From Hyalangium minutum (GTDB lineage: Bacteria > Myxococcota > Myxococcia > Myxococcales > Myxococcaceae): a DNA stretch of 64,000 bases. Within the stretch, counting starts at the first letter, position 1; the number at the start of each line of letters is the position of its first letter. The translations under genes were made by a program, and so were the position numbers. Location: positions 933,509 to 997,508 of the forward strand of contig NZ_JMCB01000001.1 of the NCBI RefSeq assembly GCF_000737315.1, in the 5' to 3' direction. The notes under the pieces are model-generated. The model was not told where the DNA came from. It ran no database searches and saw only the letters and a program-made list of their open reading frames with translations. This document shows, one piece after another, positions 1-64,000 of this stretch.

Positions 1-1
1 C

Positions 2-703
2 GGCGCTGTCGGACTGACCCCCTCGAAGCGAGACATCCTCGAACGCGCCTGGTCCAAGTATTGGTACTTCGCGGAGGAGGCGCTGCCGGGACGCGTGGAG
101 GAGCTGCTGCGGCTGTTGCCGGCCGCGCGGACGTACGGGCTGACGGCGCCGCTGGAGAACTTCCTGAAGCGGCACACGGACGAGGTGCTCTCCATCGTCC
201 TGGACGTGCCGCTGGAGAGCCCAGAGCGGCGGGCCAGCTCCGTGAACTGGACGCAGAAGCTGATCGCCGCGTGCACACCGGATCCTCAGGCGGTGGACCA
301 GTTCTGCATCCCCGCGCTGCCGGAGCCGTACATGAGCTGGCTGCAGGGCACCTCGCTGCTGCAGGGCTTCTCCTCGCCGTGGCAGGGGCCGCTGCACTCG
401 GCGTGGCTGAACCACTACCTGGATGATCCGTTCGCGTCGCTGGGCTTCATCCGGGCGAGTGAGCTGCTGGAGAAGCTGCGGAAGCGGCCGGTGCGTCCGC
501 CGGACTTCCACTGGGCCCTGCGGCGATTCCGGGCGTACCTGCGGCTGACGCTGCCCAAGGGGGCGCCCATCCCCAGCAAGGCGCAGTTGGAGCAGTTCGC
601 GGACGAGCACCTGGGGCCGCGCTTCGAGCAGTACCTCGAGTTCCTGGCGCCCATCGCCGCGCGCGAGAGCGGCGTGTTCACTTGGCAGACGAAGTACGGG
701 TAG
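2..703 (+). CDS. Hypothetical protein, 5'-truncated by the window edge
   Basis: The frame of ORF 95..703 is open back to position 2 (GAVGLTPSKRDILERAWSKYWYFAEEALPGRVEELL...) with strong GC3 bias. No motif recognised. Confidence 0.7.
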   Translation, partial: GAVGLTPSKRDILERAWSKYWYFAEEALPGRVEELLRLLPAARTYGLTAPLENFLKRHTDEVLSIVLDVPLESPERRASSVNWTQKLIAACTPDPQAVDQFCIPALPEPYMSWLQGTSLLQGFSSPWQGPLHSAWLNHYLDDPFASLGFIRASELLEKLRKRPVRPPDFHWALRRFRAYLRLTLPKGAPIPSKAQLEQFADEHLGPRFEQYLEFLAPIAARESGVFTWQTKYG

Positions 704-756
704 GCGCTCCCTTCGAGGTGGGTGCGGTAGAGTTCACTCTCCGCCAAGGTGCCCCC

Positions 757-2664
757 ATGCCCACCCGCTTTCGTTTCGCCGCGCTGCTCGGTGCGGCCGT
801 CCTGCTGTGCGCGTGTCCCCCCAAGAAGAATCCCGCCGAGGAGCCGCCCGTCGCGGATGGCGCGGGGTTTCCGCTCGAGTACGCCACGCCCCGCGTCGAA
901 GGCGGCGATCCGCGGGTGCTCCAGCAGGTGGAGGCGATGGGCGACAGCGTCTACCTGGACACCGTCAACGTGTTCGTCTCGTTCGACAAGCGCCGCACCT
1001 GGAAGGAGATCAACGCCGCGGCACTCGGCTCCATCACGAAGTGGGTCTTCGTCACGCCGACGGCGGGCCTCGCCCTTACCGGCAAGCACGGCCTGGCCTA
1101 CATCGAGCTGGACAAGGACATCATCTACTACCTCAACAATGAGCCAGCCTGGAGCGCGTGGGGGTACCGCGAGGATGGAACCCTGTTCACCGTGCGGGAG
1201 CAGGTGGATCCCGGCTCGCCCCAGAGGGGTGACGAGAAGGTGCGGGTGTGGCTCGGGCGCCGACGGGACTTCACCCAGGACGCGCCCTGGCCCGAGGTGG
1301 AGCTGCCGGGCCTCCCGTTCAGCTACCGCACGTACCGAAGCTCCGTGCACTTCGGCGCGGACGGGGCGCTCTACGTGGCCTCGTACTTCGGGCTCCAGGT
1401 GTCACGGGATGAGGGCCAGACCTGGCAGCAGGTGCCGGTGATGCCGGACGAGCAAGGCTCGATCGACTGGAGCGGCGTGGATCTGTTCGTGACGCGCGCG
1501 GGCACCCTCTTCGCGCGCACACCGAACACGTCCTTCGTCTCGCGCGACGGCGGCACGAGCTGGGCGCAAGCACCGATGCCGGGGGGGCTGGCGAACCGGT
1601 CCTCGATGATGAAGATGGAGGAGCCCGTCCCCGGCGAGCTGCACTTCCGGGACGTGGCCTACCGCTCCACCGACGAGGGGCGCAGCTACCAGCAGGTCTT
1701 CACGCTGGAGCGCTACGGGTTCACGCACTCCCTGGAGACGCTCTTCTTCCGGGGCGGCGAGTACTATTTCAACCTGAACTTGTTCAGCAACTTCGTCGGG
1801 GCCACGCCGGACACGGCGCTCGGCATCCTGAATCCCCCCCAGGTCAGCGCTCTGGGTCCGTCCAACCTGAGCCGCGCCTTCCCTCTGGGCGGTGGGCGCT
1901 ACGCGGGGCTCTGGAACCGATCCGTCATCACCTACACCCCGGGTGACGTCGAGTGGAAGGTGGAGCACTTCTTCGACAACACGTACTTCCTTCACCGGCT
2001 GCGCGACGGGCGTCTGGCGCTCGCGCACCACCTGGGCCTGCGCTTCTCACGAGACGAGGGGGTCACGTGGAGCGAGCCGCTCCGGCTGTCGGGTGCGAGC
2101 ACCAACTCGGTCTCCATCAAGGCGCTCGTGGAGGCACAGGGGAGACTGTTCGTGAGCGGGCCCGATAACGCCTCCTGCAGGACACGCGCGCTGCTGGAGA
2201 GCCGCGACGAGGGCGCGAGCTGGCAGCCCGTCACCGCGCAGATCATCCAGAATCCCGAGCAGTCGCCGGTGAGCCTCAGCTACCAGCCGGAGGTGACCAC
2301 CGCGGACGGGAGCGGCCGGCTCCTGGGCTCCGTGTCGGATCTATCCAGTTGCCGGGCCGAGGGCTCCTTCGCCGTGAGCTCGGAGGACCTGGGCCGCACT
2401 TGGCAGGGATTCAAGGACCGCGTGCCGCTCGCCGCGACGAGCAGCGGCAACCTGCTGGCCATCCAGGACGACTCGGCGGGAGAGGCCGTCCTGCTGCGGG
2501 CTCGTTCGAGCGACGAGTGGAGGCCCTTCGGAGCACCGAAAGTCGACGGGGTGACGGTCCCCAACCTCTTCGTGGGCCAGCCCTTCATCCACGTGGACGC
2601 CGAGGACTTCGTCTATTTCGTGGACGGTCAACGCGTGCTGAAGTCGACCCAGCCGGTGAGGTGA
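757..2664 (+). CDS. Lipoprotein with BNR/Asp-box repeats (sialidase-like beta-propeller)
   Basis: ATG at 757 begins a signal peptide with lipobox (AAVLLCAC). Repeated S-x-D-x-G-x-T/S-W boxes: SRDEGQTW, SRDGGTSW, STDEGRSY, SRDEGVTW, SRDEGASW, SEDLGRTW. Confidence 0.8.
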   Translation: MPTRFRFAALLGAAVLLCACPPKKNPAEEPPVADGAGFPLEYATPRVEGGDPRVLQQVEAMGDSVYLDTVNVFVSFDKRRTWKEINAAALGSITKWVFVTPTAGLALTGKHGLAYIELDKDIIYYLNNEPAWSAWGYREDGTLFTVREQVDPGSPQRGDEKVRVWLGRRRDFTQDAPWPEVELPGLPFSYRTYRSSVHFGADGALYVASYFGLQVSRDEGQTWQQVPVMPDEQGSIDWSGVDLFVTRAGTLFARTPNTSFVSRDGGTSWAQAPMPGGLANRSSMMKMEEPVPGELHFRDVAYRSTDEGRSYQQVFTLERYGFTHSLETLFFRGGEYYFNLNLFSNFVGATPDTALGILNPPQVSALGPSNLSRAFPLGGGRYAGLWNRSVITYTPGDVEWKVEHFFDNTYFLHRLRDGRLALAHHLGLRFSRDEGVTWSEPLRLSGASTNSVSIKALVEAQGRLFVSGPDNASCRTRALLESRDEGASWQPVTAQIIQNPEQSPVSLSYQPEVTTADGSGRLLGSVSDLSSCRAEGSFAVSSEDLGRTWQGFKDRVPLAATSSGNLLAIQDDSAGEAVLLRARSSDEWRPFGAPKVDGVTVPNLFVGQPFIHVDAEDFVYFVDGQRVLKSTQPVR

Positions 2665-4510
2665 CGAGGAAGGGCGTCTCGGTCTCCGGCTTCACGCGGG
2701 TCAGGGTCTGGACGGCCACGTTGCCATCCGGGCCCACATAGGCCACGTCCTGGCCGAGCACCGCGAGCGGCAGCTCCTTTCGCCTCGAATCCTCGGGCCA
2801 CACGTCCTCCTGTCTCTTGGACGCGAGCCAGCGCGCCTTCGCCGGGTCGCTCACGTCCGCCAGGAGCAGCCGCCCTAAGGAGTCAACAACCGCGAGGAGC
2901 GCTGCCCCCACGAAGGCCACCTCTCCCAGCCGGACATCCGGGCGCTCCAGCCGTGCCACCGTCTCGCCGCTGCGGGGATCGATGACCCGAATAGAGCACT
3001 GCGCATCGCGGTAGTTATCGCTTCCATCCACGCTGACGGCGATCCAGCCACGCTCGGAGACGGCGAGCCCCCGTACAATCCCCTCTCCTTCGTCGCTCTC
3101 GATCTCGAGCGATATGTCGCGGATCGCCTCCGGTGTGCTCCCCAGCCTCCAAAGGTGGAGGGCCTTGTCCACAGTCACCAGCCATGCGTCCTTCGGACCA
3201 AAGGCGCACGCCTGTGCTGGCTCGTCGTGCGGAAGCTCCGCGATGCGCGAGCGCCGCTTCAGATCCCACAGCTCGACGTTCTCCTGGGCCGGCGCCGCGA
3301 GCAGCGTGCCTCCTCGCGAGAGGGCAAGAGCGCCAGAGGCGTACGTGGAGAGCTCGAAGACCGAGGACACTTTCGGATCGAGTTTCTTCCCGACAAAGAT
3401 CCGCTCGTAGTCCAGCCGCACCAGCAACCCCGACGCGAGTCCCTTCACGTCGGTGGGAGGAAACTCCGCTGGAATCTCTGTCATCTCGCCCGTCGCGCGA
3501 TTCCACGAGACGTAGGATTTCGGCGACGCGGCCACCACCGCTTTCGGGGTGAGCGTGAGACCCAGGATCGGCACCGGCGCCGCATCCTTCACAACGGGCT
3601 TTCCGTCCTTCGCCGACCAGACGCTCAGGGCCCCGGCAGTGGAGCCGGTAGCGAGCCAGCGGCCATCGGGAGAGAGTACGGTGGCCGAGCCCTGGTCATG
3701 CCGCGGGGGGACCTCGATTGTCAGCTCCTCGGCCCGGTCCGCGATGCGCCAGGAGCGCAACCGGTGCTCGTTGCCCAACGAGAACGCACGCGCTCCATCC
3801 GGAGAGAAGCAGACCCACCGGCACCCCGCATCGCTCCCCTCCTGGAACGCGTGCCGACCCACGAAGGACGACACGAGCCGGGGGCTGTCCAGCTGCAACA
3901 GCTCGATCTTTCCGGTCCCATGGCCCACGAGGAGGCTCTCTGCCGTGGGCGAGAACGCGAGGGCGAGCACTTTGGTGTCCTTGTGCTTCGCCCGCTCCTT
4001 CCCGCTGCGCACGTCATACAGGCGGGTCATCCCCTTCGAAGAACCTGTCGCCAGCAGCCCGCCGTCCGCGCTGAAGGCGACGGCGTAGATGTCCCCTTCC
4101 TTCTCTTTCACGGTGTGGACGACCTTGCCCCGCTTCGTCTCCCGGATCTGGGCGGTCGCCTTCTCCACGGTGGCGAGCCACGCGCCGTCCGGACTCACTG
4201 CGGCGAGGTGGAGATCCTGGTGGCCCTTCACCGTCCAGACCGTCTTCCCGCTCGCGGAGATCCGGTGGATCTTCCCCCACGACGAGGCGATGAGGTCCCC
4301 ATCCGGCAAGACGCGGATGCCGCTCCAGACACCTGGGAGCTCTTGCTGGGCGACGATGGCGCCGCTCTTCGCGCCGAAGGACACGCACCGGGAGAAGTCC
4401 TCCCCTGGAACAATCGCCACCAGGGTGCGCGAGTCCGGGGAGAAGGAAATCCCCATGAAGGTGCCAGGAGCGTTGAAGCGGGCCGAGCCATAGACGCGAC
4501 GAGCGGTCAT
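2585..4510 (-). CDS. WD40-repeat protein
   Basis: Multiple WD40 blades (IYAVAFSADGGLLATGSSKGMTRLYD, VCFSPDGARAFSLGNEHRLRSW, LSPDGRWLATGSTAGALSVW). Confidence 0.85.
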   Translation of the reverse strand: MTARRVYGSARFNAPGTFMGISFSPDSRTLVAIVPGEDFSRCVSFGAKSGAIVAQQELPGVWSGIRVLPDGDLIASSWGKIHRISASGKTVWTVKGHQDLHLAAVSPDGAWLATVEKATAQIRETKRGKVVHTVKEKEGDIYAVAFSADGGLLATGSSKGMTRLYDVRSGKERAKHKDTKVLALAFSPTAESLLVGHGTGKIELLQLDSPRLVSSFVGRHAFQEGSDAGCRWVCFSPDGARAFSLGNEHRLRSWRIADRAEELTIEVPPRHDQGSATVLSPDGRWLATGSTAGALSVWSAKDGKPVVKDAAPVPILGLTLTPKAVVAASPKSYVSWNRATGEMTEIPAEFPPTDVKGLASGLLVRLDYERIFVGKKLDPKVSSVFELSTYASGALALSRGGTLLAAPAQENVELWDLKRRSRIAELPHDEPAQACAFGPKDAWLVTVDKALHLWRLGSTPEAIRDISLEIESDEGEGIVRGLAVSERGWIAVSVDGSDNYRDAQCSIRVIDPRSGETVARLERPDVRLGEVAFVGAALLAVVDSLGRLLLADVSDPAKARWLASKRQEDVWPEDSRRKELPLAVLGQDVAYVGPDGNVAVQTLTRVKPETETPFLVTSPAGSTSARVDRPRNRRSPRRPRG

Positions 4511-4678
4511 GGCAGTGTCATCTAACGCAATCAGTCCGGCAGTTCGAGCGGCTCAGCGCCAGAATGATCCTGTCCTGCAAGCCACACATTGAGCGGCCGA
4601 GGACACGGGCCATGGTGGAGGTTTCTCACTGTTGCTATCAGGGACCAACCGCGCCGGCAGCGCGAAGGAGACCCCGTC

Positions 4679-6208
4679 ATGACGCCCAACGCATCCGCAT
4701 CTTCTGTGCGCTACACGCTCCCCTGGAGAGTGACCGCAGCAGCATGGCTGCTCACGCTCGGAGGATGCAGTTCCACTCCCGAACCGCCACCCCAGCTCCC
4801 ATGCGAGAGCTTCCGTGGACGAACCCTGGAGGAGGCGCAAATCACCGGGGCCGAGCTCGTCGCCGCCTCCGGCTCGATGCTTGAATACTGCAAGGTCACG
4901 GGCACGCTTCCCCCCTCTCTCGACTTCGAAGTGCGTCTGCCCACGGCGTGGAATGAAAAGACGCTCTATGCTGGAGGCGGCGGCTTCGACGGGTCAATTC
5001 CCAGCACAGACTCCTATACGTCGAGAGGCTATGCCTCCATCGCCTCGAATGGCGGACATACGGCCGATGTCGTGGACGCCTCATTCGCCCTGGATGCCCA
5101 GAAGCTCAACGACTTCGCGTACCTCTCCACCCACCGCGTGCTGCCCATCGCAAAGACGCTCATCCAGGAGCGCTACGGCAAGAGCGCCCGAAAGACCTAC
5201 TTCGAGGGGTGCTCCAATGGGGGCCGGGAGGCGCTGATCGAAGCACAGCGGTGGCCGGAAGACTTCGATGGAATCATCTCCCGAGCTCCCGCCTACAACT
5301 TCGTGGAGCTGATGATTGCCTTCAACCAGATCACCCAGCAGCTCGTGAAGCCTGGCGCCCATCTTCCTCCCGAGAAGCTCCGGCTCCTAGGCAAGGCGGT
5401 CCTCGATGCGTGTGATGCGAAGGATGGCGTCGCGGACGGCATCCTTTCCCTTTCCTCGGCCTGCCAGTTCGATCCCTCCGTCCTCCAGTGCGCCGGGGCT
5501 GACCAGGATGACTGTCTGACAGCCGTGCAGGTGAGCTCCGCCAAGACGATCTACTCCCCCACGCTTCTCAACGGCACGGTCATCAATCCGGGATGGCCTG
5601 CCGGAGGAGAGGCCGATCCGGAGGGCTGGGGCGTCTGGCTCACGGGCGATGGAAACGCCATCCTCTCCGTTGCCAACTTCTTCGGGAGCAGCATGGTCAA
5701 GTACTTCATCACCCGGGATCCGAACTTCGACCCGCTGACCTTCGAGCCCAACGCCTGGCAGTCACGGATCAACGAGACAGTGGCGTTGGTGTCGGCCAAC
5801 AACCCAGACCTGGGACGGTTCCGGGCGCGAAGCGGGAAGTTGATTCTCTGGCACGGAGGGGCCGATCCGGCCATCAGCGAGACGGGGACGGCGGAGTATT
5901 ACAAGCGCGTGGTCCAGGCCGCAGGCGGGCAGGCCGCGGCGGACGCGTTCGTCGAGTACTTCCCCGCTCCGGGGGTCAATCACTGCGGAGGTGGGGCTGG
6001 CGCCGACACGGTGGATCTCCTCACCGCCCTGGAGAACTGGGTCGAGAAGGGCGTGGCTCCTTCCCAAGCGAAGCTCGTGGCGACGAAGTTCAATCAGACA
6101 GGTGCGAGCGTCCTCTCCAGGCCTCTGTGCAAGTACCCGCGCTATCCCAGGTACAAGGGCACGGGAGATATCCACTCGGCCGATAGCTTCACCTGCGTCG
6201 ACCCCTGA
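4679..6208 (+). CDS. Tannase/feruloyl esterase family alpha/beta hydrolase, lipoprotein
   Basis: GCSNGG nucleophile motif, LWHGGAD, PGVNHCGGG and RPLCKYP. Lipobox LLTLGGC. RBS GAAGGAG before ATG 4679. Confidence 0.92.
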   Translation: MTPNASASSVRYTLPWRVTAAAWLLTLGGCSSTPEPPPQLPCESFRGRTLEEAQITGAELVAASGSMLEYCKVTGTLPPSLDFEVRLPTAWNEKTLYAGGGGFDGSIPSTDSYTSRGYASIASNGGHTADVVDASFALDAQKLNDFAYLSTHRVLPIAKTLIQERYGKSARKTYFEGCSNGGREALIEAQRWPEDFDGIISRAPAYNFVELMIAFNQITQQLVKPGAHLPPEKLRLLGKAVLDACDAKDGVADGILSLSSACQFDPSVLQCAGADQDDCLTAVQVSSAKTIYSPTLLNGTVINPGWPAGGEADPEGWGVWLTGDGNAILSVANFFGSSMVKYFITRDPNFDPLTFEPNAWQSRINETVALVSANNPDLGRFRARSGKLILWHGGADPAISETGTAEYYKRVVQAAGGQAAADAFVEYFPAPGVNHCGGGAGADTVDLLTALENWVEKGVAPSQAKLVATKFNQTGASVLSRPLCKYPRYPRYKGTGDIHSADSFTCVDP

Positions 6209-6330
6209 TACTTCGAAAGAAAAGCATTGGGGTCTTGAAGAAAAATCGTCATTCACTCGTAGTGAAGCCTGCGGCCAGCCGCCAGCCCCTCCAACCCTTG
6301 CATCCTGGGGCGCGCGTCTGGCCAAGGACT

Positions 6331-6351
6331 CCCACTCAATTCCTGGGTGGG
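6331..6351 (+). promoter_or_regulatory. 5'-leader hairpin, conserved with the paralog leader at 45922-45946
   Basis: Stem CCCACTCA/TGGGTGGG with loop ATTCC, 21 nt before ATG 6373. Confidence 0.35.
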
Positions 6352-6372
6352 GTTGCACGAGGCAGAAGCCCC

Positions 6373-8226
6373 ATGACGATTGACAACCACACCATCGAGC
6401 TCGCTCAACACAAATTCGTCACGAAACCCAGACGTGCTTCACCTCCAAGAGGGGGAGGCCGTGGGACCTTGTACTCGTTGCTCTCACTGTGTGCGGTACT
6501 GGCGGCCTGCGGCGCGAGCCAAACGGGCGAGCTCGAAGAGAGCCTCGCTCCCACGAACGCCAGAACCTCCGCCGCCGCGCTCGAGCTGTCGCCGGCGTCC
6601 CCAGTGAATCCCATACCGGGAGTCGTTCAAGCGGAGTACCAATCCGCGATCGCGGCAGGCAATGGCTTCTACTTCGTGGTCTGGACGGGCACCTCGGACA
6701 TCTTGGGCGTTCGCATCAACGCCCTCGATGGAACGCCGCTGGATGCCAGTCCTATCTCCATCGCGACAGGGGCCGCCCAGCAGACGGCACCCGCGGTGGC
6801 CTTCGACGGCACCCACTTCCTGGTGGTCTGGGAACAGGGCGCGGGAAACACCGAGCACCTCATTTACGGGACTCGCGTGAGGGCCTCGGATGGTGCGGTG
6901 ATCGACACGCCCTTCCTCATCAGCCGGATTCCCTATGGGCGCTATGGCACCTTTAGCCAGAGCCGACCGGCCGTGGCTTTCGATGGGACGAACTTCCTGG
7001 TGGTCTGGGAAGGCGTCTCCCCCATCTCCAGCATCTACGACTACGTCGGAGGCATCCAGGGTATCCGTGTGCGGGCCTCGGATGGGACCGTCATCGAGTC
7101 CACCCGCTTCGTCATCGGTTCTCCCCTCGGGAACGAGTCCTCATCGGGAGTTGGGGCCCGCGCCCGCGTGGCCTACAGGGACGGGAACTACCTGGTGACC
7201 TGGGCGAAGAATGGGACCGTTCTGGCAGCCCGTATCGAAGCGCAGGGGGGACAGCTGTTGGACAGCAGCCCCCTGATCGTGGGGTCTGGCAGCTTCCCGG
7301 CAGTGACCGCTCGGGACGGAGAGTTCCTGGTGGTGTGGTACGGCTCCAGCGCCCTGAAGGCCCGGCAGCTGAACTCCACGAGTGGCGCCCTGCTGGGTTC
7401 CGCGGACATCCTCGTGGGCCAGTTCCCCGTGAGTGCCCCGGAGGTCACCTTCGACGGGCAGGACTACCGGATTCTCTGGGAGGGCGTGCGCGGAGGGATG
7501 GGTCTCAAGTTCGTCGCCTCGCGGCTGTCAACGCAGGGGACGGTGGCCACCTCCGCGGAGGTGGAACTCTCCAACCTGACGATGGGCACAGGTCTGGAGC
7601 GTGGAGGAATCGCCGCGGTGGCTCCGGGCCGGTTCCTGACGAGCTACTACGGACCTGACGCGAGCGGGATGGCCCGAACCTTCCTGCGGCGCGTGACGGA
7701 TCTCCCGGAGTGCACGACGGGGGAGCTCAGCCTGGAGATCCAGGGCTCGGCGGAGCTGGTGCTGGAGTGCGGCTCGGGCACCTACAGCGATGCGGGCGCC
7801 CTCGCGTTCGACGGGTGCGGCAACCCTTTGACGGTGCACGGGTACAACACGGGCAATGACTCGAGCGGGCCGGGGCCCAACCTGAGCCAGGAGGGCACCT
7901 ACTCGGTCTCGTACGCCGCGTGGGGTACCAACGGTGGCCAGGCGTTCGCGACGCGGACGGTGATCGTAGACGACCGGACGGCCCCGACGCTCACGCTCAT
8001 TGGCCCGGCCATCATGACGCACACGTGTGGCAGCCAGTGGGTGGATCCCGGCGTGCAGGCGACGGACGCGTGCTACGGGAACCTCACGCCGCAGGTGTGG
8101 CACACCGGCGAGGTGAATGGCTGGGCGGTGGGCACGTACACGGTGACGTACACGCTGACGGACAGCGGCGGTAACAGCGCTCCGCCCGTCACGCGCACCG
8201 TGAATGTCGTCAACTGCCCCTGGTAG
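6373..8226 (+). CDS. Secreted/lipoprotein with F/Y-LVVW repeat domain and C-terminal Ig-like (DUF5011-type) domains
   Basis: Lipobox-like AVLAAC. Repeats of AVAFDGTxFLVVW. C-terminal Cys-containing Ig-like tail ending VTRTVNVVNCPW. Paralog of 45970..48912. Confidence 0.8.
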   Translation: MTIDNHTIELAQHKFVTKPRRASPPRGGGRGTLYSLLSLCAVLAACGASQTGELEESLAPTNARTSAAALELSPASPVNPIPGVVQAEYQSAIAAGNGFYFVVWTGTSDILGVRINALDGTPLDASPISIATGAAQQTAPAVAFDGTHFLVVWEQGAGNTEHLIYGTRVRASDGAVIDTPFLISRIPYGRYGTFSQSRPAVAFDGTNFLVVWEGVSPISSIYDYVGGIQGIRVRASDGTVIESTRFVIGSPLGNESSSGVGARARVAYRDGNYLVTWAKNGTVLAARIEAQGGQLLDSSPLIVGSGSFPAVTARDGEFLVVWYGSSALKARQLNSTSGALLGSADILVGQFPVSAPEVTFDGQDYRILWEGVRGGMGLKFVASRLSTQGTVATSAEVELSNLTMGTGLERGGIAAVAPGRFLTSYYGPDASGMARTFLRRVTDLPECTTGELSLEIQGSAELVLECGSGTYSDAGALAFDGCGNPLTVHGYNTGNDSSGPGPNLSQEGTYSVSYAAWGTNGGQAFATRTVIVDDRTAPTLTLIGPAIMTHTCGSQWVDPGVQATDACYGNLTPQVWHTGEVNGWAVGTYTVTYTLTDSGGNSAPPVTRTVNVVNCPW

Positions 8227-8244
8227 CGAAGAAGACGGAAGCAG

Positions 8245-8279
8245 CCTGCCCCCTCACTGTGGCACGGGGAGGGGGCAGG
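8245..8279 (+). terminator. Hairpin between convergent genes
   Basis: Perfect 11-bp inverted repeat CCTGCCCCCTC...GAGGGGGCAGG right after stop 8226. Confidence 0.6.
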
Positions 8280-8285
8280 AGTTCC

Positions 8286-8824
8286 TCAACGGCCTTGCGC
8301 ACGCTCGACCCGGACCCACAACTCGGGGTCCTCGAGCCGCTTCGCGATGGCCGCGGCGCGGGCCAGCGTGCTCGCAGAGGCCGGTGTCCCCTGGATGCGC
8401 GCGACCATCAGCAGGCCCATCACCCGCAGGCGCACGTACCCACCGTCGCCCGCATGCTCGCAGGCACGCTGCGCCATCCTGAGCGCCTCCTCGCGGGCAC
8501 CTTGACGATGGAGACCGAACGCCAGCCCAGCGTCTCGGCGATAGCTGGCAAAGGAATGCACGTCCTCGACTGGCAGGGAGCGATACAGCGCGAGCGCTCG
8601 GGAGAAGTCGCCCCGCCGGTTGGCATCGAAGGCCTCGTGATCGATCAGGCGAGCCTGGAAGCACGCAGCGTCCGCTGGGTCCAGCTCCGCTCGGGCTGAG
8701 TCCAGAACGCTTCGGGCGCTCTCCAGGTGTGGGCGCGCCGCGGCCTCCGCGCGCTTCCGTGCTCCGTCACGAGGGCTTCCACGCAGTCGGCCCACGTGTA
8801 GCCGATGGGCGCCTGGGTCTCGGT
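8286..8824 (-). pseudogene. Frameshifted or internally deleted gene remnant (helical/TPR-like C-terminus)
   Basis: 8824-8753 reads TETQAPIGYTWADCVEALVTEHGS with 22/24 GC3. The coding signal then switches at ~8755 to the frame of ORF 8286..8795, whose first 12 codons have only 5/12 GC3. Confidence 0.55.
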
Positions 8825-8841
8825 GGAGCGCTGTCCGGTTT

Positions 8842-9114
8842 ATGGGTTCGCCCTACGGATGCGTGTGGGACGACTTCGCGGTCCGCGAGCCCGCCGAGGC
8901 CGAGGCTCGCCTTGCAGCAGCCGCGGCAGCGCTCCCCGAGGATCTCCGGGCACGCCTTCCGATGCCTCCGGCTGGCGAGGGCCGGGCCCCCTGGTACCGC
9001 GGCACCTTCCACGTCAACCTCCCGGACGCGCCTGACGGCCATGCCGTGGTGGAGCTCAAGGACGGGCGCGTGCGGCTGGAGACGGTCTCCGCTGGCCTGC
9101 AGCCGCGCGCGTGA
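8842..9114 (+). CDS. Small hypothetical protein or C-terminal gene remnant
   Basis: 90-aa ORF with high GC3 and no clear RBS. Its stop abuts the P450 stop. Confidence 0.45.
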   Translation: MGSPYGCVWDDFAVREPAEAEARLAAAAAALPEDLRARLPMPPAGEGRAPWYRGTFHVNLPDAPDGHAVVELKDGRVRLETVSAGLQPRA

Positions 9115-9117
9115 CGG

Positions 9118-10338
9118 CTACGTCCCCTTCCCGCCCGTCCATCGCAGCGGGAGCGACGTCACGCCCCGGATGGTGAGGTTGTCGATCCACTGCAGCTTCG
9201 CCTCGTCGACGTGGAGTTCCGGCAGCCGCTCCACCATCGCCGCGAGCGCGATCTGCCCTTCCAACCTTCCCAACGCCGCGCCCAAACAGAAGTGGATGCC
9301 ATAGCCGAGCGACAGGTGCCGGTTCTCGCGGCGCGTGATGTCGAAGCGATCTGGCTCCGAGAACTGGAGCGGGTCGCGGTTGCACGCGCCCATCACCATG
9401 AAGACGCGGTCGCCCTTCCGCACCGTGCGGCCGTGGTACTCGACATCCTCCAACGCCACGCGGCCCATGCGCTGCACCGGGCTGTCGTAGCGCAGCACCT
9501 CTTCGATCGCGGCCGGCACCCGCTCCGGCGACGCGCGCAACAGCCGGTACTGCTCCGGGTGCCGCGCGAGCGCGATGACCGCGTTGCCAATGAGGTTGGT
9601 GGTCGTCTCGTGGCCGCCGAACAGGAGGGTCACGCAGGTCGCTAACAGCTCCGCCTCCGAGAGGCTCTCGCCCTCATCCCTCACTGCGAGCAGTTGGGAC
9701 ATCAGGTTCGGCTTCGGTGCGCGCCGGTGCTCCTCCATCACGATGCGGAGGTAGCCCTCCATCTCGACCACTGCCCGCACCGCTCGGCCGGCGATCTCCG
9801 GCCCGAGCTGGCTCGCGCCCATGAACGACGCGATGGCGTCCGACCAGCCCTTGAGCAGATGGGAGTCCTGCGCCGGCACGCCCAGCATGTCGGCGATGAC
9901 GATGGTCGGCAGCGGATACGCCAGGTCCGCGATGACGTCGAGGTGCTCGCTCGCGCTGTGGCGGTCGAGCAGTTCGCTCACCAGCGACTGGATGCGCGGG
10001 CGCATCGCCTCCACCGCGCGGGGGGTGAAGGCCTTGCTGATCAGCCCACGCAGCCGCGTGTGGTCCGGCGGATCCAGCAACAGCGTCCAGCGCGAGAGGT
10101 TGTCGATGAGCGGCTTGAGCTTCTCCTTCACTGCGTCCGGCAGCTTCGCCGCGTAGCCCGAGCTGCGGTTCGCCGACAGCCGCCGATCCTTGAACGCGCT
10201 CTCCGCGTCGGCGTAGCGCGTGAGCAGCCACGCGTTCCACGCTTCGCTGAAGTACGCGGGCTCGGTCTCCTGGAGCTGGCGGTAGAGCGGATAGGGGTCC
10301 CGCCGCGCTGCTGGGGTGGAGAAGTCGAGGAGGGGCAT
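9118..10338 (-). CDS. Cytochrome P450
   Basis: Heme motif HLSLGYGIHFCLG, I-helix LFGGHETT, ExxR (EEVLR) and DPPDHTRLR. Start ATG 10338 (MPLLDFS). Confidence 0.97.
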   Translation of the reverse strand: MPLLDFSTPAARRDPYPLYRQLQETEPAYFSEAWNAWLLTRYADAESAFKDRRLSANRSSGYAAKLPDAVKEKLKPLIDNLSRWTLLLDPPDHTRLRGLISKAFTPRAVEAMRPRIQSLVSELLDRHSASEHLDVIADLAYPLPTIVIADMLGVPAQDSHLLKGWSDAIASFMGASQLGPEIAGRAVRAVVEMEGYLRIVMEEHRRAPKPNLMSQLLAVRDEGESLSEAELLATCVTLLFGGHETTTNLIGNAVIALARHPEQYRLLRASPERVPAAIEEVLRYDSPVQRMGRVALEDVEYHGRTVRKGDRVFMVMGACNRDPLQFSEPDRFDITRRENRHLSLGYGIHFCLGAALGRLEGQIALAAMVERLPELHVDEAKLQWIDNLTIRGVTSLPLRWTGGKGT

Positions 10339-10473
10339 CCGGCGTTTATTGCACCCGAGCGCTTGTCCCCTCCAGGGCAAAAAAAATCGGAGCGGACGAT
10401 GTCGAGAAAAACGACACGGCTCCGACCTGGGGTTGAAAGCGCCAATGAGGGCGCCTCAACCCGGAGAATTCAC

Positions 10474-10908
10474 ATGGTGACCGCCGAAGCCCTTCAGCCC
10501 TCCCCTGCTCCCTCGCATGCCAACGCCCCGCGTCAACTGCTCCGCCGCATCGGTGCCGTGCTTGCGGGTCTGTTCGCGATCTTCGCCGTCACGACAGCGA
10601 CCGACGTGGTGATGCATCTGTCCGGGGTGTTCCCGTCCATGGACGCTCCCCCCATGTCCAATGCGCTGTTCCTGTTCGCCTTCTCGTACCGCTTCGTCTA
10701 CGACGTGGCGGGCTGCTACCTCACCGCGCGTCTCGCTCCGGCGCGACCGATGTGGCATGCGCTGGTGCTGGGCACCATCGGGCTGTGCGTGAGCCTCGTG
10801 GGCGCAGTGGCCATGTGGGGCGCTGGGCCGGCCTGGTACACGCTCGGCCTCGCGGCAAGTGCCTTGCCCTGCGCATGGCTGGGCGGGCGCCTCGGCCAAC
10901 GGGAATAG
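10474..10908 (+). CDS. Small integral membrane protein (about 4 TM)
   Basis: GGAG RBS before ATG 10474 and four hydrophobic segments. The longer ORF-track call (9694) is an antisense extension over the P450. Confidence 0.75.
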   Translation: MVTAEALQPSPAPSHANAPRQLLRRIGAVLAGLFAIFAVTTATDVVMHLSGVFPSMDAPPMSNALFLFAFSYRFVYDVAGCYLTARLAPARPMWHALVLGTIGLCVSLVGAVAMWGAGPAWYTLGLAASALPCAWLGGRLGQRE

Positions 10909-11157
10909 CTCCGGCCAGGCAGGTGCCCTCCACCAGACGGTAACCGACGAGGCCCTGCTGCGAATGGCGACCGTGGTCAGACTCTCATCTACGAGCCTCA
11001 AAATGAGAGCGACTTCCTCCGCTTCCCGCTCGGCCCCCTGCACACGTTCCGGATGGAGCAGGGCAAGCCTATCGTGTCCCCTTCCGGGAACGAGGCTCCT
11101 CCAACGCGCTGAAGCCGCGAGCCTGGGAAGCAGATCCACCACAGAGAGGAGAAAGCC

Positions 11158-11598
11158 ATGAAGCAGCGAATGAACATTCCCGCAGTGGCCCCTGGGGCCT
11201 ATCAGGCCTTGCTGGGACTGGAGAAATACCTGCACGGGTGCGGTCTGGAGGAGCCGCTGCTTCACCTCATCAAACTGCGCGCCTCACAGCTCAACGGCTG
11301 CGCCTACTGCATCGACATGCACTGGAAGGATGCACGGTCCTTGGGGGAGACGGAGCAGCGCCTGTACGGGCTCGATGCCTGGGCCGAGAGCCCCTACTAC
11401 ACCGAGCGCGAGCGGGCGGCGTTCCTGTGGACCGAGTCCGTCACGCACCTGTCACAGGGACACGTGCCGGACTCCGTCTACGAGGCCGTGAAGCCCCACT
11501 TCTCCGAGAAGGAGCTGGCCGACCTGACACTGGCCATCGCCGCCATCAACGCGTGGAACCGGATCTCCATCTCCAGCCGCACAGTCCCCGGTGCATAA
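11158..11598 (+). CDS. Carboxymuconolactone decarboxylase / AhpD-like protein
   Basis: LRASQLNGCAYCIDMH core, YTERERAA and INAWNR. RBS GAGGAG. Confidence 0.93.
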   Translation: MKQRMNIPAVAPGAYQALLGLEKYLHGCGLEEPLLHLIKLRASQLNGCAYCIDMHWKDARSLGETEQRLYGLDAWAESPYYTERERAAFLWTESVTHLSQGHVPDSVYEAVKPHFSEKELADLTLAIAAINAWNRISISSRTVPGA

Positions 11599-11634
11599 AC
11601 GGCGGCGGCGATCGCGCGCCTGATCTTGGAGGGG

Positions 11635-12117
11635 CTACCCCTCCTCTTCGCGCATCACCGTCTGTCCCATGGAGGCAAGCAGCGGCATATTGGTAGCGGT
11701 GATGTACTGGACGCTACTGTCCTCGGCGGCGCAGTGCTGGTGCCAGCACCACGGCGGCGTATAGAGCGAGTCCCCAGCCTCCCAGTCGAAGCGCTGCCCC
11801 TCGATAAGGGAGTAGCCCTTCCCCGAGATGACGTACATCAGCGCTTCATAGGCATGCCGGTGGTTGGAGGTTTTTCCGCCCGGGGCGAGCTCCCCGATGC
11901 TGCAACTCAACGTCTTGCTCGGAGCCCGGAGGGGAAAGACTGGGTGCCCTCGCTCTGCCGAGAAATCCCGCGCGGTGGAGCTCCCTCGCACCGCCTTGTG
12001 CAGGCAAGCCGCATCTGGCTGCCGCGCCGGGATAACCGTCAGTGAGTTGCGATTCTTCGAGGTGTCCGAGAATGACTCGGAGCCCCCCCCCTGCGTCACC
12101 GTGTTCGACTGAGCCAT
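11635..12117 (-). CDS. Cupin-domain protein (metal-binding cupin_2)
   Basis: Cupin motifs HRHAYEALMYVISGKG and GDSLYTPPWCWHQH. RBS AGGAG before ATG 12117. Confidence 0.88.
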   Translation of the reverse strand: MAQSNTVTQGGGSESFSDTSKNRNSLTVIPARQPDAACLHKAVRGSSTARDFSAERGHPVFPLRAPSKTLSCSIGELAPGGKTSNHRHAYEALMYVISGKGYSLIEGQRFDWEAGDSLYTPPWCWHQHCAAEDSSVQYITATNMPLLASMGQTVMREEEG

Positions 12118-12140
12118 GGGTCTCTCCTGGAGAGGATCTC

Positions 12141-12944
12141 TCAAGCAGCCTGGGAAGCCTTCTCTGCGCGCCTCTGAAGACGGGCGTGCATGTGATCGAA
12201 GAAGTTCTTTCGTGCGTCGAGTGCCTTCAACGTTCCCACCGCCAGCCCCATGCGCCCCTCGAAGCCCTGTGCCAGGTCCACGGCGATCTGCCGTAGGACC
12301 TTGGCGTGATCGTCATCCACCATCGCATGCAGATCGAAGAAGACGCGATCGCGAATGCTCAAGCCGGGCCAGGCCTTCTGGATGCCCTTGAGCAGGTACG
12401 CGTACATGAAGCGGACAATCCCCTCGGTGGCGACGCCCAGAGCGCCCACCGCCTGCTCTTGGGAGCCCGTGCTGCAGACCCCATGGAACGTCTCGATCCA
12501 CGCCACGGTGGCCACGTCCGGCTTGCTCTCGAGGATCTGCTTCGCGTCCATTCCCACAGCGACCAGGAAGCGGCGGAAGAGGAGCGGGTGCGGGTAGCGC
12601 ACATCATCGGGGTTGATGCCCGCCTGGCGCAGCTCTGCTTCGTGAGCAGGATCCAACTTGCCGATCTCCTCGGAGAGGTTGCCCATCAGCGCCGCGCGGT
12701 GCTGGGGTTGCTCCAGCCGCGAGGAGACCGCGGTCAGGTACTGAGTAAACCGGTAACTGTAGAAGTAGTATTGGGAGAGCAGGTCTCGGAGTGCCGCTCC
12801 CATGTCGTGAAACTCTCCCCGCTCGATGGCCAGGAGCAGGGGATGGTTGGCCGCTGGGGATTGAATGGCCAGCATTTGGAGATTGGCCACGAACTCTTCC
12901 GCAGAGAGGTTGGCCCAAACCAATTCGGTCATTGTTGAATGCAT
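12141..12944 (-). CDS. Heme-oxygenase-like diiron oxidase (CADD/PqqC/TenA fold, iron-containing redox enzyme)
   Basis: Ligand pattern NLSEE...PH, ATEG and FFDLHxxxDxxH matches the E/H/E/H/D/H set of HDO enzymes. Confidence 0.8.
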   Translation of the reverse strand: MHSTMTELVWANLSAEEFVANLQMLAIQSPAANHPLLLAIERGEFHDMGAALRDLLSQYYFYSYRFTQYLTAVSSRLEQPQHRAALMGNLSEEIGKLDPAHEAELRQAGINPDDVRYPHPLLFRRFLVAVGMDAKQILESKPDVATVAWIETFHGVCSTGSQEQAVGALGVATEGIVRFMYAYLLKGIQKAWPGLSIRDRVFFDLHAMVDDDHAKVLRQIAVDLAQGFEGRMGLAVGTLKALDARKNFFDHMHARLQRRAEKASQAA

Positions 12945-12951
12945 AGCGTCC

Positions 12952-13281
12952 CTATCCGAGGGTGCCGACGCGCCGCCTGGCCGGAGTGGTGACCTGGGGA
13001 CCCTGCATCTGCGCGAGCTCGAGCGTGAAAGTCAGGAGCAGCACGCCTACGAGCAGGATCAGGATCATCACTCTCAGCGCGGTGGGATCGATGTTGAGGA
13101 CCAAGATGGCTCCCGGCACCAAGCCTAACATCGCAAGCGTCCAGGTGTACAGCCGCAGCCGTGCCTTGGGCGGATCCATCCGGAGGTAGGTGAAGGTCTC
13201 GGTGATGAAGGAGGCCAACAAGCCGAAGCTCACCACGATCACCGACGTGGCCGCCGGGTAGCGCAGGACCAGTTCACACAC
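12952..13281 (-). CDS. Small membrane protein (3 TM), possibly a remnant
   Basis: GTG start overlaps the thiolase stop. Three hydrophobic helices. Confidence 0.5.
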   Translation of the reverse strand: MCELVLRYPAATSVIVVSFGLLASFITETFTYLRMDPPKARLRLYTWTLAMLGLVPGAILVLNIDPTALRVMILILLVGVLLLTFTLELAQMQGPQVTTPARRRVGTLG

Positions 13282-14494
13282 CGATGACGAGGCTCACGGT
13301 CGTGGTGGTGGAGCCCCCGATGTTCAAGGTCTGGCACGTCCGGGCGCCCTCCACCTGATAGTCCCCCGCCGTTCCCGTCACCTGCTTGAAGGCGTCGAGC
13401 GCCATGCGCACACCCGTGGCGCCCACCGGGTGCCCCAGACCGATGAGCCCTCCCGAGGGGTTGATGGGCAGCCGGCCCTTCAGCTCGATGGAGCCGTCCT
13501 CGATGGCCTTCCAGGACTCGCCCGGCGCCGTGAGGCCCAGGTGATCAATGGCCATGTACTCCGTCATAGCGAAGCAGTCATGGGTCTCCACGACATGCAA
13601 TTCGCTCACGTCCTTGAGGCCCGCGCGGGTCCGGGCGTCCTCGATGGCGCGCCGCACCTGGGGAAAGACATAGGGCTGGCCCTCGCTGGCGCGCACCTTG
13701 GCCGCGTAGCTGATGGGCGCCGAGCGGTGTCCCCATCCCCGGATGCGCGGCAGGCGCTCGAGCGAGAGGCCCCGGCGGGCAGCGTACTCAGCGGCACGCC
13801 GAGGCGTGGCCAGGAACACCACCGCCGAGCCATCCGTCACCTGGCCACAGTCCTGCTTGCGCGTTCTGCCTTCCACCACGGGGTTGGCCTCGTCGTGGGC
13901 GGTGAAGCTCTCCGGGGTGAAGCTCCACTGGCGCGTCTGGGCATTGGGATTGCGCTTGGCATTGGCGAAGTTGAGCTCCGCGATGCGCATCAGGTGCTCG
14001 TAGCGCAACCCATGGCGCCGCTCGTACTCGTCGGCCAGGTCCGAGAACGCTCGCGGCCAGAGGTAGCGAGCGTCGGTGAACTCGTGTCCAGCCCAGGCCG
14101 CGGCGCCGAGGTTACGGGCTGCCTGCTGCCCCGGCACGTTGCGCATCTGCTCCAGGCCCACCACGCAGGCCAGCTCATACCGGCCCGCCTCCAGCTCCGC
14201 CGCCGCGGCGAGCAGGGCCACGCTCCCCGAGGCACAGGCCGCCTCGTGGCGCGCGGTGGGCAGCCCATCGAAGGCCGGGTCCACCTGTCCAAAGAATCCG
14301 CCGAGCAGCCCCTGCCCCGCGAAGAGCTCGCCCACGAAGTTGCCCACGTGGCCGCACTCCACCTCCTCGGGCTCCAGCCGGGTGGCGGCCAAGCCGCTGC
14401 GCACGGTCTGGGTGAAGGCGTCCGCGAGTTCCAGGCCCTGGCGCGACCAGTGCGCCGAGAAGTCACTCTGCCAGCCGCCAAGCAGGTAGATCAT
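13274..14494 (-). CDS. Thiolase (acetyl-CoA acetyltransferase, SCP2-type)
   Basis: HEAACASG (catalytic Cys), ETHDCF and NPSGGLIGLGHPVGATG. Confidence 0.93.
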   Translation of the reverse strand: MIYLLGGWQSDFSAHWSRQGLELADAFTQTVRSGLAATRLEPEEVECGHVGNFVGELFAGQGLLGGFFGQVDPAFDGLPTARHEAACASGSVALLAAAAELEAGRYELACVVGLEQMRNVPGQQAARNLGAAAWAGHEFTDARYLWPRAFSDLADEYERRHGLRYEHLMRIAELNFANAKRNPNAQTRQWSFTPESFTAHDEANPVVEGRTRKQDCGQVTDGSAVVFLATPRRAAEYAARRGLSLERLPRIRGWGHRSAPISYAAKVRASEGQPYVFPQVRRAIEDARTRAGLKDVSELHVVETHDCFAMTEYMAIDHLGLTAPGESWKAIEDGSIELKGRLPINPSGGLIGLGHPVGATGVRMALDAFKQVTGTAGDYQVEGARTCQTLNIGGSTTTTVSLVIGV

Positions 14495-14558
14495 GGGGCC
14501 TCACCCTACCCCGCGCCGGAGACCCCTGGCCACCGGGCGCCCTCAGGGACGAATACGC

Positions 14559-15098
14559 ATGCGCATCGCTGTGACTGGCACGCACCGAGTGGGAAAGTCG
14601 ACGCTCCTTGAAGAGCTCGGGGACCGGCTCGTGGGCTATCAGGTCGTCGAAGAGCCGTACCACCTCCTCGAAGAGGAGGGTTACGAGTTCGCTTCCCCAC
14701 CGAGCTTGGAAGACTTCCTCGAACAACTTCGCCGCTCGATGGAGTTGCTCGAAGACGCGGAGGCTGCGCGAGACGTTCTGTTTGATCGGTGCCCCATCGA
14801 CTTTCTGGGATACCTCCTGACTCACGAGGACTCCGATTCCTTCGACCCGGAGGAGTGGCTTGCCCGGGTCCGTTCCACCCTTCAGACCCTGGATCTCGTC
14901 GTCTTCGTGCCCATCGAGGAGCGCGACCGCATCCCGCTCTCTGCACACGAAGATCCCGAGATGAGGGCGACGGTGGACGAGAAGCTCGCCTGGATGCTGC
15001 TCGACGACCCATGGGAGCTGGGGGTGGAAGTCCTCACCGTCCACGGGTCGACGAGCGCGCGGGTCACCCAGGTTCTCGAGCGCCTGGAGCGAGGATAG
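14559..15098 (+). CDS. P-loop ATPase/kinase (AAA_28-like)
   Basis: N-terminal Walker A IAVTGTHRVGKST and LFDRCPIDF. Confidence 0.85.
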   Translation: MRIAVTGTHRVGKSTLLEELGDRLVGYQVVEEPYHLLEEEGYEFASPPSLEDFLEQLRRSMELLEDAEAARDVLFDRCPIDFLGYLLTHEDSDSFDPEEWLARVRSTLQTLDLVVFVPIEERDRIPLSAHEDPEMRATVDEKLAWMLLDDPWELGVEVLTVHGSTSARVTQVLERLERG

Positions 15099-15165
15099 CC
15101 TGACCACAGGGAAGCCCGGGCAGATGCGCCTTCTGCTTGCCCGGGTGCCTCCCGCGAAGGTCCCG

Positions 15166-16800
15166 CTACCGCAGCCGCCAGACACCGCTGGAGTACGCCG
15201 GAACCACGAACTGCCACGAGTTGGACGTGCTGGCCTCGGCGCCCGCCTGCACCTGCGGATCCACGAAGAGCGGATCCAGGGGAGCACCGGGCAGCACCTG
15301 GCTCACGGTGGCGGGCGAGGCGCCCAGGTTGTGGACCACGAGCACGCGCTCGCCCGGAGCCTCACGGAGGTAGGCCACCACAGCGGGCGCCGCATCGCTC
15401 CGAGGCAGCGGCTTGAGCGTCCCCACGCGCAGCGCGGGAGAGTCATGGCGCAGTTGGATGAGCTTCCGGTAGCGCTGCAGCAGCGAGCCCGGATCGGCGA
15501 GCTGGGCCGCCACGTTGCGCTGCTGCCAGCCCGCGACGAACGGCGCCCACGGCTTGCCGGTGGTGAAGCCAGCCTTCTCCGTGCCATCCCAGGGCAGCGG
15601 GAGGCGCTTGGCCGGATCCCGATCGCGCCCCTCCACGGGGCCGTTGGGCATCCCGAGCTCCTCGCCGTAATAGAGGAAGGGAGTACCCGGCAGCGTCAGC
15701 AGCACCGCCGGAGCCACGCGGATGCGTCCCTCCTGTCCCTCGAGCCGGGTGGCCACGCGCACCTGATCGTGGTTGGCGAGGAACGGCGCGGTGAGCGCAC
15801 CGGAAGGAAACGCGGTGCTGAACTCCTCGATGCGGGCATGCAGCCTCGCCGCATCGCCATACTGGAGCGAGTCCAGGATGGCCTCGGCCACCGGGAAGTA
15901 GAACAGCATGGGCAGCTCATCGCCGCCGCGTACCTTCTCCGTCGAGCCGTAGTACGGAAGGATGTCCTTCGAGTCGCTCCACACCTCGCCCACGAGGAGC
16001 GCATCGGGGCGGACGCTGCGCACATGGGCGGAGAACTCCTTCCAGAAGTCGTGAGTCTCCGGGGTGTCGTTCTGCTCCTCGCCGGGGCCTCGCTCGACCA
16101 TGTGGCGGGCGGCATCCAGCCGGAAGCCGTCCACGCCGCGAGCCAGCCAGAGCGAGGCCAGGCGCTTCACCTCGGCGCGGACCTCGGGGTTGCGGTAGTT
16201 GAGGTCCGGCATGCCGCTCCAGAAGATGCCGTAGTAGTAGGCGCCGTTCTTCTCGTGCCACACGGGCCCGTCGCCCCACGGCTGCTTCCAGCCCGGGTTG
16301 TCCTGGCGCCACACGTACCAGTCACGCTTGGGAGACTGGGGCGAGGACGCGGACTCCACGAACCACGGGTGCTGGGCGCTGGTGTGGTTGAGGACGAAGT
16401 CGATGACGATGCGAATGCCGCGCTGGTGGGCCTCTCGCACGAGCCGATCGAAGTCCTCCTGTGTGCCGTACTCGGAGTCGACCTTCTCGTAATCCACCAC
16501 GTCATAGCCGTGGTAGCTGGGGGACTCGAACATGGGCATGAGCCACAGCGCCTCGACGCCGAGCCCCTTCAGGTAGTCCAGCTTGGAGGTGAGCCCGTTG
16601 AAGTCGCCCACGCCATCGCCGTTCGAGTCGGCGAAGCTGCGGACGAAGACTTCATAGAAGACGGCGCCCCGGGCCCACTCGAGCTGCCAGCCCGAAGCCG
16701 GAGCCGCTTCCGCGGAGGGGCGCGAGGACGACGGCGTCGCGCAGGAGACGAGCGCGACGCACAGCAGGGCCAGGGCACGAACGGAGAGGAGCCGGTTCAT
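15166..16800 (-). CDS. GH13 alpha-amylase-family glycoside hydrolase, lipoprotein
   Basis: Conserved regions DFVLNH, GFRLDAARH, LVGEVW and FLANHD. Lipobox ALVSC. Confidence 0.95.
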   Translation of the reverse strand: MNRLLSVRALALLCVALVSCATPSSSRPSAEAAPASGWQLEWARGAVFYEVFVRSFADSNGDGVGDFNGLTSKLDYLKGLGVEALWLMPMFESPSYHGYDVVDYEKVDSEYGTQEDFDRLVREAHQRGIRIVIDFVLNHTSAQHPWFVESASSPQSPKRDWYVWRQDNPGWKQPWGDGPVWHEKNGAYYYGIFWSGMPDLNYRNPEVRAEVKRLASLWLARGVDGFRLDAARHMVERGPGEEQNDTPETHDFWKEFSAHVRSVRPDALLVGEVWSDSKDILPYYGSTEKVRGGDELPMLFYFPVAEAILDSLQYGDAARLHARIEEFSTAFPSGALTAPFLANHDQVRVATRLEGQEGRIRVAPAVLLTLPGTPFLYYGEELGMPNGPVEGRDRDPAKRLPLPWDGTEKAGFTTGKPWAPFVAGWQQRNVAAQLADPGSLLQRYRKLIQLRHDSPALRVGTLKPLPRSDAAPAVVAYLREAPGERVLVVHNLGASPATVSQVLPGAPLDPLFVDPQVQAGAEASTSNSWQFVVPAYSSGVWRLR

Positions 16801-16838
16801 GGGCGCACACCTTACCCCTTTCGAGGGCAGGCCGAGCC

Positions 16839-17519
16839 TCAGGGCACCTTCTTACCGTTGCGGATCCACTCTTCGCGGCGCTTGTCCTGGAGCTGCTTGC
16901 GCGCGAGCGCCTCGTCCGTCTGGCGAGGCACCTCCTTGAGCCGATCCTGGTGCATGCGGATGCTGAGGTCCAGCAGGCCCTTGTCGCGATCGGGGAGCTT
17001 GTCGCCGTAGTCGGTGAGCATCCGCTGAGCGATGGCGATGGCGTCCTCGGAGGCCTTCCGGCGGTAGTCGAAGTAGCGGTGGATCTCCTCCTCGGAGGCA
17101 TCACCGGCCTGCACCTTGCCGAAGACCTCGTTCCACTTCCGGAGCGTCTCGGCTCGCTTCTGGAGGACCTCCGGATCCTTCGTGGGGGCCTCGAGCTCCC
17201 AGTACAGGTTGCCGGGCGTCTTGGCCCGGAGCTCGTCCATGTTCACGGGATAGTCGGTGGGCGGCTGCTCGGAGGACTCGTCCACCGGACGCTGCAGCAG
17301 CTTGTCGAGCGCCTCTCCCGGAGGCGGCCCCGGCGGAGCCTGGGGCGTCGGCACGGGGGGAACCGGAGCAGGAGCGCTCGGCGCCGCCGCCACGGGACGC
17401 TCGGAAGTCTCCACAGGCGGAGACTCCTCCCCGCGAACGAGCCATGCGAACACGGCCGCGACGAGCACAGCGGCCACACCAACCAACAGAGGGATCTTCC
17501 AGCCTGACTTGGAGGGCAT
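16839..17519 (-). CDS. Hypothetical protein with N-terminal membrane anchor and helical C-domain
   Basis: N-terminal TM segment, Pro-rich linker and charged helical domain. Confidence 0.75.
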   Translation of the reverse strand: MPSKSGWKIPLLVGVAAVLVAAVFAWLVRGEESPPVETSERPVAAAPSAPAPVPPVPTPQAPPGPPPGEALDKLLQRPVDESSEQPPTDYPVNMDELRAKTPGNLYWELEAPTKDPEVLQKRAETLRKWNEVFGKVQAGDASEEEIHRYFDYRRKASEDAIAIAQRMLTDYGDKLPDRDKGLLDLSIRMHQDRLKEVPRQTDEALARKQLQDKRREEWIRNGKKVP

Positions 17520-17608
17520 TGTCGGTTTTCTAACGACTTCCTCGGGTTCTGGACTTTCTGTTCACTCCCGGTGTACCACGCAACTCCCCCGAACCCGGAG
17601 GAATCCGA

Positions 17609-18913
<1,305 letters not shown>

Positions 18914-19062
18914 TCCGCACCGAGCCCAGAGCCTGAAGCACCCAACCCCTGCCCCGCCGCGAGTGCCTCTTCGAGAGGGGGCTCGCGGCAGTGGCGGGGG
19001 TTGTTTTCTGCGGGGGAGACGGCGGTTCCGCCCCATCGGGGCCCATGCGAGGCTGCGCGCGC

Positions 19063-19824
19063 ATGAGTGTCCAGATCGAGAAGAGCGGCCCCGTCACCAC
19101 CGTCATCCTCCACCGCCCCGAGGTGCGCAACGCCGTGGATGGCCCCACGGCGAGAGCGCTGGTGGAGGCCTTCGAGGCGTTCGACGCGGATCCGGACGCG
19201 AAGGTGGGGGTGTTCTACGGAGAGGGAGGCACGTTCTGCGCGGGCGCGGACCTGAAGGCCGTGGCCGAGGGGCGGCTGCCGCACCTGGCCCCAGAGGGAG
19301 ACGGGCCCATGGGCCCCTCGCGGATGCTGCTGAGCAAGCCGGTGATCGCAGCGGTGACAGGGCACGCGGTGGCGGGGGGCTTGGAGCTGGCGCTCTGGTG
19401 TGATCTCCGGGTGGCAGAGGAGGACGCGGTGCTGGGCGTCTTCTGCCGACGCTGGGGCGTGCCACTGATTGACGGTGGGACGGTGCGGCTGCCCCGGCTG
19501 ATCGGCCTGTCACGGGCGCTGGACCTGATCCTGACGGGGCGGCCGGTGTCCGCGCAGGAGGCGCTGGGCATGGGGCTGGTGAATCGGGTGGTGCCCAAGG
19601 GCCAAACCCGAGCGGCGGCCGAGGCGCTGGCGAGGGAGCTCGCGGCCTTCCCACAGGCCTGCATGAACGCGGACCGCCGCTCCGCCTACGAGCAGGCCTC
19701 GCTGCCGCTGGAGGCCGCGCTCCGGCAGGAATTTCTCCGTGGCGTCCAGGTACTGGAGACCGAGTCTCTTTCCGGAGCCCAGCGCTTCGCCCAGGGAGCA
19801 GGCAGACACGGCAAGTTCGAGTAG
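19063..19824 (+). CDS. Enoyl-CoA hydratase/isomerase (crotonase family)
   Basis: FCAGADLK, KPVIAAVTGHAVAGGLELALWCD and GVPLIDGG. Confidence 0.95.
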   Translation: MSVQIEKSGPVTTVILHRPEVRNAVDGPTARALVEAFEAFDADPDAKVGVFYGEGGTFCAGADLKAVAEGRLPHLAPEGDGPMGPSRMLLSKPVIAAVTGHAVAGGLELALWCDLRVAEEDAVLGVFCRRWGVPLIDGGTVRLPRLIGLSRALDLILTGRPVSAQEALGMGLVNRVVPKGQTRAAAEALARELAAFPQACMNADRRSAYEQASLPLEAALRQEFLRGVQVLETESLSGAQRFAQGAGRHGKFE

Positions 19825-19849
19825 TTCCTCCAGGAAAGGAACAGAGCAC

Positions 19850-20383
19850 ATGCCCCCGAACAGCCACCATCACCTATGGGCCGCGCTCTTGCTGAGCATG
19901 GTGGCAGTGTGCGGAGGAATGGGCTGCGCAAGCAGCAAGCAGCAAGGGCCCAACCCTGTCGTGGGCGTCATCACCCCCGAGTACTTCCGCTTTCGGGAGA
20001 TCGTTCCGGATGATGACCCGCACGTGCCCTCTGGGGGGTGGCGTGCGGTCTGCATCCATGCCCTGCTCAAGCATGGAACCTCGGAGGCCAGGTCGGTCTG
20101 CAAGTTCGAGGTAGGCCTGCCCCTGCGGAACGAGAAACAAGGCCTCATTCCGCAGGAAGAAGCTCAATTCGCCGCCGCCTCCATGGCCAACCGGGCTGTC
20201 CGCGACGTCTTATCTCGTGCACACCCTGGGGAGATGCTTGCCGTCTTGTGCAGGGACTTCAAAACAACGTACGACGCGATGTTGAAAGCCAAGTACGCGG
20301 GCGCTCAGGTCGGAGAATGCAGGACCGCAGGCATCGAAACGGTCCCTTTTGGTATCAGGCTTGGAGAGGAACCCACTCCATGA
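19850..20383 (+). CDS. Hypothetical lipoprotein (putative toxin of a two-gene cassette)
   Basis: Signal with lipobox GGMGC-ASS. Cys-containing C-domain. ATGA-coupled to the next gene. Confidence 0.65.
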   Translation: MPPNSHHHLWAALLLSMVAVCGGMGCASSKQQGPNPVVGVITPEYFRFREIVPDDDPHVPSGGWRAVCIHALLKHGTSEARSVCKFEVGLPLRNEKQGLIPQEEAQFAAASMANRAVRDVLSRAHPGEMLAVLCRDFKTTYDAMLKAKYAGAQVGECRTAGIETVPFGIRLGEEPTP

Positions 20384-20982
20384 TGGACCTGACAGAAGCA
20401 AGCTTGGTGGAGGTTGCGCGGCGCTTCTATCCCGAGGGATATCCCGTCACTTCCGATGAGTACGGGCAGGACGGGTTGCTACCGCATCAACGGACCCCCG
20501 AGTACGCGCGCTTTCTCGAAGCCTGGGACAAAGCCATGGCCTGGCCTGAGTGGAAGACGCTCTTCCAGGAGATGCGCAGTGTGTTTCCACGCTACGGCGA
20601 CTGCACTCAGCCCTGGGCCGCCAGTTGCCGCAGGTGCTGCGTGTACATCTGGCGGCCACTGCCTGAGGGTGCTCGTCACCTCACGATTGTCGCGGCAGCC
20701 GTCAGCGTTCTCGCCCCCCTTTACCTCGTCTACTGCACCACGGAGGTGGTGGTGGACAAGGACTCCCAGGAACGTCACGTCTTCTTGGAGCTCCCCGAAG
20801 AGGTCAAACCTCAAGCCGCCGCACTCTCAGCCTTGGTCGAGCGCGTCTTGGGCTATCAGGCGTTCCCGCTCCGGTTCGCCAACGTCTCCGTACCCGGCCT
20901 CCGCGTCGACGGAGTCGACTGGCGGAAGGAGCCCACCTTGCTCGATGCGCTCTTCGACACCGATCTCGACAGCCTCTTCTGA
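20380..20982 (+). CDS. Hypothetical cytoplasmic protein (putative immunity partner)
   Basis: ATG overlaps the upstream TGA. 200 aa, no signal peptide. Confidence 0.7.
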   Translation: MMDLTEASLVEVARRFYPEGYPVTSDEYGQDGLLPHQRTPEYARFLEAWDKAMAWPEWKTLFQEMRSVFPRYGDCTQPWAASCRRCCVYIWRPLPEGARHLTIVAAAVSVLAPLYLVYCTTEVVVDKDSQERHVFLELPEEVKPQAAALSALVERVLGYQAFPLRFANVSVPGLRVDGVDWRKEPTLLDALFDTDLDSLF

Positions 20983-21067
20983 CCGTTGGCCGTCCTGGGC
21001 AGGCGTGCGAGCCCTCTACCGAGCAGGGATGCTCCATTTCCCTACCCCTTGAAAACTTTGAACGCCA

Positions 21068-21082
21068 CATATAGGTTATATG
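21068..21082. promoter_or_regulatory. Palindromic AT-rich operator candidate upstream of the Lrp-family gene
   Basis: CATATA-GGT-TATATG, a perfect 6-bp inverted repeat in an AT-rich island 40 nt upstream of ATG 21123. Confidence 0.45.
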
Positions 21083-21122
21083 CCGTAGACCTCGGGCACC
21101 TATAAAAATAAGGTTTCCGGCG

Positions 21123-21593
21123 ATGGATACCACCGATTACCGCATCGTGGACATGCTGCAGAAGGACGGGCGGGCGACTCAGCTTGAGATCGCCCGGGCG
21201 ATCAACCTGTCCCAGCCAGCCACCGCCGAGCGCATCCGCAAGCTCGAGAGCAACGGCGTCATCACCGGCTACACGGCCCAGGTGGATGCCACCAAGCTCG
21301 GCAAGGACATCACCGCCTTCATCGGGGTGACCATCGAGCACCCGAAGTATTTCGAAAACTTCTCCAAGAAGGTCTTGGAGCTGCCGGAGATCCTCGAGGC
21401 CCACCGCGTGGCCGGCCAGGACTCCTACCTCCTCAAGGTGAAGACGTCGAACACGAAGAGCCTGGATCAGCTCCTCGTGGAGACGCTGCGCACCATCGAG
21501 GGCGTCACCCGGACTCACACCACCATTGTTCTGACTTCCATCAAGGAGGAGACGCACGTTCACGTCTCCCCCGAGCACCTGAGAGGAGACTGA
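21123..21593 (+). CDS. Lrp/AsnC family transcriptional regulator
   Basis: HTH (LEIARAINLSQPATAERIRKLESNGVITGY) plus RAM domain (EAHRVAGQDSYLLKV). Confidence 0.95.
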   Translation: MDTTDYRIVDMLQKDGRATQLEIARAINLSQPATAERIRKLESNGVITGYTAQVDATKLGKDITAFIGVTIEHPKYFENFSKKVLELPEILEAHRVAGQDSYLLKVKTSNTKSLDQLLVETLRTIEGVTRTHTTIVLTSIKEETHVHVSPEHLRGD

Positions 21594-21595
21594 CC

Positions 21596-22810
21596 ATGTC
21601 CATGATGAGCAGCGCGATGGTTGCGCCCACCCCCGTCTCCCTGCGGCTGGCCCAGCGCATGTCGCGCATGAAGACCTCGGCGGTGCGCGAAATTCTCAAG
21701 GTGGCCGAGCGCCCGGAGATTCTCTCGTTCGCAGGCGGGCTGCCGGCGCCGGAGCTGTTCCCGGTGGAGGCCATTGCCCAGGCACACGCCGAGGTGTTCG
21801 CCAACGAGGGCCCCGCGGCCATGCAGTACAGCACCACGGAGGGCTACGGCCCTCTGCGTGAGTGGATCTGCGCGCACCTGGCCCAGCGCGGTCAGCGCGC
21901 GACCATCGAGCAGGTCATCACCACGGCGGGCTCTCAGCAGGGCATCGACCTGGTGGCCAAGGTGATGTTGGACCCGGGCGACGTCGTCGTGGTTGAGAAC
22001 CCCAGCTACCTGGCGGCGCTGCAGAACTTCGACGGCTACCAGGCCCGCATCGAGTGCGTGGGCAGCGACGACGAGGGCATGAAGGTGGACGAGCTGGAGG
22101 AGCTGGCCAGCCGGTGCCGCCCGAAGCTCATCTACCTCGTCCCGAACTTCCACAATCCGAAGGGGACCACCCTGTCCCTGGCACGGCGGCACGCGCTGGT
22201 GCGCTTCGCGCAGCGGCACGGGGTGCTCATCCTCGAGGACAATCCCTACGGCGAGCTGCGCTTCCGGGGCGAGGCCCTGCCCTCGCTGGCCTCGCTGGAT
22301 GACACAGGCGTGGTGGTGCAGCTCGGCACGTTCTCGAAGACGCTGGCGCCGGGGCTGCGGATCGGCTGGGCGGTGGGCTCGCGGGAGATGATGCGCAGCC
22401 TCACCATCGTGAAGCAGTCCACGGACCTGCACACGGCGACGCTGGCGCAGCGGGCCACGGCGCGGCTGCTGAAGACGTTCGACTACGACGCGCACCTGCT
22501 GCGGCTGAGGGCGGTGTACGGGCAGCGCTGCCAGACGATGCTGACGGCGCTGGAGACGTCCATGCCCGAGGGCACGAAGTGGACGCACCCGGACGGCGGC
22601 ATGTTCCTGTGGGTGGAGCTGCCCAAGGGCATGCGGGGCGAGGAACTGCTGCCCCGCGCCATCGAGCAGCGGGTGGCGTTCGTGCCGGGCAGCCCGTTCT
22701 TCGCGGCGAACCCGAGGGCCGAGTGCATCCGCCTGAACTACTCCAACCGCCCGCCCGAGCTGATTGAAGAGGGCATGCGGCGGCTGGCCTCGGTGCTGTC
22801 GGCGCAGTAG
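21596..22810 (+). CDS. PLP-dependent aminotransferase class I/II (LysN/MocR-like)
   Basis: SFAGGLP, PNFHNPKG, LEDNPYG and PLP lysine motif TFSKTLAPGLRIGW. Confidence 0.95.
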   Translation: MSMMSSAMVAPTPVSLRLAQRMSRMKTSAVREILKVAERPEILSFAGGLPAPELFPVEAIAQAHAEVFANEGPAAMQYSTTEGYGPLREWICAHLAQRGQRATIEQVITTAGSQQGIDLVAKVMLDPGDVVVVENPSYLAALQNFDGYQARIECVGSDDEGMKVDELEELASRCRPKLIYLVPNFHNPKGTTLSLARRHALVRFAQRHGVLILEDNPYGELRFRGEALPSLASLDDTGVVVQLGTFSKTLAPGLRIGWAVGSREMMRSLTIVKQSTDLHTATLAQRATARLLKTFDYDAHLLRLRAVYGQRCQTMLTALETSMPEGTKWTHPDGGMFLWVELPKGMRGEELLPRAIEQRVAFVPGSPFFAANPRAECIRLNYSNRPPELIEEGMRRLASVLSAQ

Positions 22811-22830
22811 GCCCGCCGCCCCACTCCGCC

Positions 22831-23576
<746 letters not shown>

Positions 23577-23580
<4 letters not shown>

Positions 23581-25085
23581 GCCCGCTCCAGCTTCGCCTC
23601 GAGCGTGCGCGCGAGGCGGGACAAGGGGTAGCTCATCGCCAGGTAGAGCGCCGCGCACAGCGCGCCTGGCAACAACCAACTCCGCACATCCACCGCGGTG
23701 ATCGTCATGCGCTTGGTCAGCTCCACCACCGAGATCACCGACACCAGCGAGCTGTCCTTCAGCAATGCAATGAAGTCATTCGTCACTCCAGGCAAGGCCA
23801 CCCGGAAGGCCTGGGGGATCACCACCCGCCTGAGCGCCAGGGGGGTAGGCATGCCCAGCGCGAGCGCAGCCTCCAGCTGGCCCTTGGGCACGGCCAGGAT
23901 GCCCGCGCGGTACACCTCGGCTTCGTAAGCGGCGTAGTTGAGCCCCAACCCCAGGATGGCGGCACTCAGGGGGTCCAGCCTCAGCACGGCTGCGAGGCCG
24001 TAATACAGGACATAGAGCTGGAGCAACACGGGGGTGCCCCGGAGCAGCTCGACGTAGGCGGTGGTGAGGCCCCCCAGCCAGCGAGGCCCGTAGAGACGCC
24101 CCAGGGCCAGCAGCATGCCCAGGGGAATGGCGAGCACCATGGCGCCCACGGACACGAGCAGCGTGACGAGCGCGGCCTGTAGGAAGAGGAGGATCTGGCT
24201 CCAGCCCATGTGGGCGGTGACGGTCTGCGAGAACAGCTCACGGGACTGGGCCTCGGTCCACTCCACCATGCGCTGCTCGGCGGCGTTGTCGATGTTCCAG
24301 CGGCGGAGGATCTCCCGGAGCTCGCCGGAGCGAGCGATGCGGCCCAGCGCATCATCCAACGCCTGACGCAGGTCGTCCTCGCCGGGGCGCACGGCGATGG
24401 CGTAGTAGCCCTCGCCCACGTCGCCCACCACGCGCAGGCCGGGGCGCGTCATCCCGTATTGTTGGGCGATGATGTCGTCCATGAGCACGGCATCCAGGCG
24501 GCCTTGCTCCAGATCGATATAGGGCTCCTGGACGCCCTCGTAGGGGACAGCCTGGGCGCCGGTGCGCAAGAGCATCTCCCAAGCCTGGGAGTTGGAGAGC
24601 GTGCCCACGCGCAGCCCGCGCAGCGCCTCCAGGCCGGTGATGCTGGAGTCGCCCTGCCGCACCATGAGCCGGAGCTGGAAGAGGTAATACGGGCGCGTGA
24701 AGAGGACGCGGCCGGTGCGGGCGGGAGTCACTTCGATGCCGTTCAGGGCGACGTCGAACGAGCCACCGCGCTCAAGCGTGGGGATGAGGCTGGACCAGTC
24801 GTTCTGGACGAACTCGGCGCGCACGCCCAGCTCGCGGGCGAGGGCATCGGCCAGTTCCACCTCGAAACCCCGGTACTGGCCGGGGTGCTCGGGATCCTCC
24901 ATGGCATAGGGCTCGCCGCCTTGCGCATCGGCGCCCCAGCGCAGCACACCGGCACGCTGCACGCGTTCGAGCCCGGAACCCTCCTTCTGGCCACAGGCCG
25001 TCAGTTCCATCAGAGCCACCAGGGCCAGGAAGGCGCTGGCGAGAGCAGAAGAACGTCGCGGCCGGGGAGGAGGTTCGCCTGTCAT
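23577..25085 (-). CDS. Amino-acid ABC transporter, fused substrate-binding and permease protein
   Basis: SBP_bac_3-like N-half (GFEVELADALA, DLEQGRLDAV). Permease C-half (RGTPVLLQL, YEAEVYRAGI, LLKDSSL). Confidence 0.93.
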
Positions 25086-25181
25086 GTCATGCAAGGGATC
25101 GAGGCGCTCGGGCAGTGAATCGAGCGGCTCTACACATACGGCAAAACAGCGAGGGGTTCCAGCGGGGTCCTTCGTCGGGGC

Positions 25182-27371
25182 CTACGTCGACTCGCGGTCG
25201 CGGCTCTGCATGGCCTGGCTCGCCACCACATCCGCGGTGGTGAGGTCCATCGTCACCAACCGCCCGTCCTTGCGGGTGATCACCCGGGGCTCGCGCTGCC
25301 CCAGGCCGGCTACCAGGACGCGCAGGCTCTCGGGCGTGCCGTGGCTCTCCGCAGTGGCGTGCTCCCGCCACAGCTTCTCGAGTTCCACCATGGTGCGCTG
25401 CACCTGCGCGGGGTTCGGCTTCGCGCGCAGCGGCTCCAGCAGCTCCACCGTCCGCTTCGCGCCTTCGGGGGTGAGCCCCCAGAGCACGGCATTCCGGCGG
25501 ATCCCCACGCGGAGCAGCGTCCGCGCCCCCAGGGCATCTCCTTTCTGGGTGCGCGCGATGACCGTCCCCGCCAGCGCTCGGGCCGTCCGGCAGGCCACGC
25601 GCTGGAGATAGCCCACGCCTCCGAACTGGTAGTGCCCCGTGAACAACCCGCTCGCGGCGAGCTGCCCCAGGACTCCGGGCTGAGAGAGCGAGACCGCCTC
25701 AGGAGGGATGAGCGACAGCAGCGAGGGCTCCCCGTGCGCCTGGGCGTGCAGGGCCTGCCGCAGCAAGGACTGGCCCGCATGGGTGGCCCCCACCACATCC
25801 AGGCTCCCCAGACAGACCAGGGCCTCGTCGTTCAGCTCCGGGCAGAGCGGCCGCAGCACGCCTCGCAGCACGGCCACGTGCATGCACGCGATCAACATCT
25901 CCACGAGCGGCTCGGAGGCCCGCTCGAACGCTTCCCACGCGGCGCTCTCCTCCGGCTCCGGATCATAGAGGCTCTGCAGGTGCCGCAGCCGCGCGAAGCC
26001 CGGGACGCAGCGCTGCCGGGCCTCGCGCAGGGCTCCCGTGAGGGCCTCCGCCAGCTCCCGGGCTCCGGCGCTGTCTCCCTGAAGCGCGAGCGCGGCAGCG
26101 AGCTGCACGCCCCAGGCGGCCCCTCGAGGAGCGTGAGCGAGCTCCTGGGCCACGCTGGCAGCCAGCGCCCCCGCCTTGTGGGGGCCCTCGGACTGGAGGA
26201 GCCCGGAGATGAACGTCTGCGCCATCAGCCGCAGGGAGAGCGGCGCGAGCAGCTCGCCGGACCGGAGCAGCGCCCTGATGACGGCCTCTCGCTCCACCCC
26301 GAGGCCGAGCCACTCCCGCCCCAGGGTGCCCAGCCACGACTGAGAGCGCTCGATGACCGCGTGGCGGTAGGTGAGGCTGACCCCGACCCGCAGCGCCTGC
26401 TCGAGCCCAGCGGCTCGCCCCACGGCGCTCACACCGGCGCTCGCCAGGGCCTCGGCCTCCCCTGCTCCCGCCGAGACCAGCAGCTTCTCGAAGGCCTCCG
26501 CGCTGTTGGGACCCACTTGGATGGCCGTGCGCGAGACGAGCGCGGCGATCTTCTGGCGCTCCTCGGAGGTGCACGCGCCGACCTTGTCCGCGAGCGCTTC
26601 AACTTGGGGGCGGACCTGCTCCGAGAACAGCCGCCGGAACGCCTCTCCGCGCTCCGGGCCGAGCTGCAGGTTGAGGTGACGCATCAGGCTCACGGGAGGC
26701 TCGCCCTGGCGCTCCAGGTGCTCGATGAAGAGCGCCTTGTTCCGCGCCTGATCGTACTGAGACTCCTCGGGATCATCGCCGTGCAGGTAGGTGCGCACCG
26801 AGGCGGTCTCGAGCGAGTCCAGCTCATCATCCGGATGCCTCCGGCTCGCCGCGAGCACGGACGAGGCCGAGGCCTGCTTGCGCAGACGCTTCCGGGCCTT
26901 GCGCAGGCTGGCGCGCTTGAGCGCCGCGAAGGCCGCACCCAAGGTTCCCGCCAGCAAGGTCTTCGCGGAGGTAGGGCTGTCGGAGAGTTCACCCGCCTCC
27001 AGGCTGCCCGGCTCGTGCGAGGACTCCGACGACTCGCTCCGAACGGTCTCCTTGCGCCGGGCGGGGGCCTCACGCGCGGCGGGCTGCGAGGCGGAATCCA
27101 CCAGGCCGCGCACGAGCTGGCCCGCGAGCTTGCCTGCGGAGACGAAGGCCGAGCCGAACTGCTGGGCCACCTGCCGCGCATTGACGGGCGCCGGTGTGCC
27201 CGCGGCCTGCGGGGCCGGAGCGCCATGAGGCTCGGGCGCCGCCGGGGCGGGAGCGGCCGGTGCGGAGGAAGCTGGAGCCGACGGAGGGCTGACGGGCGCC
27301 GCGGGCCTGGGCGAGGCCGCAGGCCTCGGCAGAGGCACTCCGGGTGGAAGCGACGAGCCGATCTTCGCCAT
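25182..27371 (-). CDS. Hypothetical protein, Pro/Ala-rich N-terminus and large helical body
   Basis: 729-aa ORF with GC3 bias, apparently the last gene of the 30327-25182 minus-strand operon. Confidence 0.75.
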   Translation of the reverse strand: MAKIGSSLPPGVPLPRPAASPRPAAPVSPPSAPASSAPAAPAPAAPEPHGAPAPQAAGTPAPVNARQVAQQFGSAFVSAGKLAGQLVRGLVDSASQPAAREAPARRKETVRSESSESSHEPGSLEAGELSDSPTSAKTLLAGTLGAAFAALKRASLRKARKRLRKQASASSVLAASRRHPDDELDSLETASVRTYLHGDDPEESQYDQARNKALFIEHLERQGEPPVSLMRHLNLQLGPERGEAFRRLFSEQVRPQVEALADKVGACTSEERQKIAALVSRTAIQVGPNSAEAFEKLLVSAGAGEAEALASAGVSAVGRAAGLEQALRVGVSLTYRHAVIERSQSWLGTLGREWLGLGVEREAVIRALLRSGELLAPLSLRLMAQTFISGLLQSEGPHKAGALAASVAQELAHAPRGAAWGVQLAAALALQGDSAGARELAEALTGALREARQRCVPGFARLRHLQSLYDPEPEESAAWEAFERASEPLVEMLIACMHVAVLRGVLRPLCPELNDEALVCLGSLDVVGATHAGQSLLRQALHAQAHGEPSLLSLIPPEAVSLSQPGVLGQLAASGLFTGHYQFGGVGYLQRVACRTARALAGTVIARTQKGDALGARTLLRVGIRRNAVLWGLTPEGAKRTVELLEPLRAKPNPAQVQRTMVELEKLWREHATAESHGTPESLRVLVAGLGQREPRVITRKDGRLVTMDLTTADVVASQAMQSRDREST

Positions 27372-27396
27372 GGGCAGAGGCCCTCAGACTACCAGC

Positions 27397-27864
27397 TCAG
27401 ATGGGGAGCTTGAAGGTGCCCCCACCCTTGAGCTCGGCCGCCTGAATCTGGATGCCCGAGAACAGCGCCTCGGCGGTGGAGCGGCTCGCCGAGAGCTTCT
27501 CCGCGCGGACCGAGTAGGTGAAGACACGGGCCAGCCCCTTGGTGACCACGCACAGCTGGTATTGGCCGATCTTCACTCCCTCCGCCAGGAACGAGTGCTC
27601 CCGCAGGTGGCCGGAGAGGCTGCCGAAGCGGGCCGGCCCCTCCTTGTGCACCACGTACTGCTCCAGGGTGCGCGCCATCGAATCCTTCATGTCCGCCACG
27701 TAGGACTCGAGCGTCACCGTCTCGGGAAGGGTCTGGGGCGTGATGGCCAGATTGGTACGAAAGCCTCGATCCATAGGCCCGTGGGCGACAATGAAGCTGC
27801 CGTCGGACCAGCCGGAGGGGAGCATCACCGAGTATTCGCCGTGGCGGAGCGTCTGAGGTGCCAT
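27397..27864 (-). CDS. DcrB/DUF1795 (PsbP-fold) family protein
   Basis: Pattern LPSGW.D.S...FRTNLAI....LESYV.....L..Y.......QYQ.......VFTYS is typical of this family. Confidence 0.7.
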   Translation of the reverse strand: MAPQTLRHGEYSVMLPSGWSDGSFIVAHGPMDRGFRTNLAITPQTLPETVTLESYVADMKDSMARTLEQYVVHKEGPARFGSLSGHLREHSFLAEGVKIGQYQLCVVTKGLARVFTYSVRAEKLSASRSTAEALFSGIQIQAAELKGGGTFKLPI

Positions 27865-27939
27865 GAAGGAAGTGTCTGGAAGTGCTGCCGCGGAGCAGGC
27901 CGCCCGGAAGAGCGGCCCACCCCGCAGAGGTGAAGAGGA

Positions 27940-30327
27940 CTAGCGAGGCGAGGTGAGCAGGTCTGGGATGTCCGTCTTGGCGTACCGGCCCACAGCCCAC
28001 GACGCGATGCCCGCCCCGAGCCCGACGACGGCGCCCACCACGGTGCCGGGCCCGGGGACAATGCTGCCCGTGGCCGCTCCGGCGGCGATCCCCAGGCCAA
28101 TGACACCCGCGCCGACGCCAATCAAGGCCTGCGCCTGCTTGTAGCCATCATGGCCCGCGTTCGCGTAATCCATGGCGCCGGTGACCGCGCTCAGGCCCGC
28201 GCCCGCGAACCCCAGCCAGCGGGATGCAAACTGGCTGGCCCCCCTCAAGCCCCCCAGCTTCCCCGCGAAATAGTCGGCCGACTCAGCGGCCATGGCCTGT
28301 GGGTTGGCCAGCGTCCGCGCGGTCCGGACGGTGTTGTTCGCCCAGTCGGCCGTCCCCAGGGCGTTGCCCCCCAGTGCGAGCGAATCGCGCAGCACCTTCT
28401 CGGAGTTGCCCTCGCGCACGTTCTGGGCGAGGGACTGCACGTTGGAGATCGTGCTGGTCACCTGCGCCGCCAGCCCGATCGGGTTGGTGCCGAACTTCAG
28501 CCCGTTGAGGGCCGTGGTCCGATCCATGGCCTCGAGCGCCGTCTTGGGCAGGCCCAGGACGTTGTTCATGGTACCGAACGTCGTGCTCGCGGCGCTCGCC
28601 TGGGCGTTGTCCGCGGGGGTGGCCGGGCGCGGCCCCTCCGGACCCGCGAACCGCTGCAACTGGCCCACCATGGCCTCCTGCGCGCCCGTGGCCAGATCCC
28701 GCTGCTCGGACGTGAGGTGGCTGGCGTCGTTGACGGGCTGCCCGTTGACCGTGAGCGAGTACGGATCCACCTGCCGGTTGCCGTCCAGGCTCGCCTGCGC
28801 CACGTCGCCTCCCCTCCTCAGCGTCTCGGTGCCACGGACGAACTCCAGCCCCTGGTCTGTCACGCGGCTGGTGAGGTCCTCCCGCATGTTCACCGGCTCT
28901 TGGCCCGGCTCGAAGCGGGTGCTCTCCGTCGTCTCATTCACCTCCAGCCCTTGCGCCGTCTGCTGCTGCGTGCGGGTGTAGTCACCAACCTGGCGCACCC
29001 CGTTCTCGTCGGTGGCGTCCGTGTGGCGGCGATCCACCTGACCATCGGCGCCGTAGGTGGAGTTGGTGGTCTGGCTCGCCCCGCGCATCTGCTGGTTCTC
29101 ATCCTCCCACTGCGTCCGCTCCTCCTGCGTCACGTTGGCGCCCTCGGCGCGGCTGTAGCTGACGTGCTGGTAGGTGCTCACGCCCTCCACCACGTCGTTC
29201 TGCCGCATCTCGTTGGGAGAGATCTGCTTCTGGAGCGACCAGGCGCGGGGCTGCTGCTGGCCGTCGGCCCCCGTCACGTCCGAGGACGTGGCACGCACGC
29301 CGTCCTGCGAGTAGGAGACGTCACGGGCGCGCTCGGTGGTGCCATTCGCGTGGGTGACGGTGGTGTGGGTCTCCACCACGTCCACGGGACGGTTTGCGTC
29401 GAACTCCCCTTGCAGGTTGCCGTGGATGCCCTGGGTGGCCTGATCTTCGGGAGGCAGTTCCCCTTCCACGAGCGGCCGGTTGAGCGGCTCGTTGGGCTGC
29501 TGCACTCGGAAGGCTCTCGTCGAGTCCGTCACATTGTCGGCGTTGGATGCCACGGTGCGCTCGCTGAGCCCTCCTCCCTCCTGGCGGGTCCAGGTCCGGC
29601 TGTTGGTGGAGACGGCCGGATCCCTCTGGGCCTGGAGTTCCTGCTGGCTCGGCGGCGGCGGGGGCTGCTGGCTGGGAGGCTGGTGCCAGGTGGCCGTCTC
29701 GGAGGTGGTCTCCTGGGGACTGACGCGGACGGACGTGCGGTTCGCCGTGCCATCCGGTGCGTAGGTGGTGTCATCCACCGAGAGCCGATCTCCCGCCTGC
29801 TCGGACGAGCGCGTGCGGGTGACGTTGCCCTGGCCATCGCGCTCCGTCACGGTGACGCGGTTGCCCTCGCGCTGGACGTTGGGATCCGGAGGAACCTGGT
29901 TGGCACGGGCCTGATCCTCTCCGGCGATGCGCTGCGCGTCCTGCTGGGTGGCGTTCTGCGCGGCATCGACCTGGGCCCGGTCGTCGGTGACTTCATGAAC
30001 CTGGACAGCATCCTGGGCGCCCTGGACCGCGCGCGGATCCGCGGGAGGCGGCGTCGAAGTGGGCGTGGAGGCCGGGGTCGCCCCGGGGCCACTGCCAGGC
30101 GCGCCAAACCCCTGCGTCGGGGGCGCGGAGGGTTGCGCGGACGTCGGGTTCAGCGAGAGCGCGGCAGAGGCATTCGTGGGCGAAGCTTGCTGGGGCTGCT
30201 GCGGCGGCGGGGGCTGCTGCTGAGGAGGCTGCTGGAACGTATCCTTGGGAGGAGGAGGCGGCGGCTGGGGAGGCGTCGGCGGGGGCGGGGGCGGCGGCGG
30301 CGGCGGCGGCGGGATCCGAATCGACAT
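27940..30327 (-). CDS. Putative secreted effector: poly-Pro/Gln N-terminus, Thr/Gln-rich core, hydrophobic Gly-zipper C-terminus
   Basis: ATG 30327 (MSIRIPPPPPPPPP) with GGGAG RBS. C-terminal ALIGVGAGVIGLGIAAGAATGSIVPGPGTVVGAVVGLGAGIASWAV. Confidence 0.75.
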   Translation of the reverse strand: MSIRIPPPPPPPPPPPPTPPQPPPPPPKDTFQQPPQQQPPPPQQPQQASPTNASAALSLNPTSAQPSAPPTQGFGAPGSGPGATPASTPTSTPPPADPRAVQGAQDAVQVHEVTDDRAQVDAAQNATQQDAQRIAGEDQARANQVPPDPNVQREGNRVTVTERDGQGNVTRTRSSEQAGDRLSVDDTTYAPDGTANRTSVRVSPQETTSETATWHQPPSQQPPPPPSQQELQAQRDPAVSTNSRTWTRQEGGGLSERTVASNADNVTDSTRAFRVQQPNEPLNRPLVEGELPPEDQATQGIHGNLQGEFDANRPVDVVETHTTVTHANGTTERARDVSYSQDGVRATSSDVTGADGQQQPRAWSLQKQISPNEMRQNDVVEGVSTYQHVSYSRAEGANVTQEERTQWEDENQQMRGASQTTNSTYGADGQVDRRHTDATDENGVRQVGDYTRTQQQTAQGLEVNETTESTRFEPGQEPVNMREDLTSRVTDQGLEFVRGTETLRRGGDVAQASLDGNRQVDPYSLTVNGQPVNDASHLTSEQRDLATGAQEAMVGQLQRFAGPEGPRPATPADNAQASAASTTFGTMNNVLGLPKTALEAMDRTTALNGLKFGTNPIGLAAQVTSTISNVQSLAQNVREGNSEKVLRDSLALGGNALGTADWANNTVRTARTLANPQAMAAESADYFAGKLGGLRGASQFASRWLGFAGAGLSAVTGAMDYANAGHDGYKQAQALIGVGAGVIGLGIAAGAATGSIVPGPGTVVGAVVGLGAGIASWAVGRYAKTDIPDLLTSPR

Positions 30328-30383
30328 TGCTCTCCCTGTCGGTAGGTAGGCACAGCGCGCCGGGACGGGCACGCTGTAGGGAG

Positions 30384-30410
30384 TTATCGGATTATGGGAA
30401 ACCCTGTTGC
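30384..30410 (-). promoter_or_regulatory. Sigma28-like promoter candidate GCAAC-N15-CCGATAA
   Basis: On the minus strand, 57 nt upstream of ATG 30327. The -10 element CCGATAA matches the FliA-type consensus (G)CCGATAA. Confidence 0.45.
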
Positions 30411-30508
30411 GGATTTCCCAATTTTTGGTGCTCAGGCCTGGAAAACCCCGTGTTTTCCAAGTCTTAGCTTCCGATCAACCGGTCCGTGACCCACTTCTGG
30501 AAGCCAGG

Positions 30509-32236
30509 CTACCGGCAGGCGGTCTTCTCGTTCAGGAGGTTGATGTGGCCCTCGGCGTTGCCCTCGAAGGAGACGGCGTAGATGCCACCATCGAAGCTGC
30601 CATTGCTGAAGGCGACGTGAGCCTGGGGCGCCAGCACCGTGCCCCAGAAGCCGAAGCCCTGAGCATCGACGCGGGTGGTGTCCACGAAGTTGAAGAGCAC
30701 GCCGTGCTGGTTGATGCCGCCACCGAACTGGATGCCGAAGCCGGTGAAGGTGGCCGAGGCGCCGCGGATGTTCACCACCACCAGCGAGTCGGCAGGAGCC
30801 TCGATGGACAGCAGCTTGGCACCGGTCAAGGCGCTGGCATCCACGTCCACCACGTTGGTGGTGGCGCTGGTGCCGCGCAGGAAGATGCCGCCCCAGTTCT
30901 CACGGCGGGTGGTGCCATTGGCCGGCATCGCGCCCAGCTGGGAGGACAGCTGGCGCAGCTGCTGCCCACGGGCCGCGAAGTCGATGGGCGAGCCCTGAGC
31001 AGCCGAGCCGCGCGGCAGCGTCACCGACGGATCGATGGTGAGCGCGCCGCCGTAGTGCACATCCCCGAAGACCGCGCCACGGGACAGGGAGAGGTTGCCA
31101 CCGACCACCAGGGTGTTGACCGTATCGCTGGTCTCCAGGCCCGAGCCCACGGCGAAGTCGGTCATGCTCATGTTGCCGCCGACAGCCACCTTGCCCACCA
31201 CATCGTGCCCGCCGGTGTAGTTGCCCAGCAGGAACAGGTTGTAGTCATTCAGGCTCACCCGGACGCACTGCGGAGTCGGCGGGGGGCAGAGGGTCTGATC
31301 GTCGAGGCGGTTGATGTGGCCCTCGGCGTTGCCCTCGAAGGAGGCGGCGTAGATGCCACCATCGAAGCTGCCGTTGCTGAAGGCGACGTGGGCCTGAGGG
31401 GCCAGCACTGTGCCCCAGAAGCCGAAGCCCTGAGCATCGACGCGGGTGGTGTCCACGAAGTTGAAGAGCACGCCGTGCTGGTTGATGCCGCCGCTGAACT
31501 GGATGCCGAAGCCGGTGAAGGTGGCCGAGGCGCCGCGGATGTTCACCACCACGAACGAGTTGGCAGGAGCCTCGATGGACAGCAGCTTGGCGCCGGTCAA
31601 GGCGCTGGCATTCAGGTCCACCACGTTGGTGGTGGCGCTGGTGCCGCGCAGGAAGATGCCGCCCCAGTTCTCACGGCGGGTGGTGCCGTTGGCCGGCATC
31701 GCGCCCAGCTGAGAGGACAGCTGGCGCAGTTGCTGCCCACGGGCCACGAAGTCGATGGGCGAGCCCTGAGCCGCCGAGCCGCGCGGCAGCGTCACCGACG
31801 GATCGACGGTGAGTGCGCCGCCGTAGTGCACATCCCCGAAGACCGCACCGCGAGATAGGGAGAGGTTTCCACCGACCACCAGGGTGTTGACCGTGTCGCT
31901 GGTCTCCAGGCCCGAGCCCACGGCGAAGTCGGTCATGCTCATGTTGCCGCCGACAGCCACCTTGCCCACCACGTCGTGCCCGCCGCTGTAGTTGCCCAGA
32001 ACGAACAGGTTGTAGTCGTCCAGGTTCACGTTGAGGCAGGACGGCTCAGGAGAGGGCTCAGGGGTGGGCTCGGGAGAGAGCTGCGGCGCGGCCTCTGCGG
32101 ACACGGAAGCGGACTGAGCCGCACCCTTCGAGGTGCTCTCCTCCGACGACAGCTCACCGCAGGCCATCAGGAGGGACACTCCCAACAGGCCGAAGGTCTT
32201 GGCAGGGTTCCAGTTCTTCTTGAAGGACGTGCGCAT
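30509..32236 (-). CDS. Lipoprotein with two tandem choice-of-anchor A domains
   Basis: Lipobox SLLMAC and a PEPTPEPSPEP linker. Two domains YNLF.LGNY.GGHDVVGKVAVGG...GTVLAPQAHV...FDGGIYA. Confidence 0.85.
   Translation of the reverse strand: MRTSFKKNWNPAKTFGLLGVSLLMACGELSSEESTSKGAAQSASVSAEAAPQLSPEPTPEPSPEPSCLNVNLDDYNLFVLGNYSGGHDVVGKVAVGGNMSMTDFAVGSGLETSDTVNTLVVGGNLSLSRGAVFGDVHYGGALTVDPSVTLPRGSAAQGSPIDFVARGQQLRQLSSQLGAMPANGTTRRENWGGIFLRGTSATTNVVDLNASALTGAKLLSIEAPANSFVVVNIRGASATFTGFGIQFSGGINQHGVLFNFVDTTRVDAQGFGFWGTVLAPQAHVAFSNGSFDGGIYAASFEGNAEGHINRLDDQTLCPPPTPQCVRVSLNDYNLFLLGNYTGGHDVVGKVAVGGNMSMTDFAVGSGLETSDTVNTLVVGGNLSLSRGAVFGDVHYGGALTIDPSVTLPRGSAAQGSPIDFAARGQQLRQLSSQLGAMPANGTTRRENWGGIFLRGTSATTNVVDVDASALTGAKLLSIEAPADSLVVVNIRGASATFTGFGIQFGGGINQHGVLFNFVDTTRVDAQGFGFWGTVLAPQAHVAFSNGSFDGGIYAVSFEGNAEGHINLLNEKTACR
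30540..32017. repeat. Intragenic tandem duplication, period 771 nt (30540-31246 and 31311-32017)
   Basis: Near-identical nucleotide copies, including most synonymous sites. Offset 771 nt = 257 codons. Confidence 0.92.
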
Positions 32237-32431
32237 AGGAGGCTGGGGGAAAGAGGCGCTCGGCGCCTGGGATTTCACTGGGGGTCAACCGCGGACATTC
32301 ATGTACCCGAAGTGAAATTTTCCTCGCAAGTCAAAATTCAGTCTTTTCACATTATTCCGCTATTTCTCAATTTATAAGATTCGAGGCACCGGTTTAGAAT
32401 GGGCCTGTCTGATCAGAAGCGGGGGTCTGTC

Positions 32432-33004
32432 ATGCAAAGGTTCGCGGTGTTGCTCGGTGGAGTCGTGCTCGCGGGTTCGGCGCTGGTCCCGGTGTCCGCG
32501 GAGGCCGCGGCACGGGTGCTCGGAAGTGGCTACGGCCGCATCTGTTACGAGGCGGCCCGGGCGGGACAGGCCTCGGCGCAGGGGCTGGAGACCTGCAACA
32601 AGGCGCTGGCCGAGCAGGAGCTGGAGCCCGCCGATCGCGCGGCGACGCTGGTGAACCGGGGCATCCTCCACATGTACGCGAAGCAGCACGCGCAGGCGCT
32701 CGCCAGCTACGAGGAGGCGCTGAAGGTGGATCCGGATCTGGCCGAGGCCTACGTGAACAAGGGCATCGCGCTGGTGAACCTGGGCCGTGACGCCGAGGCG
32801 GTGGCGGCGAGCAGCCGCGCGCTGGAGCTGAGCCCCTCGCGGCCGGAGCTCGCCTACTACACGCGCGGAGTCGCCCACGAGATGCTGGGCAACGCGAAGG
32901 CCGCGTACAACGACTACCGCCAGGCCGCGCAGCTCAGCCCCGAGTGGAAGGAGCCGCAGACGCAGCTCCAGCGCTTCTCGGTGCAGCCCAAGGGCCGGGG
33001 CTGA
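32432..33004 (+). CDS. Secreted TPR-repeat protein
   Basis: Signal peptide (AEA). TPR motifs ATLVNRGILH, AEAYVNKGIAL and LAYYTRGVAHE. Confidence 0.88.
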   Translation: MQRFAVLLGGVVLAGSALVPVSAEAAARVLGSGYGRICYEAARAGQASAQGLETCNKALAEQELEPADRAATLVNRGILHMYAKQHAQALASYEEALKVDPDLAEAYVNKGIALVNLGRDAEAVAASSRALELSPSRPELAYYTRGVAHEMLGNAKAAYNDYRQAAQLSPEWKEPQTQLQRFSVQPKGRG

Positions 33005-33102
33005 GCCTCACTCCCGGAGCACTCGGCCTGGAACTCGTGGAGCCTTCACCCCCGGGGGGCGTGAGGTAAGGTGCGCCCCCGCTCCCCTGTGCGTGAACCT
33101 CC

Positions 33103-34359
33103 ATGACCTCCGCTGCAACCGCAGCCCCTGCGCCTTCGAGCGCGCTGCGCAACCCGGGCTTTCGAATCTTCCTGCTCACGTTCCTGCTGGCCATGATGGC
33201 CGACAACGTCGAGCACGTGATCAGCTACTGGGTGGCCTACCAGAAGTTCCACTCGGCGGCGCTGGGGGGATTCGCGGTGGTGTCCCACTGGCTGCCCTTC
33301 TTGGTGTTCTCGGTGCCGGTGGGGGCGCTCAATGACCGGTTCGACTCCCGGCGCCTCATCCAGTGCGGAATGGTGCTCTTCATCATCGCCTCCGCGGGCT
33401 GGGGGTACTTCTTCGTCACGGACTCCCTGCAGGTGTGGCACGCGATGGTGCTGCTCACCCTCCACGGCTGCGCGGGCGTGCTGTGGAGCACCTCCAGTCA
33501 GATGTTGCTCTACGACATCGTGGGGCCGGTGTCCCTGGCCAGCGCGGTGCGCCTGAACGCCACGGCGCGCTACCTCGGATTCCTGGTGGGCCCCAGCGTG
33601 GGCAGCATCATCATGCGGACGCTCGGGCCCACCTGGGGCATCTTCCTCAACACGGTGTTCTATCTGCCCCTGCTGCTCTGGATGACGGGCGCGCCCTATG
33701 GCCGGCACTTCCGCGGGGCGGCCACGGGCCCCAAGCGGGCCGTCCGGGGGCTCGCCGACATCGTGCAGACGGTCCGCGACGTGCGCGAGCTGCCCGTGGT
33801 GGCGGCCATGGTGCTGCTGGCGGGGGCGGCGTCCTTCTTCATCGGCAACAGCTACCAGGCGCAGATGCCGGGCTTCGCGCAGGACCTGGGCCATGGAGAC
33901 CCCGGGCTGACCTACACGCTCCTGCTGGGAGCGGATGCGGCCGGAGCCCTGCTCGCGGGCATCCTGCTCGAGACACGGGGGACGTGGCTGCGCACCGAGG
34001 TGGCCTCCGCGATCAAGCTGGCCTTCCTGTGGGGCTGCGCGCTCTTCACGTTCTCGTTCATGCGTGCATACCCAGCGGCCATTGTCGTGCTCTTCCTGGC
34101 CGGTTTCCTGGAGCTGTCCTTCAGCAGCATGACCCAGGCGCTGGTCCAGCTGAATGCGCCGGACGCCATCCGTGGCCGCGTGCTGGGACTCTTCAGCATG
34201 TCGGCCTCCGGTCTGCGGGCCTTCAGCGGCATCACCGTGGGGCTCCTGGGGAGTGTCACCAACATTCACGTCTCACTCGCCGTGTCCGCCCTGGCCTTTG
34301 TGACAGTGGCGGGCGTGCTGCTCTTCCGGCGCCGCGCTCAGAGCACGGCGGTAGGCTGA
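33103..34359 (+). CDS. MFS transporter
   Basis: About 12 TM segments, GALNDRFDSRRL motif A and PDAIRGRVLG. Confidence 0.92.
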   Translation: MTSAATAAPAPSSALRNPGFRIFLLTFLLAMMADNVEHVISYWVAYQKFHSAALGGFAVVSHWLPFLVFSVPVGALNDRFDSRRLIQCGMVLFIIASAGWGYFFVTDSLQVWHAMVLLTLHGCAGVLWSTSSQMLLYDIVGPVSLASAVRLNATARYLGFLVGPSVGSIIMRTLGPTWGIFLNTVFYLPLLLWMTGAPYGRHFRGAATGPKRAVRGLADIVQTVRDVRELPVVAAMVLLAGAASFFIGNSYQAQMPGFAQDLGHGDPGLTYTLLLGADAAGALLAGILLETRGTWLRTEVASAIKLAFLWGCALFTFSFMRAYPAAIVVLFLAGFLELSFSSMTQALVQLNAPDAIRGRVLGLFSMSASGLRAFSGITVGLLGSVTNIHVSLAVSALAFVTVAGVLLFRRRAQSTAVG

Positions 34360-34469
34360 AGCGCTGGGCTCGGCTGCTCCCCAGGGGGCCTGGGCATGGA
34401 ACGGGTGCGTCAGCGTGTTACGAAGGGTTGCTTCCCCTCTCCGAGAGGGATTAGGGGAGAGGTGAAACC

Positions 34470-36380
34470 ATGGCCACGCTCGCTCGCTACCCCCACCCGT
34501 TCCTCCCCACGACCCGCGCCGACATGAAGGCGCGAGGCTGGGAACAGCTCGACATCATCATCGTCAGCGGGGACGCGTACGTGGACCACCCCGCCTTCGG
34601 GCCCGTGCTCATCGCCCGCTTCCTCGAGGGGCGAGGCTTCAAGGTGGGCATCATCGCCCAGCCTGACTGGCACTCGGCCGAGCCCTTCAAAGCGCTGGGC
34701 CCTCCCCGCCTCTTCTTCGGGGTGGCCGCCGGCAACCTGGACTCGATGCTGAACCGGCTCACGGCGCAGAAGAAGAACCGCTCCGAGGACCAGTACAGCC
34801 CCGGCGGGCAGACGAACTGCCGGCCGGACCGGGCCACCATCGTCTACGCCCAGCGCTGCCGCGAGGCGTACCCGGACGTGCCCATCATTCTGGGCGGCAT
34901 CGAGGCGTCGCTGCGGCGCATCGCCCACTATGACTACTGGAGCGACAAGGTGCGCCGCTCCATCCTCTTCGACGCGAAGGCGGACCTGCTCATCTTCGGC
35001 ATGGGCGAGCGCCCCGTGTGGGAGGTAGCGGACCGGATGCGCAAGGGCGAGCGCATCGATCAGATCCGCGACGTGCGCGGCACCGCGTACATCATCAACG
35101 ACGCGGAGATGAAGGCGCACGAGGCGGACCCGGCGAAGCGCGCGGCGGACCGGAAGACGGTGGTGCTGCCCTCCTACGAGGAGGTCATCGCGGACAAGCA
35201 GGCCTTCGCGGTGATGTCGCGGGACTTCCAGATGGAGACGAACCCGGGCAACGCGCGGCCGGTGGCGCAGCGGCACGGCAACCGGGCCCTCTACATGAAC
35301 CCGCCGGCGAAGCCGCTGGACGACGGGGTGGGCACCGGGGACGGCTCGGTGGCGATGGACGAGATGTACGACTTGCCGTTCAACCGGGTCCCCCACCCCA
35401 TGTACAAGGAGCGCATCCCGGCCTACGAGACGGTGAAGCACTCCATCGTGCTGATGCGCGGGTGCTTTGGCGGGTGCACGTTCTGCTCGATTACGGAGCA
35501 CGAGGGCCGCGTCATCCAGAGCCGCTCGGCGGAGAGCGTGCTGCGTGAGGTGCGGCAGCTGCGGCGAATGGGCGACTTCCGAGGGACCATTACGGATCTC
35601 GGCGGTCCTACCGCGAACATGTACAAGCTCAAGTGCAAGAGCGAGGCAATCGAGAGCAAGTGCCGCAAGCTCTCGTGCGTGCACCCGGGAGTCTGCGAGA
35701 ACCTGCAGACGGACCACGGCCCGCTCATCGGCTTGATGCGCGAGGTGCGGAAGGAAGAAGGCGTGAAGCACGTCTTCATCGCCAGCGGCGTGCGGTATGA
35801 CCTGGCGGAGCGCTCGCCCGAGTACGTGAAGGAGCTGGCGGCGCACCACGTGGGCGGGCAGCTGTCGGTGGCGCCGGAGCACGTGTCGCCGCGGGTGCTG
35901 GAGAAGATGAAGAAGCCGGGCATCGAGAGCTTCGAGCGCTTCCAGACGATGTTCGCGTGCGCGAGCGAGGAGGCGGGCAAGGAGCAGTACGACATCCCCT
36001 ACTTCATCAGCGGGCACCCGGGCTCGACGCTGGAGGACATGGTGGACCTGGCGCTGTGGCTGAAGAAGAACGGCAAGCGGCCGCGCCAGGTGCAGGACTT
36101 CATCCCCACGCCGATGGCCGTGGCGACGGCCATGTATTACACGGGGTTTGATCCGCTGAAGATGGAGCCGGTGTACACGGCGCGCGGGCTGAGGGAGAAG
36201 AAGCTGCAGAAGGCGCTGCTGCTGTACTGGAACCCGGAGCACTGGCCGCTGGCGCGCGAGGCGCTGGAGCTGGCGGGCCGGAAGGATCTGATCGGCCGCG
36301 GGCCGCATGCGCTGGTGCCTCCCGAGACCCCCGCCGAGGCCGAGCGCCGCCGCCGGACCGAGGAGCGCCGGTCCCCCTGA
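34470..36380 (+). CDS. ygiQ: YgiQ family radical SAM protein (UPF0313)
   Basis: [31 protein letters not shown] and [10 protein letters not shown]. Confidence 0.93.
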
Positions 36381-36396
36381 GGCAGGAGGTGCTGCC

Positions 36397-37341
36397 ATGC
36401 ACGTGCTCGTCCTAGGCGGTGGAGTGTCGGGGCTCTCCTGTGGCATCCGGCTGCTCGAAGCGGGCCACACGGTGGAGCTCTGGGCGCGCGAGCTGCCGCC
36501 GTACACCACTTCGGATGTAGCGGCGGCGGTCTGGTACCCGTACCGGGCCTCGCCCCAGGACAGAGTGACGGCCTGGGCAAAGCGCACCTTCGACGTGCTG
36601 AGCGCGCTGGCGAAGCACCCCGAGACGGGCATCCTGGTGGAGCGTGGAGTGGAGCTCTTCACGGAAGCACCGCCGGATCCGTGGTGGGCGCCATGCGTGC
36701 CGAGCCTGCGCGCCGCGACACCCGAGGAGCTGTTGCCAGGGTTCACGCACGGCTACTCGTTCGAGGCGCCCATCATCGAGATGCCCATCTACCTGCAGTT
36801 CCTGTTGGCGCGCTTCCGGGAGCTGGGGGGCCGGCTCGATCTGCGCGAGGTGCGCACGCTGGACGAGGCGTGGCGAGCATCGCCCGTGGTGGTCAACTGC
36901 ACGGGCCTGGGAGCACGGGCCGTGGTGGGAGATGACTCGCTCTTCCCCATCCGCGGCGAGGTGCTGCGCGTGGCGCCGCCGCCGGTGAGGGGCTTCATCT
37001 TCGACGAGAGCGAGACGCGGGGGATCAGCTACGTCATCTCCCGCTCCAAGGACTGCATCCTGGGAGGGACGGCCGAAGACGGGAACCCCTCGCTGGAGCC
37101 CGACAAGGCCAAGGGTGCGGCCATCCTCGAGCGCTGCCGGCGGCTGCTGCCCGCAGGGGCCCGGTTCCAGGTGCTGGAGCACAAGGTGGGGCTGAGGCCT
37201 GGCCGGGCCACCGTGCGCCTCGAAGCGGAGCGAGTAGGCCAGCACCGCGTCATCCACAACTACGGCCACGGGGGCGCGGGCGTCACCCTGTCCTGGGGCT
37301 GTGCCGAGGAAGTGGCAGCGTTGGTGATTGCCGGCTCCTGA
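36397..37341 (+). CDS. dao: D-amino-acid oxidase (FAD-dependent)
   Basis: GGGVSG Rossmann motif, TSDVAAAVW, VVNCTGLGA, GLRPGR and HNYGHGGAGVTLSWGCA. Confidence 0.9.
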   Translation: MHVLVLGGGVSGLSCGIRLLEAGHTVELWARELPPYTTSDVAAAVWYPYRASPQDRVTAWAKRTFDVLSALAKHPETGILVERGVELFTEAPPDPWWAPCVPSLRAATPEELLPGFTHGYSFEAPIIEMPIYLQFLLARFRELGGRLDLREVRTLDEAWRASPVVVNCTGLGARAVVGDDSLFPIRGEVLRVAPPPVRGFIFDESETRGISYVISRSKDCILGGTAEDGNPSLEPDKAKGAAILERCRRLLPAGARFQVLEHKVGLRPGRATVRLEAERVGQHRVIHNYGHGGAGVTLSWGCAEEVAALVIAGS

Positions 37342-37445
37342 GGCCTACCCGCCCAGGCGCTTCCTTGAATTACCAATTCCACGGGAATATACGGCTTTCT
37401 CTGGTTTGGCGGCATGGAGCCGCCTTCTGTCGCGAGGAAGCCCGG

Positions 37446-39353
37446 ATGCGCACTCGACTGCTGGCAGCCTGTCTCACGCTCTCACTCACGGCTTGCGAAG
37501 GAGGGGCACCGGAACCGCGCCAGGAGCCGGAGGTGCAGGACGCGGCGCCCTCCTCCACGCAGGATCTCCAGTCCGCGCTCTCCGCGCTGCCCGGGACCGA
37601 GGTGGCTGGCACTCACGAGGACGGAGTGCCGTTCATGATCCGCGGGCCGCTCGGCACGGTGGAGCGCTCGCTGCGCGCCGCCACGGCCCAGGAGGCTCAC
37701 ACCCAGGCGAGCGCCGCGCTGGCCAAGGTGGCCCCGGTGTTCCGCCTGCGCGCTTCGGATCTCGTCGCGAAGCGAATCACCCGGGATGAGCAGGGGCACA
37801 CGCACCTGCGCTATGCGCAGACGCGCAACGGCCTGCCCGTGGTGGGACAGGAGCTCATCCTCCACATCGACGAGCAGGGGCGCGTCTACGCGGCCAACGG
37901 CTCCGCGCGGGATGGAGAGAGTGTCCCCTCCCCGAGCCAGGCCCGCCTGGCCTCCGAGTCCGCCACCGCCGCCGCCCTGAAGTCGACGCTGGGCGGTATG
38001 TCCACCGAGGGCACGCCGCGCCTCGTCTACGTCCGCGCCGACGCGGACCAACGCCTCACGCTGGCCTTCGAGGTGCTCGTGACGGGCGAGTCCCCTGAGA
38101 AGCCCGTCCGGGACCATGTGTTCATCCACGCGCTCGACGGCTCGGTGGTGGCGCGGTTCTCGGACATCCACGAGGCGCGCAACCGGCTGGTCTACTCGGC
38201 GCGGTACGGAACCACCGTGCCCGGCACCCTCGCGCGCAGCGAGGGAGGCGCGGCGACTGGGGACACCGTGGTGGACACGACCTACGACAACCTCGGCATC
38301 TTCTACGACTGCTTCTACGGGCTGTTCGGCCGGGACTCGTACAACAACGCGGGCGCCCCGCTGAGGGCCGTCGTGCACTACAGCCGGAACTACGCCAGCG
38401 CCTTCTGGAACGGCAGCTACCTGGTCTGCGGCGATGGGGATGGCACGACGATGGCCTCGCCCTGCGCGGACTCGGACGTCGTCGTCCACGAGTACACCCA
38501 CGCCGTCACGGACTACGAGTCGGGCCTGACGTACTCGGGGGAGTCCGGAGGCCTGAGCGAGAGCTACTCCGACATCTTCGCCTCCGTCTGCGAGAGCCGC
38601 ACGCGCGGCTTCGTGCTGCCGGATCCGGACGCCTTCAAGATCGCCGAGGACATCTGGACGCCCACCACCCCGGGCGACGCGCTCCGCTACCTGAATGATC
38701 CGAAGCAGGATGGAGTCTCTCTGGACTACTACGCGGACTACACCTCGAGCGTGGACGTGCACTACAGCTCGGGCATCCCCAACCTGGCCTACTCGCTGCT
38801 GGCACAGGGCGGGACGCACCCGCGGGGCCGCTCCATCATCAGCGTGACGGGGATCGGCGTGGAGAAGGCGGGCCGCGTCTTCTACCGGGCCAACACGGAC
38901 TACATGACGGCGACGACGACGTTCGCGCAGGCCAAGGTGTACACGGAGCAGGTGGCCACGGTGCTGGGCTACCCGGTGGCCTCGGTGACGGCGGCGTGGC
39001 AGGCCGTGGGCGTGGGCGTGACGGCGCCTCCGGTGACGAGCACTCCGCTCCACGTCGGCGTGACGACCACGGGCCTGTCGGGCGCCTCGGGCTCGCAGGC
39101 GTACTTCCACCTGGATGTGCCGACCAACAAGCCGGTCACCTTCACGCTCAGCAGCGGCACGGGTGACGCGGACATGTACGTGAAGTTCGGCTCGGCGCCG
39201 ACCACCAGCTCGTACGACTGCCGCCCGTACCTCTCCGGCAACAACGAGACGTGCAGCATCGCCGCGAAGACGACCTCGGGCCGCTACTACGTGATGCTGC
39301 GGGGCTACAGCGCGTACTCGGGTGTCTCGCTGCTGGGCCAGTACACGCCCTGA
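37446..39353 (+). CDS. M4 (thermolysin-family) metalloprotease with FTP/PepSY propeptide and C-terminal PPC domain
   Basis: HEYTH zinc motif, GGLSESYSD and VHYSSGIPN. PPC domain GDADMYVKFG...CRPY. Lipobox LSLTAC. Confidence 0.95.
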   Translation: MRTRLLAACLTLSLTACEGGAPEPRQEPEVQDAAPSSTQDLQSALSALPGTEVAGTHEDGVPFMIRGPLGTVERSLRAATAQEAHTQASAALAKVAPVFRLRASDLVAKRITRDEQGHTHLRYAQTRNGLPVVGQELILHIDEQGRVYAANGSARDGESVPSPSQARLASESATAAALKSTLGGMSTEGTPRLVYVRADADQRLTLAFEVLVTGESPEKPVRDHVFIHALDGSVVARFSDIHEARNRLVYSARYGTTVPGTLARSEGGAATGDTVVDTTYDNLGIFYDCFYGLFGRDSYNNAGAPLRAVVHYSRNYASAFWNGSYLVCGDGDGTTMASPCADSDVVVHEYTHAVTDYESGLTYSGESGGLSESYSDIFASVCESRTRGFVLPDPDAFKIAEDIWTPTTPGDALRYLNDPKQDGVSLDYYADYTSSVDVHYSSGIPNLAYSLLAQGGTHPRGRSIISVTGIGVEKAGRVFYRANTDYMTATTTFAQAKVYTEQVATVLGYPVASVTAAWQAVGVGVTAPPVTSTPLHVGVTTTGLSGASGSQAYFHLDVPTNKPVTFTLSSGTGDADMYVKFGSAPTTSSYDCRPYLSGNNETCSIAAKTTSGRYYVMLRGYSAYSGVSLLGQYTP

Positions 39354-39370
39354 CGCAGTCACGGGCTGAG

Positions 39371-39406
39371 GCGGCTCCGGATCCTGCTGTTGCGGCCCGG
39401 AGCCGC
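39371..39406 (+). terminator. Hairpin after the M4 protease gene
   Basis: 10-bp inverted repeat GCGGCTCCGG...CCGGAGCCGC. Confidence 0.5.
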
Positions 39407-39426
39407 CGGGTACAGTCCGCAGCCGC

Positions 39427-42400
39427 ATGCAGCCCCAGGCCGACGTCATCATCCTCACCGCGCTGAAGGAGGAGTACGACGCCGTCTTGGAGGTCAGCAC
39501 TGGCGCCCTCCCTGGGAGCACCTGGGAGACAGAGCTCAGAGATGACGGGCAGACCGTCTCCTTCCGCTCTTTTCAAGGGACTCGCGGTGGGGAGCTTCGC
39601 GTGGCGGTGCTCCAGGCTCCAGCCATGGGAGGCGTGGCGGCCGTGGGCGCCATCGCGCCTCTGGTGGAGCCCTACAAGCCCCGGTGCCTGGCCATGTGCG
39701 GCGTCTGCGCGGGGAATCCCGGTGTGGTGGAGCTCGGGGACGTCATCGTCGCGGATGTGCTCTGGGACTACGATCAGGGGAGGGCCGAGCGCACGGTCAC
39801 GGACTCGGGAGCCACGGTCGAGCGCGTCCAGGGCCGACGCCTCTCCTATCTGCTGAAGGCTCGCTGGAAACGAGCGGCGGTGCCCTTCGTTCCACCCGGC
39901 GCGGACTCCTGGCTGAAGCTGCGGCCCCGCTCCTCCCAGGACTCGGCGGAGAAGCCGTTCCGAGTCCATGTGGGCCCCCTGGCCACGGGCACGAAGGTGC
40001 AGCGGGGACCGGGGATCTTCGAGCGGCTGATCCAGGAGGATTACAAGGTGCTCGGGCTGGAGATGGAGGCTGCGGCGCTCGCGGCCTTCGCTCACGAGCA
40101 CGAGCTCCCCCACCTCGTGATGAAGGGGGTCATGGACTTCGCGGACTCGGCGAAGAATGACCGCTTCAAGGCCTTCGCCGCGCGGGCTTCCGCCGAGTGC
40201 CTCGTGGCATTCTTGCGAGAGAACCTGCCGGCAGGTCCCGCGGACGCAGCCATCTCGGAAGAGGCGCTGGCCGCCTACAAGCGCGCCCTCGTCGAGCAGT
40301 CCTCCGTGCCTCACCTGGAACTCCACGGGCTCGCGAACATCGAGCCTGGCTCGCGGGAGATGAAGCTGGAGCTGCTCAAGTTCGCGGTGGCGCCCTCGCT
40401 GCATGACGGAGCCCATGCGGCCAGCCGCCGAGAGCTGGAGATCCAAGAGCAGCTGGCCCGCGGAGTGGAGGATCCCGTCCAGAGGCACGCACTCGCCCAA
40501 GAGCGCGAGCAACTCATGGATGCGCGGTGGGACTATTACGCGGTCCGAGGCAAGGAGCACATCAGGCCCCATTCCTTCGCGCAGGTGCTGTCCCGGCACG
40601 AGCGGCTCGTCATCGTCGGAGATCCCGGAGCGGGCAAGAGCATCCTCCTTCGCCTGGCACTGCTGGCTTGCGATGAAGGTCCTCTGGGACAAGATGCCCG
40701 GCAGCTCCTGGGAGAGGAAGATCTCTTCAACGATCAGTCGCTCGGCGCACTCAAGGCGCTGCGCAGACTGCTCCCCGTGCCCATCAAGCTGGGCAGGCTA
40801 GGAGAGGCACTGAAGAAGGAACGTGGCCTGTCGCTGGAGGAGTTCATCCGCCGCCACCTCGGCCAGCATCGCGCGAGCAAGAAACTCCTCGGCAGCCTCC
40901 CGTTTCTGCTCAACACGGGGCGAATCTTCCTGCTGTGCGATGGGCTGGACGAAGTGGCGGAGGAGCTCCGGGAGCGCGTGGTCCAGAGAGTGACGGCACT
41001 GCTCGAGCAGTATCCAGACGTCCGGCTCCTGCTAACCACCCGTCCCTATGGCTACCGCCCACGAGTTCCCGGCCTGGAGCATGCCCGGCTTGCCGCACTC
41101 AGCTCCTGGCAGCAGCAAAAGCTCGTGTCGCGCCTGCATGTCCTCGTGGAGGGGGGACAGTCTGGCGAAGCGGCGGGAGCGGCACGCGCGCGCCAGCGAA
41201 CGAGGGCCTTGCTGCGCTCGGTCCATACGCGGCCCGAGTGGCAGACGCTCAGCAGCAACCCGCTGCTGCTCACCTTGTCCGCGCTGACCCGCACCGACCA
41301 AGGGGCCCTGCCTCGGCACCGGGTGATCGTCTACAACAACTTCGTCACGACACTCCTGGCGGAGTGGCGCTCCGCGGTCCCCTTGAAGAAGGCCCAGCAA
41401 CTGCTGGCGGCCTGGGCCTCCGTCGCCTTCGAGCTGGTGCGCCAGGAGAAGCACCTGGGCATCGCGAAGGCCCACCTGCTGCGGATGCTCGCGGACACCC
41501 AGCACACACCGCCGAAGAGGGCTCAGAGCTTCGCGGAGACCGCGCTCCAGCTCGCGCTCGAGAGGGGGCTCGTGCGCGAGGAGGAAGAGACCGTCTCATT
41601 CTGGCACCGGACCTTTGGCGAATTCCTGGCCGCGTATGCCCTCACGGGCACGGACGAGCAGGGGGCCGCGAGCCGTATCCTCGAAGCAGGCCCGCTCCCC
41701 CTCCCCGTCCTTCAGTTCGCGGCGGCACGGCTCGACCATGTGCTCCACGCCCGCCCGCAAGCCGATGCTCTCGCGCGGGGATTGCTCGCCCAGGACGAGC
41801 GAGCCCCCGGACGGCTGCTGCGGCCGGGGCTGCGCCAAGTCTCTGCCTGTCTCACGGATGGAGTCTCCTTCTCCCAAGAGCTGGTCGAGCGCGTCTGGAC
41901 CTCGTGGGCCGAGCTGCTCGCACAGACTGCGCCCTCCCGGGCCTGGAGCCAGTTCAGGCCGCTCACGCAGGCGGCCCTGCCGCGCACGCTGCCGGCCGCT
42001 CTCGTGGAGCGCTTCGCCCGCCTGCCGGATCGAGGTCTGTACGAGATCCATCATGGGACGTCCCTCCTCGTGGCCCGGCTGGCCCGGGAGGCACCTGACG
42101 CCGCGCGCGAGGTGTGCACGCGGTGGATGAACGCCCAATCCTCCCTGGCAGGAACCCAGAAGTTTCACGGCGCCATCGGCCTTGCTTCTCTCGGGCAATG
42201 GAGTGACGAAGTCATCGCCGCTCTGGGCGAGTTCCGCGAGGTCCTGAAGCTGGGCGTGGAGATCCTCGCGCAGCAAGTTCGCGACGGCGGCCCGGTGTTG
42301 AGGGAGCGGCTCCTGACGCTGGCGCAGGCCCGGATCCCCGGGGACGACCCTTCCATGGGGAAGCCAGCCCCCTCGGATCTGCCCACCGCCCGAACCCAAG

Positions 42401-45400
42401 AGCATGAGCGCGTGGTCGAGCGAAGGCTCTCCGCGGCGGTCCTCCTCGCGATCTCCGGGACGTGGGAGGAAAACGGAGCCTGGGTGCTGCACAGGGCGCT
42501 CTCAGGAAAGGAGAGCCCGTCCCGGCTGGACGAACTCAAGGGGGTGCTCCTGCACTGCGCCACGGCGGCCCCCGTGCAGGCGAGCCTCCTTGAATGGATC
42601 TGCGACGGCCAGCTCCTGGGCGACAACGCCCGGCAGCTCGTCCGCGAGGTCGCGGCCTTGGTGGAGGACCTGCCCCAGCAGGTGCTGGAGAGGTTTGCGC
42701 AAGCCGAAGGGACGGTGCAGGAGCAGCTGGAGGAATTGCTCGTCCAGGTGGGAACAGAGCGGCGCTCCCTGCTCGACCTCCTGTGGGGTTGGTTGGAGGA
42801 TCCTCAGGAGGAACGCCGGGTGCGCGCGGCCCGCCTCCTGCGCAAGCTCGCCCGGCATGAGCCGCGGTACCACGAGGCGCTGCGGCGTGGCATGCAGGCT
42901 CCCGAGCCGGTATGGCGCGTCCGTTGGGCCTACGCGTCGTTTTCCCTCAACCCGGAACTCTCGAAGCGAGCACTGGCCACACTGCAAGACTGTGCGCGCT
43001 CCCCGGATCCCGCTGTGCTTGAGGCCGTTTACGGGAGAAACAAGGCGCTTGATTGCGTCAGGTGGGAGGGAGTCCCGGCGCTGGAAGGCTGGCTCGCCTG
43101 TGCACTGGACCCCACCGTGCCAGACGCGGCGAGGCTCCGAGCGGCCCAGCTCGTCATGTATGCGAAAGAGAGCTGGGAGCCTGTGAGGGAGATCTTTTAC
43201 GCCCTGCTGGACTCCGAGGATTCGCTGGTGCGGCACAGTGCGGCGATCGAGCTATTCTTGCGAGCGCCCTCGGACATGCGCGTATCTCTGATGGCGGCGG
43301 AGAGGGCCGCACAGACGGACGGCTGCCGAAGGCTCAAGATGGGCCGTGAAAAACTGGAGGCCTGCGCCCGGGAGGCCGTGCAAGCCATCCTGAGAGGCCT
43401 CCCGCGCCAAGCGGTGTCGAAGCCACCTGATAGGTCCTGGGGAGTTCAATCCGATTGGAGCGCTCTCCTCGCGGAGCTCGTGACGCAGGATCTGCCGGCC
43501 GCGGCCCCTCTGATCCAGAACTTGAACCAACCCGGAGTGGCTGGCGAAGCGGCGGAGGCCGCACTCGAAGAGCTGGCGCGCAAGCACCCCTTTGTGCGAG
43601 CAGCGATCGGCGAGCGCCTGCGTCAGGCCGTGGCCGCCCCCCACCCGCTCGAGCTGCAGCGCCTCGTGAGGCTGGGCCTCCTGCATGGAGAACTTCAGCC
43701 CTTGGCCATCCCCGCGAGCCGGGGGCTCGATCCCCACACCCTGTCTCCGGGTGAGGCCTCATGGCTGGCCAAGCTCTTGAAGTCGGCGCACGCGGACGAG
43801 GACGCGCTCCGCTTCTGGCGGAGCGCGCTCGAGGGAGCGAGGGCCGTGGACACCCTCGAGGCCGCGGCAGAGCTCGCGGTGTACTTTCCAGGAGAAGCGG
43901 GGCCCTGGATTCAAGGAGCCATCGCGCGGCTGCTCGGCTCGCCCGAGCCCTCTCTCCGCTTGGATGCGGCGCGGCTCGCGCTGCTGTGTGGCGTGCACGA
44001 GGAGGGTGCCGTCCAGGTGCTCATCGGCTGTCTGGAGCTGCGCGAATCCCTTCATCGGGCGCCCGATAAGCGCCTCAACCTTCTGGAACTCCTCGAAGGC
44101 CGCGCGTTCGATCGCCGCGCGGAACACAAGCTGTTGCAGGAGTCCTCCCGGTCGAACATTCGCACCGAGTTCCTGGCGATGCAGACGCTCTACCTTCATC
44201 GGCCCGCTCGAGGCGCGACGATCCTGGAGCAGTGGCTCGGCGCCGAGTCGATGGAGCACTTCCAGTACGCTGTGGAAGCTCTCACGGCGCGCGGCCACTC
44301 GGGCGAGCGGGTATCCGCGGCGCTGATGGAGCGCCTGCGCTCCGCTCCCAAGGCACAGCTTGTGACGCTGATGCACCTCGCGCACGAGCAGAAGGCCTCC
44401 CCAAAAGAAGTCCTGGAGCGGCTGCTCGCGCGTCATGGTGGCGATCCCGAGGGGGGCTTGGTGGATGTGGCGCTCATCAACTGGCTCTATCGGCACCCCA
44501 CTCTCTGGGCCGAGCTGCGGCGGCAGCCTCCGGAGCTGCGCGAGTCCTTCAGGATCCTGCTCTACAACGATCCCTTCGTGACCCGCGACACCGTCGCCTT
44601 CACTGTCGAGCGTGCACTCGCGCAGAACGACATCCTGAACGTCAATGTCTGGGAGAGCGCTGTCAGCATCTGGTGTCGGCATCCCAAGGGAGAGTCAGAG
44701 GAACACCCGCGCCCTTCCCGGCGCATCGAGACGGCAGCCCCTGAGCAGGTACGTGGCTGGCTTCAGGAGCTGCTCCCCCAGGAGCCCCTCCCCAGCACCC
44801 TCGAAGGGCTGTCGTGCTTCGACCGGCTCGCTGAGCTGGCAGAGCTGCCTCTGGACCACCGTCTCCCCGTTTTGAAGCGCGCACTGGAGATCGACCTCGG
44901 CGCACGGGCGCACGAGCCCACCTATCCCTGGCGTCTCGAACTGCAGGCCACCGCCGCGCTCCGGGTGTTGAAGCTCGGAGGCTCCCATGGCCGACTCCTG
45001 CCCATTCTCCAGCGAGCTGTCGATGACCTGCGATCGCCGTGGGGGCCCAATGCCTTTCCGTTCGCGAGCGCACTGCTGACGTACTGGCCGAACGACATCA
45101 CGCGGAGGCAGTTCGTCCTCCGCACGGCCCTCGCTGAAGACAACGGCTTCAGCACCGACCAACTGCTGGTGCTCCTGGAGATGGCCCAGCTCCCACAAGA
45201 GGAGCGCATCTCCCTGCTCTGCCTGTGCCTGGGACTGCAGCCCCGCGCGACGCTGCCCACCTGTGTCCCCTCCGCGAGCGCCGCTTGGAGAGAGCACGCT
45301 CCCAGCCTGTTTGCCGCCCTCGAGAACCTCGGCTGCGACAAAGCGCGCCTTGCGTCCCTCCTCCATGAGTTCGTCTCCACCTATGGAACGAAGCTCTCGG

Positions 45401-45858
45401 CGCAGGCCCAACGGGCGCTGCTCGATCGGCCTGAACTCACCGCAGCGAGTTCCGCGAAGCTGCTGGCAGGAGTGCTCCTGGAGAGGCCCTACGACGCAGA
45501 CCCTCCAGGCCAGCGGTGGCTGGAGCGATTCGCCTCGAAGCGGCCCCAAGGTGAAGAGCGCTCTCTCTTGGAGCGCCACTGGGATTCGGACTCCCTGTCG
45601 ACCCACCTGAAATGGCTGGCGGACTTCTCCCAAGCGGATGAGCCGGAGCCGGTGGAGCAAGCGCTCTGCGAGCTCACAGGCGTGGACTCCCCGCTCTACC
45701 GTCAGGCCCGCCAGCGCCACGCCCTCTCCGACGCGCAGTGGAGCCAGTTGCTCGAGCAACTCGCGCTCGCGCCCGAAGAGCCGAAGGCCTCTCAGTTCGC
45801 CAAGGAGTGGCTCCTCATGAGCCTGTGGCGCACATGGGAATCACCGGCAGCCGTGTAG
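39427..45858 (+). CDS. NLR-like protein: N-terminal purine nucleoside phosphorylase (MTA/SAH nucleosidase) domain, NACHT NTPase and long helical/HEAT-like sensor
   Basis: PNP motifs ILTALKEE, MCGVCAG, GDVIVAD, LEMEAAA and KGVMDFAD. Walker A GDPGAGKS, Walker B LLCDGLDEV, TTRP and NPLLL. Confidence 0.88.
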   Translation: MQPQADVIILTALKEEYDAVLEVSTGALPGSTWETELRDDGQTVSFRSFQGTRGGELRVAVLQAPAMGGVAAVGAIAPLVEPYKPRCLAMCGVCAGNPGVVELGDVIVADVLWDYDQGRAERTVTDSGATVERVQGRRLSYLLKARWKRAAVPFVPPGADSWLKLRPRSSQDSAEKPFRVHVGPLATGTKVQRGPGIFERLIQEDYKVLGLEMEAAALAAFAHEHELPHLVMKGVMDFADSAKNDRFKAFAARASAECLVAFLRENLPAGPADAAISEEALAAYKRALVEQSSVPHLELHGLANIEPGSREMKLELLKFAVAPSLHDGAHAASRRELEIQEQLARGVEDPVQRHALAQEREQLMDARWDYYAVRGKEHIRPHSFAQVLSRHERLVIVGDPGAGKSILLRLALLACDEGPLGQDARQLLGEEDLFNDQSLGALKALRRLLPVPIKLGRLGEALKKERGLSLEEFIRRHLGQHRASKKLLGSLPFLLNTGRIFLLCDGLDEVAEELRERVVQRVTALLEQYPDVRLLLTTRPYGYRPRVPGLEHARLAALSSWQQQKLVSRLHVLVEGGQSGEAAGAARARQRTRALLRSVHTRPEWQTLSSNPLLLTLSALTRTDQGALPRHRVIVYNNFVTTLLAEWRSAVPLKKAQQLLAAWASVAFELVRQEKHLGIAKAHLLRMLADTQHTPPKRAQSFAETALQLALERGLVREEEETVSFWHRTFGEFLAAYALTGTDEQGAASRILEAGPLPLPVLQFAAARLDHVLHARPQADALARGLLAQDERAPGRLLRPGLRQVSACLTDGVSFSQELVERVWTSWAELLAQTAPSRAWSQFRPLTQAALPRTLPAALVERFARLPDRGLYEIHHGTSLLVARLAREAPDAAREVCTRWMNAQSSLAGTQKFHGAIGLASLGQWSDEVIAALGEFREVLKLGVEILAQQVRDGGPVLRERLLTLAQARIPGDDPSMGKPAPSDLPTARTQEHERVVERRLSAAVLLAISGTWEENGAWVLHRALSGKESPSRLDELKGVLLHCATAAPVQASLLEWICDGQLLGDNARQLVREVAALVEDLPQQVLERFAQAEGTVQEQLEELLVQVGTERRSLLDLLWGWLEDPQEERRVRAARLLRKLARHEPRYHEALRRGMQAPEPVWRVRWAYASFSLNPELSKRALATLQDCARSPDPAVLEAVYGRNKALDCVRWEGVPALEGWLACALDPTVPDAARLRAAQLVMYAKESWEPVREIFYALLDSEDSLVRHSAAIELFLRAPSDMRVSLMAAERAAQTDGCRRLKMGREKLEACAREAVQAILRGLPRQAVSKPPDRSWGVQSDWSALLAELVTQDLPAAAPLIQNLNQPGVAGEAAEAALEELARKHPFVRAAIGERLRQAVAAPHPLELQRLVRLGLLHGELQPLAIPASRGLDPHTLSPGEASWLAKLLKSAHADEDALRFWRSALEGARAVDTLEAAAELAVYFPGEAGPWIQGAIARLLGSPEPSLRLDAARLALLCGVHEEGAVQVLIGCLELRESLHRAPDKRLNLLELLEGRAFDRRAEHKLLQESSRSNIRTEFLAMQTLYLHRPARGATILEQWLGAESMEHFQYAVEALTARGHSGERVSAALMERLRSAPKAQLVTLMHLAHEQKASPKEVLERLLARHGGDPEGGLVDVALINWLYRHPTLWAELRRQPPELRESFRILLYNDPFVTRDTVAFTVERALAQNDILNVNVWESAVSIWCRHPKGESEEHPRPSRRIETAAPEQVRGWLQELLPQEPLPSTLEGLSCFDRLAELAELPLDHRLPVLKRALEIDLGARAHEPTYPWRLELQATAALRVLKLGGSHGRLLPILQRAVDDLRSPWGPNAFPFASALLTYWPNDITRRQFVLRTALAEDNGFSTDQLLVLLEMAQLPQEERISLLCLCLGLQPRATLPTCVPSASAAWREHAPSLFAALENLGCDKARLASLLHEFVSTYGTKLSAQAQRALLDRPELTAASSAKLLAGVLLERPYDADPPGQRWLERFASKRPQGEERSLLERHWDSDSLSTHLKWLADFSQADEPEPVEQALCELTGVDSPLYRQARQRHALSDAQWSQLLEQLALAPEEPKASQFAKEWLLMSLWRTWESPAAV

Positions 45859-45921
45859 GTGCGACCTTTCCCGCTACACCCCAGATCCATGAATTGCGTA
45901 AATGCGCTGGGCCGAAAGGCC

Positions 45922-45946
45922 GCCGTCCTCAATCCCTGAGGGCGGC
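45922..45946 (+). promoter_or_regulatory. 5'-leader hairpin, conserved with the paralog leader at 6331-6351
   Basis: Stem GCCGTCCTCA/TGAGGGCGGC with loop ATCCC, 23 nt before ATG 45970. Preceded by a GGCC-GAAA-GGCC hairpin. Confidence 0.35.
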
Positions 45947-45969
45947 TCGAGAAGGCAGGAAAGGACCCC

Positions 45970-48912
45970 ATGACGATCGTGGACTTTCGTACCGCGCCCG
46001 CTCACCGCAGGATCGTCTCACCCCGCTGGCTCATCCTGTGCGCCGTGCTGGCAGCGTGCAGCCCCGCTACTCCTGAAGCACCCTCCGAAGCGCCTCCCGT
46101 TTCCCAGACACAGCCCCTCACCGGGACTCCCGAGCTGTCGCCCGAGTTCGCCGTGAACCCGGCCGCCTCGAACCCCACGCATCAGGAGGGCGCCGTGGTG
46201 GCGGCCGGCAATGGCCTCTACCTCGTGGTGTGGATGGACACCTCCGATACACACAGCCCGGACATCTACGGCGTGCGCATCCGGGCCTCGGATGGCGAGC
46301 GGCTGGATACCTCGCCGCTGCTCATCGGCACGGGCTCCACCACCCAGTATCAGCCTGCCGTCGCCTTCGACGGCGTGAACTTCCTGGTGGTCTGGACCGA
46401 TATCCGCAGCGTCCCTGCCATCTACGGCGCCCGGGTGCGGGCCTCGGATGGCGTGGTGCTGGATACCTCGCCGTTCCTGATCAGCCGCACGCCCATGGGG
46501 CCGTACCAGCTTCCCCAGTTCAGCCCGGCGGTGGCCTTCGACGGGACGTACTACCTGGTGACGTGGCACGGCAATTACTACGAGAACGGCCCGGTCAGCA
46601 CCGGCGTGCAGAGCATCCGCGTGCGGACGGACGGCACCTTCATCGACGCCTCCAGCGCTCTGCTCGCCCGGGACGGCAGCAACTCGCGCGTGGCCTACGT
46701 GGACGGCATCTACCTGGTGGCCTGGCAGAAGAACCAGAACGTCGAGGCCATGCGCATCCGCGCCAACTCGATGACCCGGCTGGACACCACGCCCATCTCC
46801 CTGGCGGCGACGTCCGGCAACGAGAACAGCCCCGCGGTGGCCGGGCAGAACGGCGAGTTCCTGGCGGTGTGGATCGGCGCGGACAACGCCCTGTGGGGCC
46901 GCCGGCTGAACGCCGAGACGGGCGCCAAGCTGGGCTCGGCGGACTTCTCCGTGGGCCCGGCGGCGCTGGCCCCGCCTGAGGTGACCTTCGACGGCGAGAA
47001 CTACCGCGTGCTGTGGCAAGCCACCCGCGAGGGGGCTCGCAAGGTGCTGACGACGCGAGTGGCGCGAGATGGGACGGTGGCGGCGGACACGGAGCTCCTG
47101 CTTGCGGACCCCTCCTCCGCGCAGGCCCTGCGCGGGGGCATCGCCGCGGCGGGCTCGAATCTCTACCTCGCTGCCTATACGGCGTACGACACCGCGCTCT
47201 CCAAGTCCCGCGGCCGCTTCCGGCTCGTGACGGAGGGCCCGTCCAACGTCTCTCCGGAGCTCGCCGTGAGTCTGGCCCCCACCGGCACGCAACACCTCGA
47301 GACGGCGGCCGCGGCGGGCAATGACCTGTACCTGGTGGTCTGGTCCGAGGTGAATTCCACGTCGGGCAACCGGCCGGACATCCTCGGGGTGCGCGTGCGG
47401 GCCACGGACGGCGCGCTGCTGGATGCCACGCCGCTGCGGATTGGCACCTCGGTGCCCTCGGCGGACCTCTCGCCGGCGGTGGCCTTCGATGGCACGAACT
47501 TCCTGGTCGTCTGGGAGGGCATCGACGCCGTCCCGCTCATCTTCGGCGCTCGGGTGCGGGCCTCGGATGGCGCGGTGTTGGATGCCACGCCGCTGCTGAT
47601 CAGCCGCCCGGCCGTGGGGGCCTCCGTGGGCCTGCCCCAGTTGCATCCCGCGGTGGCCTTCGATGGGACGAACTACGTGGTGGCGTGGCAGGGCCTCTGG
47701 TACACGAGCGACTCCGTCGACTCGGGCGTGCAGGCCATCCGCGTGCGGCCGGACGGCACCTTCCTTGACACCAACGCCACGATCGTCGGCCCGGGCGGTA
47801 GCGACGCTCGCGTGGCCTCGACGAACGGCATCTCCCTCGTGGCCTGGACCCAGAACACGGATGTCCAGGCGGCCCGCCTCAATGGCGCGACGGGGCAGTT
47901 GCTGGATGCCTCGCCGCTCTCCGTGGCGGCGACCTCCGCCTGGGAGGTGAACCCTGCGGTGGCGGCCCACAACGGGGAGTTCCTGGTCGCCTGGACCAGC
48001 GGCGCGGACCTGCGGGCCCGGCTGCTGAGGGCCTCGGATGGCGCCCTGCTGGGCACGTCGGACTTCCTCGTGGGTCCGTCCGTTCAGGCGCCCGCGGACG
48101 CGACGTTCGACGGGCAGGACTACCGGATCAGCTGGCAGGCCACGAGGAGCGGGGGCCGCACGCTGGTGAGCACGCGCGTGTCCGCGCAGGGCGTCGTCGA
48201 TGCGGACGCGGAGCTCTCGCTGTCGCGGGTGCATACCTCCGCGGGGACGTACCGGGGCAACATCGCGGCGGTGAGCCCGGGCCAGCTCCTGGTGAGCTAC
48301 TCGCAGTTCGACGCAATGGTGCAGAAGACGCGCGCCCGGGCGCGGCGGGTGAGCGACCCGCGGCTGGGAAGCGTGCCGCAGATGCCGGAGACGTGCAGCG
48401 AGGCGGGTGCGCCCATCCTGGTGCTGACCGCGTCCTCGCCGCTGACGCTGGAGTGCGGCTCGGGCCCGTACATCGAGCCGGGTGCGAGGGCCGTGGACGC
48501 GTGCGGCAACGCGATCGAGGTGCACGCGTACAACACGGGCGCGGACTCGTCCGGGCCGGGCCCCAACCTGCGCTACGAGGGCACGTACTCTGTCTCGTAC
48601 GCGGCGTGGGACGCGCTGGGCCAGACGGTGACCGCGACCCGGGAGGTGATCGTGGATGACCGGAGGCCGCCGACGCTGACGCTCCTGGGCGACGCGCACA
48701 TGACGCACACGTGCGGCAGCCAGTGGCAAGAACCCGGCTGGCGGGCGACGGACGAGTGCTACGCGAATGTGTCGGCGCAGGTGCAGCGCACGGGCGAGGT
48801 GAACGGCTGGGCAGCAGGCACGTACACGGTGACCTACTCGCTGACGGACGCGGGCGGCAACAGCGCCACGCCGATCACGCGCACCGTGGATGTCGTGAAC
48901 TGCCCCTGGTAG
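45970..48912 (+). CDS. Secreted/lipoprotein with duplicated F/Y-LVVW repeat domain and Ig-like (DUF5011-type) tail
   Basis: AVLAAC lipobox. Two copies of the domain that is single in 6373..8226. Ends ITRTVDVVNCPW. Confidence 0.82.
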   Translation: MTIVDFRTAPAHRRIVSPRWLILCAVLAACSPATPEAPSEAPPVSQTQPLTGTPELSPEFAVNPAASNPTHQEGAVVAAGNGLYLVVWMDTSDTHSPDIYGVRIRASDGERLDTSPLLIGTGSTTQYQPAVAFDGVNFLVVWTDIRSVPAIYGARVRASDGVVLDTSPFLISRTPMGPYQLPQFSPAVAFDGTYYLVTWHGNYYENGPVSTGVQSIRVRTDGTFIDASSALLARDGSNSRVAYVDGIYLVAWQKNQNVEAMRIRANSMTRLDTTPISLAATSGNENSPAVAGQNGEFLAVWIGADNALWGRRLNAETGAKLGSADFSVGPAALAPPEVTFDGENYRVLWQATREGARKVLTTRVARDGTVAADTELLLADPSSAQALRGGIAAAGSNLYLAAYTAYDTALSKSRGRFRLVTEGPSNVSPELAVSLAPTGTQHLETAAAAGNDLYLVVWSEVNSTSGNRPDILGVRVRATDGALLDATPLRIGTSVPSADLSPAVAFDGTNFLVVWEGIDAVPLIFGARVRASDGAVLDATPLLISRPAVGASVGLPQLHPAVAFDGTNYVVAWQGLWYTSDSVDSGVQAIRVRPDGTFLDTNATIVGPGGSDARVASTNGISLVAWTQNTDVQAARLNGATGQLLDASPLSVAATSAWEVNPAVAAHNGEFLVAWTSGADLRARLLRASDGALLGTSDFLVGPSVQAPADATFDGQDYRISWQATRSGGRTLVSTRVSAQGVVDADAELSLSRVHTSAGTYRGNIAAVSPGQLLVSYSQFDAMVQKTRARARRVSDPRLGSVPQMPETCSEAGAPILVLTASSPLTLECGSGPYIEPGARAVDACGNAIEVHAYNTGADSSGPGPNLRYEGTYSVSYAAWDALGQTVTATREVIVDDRRPPTLTLLGDAHMTHTCGSQWQEPGWRATDECYANVSAQVQRTGEVNGWAAGTYTVTYSLTDAGGNSATPITRTVDVVNCPW

Positions 48913-48951
48913 CAGCGGCAGAGGAATGAAGGCGGCCTGCCCTTGCTCTCC

Positions 48952-49479
48952 TCATGAGAGAGGGGCAGGCCGTCGCTCTATCTCATGCGCTGATTCCGTG
49001 AGTGGGTTCGAGTAGCGCAGGAGGTCCATCAGGTCCTCGGACTTGAGGAACAGGCAGGCGTCGTTGAAGTCCCCTTCGGCAAGCTGGGAGCGCATCGCCT
49101 GGAAGAAAGTCTGGGCCACGGTGAGCGCCTGGTCGCCCGAGATGCGAAGGTGCTCGGCGAGGTCATCCAAGAACAGGTCGCGCTGGAACTCCTTCGGCAC
49201 CAAGCGCCTGCCGTGAGCCCGCTCGCAGGTCGCGAAAATCAGGTCGACGTTGCCCGGCAGCAGGCCCCGGATGATGTCGACCTGGTCCAGGCGCAGGTTG
49301 CGGCGGAGGGCACAGAGGATCGCCTGGACCGTCTCCTCCACGTTGTCCGTGAGCCCGAGGCTCTGGAGTTGCCCGCTGCCCCTCAGCGCGTCGAAGAGGG
49401 CCTGGGTCTCCAGCTCGTCCAGCTCGGATTCGGTGATCCCGACACCGGCTTCCTGGGGGGGCTCCATGTTCTCCGCCAT
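48952..49479 (-). CDS. DUF2267-like protein
   Basis: Two helical halves (ETVQAILCALRRNL...; LFLDDLAEHL...AQTFFQAMRSQL). AAGGAG RBS fits ATG 49479. Confidence 0.6.
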   Translation of the reverse strand: MAENMEPPQEAGVGITESELDELETQALFDALRGSGQLQSLGLTDNVEETVQAILCALRRNLRLDQVDIIRGLLPGNVDLIFATCERAHGRRLVPKEFQRDLFLDDLAEHLRISGDQALTVAQTFFQAMRSQLAEGDFNDACLFLKSEDLMDLLRYSNPLTESAHEIERRPAPLS

Positions 49480-49622
49480 GGCACTCATCTCCTTGGGCGG
49501 TACGCAGGACCGCTTTCTTCAAGGGTGCACACCGGTGGACGGCGGCGCAGCGGAGCCCGGCAGGCCCAGGGTGGCTCTTTCAAGCGCTCCCCCCGCCCTC
49601 GCGGTAGCTCTCCTGCTGCGAC

Positions 49623-49769
49623 GCATGGCAGCCATTCGTCGTCGCCAACATCAACCGCCGCAAGAAGGCGGGGAAGGGCTGGCCTTCCAAGAAGAAGGCC
49701 GCCAGCAAGAAGAAGCCAGCGGCGAAGAAGACAGGGGCTCGCAAGAAGTCCGCTCGCAAGTCCTCGTAA
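49623..49769 (+). pseudogene. Start-less Lys/Ala-rich coding remnant (histone-like tail)
   Basis: AWQPFVVANINRRKKAGKGWPSKKKAASKKKPAAKKTGARKKSARKSS*, 41/48 GC3. In-frame TAG at 49605 and no ATG in between. Confidence 0.5.
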
Positions 49770-49785
49770 TCGGACACAGAGAGCC

Positions 49786-52700
49786 TTACGGCGTGTACAA
49801 CTCCGTTACCAAGGCATCCCCACCGTTGGGGTTGAGCCCCCCAGAGACGAGCACCCGCCCATTGGGCAGCAACGTCGCCTGGTGGTAGAAGCGAGGCACG
49901 GTCGTGGTGCCGGCAGGACTCCAGGTGCCCGAGAACGCGTTGTACACGTCCGCGACCGTGCGCAGGCCGCTTCTCCCAAGCCCTCCCGCCACGAGCACCC
50001 GGTCGCTCACCTGTACCACCGCAGCGAGACTGGAAGCCGAGCTCGCGAAGACGACACCACGCCAGGTGTCTGTCACCGGGTCGTACACCTCCGCTGAGCT
50101 GCCCGCCGTGACGAACACCTGCCCGTTGGGCAGCAGCACCGCCGTGTGCTGGCTTCGCGGCGTGGCCATGGAGGCGACAGGGCTCCAGGTGCCCGTGGCC
50201 GGATCGTACACCTCCGCAGACGCAAGCTCCCCGCTGCCGCCGGAGCCCCCGGCGACGAGCACCTGCCCGTTGGGCAGTAGCATCGCCGTGTGGTTGGAGC
50301 GGGGCAGCGACATGGAGGCCACAGGGCTCCAAGTGCCCGTGGCCGGATCGTACACCTCCGCAGACGCGAGGTACCCGCTGTCGCTGAGTCCTCCGGCGAC
50401 GAGCACCTGCCCGTTGGGCAGCACCGTCGCCGTGTGGTTGAAACGGGGCACCGCCATGGGGAACACCGTGCTCCAGGTGCCCAGCACCGGCGCGTATACC
50501 TCCGCAGACGCCAAGCCCCCATTGGGGCCGTACCCGCCAGTGACGAGCACCCGGCCATCAGGCAGAAGCGTCGCCGCGTGTTCGTAACGAGACGTGAACA
50601 TGGAGCCCACCGCACTCCAGGTGCCGGCTGCCACGTCATACACCTCCGCCGAGGCAAGCAGGCCGCTGCCCCTGTCGATCCCCCCTGCTGCGAGCACCTG
50701 GCCATTGGACAGCGCCGTCGCCGTGTGGAAGAAGCGCTCGGAGGTCATGGCGCCCGTCAGGGCCCAGGAGCCCGATGCCGGAGCGTACAGCTCCGCCGAC
50801 GCCGGCCCTAAGGCGAGCACCTGGCCATTGGGCAGCAGCGTCGTCGTGTGCGGGCCAAAGAGCGAGTACGGGTACACAGTAGGGTTGGCGACGCTCCACG
50901 TGCCGGTCACCGGGTTGTAGAGTTCCTCGCCTGCCCCCCAAGCACTGCCCCCCGTCAAGAGCACGAAGCCACTGGGCAGCAGTGTTGCCGTGGGCATGGA
51001 GTGAGCGGAGTTCATGAAGCCGGCGCTGCTCCAGGTGTCGGTCTCCGGGTCGTACACCTCTGCCAACGTATCGTTAGAGGCGGAGCCGGTTCCTCCCGCG
51101 ACGAGCACCCGGCCTCCGGGCAGCACCACCGCGGCATGCCAGTTGCGAGCCACGGTCATGGAGCTCACCTCGCTCCAGGTGCCTGTGGCCGGATCGTACA
51201 CCTCCGCCGAGGAGAGAACGCGACCGTCGCTGGCGACTCCTCCGGTGACGAGCACCCGGCCATCGGTGAGCAATGTCGCGGTATACAGGATGCGAGGCGA
51301 GCTCATGGAGCTGACCGTGCTCCAAGTCTCGGTCGCCGGATCGTACATCTCCGCCGACGCGACGGGATCATTGAGGCCCACTCCCCCCGCGACGAGCACC
51401 TTCCCGTTGGGCAGCAGCACCGCCCGGTGGTGCGCGCGGCGCTCGCCCATGCCGGCTACCAGGCGCCAGCTCTCGGTGGCCGGATCGTACACCTCCGCCG
51501 AAGAGAGCGCGCTCCAGCTGTCGTCGTATCCCCCGGTGACGAGCACACGGCCATCTGGCAGCACCGTCGCCGTGTGGCCGCCGCGAGGGGTGTTCATGGA
51601 ATCCACCACCCTCCAGGCGCTGGTGGCCAGCGTGTAGAGTTCCGTCGGTTGCGAGTTGAGTCCCCCTGCGATGAGCACCTGCCCCGTGGGCAGCAACGTC
51701 GCCGTGTGCAGGTTGTGGTAGGAGGCCATGGGCCCCGTGCTGATCCACTCCCAGGCGACAGGCTCACAGCTCTCGCTCACGCCATTGCAGTCTTCATCCA
51801 CCGGTGTCGAGCAGTCCTCTGGCTGAGGCAGCTGCTGGCCCTGACAGGTGACGTTGCCGAACAGATCGCACGCCACGGTGCCCGCGCGGCAGATGCCTAC
51901 GCCACGGGTCCAGAGGGCGCCCCCATAGCAGGGCTGGCCCTGGTAGTCGGAACAGCTGCAGCCCTCATTCACCGCCCCATCGCAGTCTTCATCAAAGGGC
52001 CGCTGGCACGTCTCCGCCGCAGGCAGCACCTCCCCCAGGCAGGCGCTCCACTCCGTGCCGAGGACGTTGCACTGCCGGCGCCCGGCCCGGCACAGCCCCT
52101 GGCCCGCGGTCCCCGCGGGGCCCGAGTACGGGCAAAGCTCATAGGCCCCTGGCGTGCAAATGGGCGCTGTCACGACGAGTTGCACCTCGGCGCAGGGGCC
52201 GCTGCCGCAGATGGCCGCCTGCGGAGAGCCTGTGACCGTCGCCATCGAAGACAGAGGGCCGTCCCGGCCGGCGTAGACGGTGGCCGTGTGGCCGCGCTTG
52301 ATCTCGACGCACGTACGGCCCCCCGCGCCGGTGTACCGGGGCGAGCTGTTGCCCGAATAGGTGACCCCCTCGGCGAAGACCTGGGCACCCGCGACAGGGG
52401 CCCCCTGCTCGTCCACCACGCGCACGTCGACACAGCTCTTGTCCGTCCAGGGCGCATCACAGTTCCACCAGGTGAAGTGGCGCACCTGGACGACCCAGGC
52501 CAGCCTCCCCGGCTGTGTCTGCGAGGGCTGGATGGTCCCCGCGCCCTCCTCTTTCCACTGGCCCGCGTCCAGATCGAACCACCACGCCGGCACGGTGTCG
52601 CCCACCTCGAACTGGCTGGCCAGCGCTTGCGGCAGCAGGAACTCCAGCGTCGCGGTCTGTCCCGGCGCCAACTGCACGGGAGCGCCGCCGCTCCACAGGC

Positions 52701-54432
52701 TCACCTCCGCCATGAAGAAGCTCTCCAGTTGCACGCGCTCACCGCCAGTGGCTCGCACTCCCTCCAGCGGGCCCGGCATCAAGGCCATCTGCGTGGTGGG
52801 GTCAATCGGAGCGATGGTGACGTCCACGGTGCCCAAGACAGGCTGTCCCAAGGCATCCACCACGGCGTTGGGCGGCAGGGTGACGCGCACCTGCCCCGTC
52901 TGGAGGACGGCGCCCTGCTCCACCTGGAAGGAGATGGGCGTCGGCAGCGGCAGCAACGTGACCTGGGTGCCCACGTGCGCGCCCTGCTGCAGCTCTAGCA
53001 CCGCCGTGCCCGAGGTGAACCCCAGTGCATCCACACGGACGAGCAGCCGCCCCGACTCGAGGCCCTCCAGCAGCAAGTGGCCCGAGCTGTCTACCGGGTA
53101 CACGGCGCCCCGCGCCGACACAGCGGCTCCGGGAATCGAGTGACCCGCCTCATCCACGACCTGCAGGAACACGCTGGTACCCACTGGCTCCGTTGGCGCC
53201 TGGGGCGCGGAGGGCCCCGCGGGGATGTACACCTCCGCGGAGGCCTGATTGCCGGGGCTGAAACCTCCGGCCACCAGCACCCTGCCGCTCCTCAGGAGCG
53301 TCGCCGTGTGCAGGTAGCGGCTCGTGGCCATTGCCCCCGCGGAGCGCCACACACCCTGCGCTGGCTCATACACCTCGGCCGCGGTGAGGGTGCCGGTGTA
53401 CTCGTGGAAGCCTCCGGCCACCAGTACCTGCCCCTGGGGCAGCAAGGTTGCCGTGTGCGAGCGGCGTGGCAGGCTCATGCTTGCGCCCACCGTCCAGCTG
53501 CCCGTGGTGGGGTTGAACAGCTCCACTGAAGCGCTCTCCTGTCGGTTGGAGGAGCCTCCCCCCGCCACCAGCACCTGGCCATCCGCTAGCGCCGTGGCCG
53601 AGTGGTAGGCGCGCGCCACCGTCATCTGCCCGGCAGGGCTCCAGCGCCCCGTGGCCAGGTCATACACCTCTGCGGACCGCTGGCTCCCCCCGCTGCCGTC
53701 CGTGCCGCCCGTCACCAACACTCTCCCGCCCGGCAGCAGCGTCGCCGTGTGGTTGCGCCGGGCAACCGCCATCCGCCCCGTTGCGCTCCACGTACCGCTG
53801 CCTGGGTCATACACCTCCGCCGTGGACAGGATGGCGCCCCCGTACTCCTGGTCAGCGCCGCCCGTCACCAGCACCCTCCCATCCGGCAGCAATGTCGCCG
53901 TGTGGTAGAGCCGCGGCGTCACCATGTTGCCCACGGGCGCCCAGTGACCGCTGCCCGGGTCATACACCTCCGCGGAGATGCCACTGTTCCATTCCCTTGC
54001 CCCCACTCCGGCGACGAGGACCCGCCCATCGGGTAGCAATATCGCCGCGGCCGCGCGATGCGTGTTGAGCGCATCCGCCGTGCGGCTCCAAGTGCCGCTG
54101 CCCGGGTCATACAGTTCGGTGGAGCGGTTGTAGCCGCCGGTGACCAGCACCCGGCCATCCGCCAGCAGCGTCGCGGTATGCAGCAATCGTGAGCCGGCCA
54201 TGGCGCTCGTCGCGCTCCACTGCCCCTCCACGCTGCTGGAGAGCGTGTCGGCGCGGCCCGATGGGCTCTGCCAAGAAGAGAGCTCCTGGCCCGAGTTCCC
54301 GGCGGCGGTGTTGCCACATCCCACGCTCCACAGGCACAGCAGACCCAGCAGCACAACCCCAGGCACTCTCACGGAGGTCCTGACAACATCAGCAAGACTC
54401 CACGACATCGGTACCTGCTCGAGATGATTCAT
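49786..54432 (-). CDS. Large Kelch-repeat lipoprotein (7+14 repeats) with central carboxypeptidase-regulatory/Ig-like and Cys-rich domains
   Basis: Repeats R..HTATLL.DGRVLV.GG.....SAEVYDP..G.W. Lipobox LWSVGC. FDEDCDG and DEDCNG Cys-rich motifs. Start may be 54408. Confidence 0.9.
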
Positions 54433-54725
54433 ATTCTACCTGACCTGGGGTGGACGGCCTGCAAGCCTCGGAAGATCCACTCTCGTGGAGCGCATGCAGA
54501 CAAACATGGCATCAAATGACCGGGAGCTCATAGGCTCAGGGCGCGTCAATCGCCCAAGGGGGCGGCGCCGCAGGGTGATGACGACGTAGCCCATGCATCG
54601 CAACGCGCTCTCCGTCTCGCGGAGTTCTCGGACTACACGCGCGAGCGGCTGGCCTTGCTGGACGAGCTGACGCCTGACCAGGTCCGCGCCACCTACGACG
54701 AGGTGCACGCGCGCCGCTACGACAC

Positions 54726-54973
54726 TCAATCCAGAGGGTCCTGCTCGCTGCTGAGTCCCGTCCACAGCCGGAGGGCGTCTCGGGCTGGCTGGAACTGCCT
54801 CTGCAGCTCTGCGGGCAGCCGGTCCAGCCAGCCCGTGCCCGGCGGGGAGATCAGCCGGCGCTCCCTGGCGGCCACGAGCACGTCCGCGTAGCGCATCAGC
54901 CCCAGCCGTTGAACTGGGGGCTCCAGTACACGGGGTTCTCGGTGCGCAACCGGCTCAGGAGGGCGGCGGACAT
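54726..54973 (-). pseudogene. Cytochrome P450 N-terminal fragment, frameshifted and truncated
   Basis: LSRLRTENPVYWSPQFNGW / (1-nt deletion) LMRYADVLVAARERRLISPPGTGWLDRLPAELQRQFQPARDALRLWT aligns by eye with the N-terminus of P450 9118..10338. Confidence 0.7.
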
Positions 54974-55009
54974 GCGCGGAGCACGAGTAGAGGGCTCGTG
55001 CTCCGCGCA
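54973..55009 (-). terminator. Strong hairpin downstream of 55018..55872
   Basis: Perfect 15-bp inverted repeat TGCGCGGAGCACGAG / CTCGTGCTCCGCGCA with a 7-nt loop. Confidence 0.7.
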
Positions 55010-55017
55010 GCGCTCAC

Positions 55018-55872
55018 TCACTTCTCAATGTGGATGTGGGGACCGCCCCAGACCTTCTGTCCCGCCGGGCGTGTCCGCTCGTCACGCACGGTGTAGCCAG
55101 CCGCCCGGGCATCGGCCATGAAGGCATCGATGCGCGCCTTCGACACGTCGCGGGTGCGCACGTCGATCGCCCGCCCCTGGTAGTGCTTCGAGCGGGTGTT
55201 GTGCTTTCCGCCCGTGGTCGAGGTAACGGTCAGGCCGTGCTCTCGCGCGAGCCGTGCCATGCCCTCGAACGGCCGGCCCGTCGTCGGCTCGGTGCTCACA
55301 GCTTGGGTCTTGGTGTTCTGCGCAAAGCGTGAGGTGCCGTTGAGGGCCGAGAAGGTCCGCTGCCCCACCACGCCATCCGCCTTGAGTCCCATCGAGCGCT
55401 GGAAGTCGCGAACGGCCTTCTCCGTGCGGGGGCCGAACTTCCCGTCACTCACTCCAGGATTGAATCCCGCCGACCGCAACCGATCCTGCACCGCCCGAAC
55501 GCTCTCGTTCGCCGTTCCCTTGCGGAGCGAGCCGCTCGTGTAGCCGGCCACGCTCGCCCGATCGGCGGCCCGGGCCGCAGCCATCGAGTTCTTCGAGGAG
55601 AAGCTGCTCTCGGCGGAATACCCCTTCACGCTCGCCCGGTCCGCCGCTCGCGCAGCGGCCATCGAGCCCGTCTTCGAAGTCGAGCCAGACTTCGAAGTTT
55701 TGCTGTCAGCGGAATATCCGCTCACGCTCGCCCGGTCCGCCGCCCGCCCGGCAGCCATGCTTCCGCTGCTGCTTTTCGACGCACCTGTACTGCCGCTTGA
55801 CGCACCTGTGCTGCCGCTTCTCGACGCACCTGTGCTGCCGCTTCTGGACGAACCCGCACCGCTGACGGACAT
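55018..55872 (-). CDS. Peptidoglycan-binding-domain protein with C-terminal Hedgehog/M15-like Zn peptidase domain and low-complexity N-terminal repeats
   Basis: PG_binding_1 (VRAVQDRLRSAGF.PG..DGKFGPRTEKAVRDFQ...GL..DGVVG..T). HYQGRAID (H-x6-D) and PHIHI (HxH). Confidence 0.8.
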   Translation of the reverse strand: MSVSGAGSSRSGSTGASRSGSTGASSGSTGASKSSSGSMAAGRAADRASVSGYSADSKTSKSGSTSKTGSMAAARAADRASVKGYSAESSFSSKNSMAAARAADRASVAGYTSGSLRKGTANESVRAVQDRLRSAGFNPGVSDGKFGPRTEKAVRDFQRSMGLKADGVVGQRTFSALNGTSRFAQNTKTQAVSTEPTTGRPFEGMARLAREHGLTVTSTTGGKHNTRSKHYQGRAIDVRTRDVSKARIDAFMADARAAGYTVRDERTRPAGQKVWGGPHIHIEK

Positions 55873-55997
55873 GAAGTGCTCCTAGAGGGGAGAAGGCGCG
55901 TCCGGGGGGCACGCCGTCCCTGTCGTACCCACATTCTCGTACGAGCAGTGAAAAGAGTTGCCGCCAAATCACACGGAGTGGCTTCTCCCAAAGGAGA

Positions 55998-57386
55998 ATG
56001 GCGTTGAGCGCGTCCTATGCTCGCGGCATGGCTCTCGTACGGAATGCTCGTCTTGCGCTCTGCCTGCTCGTGATGCTGGGGCTCACTGGTTGCTCGGACG
56101 AGCCGATAGGGGATCCGCCCATCTGCGGGGTCAGCCCTGTCCCGTCCCCTGGCACCGGCCAGAGTTCGGGGCTGATGAAGGTAGGCCAGCGGTTCACCCT
56201 GCGCATCACGCCGGTGAATCCGTCGGTCTGCGGCGAGCCCACGCTGCCCACCTCCGTCACGGCTGAGATCGAAGGTCCCAGCGGCGAGCCCATCGAAGGG
56301 CAGATCCAGCTGGGCGAGGCGACCGCTCCGGCCACCCTCCAGTTCACCCCGGTGCGGCCTGGCCCGCACCACATCCTCGTCGCCTTCTCTCAAGTGGGAG
56401 GCCTTCACCAGTTCGACTTTCACGCGGTGGTGGACAGCTCCCTCTCCGCGCCCAGCTACACCTTGAACAGGGCTTGCACCTCGCTGGAGCGCACCCAGCA
56501 GGGCAGCTGGGTCTGTGGCACCACGGTGCTGCGCGGCGATACCCAGGTGGCCACCTTCCCCAACGCGCGCCTGGCCGTCGCCGGAGATGTCATCTGGGTG
56601 CTGTCCAGCACGGCGCTCGAGCGCTACGTGGACACGGGCTCAGCCCTGGTCATGACGGGCTCGCTGAACCACTCGCAGGGCAATGCCACGTTCCTGCTGG
56701 CCTCGGCGGAGGAGCTGGCCGCTGTCCATGATGACTCCCTGGCGCTCTACACCTTCAGCGGCGGCACCCTGGCCTCCGCGGGCGTCACGCCCTGGACCCC
56801 TCCCGCTGCCTCGGTAGGCTTCGCAGGGGACCCTCACGGCCTGCTCCTGCGTGAAGGCAGCCAGTTCATCCTGGTGACTCGCCAGGCCGTCAACTTCCAG
56901 TCCGTGATTCAAGCGTGCCCGTACCAGCTCGACTCGGGCAGGCTTCAGCGCACGCCGGAGACCTGTCTCCAGTTGGGGGGAGACGTGGTGGGCTTCGAGC
57001 CCCAGGTCCTCTGGACACGGGATCCGCCCTTCATGAGCGGCACCCGTCTCGAGCAGGGGAGCATCCACCGGTGGGAGTGGAGCGGCGGACGGCTCGTCGA
57101 GGCAGGCTCGGTGTCGCTGGGCGCCCAGGCCCTCCTCACCTTCCCACCGATGGTGACCCCCTCCGTCGTGCCGGCCATCTACGCGAACCAGTCCGGCAAC
57201 TTCAGCGCTTCGCTCACCGCGGTGGCCTTCTGGTCCGCCGAGCGGCGGGCGATCCTCTTCGAGCACCTGGACGCGGAGGTGCACTCCCTCCGCGCCAGCC
57301 CCACCTTCTACTGGGGCAATATCTCCCCGTCGACCTCGCCCCCTCTCACGAAGATCCGCCTGCGCTCGCAAGCCCCTATCCCGTAA
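55998..57386 (+). CDS. Hypothetical lipoprotein
   Basis: Lipobox LGLTGC and beta-rich mature region. Start 55998 or 56028. Confidence 0.75.
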   Translation: MALSASYARGMALVRNARLALCLLVMLGLTGCSDEPIGDPPICGVSPVPSPGTGQSSGLMKVGQRFTLRITPVNPSVCGEPTLPTSVTAEIEGPSGEPIEGQIQLGEATAPATLQFTPVRPGPHHILVAFSQVGGLHQFDFHAVVDSSLSAPSYTLNRACTSLERTQQGSWVCGTTVLRGDTQVATFPNARLAVAGDVIWVLSSTALERYVDTGSALVMTGSLNHSQGNATFLLASAEELAAVHDDSLALYTFSGGTLASAGVTPWTPPAASVGFAGDPHGLLLREGSQFILVTRQAVNFQSVIQACPYQLDSGRLQRTPETCLQLGGDVVGFEPQVLWTRDPPFMSGTRLEQGSIHRWEWSGGRLVEAGSVSLGAQALLTFPPMVTPSVVPAIYANQSGNFSASLTAVAFWSAERRAILFEHLDAEVHSLRASPTFYWGNISPSTSPPLTKIRLRSQAPIP

Positions 57387-57435
57387 TTCAGGAGAAGAGG
57401 AGCTCGGGCTGCGGGGTGACAGTCGTGGAGCGGCC

Positions 57436-58116
57436 CTATGAGTTCATGCGGATGAGATGGGTGCGGCTCATGGCGCGCATGTCATCGGCAATGCCGGAGA
57501 TCTCATCCATCGCCCGGCTGGCCTCGGTGTCCGAGCCCCTGGCGTTCGCGTCCGCAGGGGTGGCGCGCAGCCGCTCGCTGCGCTGGGCGATGAACTTGAG
57601 GATGTAGGCGCGCTCGGCCCCGGCATCCGCCCGAGCCTCATTGAGGCCATGTGCGCCGCCCTGCCCCGCCCGCTCCAGCAGGGCCTTCGCTTGCTGGAAC
57701 TGCGCCTGGGGCATGTGTACCAGCGTCTGAGCTGCCAGCTCCGCCTGCGGCTGCACCAGGATGCCCTCGTGCCCCGTGGTCGTCGTGGCGCGTGGATCCG
57801 CCACCCCCTTGGCCAGCGCATGCCGGATCTCCGGCGGCAACCGCTGCGCGGCCCGAGGGCTCTCCTGGGCCATGTCGAGCACCCGCACATAGGTGCCGAT
57901 GGCCGGCTTCGCGTTGGGAGTCGCCAGCACGTGCTGAAGCAGGAGGAGCTCGCGCTGGAGTTCGGCGCCGGTCAGGCTCTGGAGGTGCGTGGTGACGCGA
58001 GTGCGCTTCGCATCGGGCACGCCGGTGCGGCGGAGGGCGGCGTCGATCTGAACGAGGGGTTGCGACGCAGCGCTTACGGGACGTGGGCCTTTTGAAGTGT
58101 CGAAGCCATCGGCCAT
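57436..58116 (-). CDS. Hypothetical helical protein, possibly C-terminally truncated
   Basis: AAGGAG RBS before ATG 58116 (MADGFDTSKG). High GC3. Confidence 0.65.
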   Translation of the reverse strand: MADGFDTSKGPRPVSAASQPLVQIDAALRRTGVPDAKRTRVTTHLQSLTGAELQRELLLLQHVLATPNAKPAIGTYVRVLDMAQESPRAAQRLPPEIRHALAKGVADPRATTTTGHEGILVQPQAELAAQTLVHMPQAQFQQAKALLERAGQGGAHGLNEARADAGAERAYILKFIAQRSERLRATPADANARGSDTEASRAMDEISGIADDMRAMSRTHLIRMNS

Positions 58117-58139
58117 GGCACGGACTCCTTGGGAGGAGG

Positions 58140-58198
58140 CTACCAGGGGCAGTCGAGGACTTCCACGGTGCGCGTCACCGGCGGGACCGTGTCCCCCC
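58140..58198 (-). pseudogene. 3' remnant of a third DUF5011-tail paralog
   Basis: GDTVPPVTRTVEVLDCPW*, versus GNSAPPVTRTVNVVNCPW* (8226) and GNSATPITRTVDVVNCPW* (48912). Cut off at the att-like repeat. Confidence 0.75.
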
Positions 58199-58224
58199 GA
58201 GGCGGCGGGAATCGAACCCGCCGC
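58199..58224 (-). mobile_element. att-like repeat 1: tmRNA 3'-end fragment
   Basis: Minus strand reads GCG-GCGGGTTCGATTCCCGC-CGCCTC, i.e. T-arm plus acceptor 3' strand with the tmRNA-type CGCCTCC(ACCA) end. No upstream RNA body is present. Confidence 0.7.
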
Positions 58225-58451
58225 AGCGACCTCACTTCGGCGGGGGCGTGTTGAGGAACTGCTGCTCCCACACCGCTCAGTGCGCTGCCCCACCTGCGCG
58301 AGGGAACGTTGGTGCGGCTCCAGGCGTTAGCGGTGCGCCCCAGTCCCGCCTCCTTCAATGGCACCCTCTCCACCCGGTGCACCGCCGTCACCCTCCTCCA
58401 GAGGGGCGAGCCTTGACCCACAGCCCTCCGCTTGATTGAAAGGACGTGGCC

Positions 58452-59369
58452 ATGCGTCTCCGAACTTGCAGCGCCCCCCTGGTACTGCTCCTGCTCTCGG
58501 CCTGCGCCACAATGGAGCCGACCCCGGGAGAGATGGAGCCCCCGAGTCCGAGATTCGCCAACCTTCAGCGCGCAGCCCAGTATCCCTGGACGGATGACGG
58601 GCATTGCGTAGTGCGAGAAGCTTCCAACGAATGGCCTGTCCTGGCGGAGCGGTGCTTTCACGCGCTCGATCACAAAAGAGTCAAGTTTCGCGATGTTACC
58701 GGAAGGTGCGCCGTAGCCTCTACGGCGCTGGCTCCCGCAGCCGTGGCCCTCTGTGTCTTTGCGGCACCTGAGATCGTCGTCGGCGCAGTGATTGTGGTGG
58801 GAGCCGTAGTGGTGGCTGCTGCCATCACAGAAGGGCTGGAGGCTTACGAACGGAACGCATCCCGTGAGCGTGCGAAGCAGACGACTCAGACACGGCCATC
58901 CCATGCGGAGGAACCCGTGGCGAACGGCGAGCCCACGCCCAGAGGCTTGGGCCGGGATTGGTTTCCCCCAGAGCCGCCAGAATTGGAGCCGCATGACCGC
59001 CGCCCCGAGTGCACTCCCAGACGGGTTCCTCCCAAGGGTGGACACCCCTTCCATAACAAGTGCGCTGACGCGATTCCTGGCAACGCCTTCCGTGGCGCCA
59101 ACGCGCTCGTCAACGGCAAGGCTTTCGACGCGCTGCAACCTGCCACGCGAAGACTGTGGGAGGTCAAAACCACCGCCATTGAAACCTACAATCCCTTCGT
59201 TCAGCAGATGGAACTCGCCCAGCAAGTAGAAGAAGGGCTACGAGAACGCGAACTTGCGGCGGCCTGCGGCTATGATTTTGCCATCGGCGTTCGTACCGAA
59301 GTGCACAAAAAGATGCTGGAGGAAGCAGAGCCCCGCCTCACTGTTGTTCTCATGCCGTGGTGCAAATGA
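58452..59369 (+). CDS. SitA-like lipoprotein toxin with C-terminal PD-(D/E)xK nuclease-type domain (DUF6310-like)
   Basis: Lipobox LLLLSAC-AT, hydrophobic middle segment, C-terminal KAFDAL...WEVKT. ATGA-coupled to the next gene. Confidence 0.75.
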   Translation: MRLRTCSAPLVLLLLSACATMEPTPGEMEPPSPRFANLQRAAQYPWTDDGHCVVREASNEWPVLAERCFHALDHKRVKFRDVTGRCAVASTALAPAAVALCVFAAPEIVVGAVIVVGAVVVAAAITEGLEAYERNASRERAKQTTQTRPSHAEEPVANGEPTPRGLGRDWFPPEPPELEPHDRRPECTPRRVPPKGGHPFHNKCADAIPGNAFRGANALVNGKAFDALQPATRRLWEVKTTAIETYNPFVQQMELAQQVEEGLRERELAAACGYDFAIGVRTEVHKKMLEEAEPRLTVVLMPWCK

Positions 59370-60124
59370 CGATGATGCAGAACACCCTCGGTATCAAAGT
59401 CCACGCGCCTGCGCTCGTATGCGACGACAGCCGCCCTGTGGCTGTTGTCCATACCATGGAACGCGCGCTCCCCGGTTTGCGGCTGGAGTGGACCGTCTCT
59501 GACGATCATCAAATCATCCATCTGCCGCAGCGCGATGCATGGCTCGCCCGGGCCAAGAAAAACGGAGGCTTTCCTCTCGTCTGCAACAATGACGAGCATT
59601 ACCCCGTGATGATCTCCGGGTTGGCACTTTCGGCAAGCTCTGGAGCAGGTGGCCAAGCGCAGCTTGACGTCCACGCCAAATTGCCACTGGACGCGGGTGG
59701 CATCGCCGCGGCAGCGAATGTACTGGAGGGCATCGCAGAGAGTGCTCGTGCATTCTGGGGACAAGCGACGCCCTTCGAAACGGGTGTGGAGATCTCGCGG
59801 CAGACGAGGGACCCGGTGCGTAAGCCGGGGGAACCGTCACGAGGGCTGCCAGCGCTCAAGCTCCCAGAGTCTCTGCGCTCGCCAGAGATTCCGTATCACC
59901 TGGGTTGGCTGAACTACTGGTCGGCCGCTACCGCAGAAGCCATTGGGTTCCCTGACCCTGCCCGCGACTTGGAGCTGCTCACGCGGGCGCGGCGCACGTC
60001 GTCGGGCGGATGGGTCGTGCAGCTCACCGATGCGCCGCTCGATCTCGACAACCCCGCGCACCTGGACACGCTGAAGCGGGCCTACGAGCGCTTCCCGGAG
60101 ATCGGCGGGCGCGCGGCACGGTGA
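59366..60124 (+). CDS. Cognate immunity protein (DUF5953-like)
   Basis: ATG overlaps the toxin TGA. C-terminal LGWLNYWS..TAEAIGFPDPARD.ELL...GWVVQLTDAPLDLDNPAHL..L.RAYERFPEIGGR. Confidence 0.72.
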   Translation: MTMMQNTLGIKVHAPALVCDDSRPVAVVHTMERALPGLRLEWTVSDDHQIIHLPQRDAWLARAKKNGGFPLVCNNDEHYPVMISGLALSASSGAGGQAQLDVHAKLPLDAGGIAAAANVLEGIAESARAFWGQATPFETGVEISRQTRDPVRKPGEPSRGLPALKLPESLRSPEIPYHLGWLNYWSAATAEAIGFPDPARDLELLTRARRTSSGGWVVQLTDAPLDLDNPAHLDTLKRAYERFPEIGGRAAR

Positions 60125-60166
60125 CCGATTGGCAGCCGAGGCAATAGCGGCGGGTTGCTCTGCTTG

Positions 60167-60192
60167 GAGGCGGCGGCAATCGAACCCGCCGC
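60167..60192 (-). mobile_element. att-like repeat 2: tmRNA 3'-end fragment
   Basis: GAGGCGGCGGCAATCGAACCCGCCGC, 25/26 identical to 58199-58224 in direct orientation. On the minus strand it extends to CGCCTCCA. Confidence 0.7.
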
Positions 60193-60235
60193 TTTTGAGC
60201 GGAGACGCCTGGGTTGGATCTCCATCGAACTGTGT

Positions 60236-60264
60236 CCGGCTCCCACCTGGGAACAGGGAGCCGG
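60236..60264 (-). terminator. Hairpin downstream of the pseudokinase gene
   Basis: 9-bp inverted repeat CCGGCTCCC...GGGAGCCGG. Confidence 0.5.
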
Positions 60265-60280
60265 CACGGGACGGCGCCGC

Positions 60281-61429
60281 TCAGGCCGTCGTGATGGAGG
60301 CGGCGCCCTGCCCGAGACGACGGGGGCGCCGCAAGCCCAGCTCAACCAGGGCTTCGCCCGCCTGGGCCTTCAGGCTCTTCAGCTCGGCTGCTGCCTCACT
60401 CTGGCCGAATTGCCCCGAGAGCCATCGGCGCAGGTCCGTCTCCAGCTCCCCTGCTGTCTGGTAACGCGCGGCCTTCGAGCGCTGAAAGAGCTTGCTCAGG
60501 GGGACGCGCAACATATCGGGCAGGCCCGCCAGGAGCACTTCCAGGTCTTCCGGTGTGTAGGTCGCCGCACGCCAGATCGTCTGCTCGACCGCAGCGTCAC
60601 ATCCGGCCAGCTCGGCACGCCGGATCGCGCGCTCCACGCGGGCGGCCTGCCGCTTCGGCAGCGCCGCCTTCGCCGCGCTCGAGACGCCCATATCCGCATC
60701 CAGCAGGTTCTTCCCCGTGGCCATTTCGAGCATGACGAGCCCGAGCGCGAAGAGGTCCGAGCGTGCATCCACCCGGCCGCCGAGCAGCATTTCCGGCGAC
60801 GCGAAGTAGGTATCCCCCTTGGGGCGACGCACGGTGGAGACGACGCGGCCCTTCAACGTGGAGAGCGCCAGCCCGAAATCGGAGACCTGAACCCGGCCCT
60901 CCCCATCCACGAAGACGTGAGACAGGTCGACCGCCCGGTGGACGATTCCCAGCGGGTTCCCCTTCTCGTTCTTCGCGGTGTGCGCGTGCTCCAAGGCGCT
61001 CGCCACTGCCGCGCCGACGTACACCGTGAAGAGGGGCGAGAACCAGCGGCGGCACTCCTGAACGACTCCGAGCAGCTCATCCAGCCCCTGCCCTGTCGGA
61101 TGATCGGTGATGACGTACCAAGCCTCTTCGGTCTTGTGCAGCCCGTGAACGCGGAGGATGCCCGGGTGCTGAAGGTACGTCGCGAGCCGCACTTGCTCTT
61201 CGAGCTTCGCCCGAGCCTTGAAGACGCGGTTCCCGTCCTCCACCCTCGGCGAGCCGACCGCCTTGAGCAGCACCTTCCCCTTCGGGTGCCCATCGACTCG
61301 ACGACGCGCCACAAACAAACTCAGGCCGTGATGCGCCTCGCCCAAGTCTTCGCGGAACTCGTAAGCCACCCCCTCCCTGTCGGAGAACAGAATCGCCCCC
61401 TTGGGTAGCTTGAACTCGATTGCGGCCAT
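60281..61429 (-). CDS. Ser/Thr kinase-like protein, probable pseudokinase
   Basis: Keeps VLLK, DFG, SPE and DLFALG. Catalytic loop is HRAVDLSH (no Asp, no Asn) and the Gly-loop is degenerate. GGAGG RBS before ATG 61429. Confidence 0.85.
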   Translation of the reverse strand: MAAIEFKLPKGAILFSDREGVAYEFREDLGEAHHGLSLFVARRRVDGHPKGKVLLKAVGSPRVEDGNRVFKARAKLEEQVRLATYLQHPGILRVHGLHKTEEAWYVITDHPTGQGLDELLGVVQECRRWFSPLFTVYVGAAVASALEHAHTAKNEKGNPLGIVHRAVDLSHVFVDGEGRVQVSDFGLALSTLKGRVVSTVRRPKGDTYFASPEMLLGGRVDARSDLFALGLVMLEMATGKNLLDADMGVSSAAKAALPKRQAARVERAIRRAELAGCDAAVEQTIWRAATYTPEDLEVLLAGLPDMLRVPLSKLFQRSKAARYQTAGELETDLRRWLSGQFGQSEAAAELKSLKAQAGEALVELGLRRPRRLGQGAASITTA

Positions 61430-61547
61430 GCTCGCTCCTCCCCTCGCTCGCGCGGGCACCATGCCAGGACGAGACACGCGCACACTACCCACGAGATGGG
61501 GTCGGAGGGAATGCCCGCCGACCTGCCACGTCGCCTTGCAGGACCGC

Positions 61548-63287
61548 TCAGGGCCAGTAATCCACGGGAGATCCGGTCGTACTGTTAAAGATTCTCGCGG
61601 CACCGTCTTTCACTTCGTCAGCACCCAAGTCGATGATGAAGCAAACGGGAAGCTCGTCCTGCCGCGGCAGCTTCACCCGGTCATACCTCACGAAGACTTG
61701 GCCCGGTTTGCCAGTCTTCGTCTCCCCGGGCACGACGTAGACCTTGCCGCCGAAAAACCGCGTCCCAGGGGGCGCTACCTCACGCTGCTCCGGGAGGATG
61801 GCGTCCGGAACAACCCCGACGACCGTGTCGCCCGCGCGAAGCCACACGTCCTCTAGCCGAGCGTATCGGTCATCAGCCACAACCTTAAAGTGTTGGGACT
61901 CACCCCAGCGGAGCTGCTTTCGCGTTGCGACCGCGCCCTCCGGGCAGGTGAACGGTTCGGGTCGCACCTGGGGCCCGGTGCATCCCGCCGCGAGGGCACA
62001 CGTGAGTGGCACGACTTTGCGCAGATCCGAGCCGGGGGCGGGCTTCTGTCGGCGTGCTGGCTTCGGGTCTTCGGGGGGCGGAGTCTTCACGGTTGAACCT
62101 TCCTTCTGTTCCGGGACAGGGACCGGCTCTGTGCCGACCCCAGGCGCGGTGGCGGGTGACATATCAGGAGCGGGCGGCCCGGAAGGCTCGACACGGAAGA
62201 GGCTCGACGTACCGGTCGCCCGTGGCGCTGTGGGCGGCTCTGGCGCATCCGAACGGCTCCAGAGCGCCACGACTGCGGCAAGCATGAAGGCGGCCCCCCC
62301 CGCCGCGAGCACTTTCCCCGAGCGATGGGCGCGGGCAACCGCCCTCCCGGCGGGCAACCTAGGCTGACGCTGCGCTGAGGGGGGATGCGCGGGCTCCCCG
62401 TATTCAGCCCCTGGGTCTGCATGGAGTCCCGTCAGCTCGCGGTGAAGGGCCGCCGTATCCACCGGGCGCCTCGTGGGATCTCGGGACAGCAGGTCGTCAA
62501 CGAGGTCGCTGAGCGCCTCGGGAATACGCGCGTTCAGCTCTCGCACCGGAGAAGGTGGCGCGAAGGGGTTGTTCAGACTCTCCCGCGGGCGCGTCTCCGT
62601 CGGCCGCGGATCCGTCAGCAGCTCGTAGAGCATCGCGCCGACGGTGAACAGCTCGTCAGCCACCTGGAAGGCGTAACGCGCCCGGTGCTCGTCTCTGTGC
62701 TCGCGCAGGAACTGGAATTGCTCAGGTGCGCGGAACCGATCCGTTCCAGGGGGCAGGCCGCTCTGGGTCAATTCCGCCGCTTGCGTGTGGGTCGCGCAGC
62801 TGAAGTCGATGAGGATCGGCTCGCCGTCGCTCTTTCGGATCAGCACGTTGGACAGCTTCAAGTCCCGGTGCAGGATGCCCTTGCTGTGCATGTACCTGAG
62901 AGCAGAGGCAATCTTCACGAAGACACCCAGGATTTCATGCACCGTGGGGTGCTTCTTTTCCTGCCACTCGCCCAGCGTCCAGCCTTCCACGTACTCGAGC
63001 GCGATGTACATGTTGCCAGCTTCGGCGTAGCCATACCCCAGCGGCTTGATGATGTTCGGGTGGCCCTGTTCCATCAACAGCAGCAGCACCGTCAATTCAC
63101 GCATCGCCCTCGCATGCGTCTGCATGTCGTCGCCGCTGGCATCGCGATGCCGCGCCACCTTGAGCGCTCGGAGTTGCCCATTCTTCTGCACCAGGTAGAC
63201 GACTGCGGATCCACCGTCGCCGAGTTCCCTCAGGACGTGCCAACCGTCAATGACGGTGCCAGAAGGGAGCCTGAGAAGCGTCGTCAT
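61548..63287 (-). CDS. Membrane Ser/Thr protein kinase
   Basis: LGDGGSAVVY, ALKV, HRDLKLSN, IDFS and RAPEQ. One TM segment and a C-terminal extracytoplasmic domain. Confidence 0.92.
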   Translation of the reverse strand: MTTLLRLPSGTVIDGWHVLRELGDGGSAVVYLVQKNGQLRALKVARHRDASGDDMQTHARAMRELTVLLLLMEQGHPNIIKPLGYGYAEAGNMYIALEYVEGWTLGEWQEKKHPTVHEILGVFVKIASALRYMHSKGILHRDLKLSNVLIRKSDGEPILIDFSCATHTQAAELTQSGLPPGTDRFRAPEQFQFLREHRDEHRARYAFQVADELFTVGAMLYELLTDPRPTETRPRESLNNPFAPPSPVRELNARIPEALSDLVDDLLSRDPTRRPVDTAALHRELTGLHADPGAEYGEPAHPPSAQRQPRLPAGRAVARAHRSGKVLAAGGAAFMLAAVVALWSRSDAPEPPTAPRATGTSSLFRVEPSGPPAPDMSPATAPGVGTEPVPVPEQKEGSTVKTPPPEDPKPARRQKPAPGSDLRKVVPLTCALAAGCTGPQVRPEPFTCPEGAVATRKQLRWGESQHFKVVADDRYARLEDVWLRAGDTVVGVVPDAILPEQREVAPPGTRFFGGKVYVVPGETKTGKPGQVFVRYDRVKLPRQDELPVCFIIDLGADEVKDGAARIFNSTTGSPVDYWP

Positions 63288-64000
63288 GGCTTGCCCTCCT
63301 CAACGGGCTTGGGAAGGTTCGCACGTGGAATGACAAGGCTGCGGCCATCCCCCCCGTCCACTTCCACCGTGAAGACAAGTCCGGCACTCGGGGGCGGCTC
63401 TTCCGCGACGACGAGCACCCGAATCACTCCCTCGGGAGTGCTCGCATCCACCGCAGCTGTCACGAGACGTGCCCGCAGCGGAACTCCTCCCTTTCCCGTC
63501 AACGTCGCATCACGTGGCGCAAAGAGCGGGCGACCGGGAAAACTGTTGATCACGACGTCGAAAAGCACCCACCCATTGCCGCGATAGGACACGCCCCGGT
63601 CCGTCCAGAGTCCCTGCGCACGGTCCTTGACGGGCTCAATGACCGCGGTCTGAACGCCGCGGTCGTTCACGTATCCTTTCAGCACGAAGTCTTCCGGCCT
63701 GGGCTCGGGGCGCTGCACTTCGGGGGGGCACGCCGCCGGCGGCTCGGGGCGCTTCACATCGATCCGGAGGTCCACTTCGGCCGGGTCCATGACGAGCACG
63801 AACGCGGCCCGAGCGGGGGCCCTCCCATCCGCGAAGAAGACCGCCAGCTCGTGACGCTCGCCGACCCGGGAGTCCGCCGCAGCCTGGACGATGATCGAGC
63901 GTAAGAGTTCACCGGCTCAAGCAGCCAGAGCAGCCGGAGCGGTCTCGAAGCTCGGGAGTAGCGAGGGAGGCTGGAGGCCGTGGCGGTGCGCCGCCAAGGC
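63284..64000 (-). pseudogene. DUF2381-like protein, 5' part disrupted and running off the window
   Basis: RSIIVQ...FFADGRAPARAAFVLV.DPAEVD.RIDV and a C-terminal LRARLV...RVLVVAEEP pattern. In-frame TGA at 63917-63919. The stop is ATGA-coupled to the kinase. Confidence 0.6.

Follow-up and report, generated by a model that had tools for sequence, protein, structure and literature searches.

A rare myxobacterial PNP-NACHT-solenoid protein as a candidate stand-alone conflict receptor of the NLR type

The gene at 39427..45858 encodes a 2143-aa protein in which an N-terminal PNP domain is followed by a NACHT NTPase and a long helical solenoid. On balance, we lean towards reading it as a stand-alone, NLR-type (NACHT-clade STAND) conflict receptor with a nucleosidase effector and a phage trigger. 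The gene joins a kind of protein already known computationally, the PNP-NLR fusions, with a rare myxobacterial sensor. The initial annotation overrated its novelty, because PNP-NLR/Avs fusions and PNPase-bNACHT proteins had already been described computationally. The features below were located in the window, which is the whole 64,000-nucleotide stretch analyzed; L010 and L011 are two metagenomic contigs that hold the same locus.

39370..39407, + strand: GC-rich, terminator-like hairpin without a U-tract, in the spacer from the M4 protease stop codon to the start codon of the gene (RNA fold)
39427..45858, + strand, stop codon included: whole gene for the 2143-aa PNP-NACHT-solenoid protein (ORF list and translation; GC3 0.82)
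39436..40221, + strand: PNP/nucleosidase effector domain, residues 4-265 (Pfam, PADLOC, BLASTP, Foldseek)
40249..40566, + strand: constant adaptor between effector and NTPase, residues ~275-380 (aligns in every family member)
40393..45618, + strand: segment hyper-divergent from the same locus in L010 and L011 (nucleotide identity 53-83%; PNP part 85-91%, flanks 88-99%)
40567..41661, + strand: NACHT NTPase module (NBD-HD1-WHD), residues ~381-745 (Pfam, motifs, Foldseek)
41662..45855, + strand: all-alpha HEAT/ARM-like solenoid, residues ~746-2143, presumed sensor (AF2, Foldseek, colinearity)
45922..45946, + strand: GC-rich hairpin 3' of the stop codon (spacer fold -45.8 kcal/mol, z -3.3)

Gene and domain architecture

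The reading frame starts with ATG and runs through 2143 codons with no interruption, and its GC3 of 0.82 matches that of real genes of this 68% GC window. The gene is monocistronic and lies in an ordinary chromosomal neighbourhood with GC-rich hairpins on either side, downstream of an M4 protease gene (37365-39353) and upstream of an Ig-like surface protein gene (45970-48912). It had been described as standing alone between an M4 protease terminator and an unrelated surface-protein gene. Its isolation and both neighbours held, but the "terminator" proved to be a strong GC hairpin lacking a U-tract, in a 73-nt spacer (dG -43.7 kcal/mol, z -3.1), on which the consensus terminator scan made no call. 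The sequence of the downstream hairpin was kept in both L010 and L011. No known defence gene or system, integrase, transposase or other mobile element was found in the whole 64-kb window, and no defence system, integrase or transposase lay consistently near the 10 homologous loci examined.

The N-terminal domain was matched by Pfam PNP_UDP_1 at residues 7-258 (E 9e-15, 55 bits; cut-off 25). Its predicted catalytic residues E16, E214 (in LEMEA) and D237 (in VMDFAD; codon 40135-40137) were conserved in 100% of 115 relatives, and its EMEA and D motifs aligned with the catalytic residues of MTAN, D237 corresponding to MTAN D197. The MTA/SAH-nucleosidase-type domain annotated at first is thus intact. 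PADLOC gave 128.5 bits for the candidate-defence model PDC-M60C and 57.7 bits for the CBASS PN-superfamily effector model; from the three-gene layout and profile geometry we infer that PDC-M60 is Detocs. A Klebsiella DtcC-type response regulator aligned with the domain end to end by BLASTP (102 bits, E 1e-29, 30% identity), with its KSVSDFADS opposite the KGVMDFADS that contains D237, and the domain carries the catalytic Asp equivalent to Cap17 D472 and DtcC D353. The nearest plasmid-borne relatives comprised DtcC-like response regulators, encoded in three-gene operons beside integrases, together with a SAVED-PNP protein and an EAD1-PNP protein that belongs to a GTPase-associated conflict system.

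The matches to housekeeping enzymes were lower. The best NCBIfam match was the MtnN equivalog NF004079 (54.1 bits, under the cut-off of 169), TIGR01704 reached 28.9 bits (cut-off 73.8), and the best MTAN in the PDB gave 44 bits in a partial alignment. This comparison, which is one of scores and not a tree (PDC-M60C 128.5 and DtcC-type 102 versus MtnN 54 and PDB MTAN 44 bits), favours the Cap17/DtcC immune type over housekeeping MtnN, in agreement with the kinship to Cap17 and Detocs effectors proposed earlier. Sequence and fold searches of the PDB with this domain returned only MTANs (Foldseek TMt about 0.6) and a futalosine hydrolase, which would be explained if, as it seems, the PDB holds no Cap17/DtcC-type structure.

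The adaptor at residues ~275-380 could be aligned whatever the N-terminus. One family member (P0125) begins here, and exchanges of the effector fall just upstream of it, so that it forms the first portion of the constant chassis. The module that follows scored above the cut-off with both Pfam NACHT (33.4 bits; cut-off 26.7) and NPHP3_N (26.1 bits; cut-off 24.8), and contained an intact Walker A, GDPGAGKS, at residues 398-405 (G398-S405; 40618-40641), and an intact Walker B, LLCDGLDE, at residues 502-509 (D505, E509; 40930-40953), confirming its assignment as a NACHT NTPase. G398, K404, D505, E509, the sensor R539, N611-P612 and the winged-helix H727 were invariant in 19 sequences. The top Foldseek matches of the module were NOD2, NLRP3, NLRC4 and NLRP9 (E 1e-10 to 1e-8), and with the order of PNP, NACHT and solenoid this bears out the NLR-like tripartite architecture. 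A PADLOC check, suggested in the initial annotation, recognized the PNP domain and no Avs or NLR model: with PADLOC-DB v2, which includes Avs1-5 and other defence STAND models, neither the NACHT nor the solenoid was matched at E <= 1, and all matches fell within residues 4-265.

AlphaFold2 modelled residues 950-2143 as about 65 helices (pLDDT 84), and a conserved motif, AKEWLxxxLW, closes the solenoid at residues ~2125-2134. Foldseek found generic HEAT/ARM solenoids only (mTOR, DNA-PKcs, karyopherins, CAND1; TM <0.3). In the C-terminal ~1400 aa there was no Pfam match to TPR or WD40, and HEAT matches were sub-threshold (HEAT_2 16.6 bits; cut-off 27.7). The earlier description of this part as helical repeats with no TPR or WD40 signature is therefore true of the structure but not of the sequence, because self-BLAST found no internal repeats.

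Family distribution and allelic divergence

When 1.84 billion representatives were searched exhaustively, 22 matches were obtained, all of the same architecture or fragments thereof, and about 17 full-length relatives were found among 5.8 billion clusters. The solenoid was colinear across all relatives and had none beyond its own architecture or fragments of it, so the sensor is an orphan, as its description as uncharacterized had implied. The family was confined to social Myxococcota, and the neighbourhood of the locus varied from genus to genus. With so few relatives in such differing surroundings, the gene does not belong to a syntenic core of the Myxococcales, a possibility that the initial annotation had raised against its own reading. 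The same NACHT and solenoid chassis also carried other N-termini: CHAT (E 4e-31), Lon_C (28 bits, above the cut-off), Metallophos (E 5e-13) and two kinds of TIR, TIR_2/SEFIR (E 4e-14) and TIR_2 (E 9e-15). One Lon-type member was situated inside a T6SS/VgrG/Rhs cluster. The same genera, and the same contig too, also carried many PNP-STAND-TPR paralogues.

The L010/L011 comparison showed flanks that were 93-99% identical and a gene interior that was 43-84% identical. In the interior, dS was 0.4-0.8 and dN 0.13-0.41, as against dS 0.07-0.21 and dN 0.02-0.04 in the flanks. The locus thus exists as three mosaic alleles that differ deeply from one another while their flanks are nearly identical. Positive selection was not demonstrated, because pN/pS was above 1 in no 50-codon window. 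The Archangium orthologues were only mildly faster-evolving than their flanks (84% versus 88-96%).

Such allelic hypervariability fits an immune receptor and an allorecognition or kin-discrimination receptor equally well. We tentatively suggest that the locus may be a bacterial counterpart of the plant R-gene and fungal het allelic series, with several ancient, recombining alleles in one myxobacterial population, whose orphan HEAT-like solenoids, ~50% different, would each recognize another variant of a foreign ligand from a myxophage or a conspecific. If so, the solenoid would be a previously unrecognized family of pattern-recognition sensors paired with at least six death effectors. Part of the literature describes diversity-enhancing evolution in fungal NLRs. 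The three natural alleles offer a ready-made specificity series, and if they differ in specificity, it would be direct evidence that a bacterial NLR undergoes balancing or diversifying evolution, much as plant and fungal NLRs do.

Proposed function and alternative explanations

If the protein works as Avs, bNACHT and animal NLRs do, the ADP-bound NACHT and the ~1400-aa solenoid would keep the resting protein an inactive monomer. A foreign protein, most likely a conserved myxophage protein, would bind the solenoid directly, and the resulting loss of autoinhibition would allow ADP-to-ATP exchange and oligomerization, bringing the N-terminal PNP domains together. PNP/MTAN-fold enzymes act as dimers or higher oligomers, and proximity would therefore assemble the active sites. 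The active PNP domain, probably an ATP-destroying enzyme, would then deplete the cell of energy and dATP and stop phage production through growth arrest or, as the most likely outcome, abortive infection. The trigger, ligand, oligomerization, substrate and phenotype in this scheme are all inferred. Cap17, DtcC and fungal and sponge PNPs of the Cap17 clade are ATP nucleosidases, and mutation of the equivalent Asp (D472A, D353A) abolished defence (Rousset 2023, bioRxiv 10.1101/2023.01.24.525353). The same study found Cap17-clade PNPs at the N-termini of Avs/NLR proteins and a statistical link of the PNP clade to antiphage systems, and it says what the initial annotation had cited on PNP effectors. 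For PNPase-bNACHTs, the predicted substrates were NAD+ or other nucleotide derivatives (Kibby 2022).

The same NLR switch and nucleosidase death effector could instead respond to a protein of a conspecific or competitor, such as a polymorphic toxin that arrives by way of T6SS or outer-membrane exchange, and serve kin discrimination or allorecognition in the manner of fungal HET-type NLRs. The divergent mosaic alleles with raised dS at one locus form a pattern of allorecognition loci as well as of immune receptors, and the restriction of the family to social Myxococcota, the Lon-type member in a T6SS/VgrG/Rhs cluster, the absence of a defence-island context, and the tie between fungal NLRs with an N-terminal PNP and allorecognition (Rousset 2023, bioRxiv 10.1101/2023.01.24.525353) all point this way. 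However, the locus has no polymorphic partner gene, a T6SS context was seen in that one member only, all experimentally characterized bacterial STAND/NACHT sensors with a death effector sense phage proteins or phage-induced perturbation, and the PNP clade is linked statistically to antiphage systems; we consider such a trigger rather unlikely. If a conspecific and not a virus supplied the trigger, bacterial NLRs would be tied to kin discrimination in a social bacterium.

A role as an endogenous regulator of dormancy or programmed cell death is less probable still; the solenoid would then sense a self signal, for instance from developmental lysis, from starvation or from proteotoxic stress, and the PNP domain would draw down the adenylate pools or make a nucleotide-derived signal. 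Myxobacteria do undergo developmental lysis and hold very large STAND repertoires, including the PNP-STAND-TPR paralogues of these genera and this contig; the gene has an ordinary chromosomal context, and PNPase domains may generate nucleotide derivatives (Kibby 2022). Self-sensing, however, leads one to expect conservation and synteny, whereas this gene is rare, patchy and hyper-divergent among close relatives. In other members proteases, TIRs and a phosphoesterase take the place of its N-terminus, as is usual in conflict systems but not in a pathway dedicated to metabolism. We regard it as very improbable that the N-terminus is a housekeeping-type MTA/SAH nucleosidase or plays no catalytic part, and that the protein is a STAND signal transducer like MalT or AfsR that does not kill cells: the MTANs from the PDB and MtnN as best NCBIfam match are what this reading has in its favour, but MtnN fell far under its equivalog cut-off, the MTAN alignment was partial while the DtcC-type immune PNP aligned end to end, and no DNA-binding output domain was found with Pfam.

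Bacterial PNP-NLR fusions are so far known from prediction only, and this gene would let one be tested cleanly as a single gene, with clear mutants (K404A and D237A). Since its sensor has no relatives beyond a small myxobacterial family, its ligand would widen the catalogue of bacterial NLR targets, and the phage biology of Myxococcota is little explored.

Comparison with known systems

One close likeness is to the Avs/NLR-like proteins that bear a PNP of the Cap17 clade (Rousset et al. 2023, bioRxiv 10.1101/2023.01.24.525353, Fig. 2B), which combine in a single gene an immune-clade PNP at the N-terminus, a STAND NTPase, and a repeat sensor at the C-terminus. Their PNP is predicted to be a cell-targeting effector, as here; the sensors of the reported examples are of the TPR or FGE-sulfatase type, whereas here a NACHT-clade NTPase is joined to a HEAT-like solenoid of ~1400 aa. 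The bNACHT proteins (Kibby et al. 2022/2023, "Bacterial NLR-related proteins protect against phage") likewise have NACHT in the middle, with an effector at the N-terminus and a repeat sensor at the C-terminus. In that study, PNPase is one of the N-terminal domains listed and HEAT one of the C-terminal repeat types, and PNPase-NACHT is singled out as a noteworthy untested case. The bNACHTs tested there were mostly short enterobacterial proteins, in contrast to the 2143 aa found here with no PADLOC NACHT or Avs match.

Detocs DtcC and CBASS Cap17 are homologous to the PNP domain along its whole length and share its GxCAG, EMEA-type and KxVxDFADS motifs and catalytic Asp. Activation here is proposed to occur through NLR oligomerization, in contrast to phosphotransfer in Detocs and cyclic-oligonucleotide binding in CBASS. 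Detocs itself was ruled out, as the protein has no receiver domain and its neighbours are the M4 protease and Ig-like protein genes, with no kinase (DtcA) or buffer receiver (DtcB). CBASS was ruled out, since neither a SAVED or other cyclic-nucleotide-binding domain nor a CD-NTase turned up in the protein or the window.

Fungal and metazoan PNP_UDP-NLRs, such as NLRN of Hyaloscypha variabilis and the PNP-NACHT/NB-ARC NLRs of Sordariales, have the same PNP-NTPase-repeat architecture, and the PNP domain of NLRN is a toxic ATP nucleosidase (Rousset 2023, bioRxiv 10.1101/2023.01.24.525353). They are eukaryotic and use TPR, ANK or WD40 sensors, and the likeness does not imply orthology with the gene described here. 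Animal NLRs (NOD2, NLRP3, NLRC4) differ in their LRR sensors and in having CARD/PYD adaptor effectors in place of an enzymatic one; at only 12-16% sequence identity, they were nevertheless the best structural matches to residues ~380-900, with the winged-helix His (H727) kept.

Gene and chromosomal setting

The open reading frame marked in the initial annotation is real: it runs without interruption from an ATG start through 2143 codons, and its GC3 (0.82) is normal for genes of this 68% GC window. The gene, its domains and its neighbours were as follows.

39427..45858 (+): gene for the PNP-NACHT-solenoid protein
Residues 4-265: PNP domain, followed by an adaptor
Residues ~381-745: NACHT module
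Residues ~746-2143: solenoid
Upstream neighbours: adhesin-like protein, TPR protein, MFS transporter, YgiQ-type radical SAM enzyme, DAO oxidoreductase, M4 protease
Downstream neighbours: Ig-like surface protein, DUF2267 protein, 1548-aa Kelch protein

These neighbours are ordinary chromosomal genes, as is the remainder of the window, in which no defence gene or mobile-element gene was found. Horizontal arrival on a mobile element was rejected for the window, where neither an integrase nor a transposase occurs, no tRNA was noted beside the gene and the GC content at the gene is like that of its surroundings. On both sides the gene is bounded by strong GC hairpins that lack U-tracts; a scan for consensus promoters and terminators returned 0 sites and did not call these hairpins.

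Other features of the window were also recorded. The genes at 6235-8226 and 45970-48912 share a C-terminal Bact_surface_Ig-like domain, and the latter is internally repetitive at the DNA level: the related metagenomic contig L011 matches the window with its 3' flank at 46413, 47374 and 47532. The AT skew at 28001-30000 was -0.272 (|skew| <0.13 elsewhere in the window); this segment overlaps ORF 27940-30372 (-), of 810 aa, which adjoins ORF 25182-27371 (-), of 729 aa, both without a Pfam match.

Predicted effector, switch and sensor domains

Pfam assigned PNP_UDP_1 to residues 7-258 (E 9e-15), and the N-terminal domain matched MTA/SAH nucleosidases (MTANs) in Foldseek (TMt about 0.6). E16 is the counterpart of MTAN E12, E214 lies in LEMEA, aligned to the MTAN EMEA motif, and D237 in VMDFAD is aligned to the MTAN catalytic Asp (D197, E. 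coli numbering); all three residues were 100% conserved among 115 PNP-STAND relatives. Identity as the housekeeping nucleosidase MtnN was rejected, the NCBIfam equivalog reaching 54 bits where its cut-off is 169. Among the PADLOC models, the candidate model PDC-M60C scored 128.5 bits on this domain and the CBASS 'PN-superfamily' effector model 57.7 bits.

Plasmid-borne relatives of the PNP domain were 'response regulators', a SAVED-domain protein and an EAD1 protein in a GTPase-associated conflict system. One of these, from a Klebsiella IncF plasmid, comes third in an operon of three genes that lies between integrases; the gene sizes (1169, 157 and 409 aa) follow the Detocs layout. Its PNP part (residues 146-399) aligned end to end with residues 3-263 of the window protein (30% identity, 102 bits), taking in GxCAG and KxVxDFADS. 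We infer that PDC-M60 corresponds to Detocs. The immune effectors Cap17 (CBASS) and DtcC (Detocs) and eukaryotic members of their clade cleave ATP/dATP to adenine and (d)ribose-5'-triphosphate, Asp mutants of Cap17/DtcC-clade PNPs lose defence, and the clade is also found N-terminal in Avs/NLR-like proteins (Rousset et al. 2023).

Most PNP-bearing homologues (P0002, P0004-P0011) carry a ~60-70-aa insertion inside the PNP domain, at window residues ~165-178, which is missing from the window protein, P0003 and P0012; a comparable, longer insertion was seen in P0066 and P0076.

NACHT and NPHP3_N both exceeded the Pfam gathering cut-off over residues 384-570. Walker A (G398-S405), Walker B (D505, E509), R539, N611-P612 and the winged-helix H727 were invariant in the family, and because of this invariance the NACHT module is expected to be active and to switch between ADP and ATP.

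Past about residue 750, Pfam gave HEAT matches below threshold only, and a self-BLAST of residues 701-2143 gave no off-diagonal matches indicative of internal repeats. Sequence-based PDB searches, by single sequence as well as by profile, returned MTANs only and had no match for the NACHT module or the solenoid, so a fold search was needed. AlphaFold2, run on a family alignment of 17-19 sequences, gave a pLDDT of 79 for residues 1-960 and 84 for residues 950-2143, and modelled the C-terminal ~1200 residues as a solenoid of about 65 helices. The best Foldseek matches of the central module were NOD2, NLRP3, NLRC4 and NLRP9 (E 1e-10 to 1e-8). The solenoid resembled mTOR, DNA-PKcs, TRRAP, karyopherins and CAND1 just generically (TM <0.3).

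Effector exchange and allelic divergence

Searching 5.8 billion clusters by word index brought up no more than about 17 full-length relatives, the named ones all from Myxococcota (Archangium, Hyalangium, Corallococcus). With the solenoid as query, exhaustive phmmer searching of 1.84 billion representatives gave 22 proteins, every one of which shares the ~2000-2250-aa architecture or is a fragment of it. A contig scan with one peptide pattern of the sensor alignment, which is no distribution census, recovered two loci, both already known. The sensor is colinear across all relatives (28-69% identity) and the adaptor (residues ~275-380) is conserved, while the N-terminus ahead of the adaptor is exchanged among members.

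N-terminal domains ahead of the conserved adaptor
PNP: 12 proteins
CHAT: P0013 (E 4e-31)
Lon_C-like protease: P0014-17, P0128 (28 bits in P0128, exceeding the cut-off)
Calcineurin-like phosphoesterase: P0121/P0123 (E 5e-13)
TIR_2/SEFIR: P0124 (E 4e-14)
TIR_2: P0126/P0127 (E 9e-15)

Ahead of the Lon-like members P0017 and P0016, at L005:8613-10004 and L006:5747-8004, lie genes translationally coupled through a 4-bp overlap; their products (463 and 523 aa, mutually 32% identical, and at L006 a further one of 228 aa) have no Pfam match on record and may be protease substrates or partners. Unlike these Lon-like members, the PNP-bearing gene of the window is without such a partner. The three-gene operon of P0016 sits inside a type VI secretion cluster (L006/L007:1-22273), bordered by VgrG and an Rhs/YD-shell toxin on one side and by FHA, ClpV, TssG and TssF on the other.

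Further genes of STAND or sensor type were seen near two homologues: one for an 848-aa AAA_16/NB-ARC-like protein at L009:5343-7889, two genes upstream of P0004, and at L012:7434-9704, upstream of P0005, one for an FGE-sulfatase protein together with one for a 476-aa protein of no assigned family. The PNP-NACHT gene of both Archangium species has a 410-aa PLD-family (PLDc_2) gene some 60-140 nt ahead of it in the same orientation (L002/L003:8627-9943); this arrangement, conserved between the two, may reflect either a functional partnership or coincidence. Paralogous PNP-STAND-TPR proteins, about 1200-1700 aa long, are numerous in myxobacterial genomes; their PNP domains are 40-58% identical to that of the window protein, and one of these proteins (P0088) is encoded on the contig that carries the window gene.

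Gene neighbourhoods differ from genus to genus among the homologous loci, so the objection of a syntenic core gene, which the initial annotation had raised against its own reading, does not hold. The very same locus as in the window recurs on two metagenome-assembled contigs (L010 and L011), with the DAO oxidoreductase and M4 protease upstream where the contig reaches and the Ig-like gene downstream in both.

Divergence of the window from L010/L011
Flanking proteins: 92-95% amino-acid identity
Flanking DNA: 88-99% nucleotide identity
Flanking genes: dS 0.07-0.21, dN 0.02-0.04
Gene interior (40393-45618): 53-83% nucleotide identity
Gene interior by region: 48-78% amino-acid identity, dS 0.4-0.8, dN 0.13-0.41

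The three alleles are mosaic: the closest pair is window and L010 in the PNP domain (86-90%) and window and L011 in the NACHT module (77-84%), and all pairs are roughly equidistant in the solenoid (43-60% in most 100-residue windows). Positive selection is not claimed, divergence being deep at synonymous sites as well. Sliding-window pN/pS analysis found no 50-codon window above 1 in at least two of the three allele pairs; the sequence signal is thus one of deep allelic divergence and recombination, with no demonstrated adaptive burst. Immune receptors typically show allelic series of this sort, and so do allorecognition genes.

Hypervariability was rejected as a general family trait, as the Archangium violaceum and A. 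gephyra orthologues were 84% identical with flanks at 88-96%. A ~73-nt segment directly after the stop codon (window 45859) is present in L010 and L011 and missing from the window; the other 3' spacer sequence, including the hairpin, is conserved among all three. An exact-match scan of JGI metagenomes for this conserved 3' flank hairpin gave 0 matches, and hence neither a further allele nor an empty site.

Proposed mechanism and comparison with known systems

We consider the window protein, with good confidence, to be a conflict receptor of the NLR type whose death effector is an enzyme. In the preferred reading, the solenoid would bind a foreign protein, the NACHT module would then swap its nucleotide and oligomerise, and the PNP domains, now clustered, would deplete ATP/dATP, by which infection would be aborted. 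For this whole chain, from sensing to abortive infection, our support is modest, on balance in its favour.

The main rival keeps the same machine and makes a conspecific or competitor protein its trigger. The allelic pattern of the window, L010 and L011, the restriction of the family to social myxobacteria and the embedding of one member in a T6SS/Rhs cluster all favour it, and we judge it rather unlikely. Cell death regulated by a self signal is improbable, fitting poorly with the rarity, divergence and effector swapping of the family; these same traits make a housekeeping or regulatory protein very improbable.

The general kind of an NLR-type conflict receptor with a PNP effector is known, because PNP-NLR/Avs fusions (Rousset 2023) and PNPase-bNACHT proteins with HEAT-type sensors (Kibby 2022) were already described computationally, and PNPase effectors in conflict systems of multicellular bacteria have been described (Kaur 2021). 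Bacterial PNP-NLRs are so far known from computation. New here are the orphan ~1400-aa solenoid sensor family, the documented swap of six effector types on it, and the hypervariable locus with three alleles. Joining exchangeable death or immune effectors to an unchanging sensor and switch, as this family does, is the distinguishing mark of conflict systems of the Avs/bNACHT type.

What the first reader, a model, noticed from the sequence alone, without database searches (positions are those of the whole stretch)
58140..60192. Toxin-immunity cassette bracketed by tmRNA-3'-end direct repeats (att-scar array)
Seen: two direct 26-bp repeats (58199-58224 and 60167-60192, 25/26 identical) enclose only the lipoprotein toxin and its immunity gene. 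On the minus strand each reads as a T-arm (GCGGG-TTCGATT-CCCGC) plus CGCCTC(CA). Both share a GCG flank before the T-arm, where I recall tmRNA having GAC. Known: this 3' end with G3-U70 alanine identity is characteristic of tmRNA (ssrA), a common tyrosine-integrase target, and repeated integration leaves tandem displaced 3' fragments. Inference: kin-discrimination toxin cassettes here are stacked and exchanged as integrase-free, att-bounded units of about 2 kb (an integron-like or tandem-island array). An intact ssrA and an integrase should then lie beyond 64000.
Basis: partly seen in the sequence, partly recalled or inferred. Interest (0 to 1): 0.82.

Follow-up and report, generated by a model that had tools for sequence, protein, structure and literature searches.

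The report
tmRNA-end repeats flank a toxin cassette
Two short copies of the tail end of the tmRNA gene bracket a two-gene putative toxin-immunity cassette in the myxobacterium Hyalangium minutum; they are most likely the leftover attachment sites of a small mobile element that has lost its integrase, which is a known kind of scar carrying an uncharacterised cargo.

Summary
The repeats lie at 58199-58224 and 60167-60192, are 25/26 identical, and are the only two such copies in the window (0 expected by chance). They enclose only a lipoprotein gene with a DUF6310 C-terminal domain and a DUF5953 gene.

The window is the last 64 kb of H. minutum contig JMCB01000001.1. The repeats match nt 335-357/359 of this genome's own ssrA. 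That gene sits 1.9 kb from the end of another contig and points off that end.

In about 15 related loci, displaced copies all start at the same ssrA position, the 5' strand of the T-stem. In Archangium an intact tyrosine integrase abuts such a copy. Eroded pieces of that integrase lie beside homologous DUF6310/DUF5953 modules, and four metagenome modules are bracketed by two direct copies 2.1-3.0 kb apart.

Best reading: these are att scars of a small ssrA-targeting integrative element family that carries a putative nuclease toxin-immunity pair, with the integrase gone here.

Not supported: an integron-like mechanism, stacking within this window, and current mobility. The prediction of ssrA beyond 64000 cannot be tested, because the contig ends there.

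This is a new member of a known kind (tmRNA-gene islands and integrase-less, att-flanked cis-mobilizable elements). Interest is moderate.

The parts
58199..58224 (-). Copy 1 of the tmRNA 3'-end fragment (att-type site). Minus strand: GCGGCGGG-TTCGATT-CCCGCCGC-CTC. The left arm is GCGG rather than the ssrA GACG. Identity to ssrA stops after CTC.
   Evidence: It matches nt 335-357 of H. minutum ssrA 23/23. It lies 83-108 nt upstream of the start of the conserved flank gene. Homology with sister species ends at 58138.
58452..59369 (+). Lipoprotein with a conserved N-terminal region, a hydrophobic segment and a C-terminal DUF6310 domain. Putative PD-(D/E)xK-type nuclease toxin.
   Evidence: Pfam DUF6310, E=2e-54. 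Lipobox MRLRTCSAPLVLLLLSAC. More than 970 homologues, with D226, K239 and H201 invariant and E237 nearly invariant. The AlphaFold2 C-terminal domain has pLDDT above 90. Top Foldseek hits are the T6SS TseT-TsiT and PA3907-PA3908 complexes, followed by restriction-endonuclease-fold nucleases.
59366..60124 (+). DUF5953 protein overlapping the toxin gene's stop codon by 4 nt. Putative cognate immunity protein.
   Evidence: Pfam DUF5953, E=7e-125. A DUF5953 gene directly follows the DUF6310 gene in every complete module examined.
60165..60192 (-). Copy 2 of the tmRNA 3'-end fragment. Minus strand: GCGGCGGG-TTCGATT-GCCGCCGC-CTCCA, with one mismatch in the 3' strand of the T-stem. Its downstream flank (CAAGCAGAGCAA) resembles the native ssrA 3' flank.
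   Evidence: It matches nt 335-359 of ssrA 24/25. The flank matches H. minutum ssrA downstream DNA (34 nt, 91%) and resembles the H. rubrum flank CCAAGCAGCAAAAACC. The stretch 60146-60192 is 96% identical over 47 nt to a Myxococcaceae MAG (L119). On the + strand RNA it forms an 18-bp hairpin 35 nt after the immunity stop (z=-3.4).
57436..58116 (-). Conserved 226-aa hypothetical gene. It marks the left limit of the variable segment.
   Evidence: Orthologues at 81-88% identity in H. rubrum, H. versicolor and a MAG. Nucleotide homology to the window covers only 57436-58138, none of these loci has a motif upstream of the orthologous gene, and the neighbouring genes differ.
60281..61429 (-). Ser/Thr kinase gene that ends 88 nt before copy 2 (minus-strand sense). 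It is followed upstream by a second kinase (61548-63287) and a DUF2381 gene (63284-63895), then the contig end.
   Evidence: Gene calls are from the NCBI record. None of these genes is syntenic in the sister species examined.

Best explanation
The two repeats are attachment-site scars left by a small integrative element that targets the 3' end of the tmRNA gene.

How the site works. Elements of this family encode a phage-type tyrosine integrase. Their attP mimics the tmRNA T-arm and acceptor end: GCGGCGGG-TTCGATT-CCCGCCGCCTCCAC. The 8-bp stem halves would serve as the inverted core-binding sites and the 7-nt T-loop as the crossover region (inferred). Crossing over inside the T-loop leaves ssrA with its own left arm (GACG). 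Every displaced copy receives the element's left arm (GCGG), and both window copies have it.

The cargo. It is a two-gene module: a DUF6310 lipoprotein with a PD-(D/E)xK-like C-terminal domain (putative nuclease toxin) and a DUF5953 protein (putative immunity).

State in this window. The integrase has been lost completely, leaving a 1.97-kb att-bounded, integrase-free unit. It lies in a hypervariable segment that may be the distal part of the ssrA island array, because ssrA sits at the end of another contig pointing outward.

Shown versus inferred. Shown: the ssrA origin of the repeats, the shared boundary, the link with the integrase and with this cargo in other genomes, and the lack of synteny. 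Inferred: the crossover position, toxin and immunity activity, and that the unit is now immobile unless an integrase acts in trans.
For: - The repeats are real, and a pair is far beyond chance.
- The window is H. minutum JMCB01000001.1 and ends at the contig end.
- The genome's own ssrA (L125 c1893-2252) ends in GGACGCGGGTTCGATTCCCGCCGCCTCCAC.
- The motif is the tmRNA 3' end: 97 of 126 genome hits lie inside ARAGORN-called tmRNA genes, plus 3 calls flagged tmRNA*.
- Displaced copies from about 15 loci all begin homology at ssrA nt 334-336.
- Most Archangiaceae copies carry the GCGG left arm.
- In H. versicolor the real ssrA and a GCGG-type copy 1.4 kb apart enclose a lipoprotein gene pair with no recombinase.
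- An intact integrase (PF00589, E=3e-32) abuts the motif in Archangium L043 and L097.
- Its 3' remnants follow the motif in L128, L140, L161 and L169. Larger fragments lie beside DUF6310 genes in L151 and L155.
- DUF6310/DUF5953 modules are bracketed by two direct motif copies in L140, L144, L147 and L169. L147 has the same orientation as the window. L128 has two tandem cassettes sharing a motif.
- Some copies are followed by a native ssrA terminator, the B' arm.
- The cassette has atypically low GC3.
- Sister species share only the flank gene.
Against: - No ssrA and no recombinase were found in the window.
- Copy 1 lacks the last bases of ssrA (CTC|GGGGGG). It is therefore not a clean displaced 3' end and may mark a secondary site or erosion.
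- Homology between cassettes covers only the two genes plus about 10-55 nt upstream. It does not reach the motifs.
- The module's orientation relative to the motif differs between loci (window and L147 versus L128, L140, L144 and L169).
- Twelve of 18 modules with at least 1.3 kb of flank on both sides have no motif.
- No empty site was found. The synteny break with sister species lies 60 nt from copy 1 rather than at it.
- Toxin and immunity functions are untested. The PDB sequence search found nothing, and the Foldseek E-value is only 2e-3.
Confidence: 0.75

Rival explanations
1. The unit is still an active, non-autonomous cassette. On this reading it is a cis-mobilizable or integron-like element: integrase-free toxin-immunity units bounded by tmRNA-type att sites are excised, circularised and reinserted by an integrase supplied in trans. 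This would shuffle kin-discrimination toxins between att copies and between genomes.
For: - Bracketed 2-3 kb units recur in at least five independent contexts and in both orientations.
- Core sites are 18-20/20 conserved (16/20 for the second copy in L169), while cargo genes are only 69-86% identical at the nucleotide level and non-coding flanks show no homology. This suggests integrations more recent than cargo divergence, or selection on the site.
- L128 has a tandem arrangement.
- There is precedent for integrase-less ssrA islands regarded as cis-mobilizable (PMC3146451).
Against: - No integrase was found in the window or beside H. minutum ssrA.
- Integrase remnants differ in length between loci (36-225 nt), which fits independent decay rather than spread of one miniature element.
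- Copy 2 has a mismatch next to the presumed crossover region, and copy 1 is truncated.
- No empty site or circle junction is available.
- Most DUF6310 modules lack the motif.
Confidence: 0.18
2. The motif is a dispersed palindromic (REP- or terminator-like) element, or a tRNA-like RNA signal. On this reading it merely resembles the tmRNA T-arm and acts in transcription termination or mRNA stability of the flanking genes. It would not be a recombination scar.
For: - The core is an 8-bp GC hairpin.
- At copy 2 the + strand RNA forms an 18-bp hairpin 35 nt after the immunity stop (z=-3.4).
- Copies occur away from ssrA in several genomes.
Against: - Identity to ssrA extends through the non-palindromic acceptor strand (CGCCTCCAC). 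In some copies it continues into the native ssrA terminator.
- All copies start at the same ssrA nucleotide.
- The copies are linked to an integrase gene or its remnants.
- Orientation relative to neighbouring genes is not fixed.
- No U-tract follows the hairpin, and the terminator scan finds nothing there.
- There are no Rfam hits except a meaningless tRNA-Sec match at E=4.9.
Confidence: 0.05
3. The two copies arose by a local duplication or by chance. They have no relation to ssrA-directed integration.
For: Both copies share the non-ssrA GCG flank, as expected if one were copied from the other.
Against: - None of 100 shuffles gave a match to the 24-mer or to the 20-nt core.
- The same GCGG-type copy recurs in other genera next to integrase genes and next to homologous cassettes.
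- There is no similarity between the two copies beyond 26-28 nt.
Confidence: 0.02

Closest known systems
Genomic islands integrated at the tmRNA gene, with displaced ssrA 3' fragments (Williams, 'Traffic at the tmRNA gene', recalled from memory; Islander database, PMC4383910)
   Same: - A direct repeat equal to the 3' part of ssrA marks the island ends.
- A tyrosine integrase is used in related loci.
- The identity block starts at the T-arm.
- The region downstream of ssrA is hypervariable between species.
   Different: - In the window neither end is the intact ssrA, and there is no integrase.
- The unit is only 1.97 kb, whereas typical islands are far larger.
- Copy 1 lacks the terminal ssrA bases.
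Dehalococcoides ssrA genomic islands and their integrase-less 'cis-mobilizable' members (PMC3146451)
   Same: - Units lie in tandem downstream of ssrA, each bounded by a roughly 20-bp ssrA direct repeat.
- Some units lack an integration module and were proposed to move by accretion with neighbours.
   Different: - Those islands use a serine recombinase (DsiB); here the linked enzyme is a tyrosine integrase.
- Their cargo is reductive dehalogenase genes, and the published integration module alone has six genes.
- All of their repeats lie within 100 kb of ssrA. Here linkage to ssrA is unproven.
Cis-mobilizable elements (CIMEs) of Streptococcus thermophilus ICESt1/ICESt3 (recalled from memory; concept cited in PMC3146451)
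   Same: They are flanked by att sites, lack recombination and transfer genes, and derive from an integrative element by deletion. Integrase remnants are seen here in relatives.
   Different: Mobilisation by accretion has been shown experimentally for CIMEs. Nothing has been shown here. The target gene and the host phylum also differ.
Tycheposon islands of Prochlorococcus (bioRxiv 10.1101/2020.12.28.424599)
   Same: Islands next to tRNA or tmRNA genes are built by successive integrations. They leave partial tRNA copies and fragmented integrases scattered through the island.
   Different: The host, the integrase lineages and the cargo (nutrient uptake, defence) all differ. No toxin-immunity mini-units have been described there.
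SitA/SitI lipoprotein toxin-immunity pairs of myxobacteria (PMC5562445, PMC8546572)
   Same: - The host is a myxobacterium.
- The toxin gene encodes a lipoprotein with a C-terminal putative nuclease domain.
- An immunity-like gene follows directly.
- There are many paralogues per genome.
- The loci are often on mobile DNA. A relative in L128 keeps the N-terminus but has a different C-terminus.
   Different: - SitA families have escort domains of about 375 aa. This protein is 305 aa in all.
- There was no NCBIfam hit of any kind.
- The DUF6310 domain is not among the toxin domains named in the passages read.
- TraAB-dependent delivery is untested.
Integron gene cassettes
   Same: Small, promoter-poor, recombinase-free units bounded by recombination sites that can occur in arrays.
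   Different: - There is no IntI and no attC-type site.
- The site is a tmRNA T-arm recognised by a phage-type integrase.
- Cassette orientation is not uniform.
- The cassettes carry their own upstream region.

Membership tests
tmRNA/tRNA-gene genomic island (Islander-type) | A displaced fragment identical to the 3' part of the target gene bounds the island | tested here: met
   Copies match nt 335-357 (23/23) and 335-359 (24/25) of H. minutum ssrA.
tmRNA/tRNA-gene genomic island (Islander-type) | The other boundary is the intact, regenerated target gene | tested here: not met
   There is no tmRNA or tRNA gene in the window. ssrA is on contig JMCB01000032.1, 1.9 kb from its end. Adjacency to the window cannot be tested.
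tmRNA/tRNA-gene genomic island (Islander-type) | An integrase gene lies inside the island | tested here: not met
   tblastn with the Archangium integrase finds nothing in the window. The Pfam scans of window ORFs show no recombinase. Intact or eroded integrase is present in related loci.
tmRNA/tRNA-gene genomic island (Islander-type) | The segment is absent from related genomes, with breakpoints at the repeats | tested here: inconclusive
   Three relatives share only 57436-58138, so the break is 60 nt from copy 1. The right side has no synteny at all and no empty site was found.
Cis-mobilizable element (CIME) | Flanked by att sites while lacking recombination and transfer genes | tested here: met
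   Two att-type copies enclose only the DUF6310 and DUF5953 genes.
Cis-mobilizable element (CIME) | Derived from an integrative element by deletion | tested here: inconclusive
   There is no integrase trace in the window. Homologous units elsewhere keep 36-225 nt of the integrase 3' end.
Cis-mobilizable element (CIME) | Can be excised or mobilised by an integrase acting in trans or by accretion | not testable with these tools
   This needs PCR for circles and empty sites, or an integrase assay.
Integron cassette | attC site with its characteristic imperfect palindrome, and an IntI integrase with attI and Pc | tested here: not met
   The site is the tmRNA T-arm and acceptor end. The linked recombinase is an ordinary PF00589 integrase. 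No integrase is present in the window.
SitA/SitI outer-membrane-exchange toxins | Lipoprotein signal peptide with a lipobox | tested here: met
   MRLRTCSAPLVLLLLSAC; A17 and C18 are invariant in 30 homologues.
SitA/SitI outer-membrane-exchange toxins | Family-defining N-terminal escort domain of about 375 aa (PMC8546572) | tested here: not met
   The whole protein is 305 aa and the conserved N-terminal part is about 130-180 aa. There was no NCBIfam hit of any kind. No SitA sequences were available for direct comparison.
SitA/SitI outer-membrane-exchange toxins | C-terminal nuclease toxin neutralised by the downstream immunity gene, with TraAB-dependent transfer | not testable with these tools
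   Only the gene arrangement and a fold prediction are available.
PD-(D/E)xK (restriction-endonuclease-fold) toxin domains | Conserved D...(D/E)xK catalytic motif on a restriction-endonuclease-like fold | tested here: inconclusive
   D226 and K239 are invariant and E237 is nearly invariant. The confident AlphaFold2 C-terminal domain matches the TseT-TsiT and PA3907-PA3908 complexes (probability 0.99-1.0, E=2e-3, TM 0.47-0.49), then XisH, Card1 and BstEII. The tool does not say which chain of the complex was hit. The PDB sequence search was negative.

The most novel reading that the evidence does not exclude
Myxobacteria of the Archangiaceae and Myxococcaceae might run a tmRNA-T-arm-based cassette system. 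In it, miniature integrase-free toxin-immunity units of 2-3 kb, each bounded by ssrA-type att sites, are captured, stacked and swapped by a tyrosine integrase supplied in trans. That would give an integron-like engine for diversifying kin-discrimination toxin repertoires, and it could operate at ssrA copies seeded around the chromosome.
Probability: 0.15. Interest if true: 0.75.

Novelty: new member of a known kind. Interest (0 to 1): 0.45.

Why it matters
Myxobacterial genomes carry dozens of lipoprotein toxin-immunity loci that set kin boundaries. How these loci move is only loosely described: they are said to frequently reside on mobile DNA (PMC8546572).

This locus and its relatives tie one large uncharacterised family to a concrete vehicle. 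The family is DUF6310/DUF5953, with more than 970 homologues. The vehicle is a set of small tyrosine-integrase elements that use the tmRNA T-arm as their att site, and then decay to att-bounded two-gene units.

Three practical things follow:
- A search handle, the 20-nt core plus the GCGG arm, for finding such cargo.
- A candidate integrase and att pair that can be tested.
- A testable candidate nuclease toxin family.

The result does not change the known picture of tmRNA-gene islands.

Tried and rejected
- ARAGORN and Rfam on the window found no tRNA or tmRNA gene. The permissive Rfam scan gave only a tRNA-Sec match at E=4.9 over copy 1, which I judge spurious.
- Exact look-up of the toxin protein failed, because the record calls a shorter ORF. 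The genome was identified through the kinase instead.
- Giant-island idea. I considered that window 21-64 kb is one ssrA array, because window 19850-20982 and an ECH gene resemble genes next to ssrA copies in H. versicolor and Archangium. I rejected it. The ECH match is paralogue-level (39%). The lipoprotein pair is itself a mobile-looking module. H. rubrum ssrA-flank genes have no counterpart in the window.
- Joining the window end to the ssrA contig end. No overlap or shared ORF was found, so this stays unresolved.
- The attP-arm element of L054 and L076 is not present in the window.
- Profile search of the toxin against PDB sequences gave nothing meaningful.
- NCBIfam gave no hit for toxin or immunity.
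- No papers mention DUF6310 or DUF5953.
- I could not determine which chain of the TseT complexes was matched.
- The terminator scan found nothing at the repeats.
- The third motif match, at 33338, is a coding coincidence in MFS motif A.
All copies in this genome could therefore not be counted.
Full report
**1. What is in the sequence**

A 24-nt version with up to three mismatches finds only these two sites in 64 kb, against 0 in 100 dinucleotide shuffles.

On the minus strand each reads GCG-GCGGG-TTCGATT-(C/G)CCGC-CGCCTC, that is a T-arm followed by the 3' acceptor strand. Copy 2 carries one mismatch in the 3' strand of the T-stem and continues as CTCCA. Copy 1 diverges after CTC.

ARAGORN and Rfam find no tRNA or tmRNA gene anywhere in the window. 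A permissive Rfam scan gives only a meaningless tRNA-Sec hit (E=4.9).

Between the repeats lie two genes. The first, 58452-59369(+), encodes a 305-aa lipoprotein (MRLRTCSAPLVLLLLSAC) whose C-terminal 125 residues are Pfam DUF6310 (E=2e-54). The second, 59366-60124(+), overlaps the first gene's stop codon by 4 nt and encodes a DUF5953 protein (E=7e-125).

The unit has GC 0.637 and GC3 0.66/0.73. The flanking genes have GC3 0.81-0.85.

**2. Where the window comes from**

A window kinase is encoded on NCBI contig JMCB01000001.1 of GCA_000737315.1. NCBI names the M16 peptidase of this same assembly as Hyalangium minutum. Window position 64000 is the end of that 997,508-bp contig.

**3. The repeats are ssrA 3' ends**

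Of the 126 matches, 97 lie at the 3' end of an ARAGORN-called tmRNA gene and 3 more were flagged tmRNA*. In these genes the motif is preceded by GGACG.

I located H. minutum's own ssrA through the M16 peptidase gene that neighbours ssrA in H. versicolor. It is L125 c1893-2252 on contig JMCB01000032.1 and ends ...GGACGCGGGTTCGATTCCCGCCGCCTCCAC. Window copy 1 equals its nt 335-357 (23/23) and copy 2 its nt 335-359 (24/25).

The 12-14 nt after copy 2 (CAAGCAGAGCAA) also resemble the native ssrA downstream flank of H. minutum and H. rubrum. The stretch 60146-60192 is 96% identical over 47 nt to a Myxococcaceae MAG.

**4. They behave as att sites**

Four observations point the same way.

- *Shared boundary.* In about 15 loci from Hyalangium, Archangium and metagenomes, the displaced copies all begin homology at ssrA nt 334-336, the first base of the T-stem.
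- *A distinct left arm.* Most copies, including both window copies, carry GCGG where the real gene has GACG. This turns the T-arm into a perfect 8-bp inverted repeat around the 7-nt loop. That is the layout of a tyrosine-recombinase core site. It is also what a crossover within the loop predicts: ssrA keeps its own left arm and each displaced copy keeps the element's. The crossover position is an inference.
- *An integrase next door.* In Archangium lansingense (L043) and an Archangium MAG (L097) a GCGG-type copy is followed at once by the 3' end of an intact integrase gene (PF00589, E=3e-32). The DNA on the other side of the copy differs between the two genomes.
- *A native terminator in some copies.* Some copies are followed by an ssrA intrinsic terminator, the host-derived arm. 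In H. versicolor the real ssrA and a GCGG-type copy 1.4 kb away share about 130 nt, including that terminator. They enclose only a small lipoprotein gene and a partner gene, with no recombinase.

**5. Link to this cargo**

The nearest homologous cassettes always keep the DUF6310-DUF5953 pair.

In L128 and L129 (cassette 86% identical to the window's) a perfect GCGG-type copy lies about 150 nt (nearer 170 nt by the tblastn end at 7520) after the DUF5953 gene. It is followed by about 200 nt of frameshifted integrase 3' end. Next comes a second lipoprotein gene with the same N-terminus but a different C-terminus, and then another motif copy. This is a two-cassette tandem.

A metagenome scan returned 59 DUF6310 loci. 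Four modules are bracketed by two direct motif copies 2.1-3.0 kb apart: L140, L144, L147 and L169. L147 has the same arrangement as the window, with the motif on the strand opposite the genes. Several others have one copy. Integrase fragments lie beside nine of the 61 DUF6310 loci scanned: the 59 metagenome loci plus L127 and L128.

Two things limit the claim. Twelve of 18 modules with at least 1.3 kb of flank on both sides have no motif. And homology between cassettes covers only the genes and about 10-55 nt upstream, not the spacer DNA out to the motifs.

The units with the motif on the gene strand share a common left end, but they keep different lengths of integrase remnant, 36-225 nt. This looks like independent erosion of integrase-bearing ancestors rather than the spread of one miniature element.

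**6. Context in Hyalangium**

The 226-aa gene left of copy 1 (57436-58116) has orthologues at 81-88% identity in H. rubrum, H. versicolor and a MAG. Nucleotide homology to the window covers only 57436-58138, none has a motif upstream of the orthologous gene (the MAG locus has one unrelated copy about 6 kb downstream), and every neighbour differs. The cassette thus lies in a hypervariable segment. The nearest synteny break is 60 nt from copy 1, and no empty site was found.

Downstream of ssrA the picture also varies by species:
- H. minutum: a 190-aa ORF, a degenerate GCGG-type copy after about 970 nt, then a partial ORF and the contig end.
- H. versicolor: one extra copy.
- H. rubrum, H. gracile and A. 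gephyra: none within about 9 kb.

H. minutum ssrA points off the end of its contig, and the window copies point away from the window's contig end. The two ends could therefore be neighbours. I found no overlap and put this at roughly one in three.

**7. The genes**

The DUF6310 family is large, with more than 970 hits. The N-terminal 130 residues and a hydrophobic segment are well conserved. The C-terminal domain falls into subtypes but keeps H201, D226 and K239 invariant and E237 nearly so.

AlphaFold2 models residues 181-305 with pLDDT above 90. Foldseek's best PDB matches are the P. aeruginosa T6SS TseT-TsiT and PA3907-PA3908 complexes (probability 0.99-1.0, E=2e-3). XisH, Card1 and a restriction enzyme follow, all restriction-endonuclease-fold proteins. 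The tool does not say which chain of the complex was hit, and the PDB sequence search was empty.

'Nuclease toxin plus immunity' is therefore a reasonable inference, not a result.

The protein resembles SitA toxins in being a lipoprotein with a C-terminal putative nuclease and an adjacent immunity-like gene. However, SitA families are defined by escort domains of about 375 aa (PMC8546572), this protein is 305 aa in all, and NCBIfam gives no hit. I do not file it as SitA.

**8. Rest of the window**

Pfam scans of the large high-GC3 ORFs show ordinary chromosomal genes and no recombinase. 'Stacked cassettes here' is not borne out.

**9. Verdict**

The mechanism is that of tmRNA-gene islands and their integrase-less derivatives. 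Both are well described: Islander (PMC4383910), the Dehalococcoides ssrA islands including cis-mobilizable members (PMC3146451), and tycheposon arrays (bioRxiv 10.1101/2020.12.28.424599).

What is new is the host group, the very small size of the unit, and the recurrent link with an uncharacterised toxin-like family. Whether such units still move is open.

Noticed in passing
window 19850-20383(+) and 20380-20982(+): A second two-gene module: a small lipoprotein plus a 200-aa partner with an ATGA overlap, GC about 0.62 and no Pfam hit. It is homologous to the gene pairs that lie inside and just beyond the 1.4-kb ssrA-bounded unit of H. versicolor (L054 4746-5180/4133-4828 and 2727-3089/3086-3755). 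No motif copy lies next to it in the window.
   Followed up: partly
window 39370-45855(+): A 2162-aa protein with an N-terminal PNP_UDP_1 phosphorylase-superfamily domain and a NACHT NTPase domain. It is an NLR-like protein of the kind often tied to anti-phage defence.
   Followed up: no
window 33338-33357(+): An 18/20 match to the tmRNA core. It lies in frame within MFS transporter motif A (GALNDRFDSRRL), so it is a coding coincidence and not an att site.
   Followed up: yes
L054 3988-4027, L076 2029-2068, L126 4793-4832: A conserved 40-nt element, CATTGCTACAGCAGACCCGCGCTGGGGCGCTCTCAACACA, lies about 110 nt upstream of displaced ssrA copies in H. versicolor and Archangium. It also stands alone 4.6 kb downstream of H. 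rubrum ssrA. It is a possible attP-arm sequence or an island remnant.
   Followed up: partly
window 60159-60203(+): Around copy 2 the + strand RNA can form an 18-bp hairpin, using G-U pairs, that starts 35 nt after the DUF5953 stop codon (MFE -41 kcal/mol, z=-3.4). No U-tract follows. The att scar may have been co-opted as an mRNA 3' stem-loop.
   Followed up: partly
L125 1-2252 (H. minutum contig JMCB01000032.1 end): The genome's ssrA is followed by a low-GC 190-aa ORF on the opposite strand. Next come a degenerate GCGG-type copy (899-924, GCGGAGGGTTCGATTCCTGCCGACTCCAC), a proline-rich partial ORF and the contig end. This is a small ssrA array cut off by the assembly.
   Followed up: partly
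L128 8224-8946: The second cassette in this metagenome locus encodes a lipoprotein that is 65% identical to the window toxin over residues 1-192 but has an unrelated C-terminus with no DUF6310. The family therefore swaps C-terminal domains as polymorphic toxins do.
   Followed up: partly
window 60281-63895(-): Two Ser/Thr kinase genes and a DUF2381 gene (a Myxococcus paralogous family) fill the stretch between copy 2 and the contig end. None is syntenic in the sister species examined.
   Followed up: no
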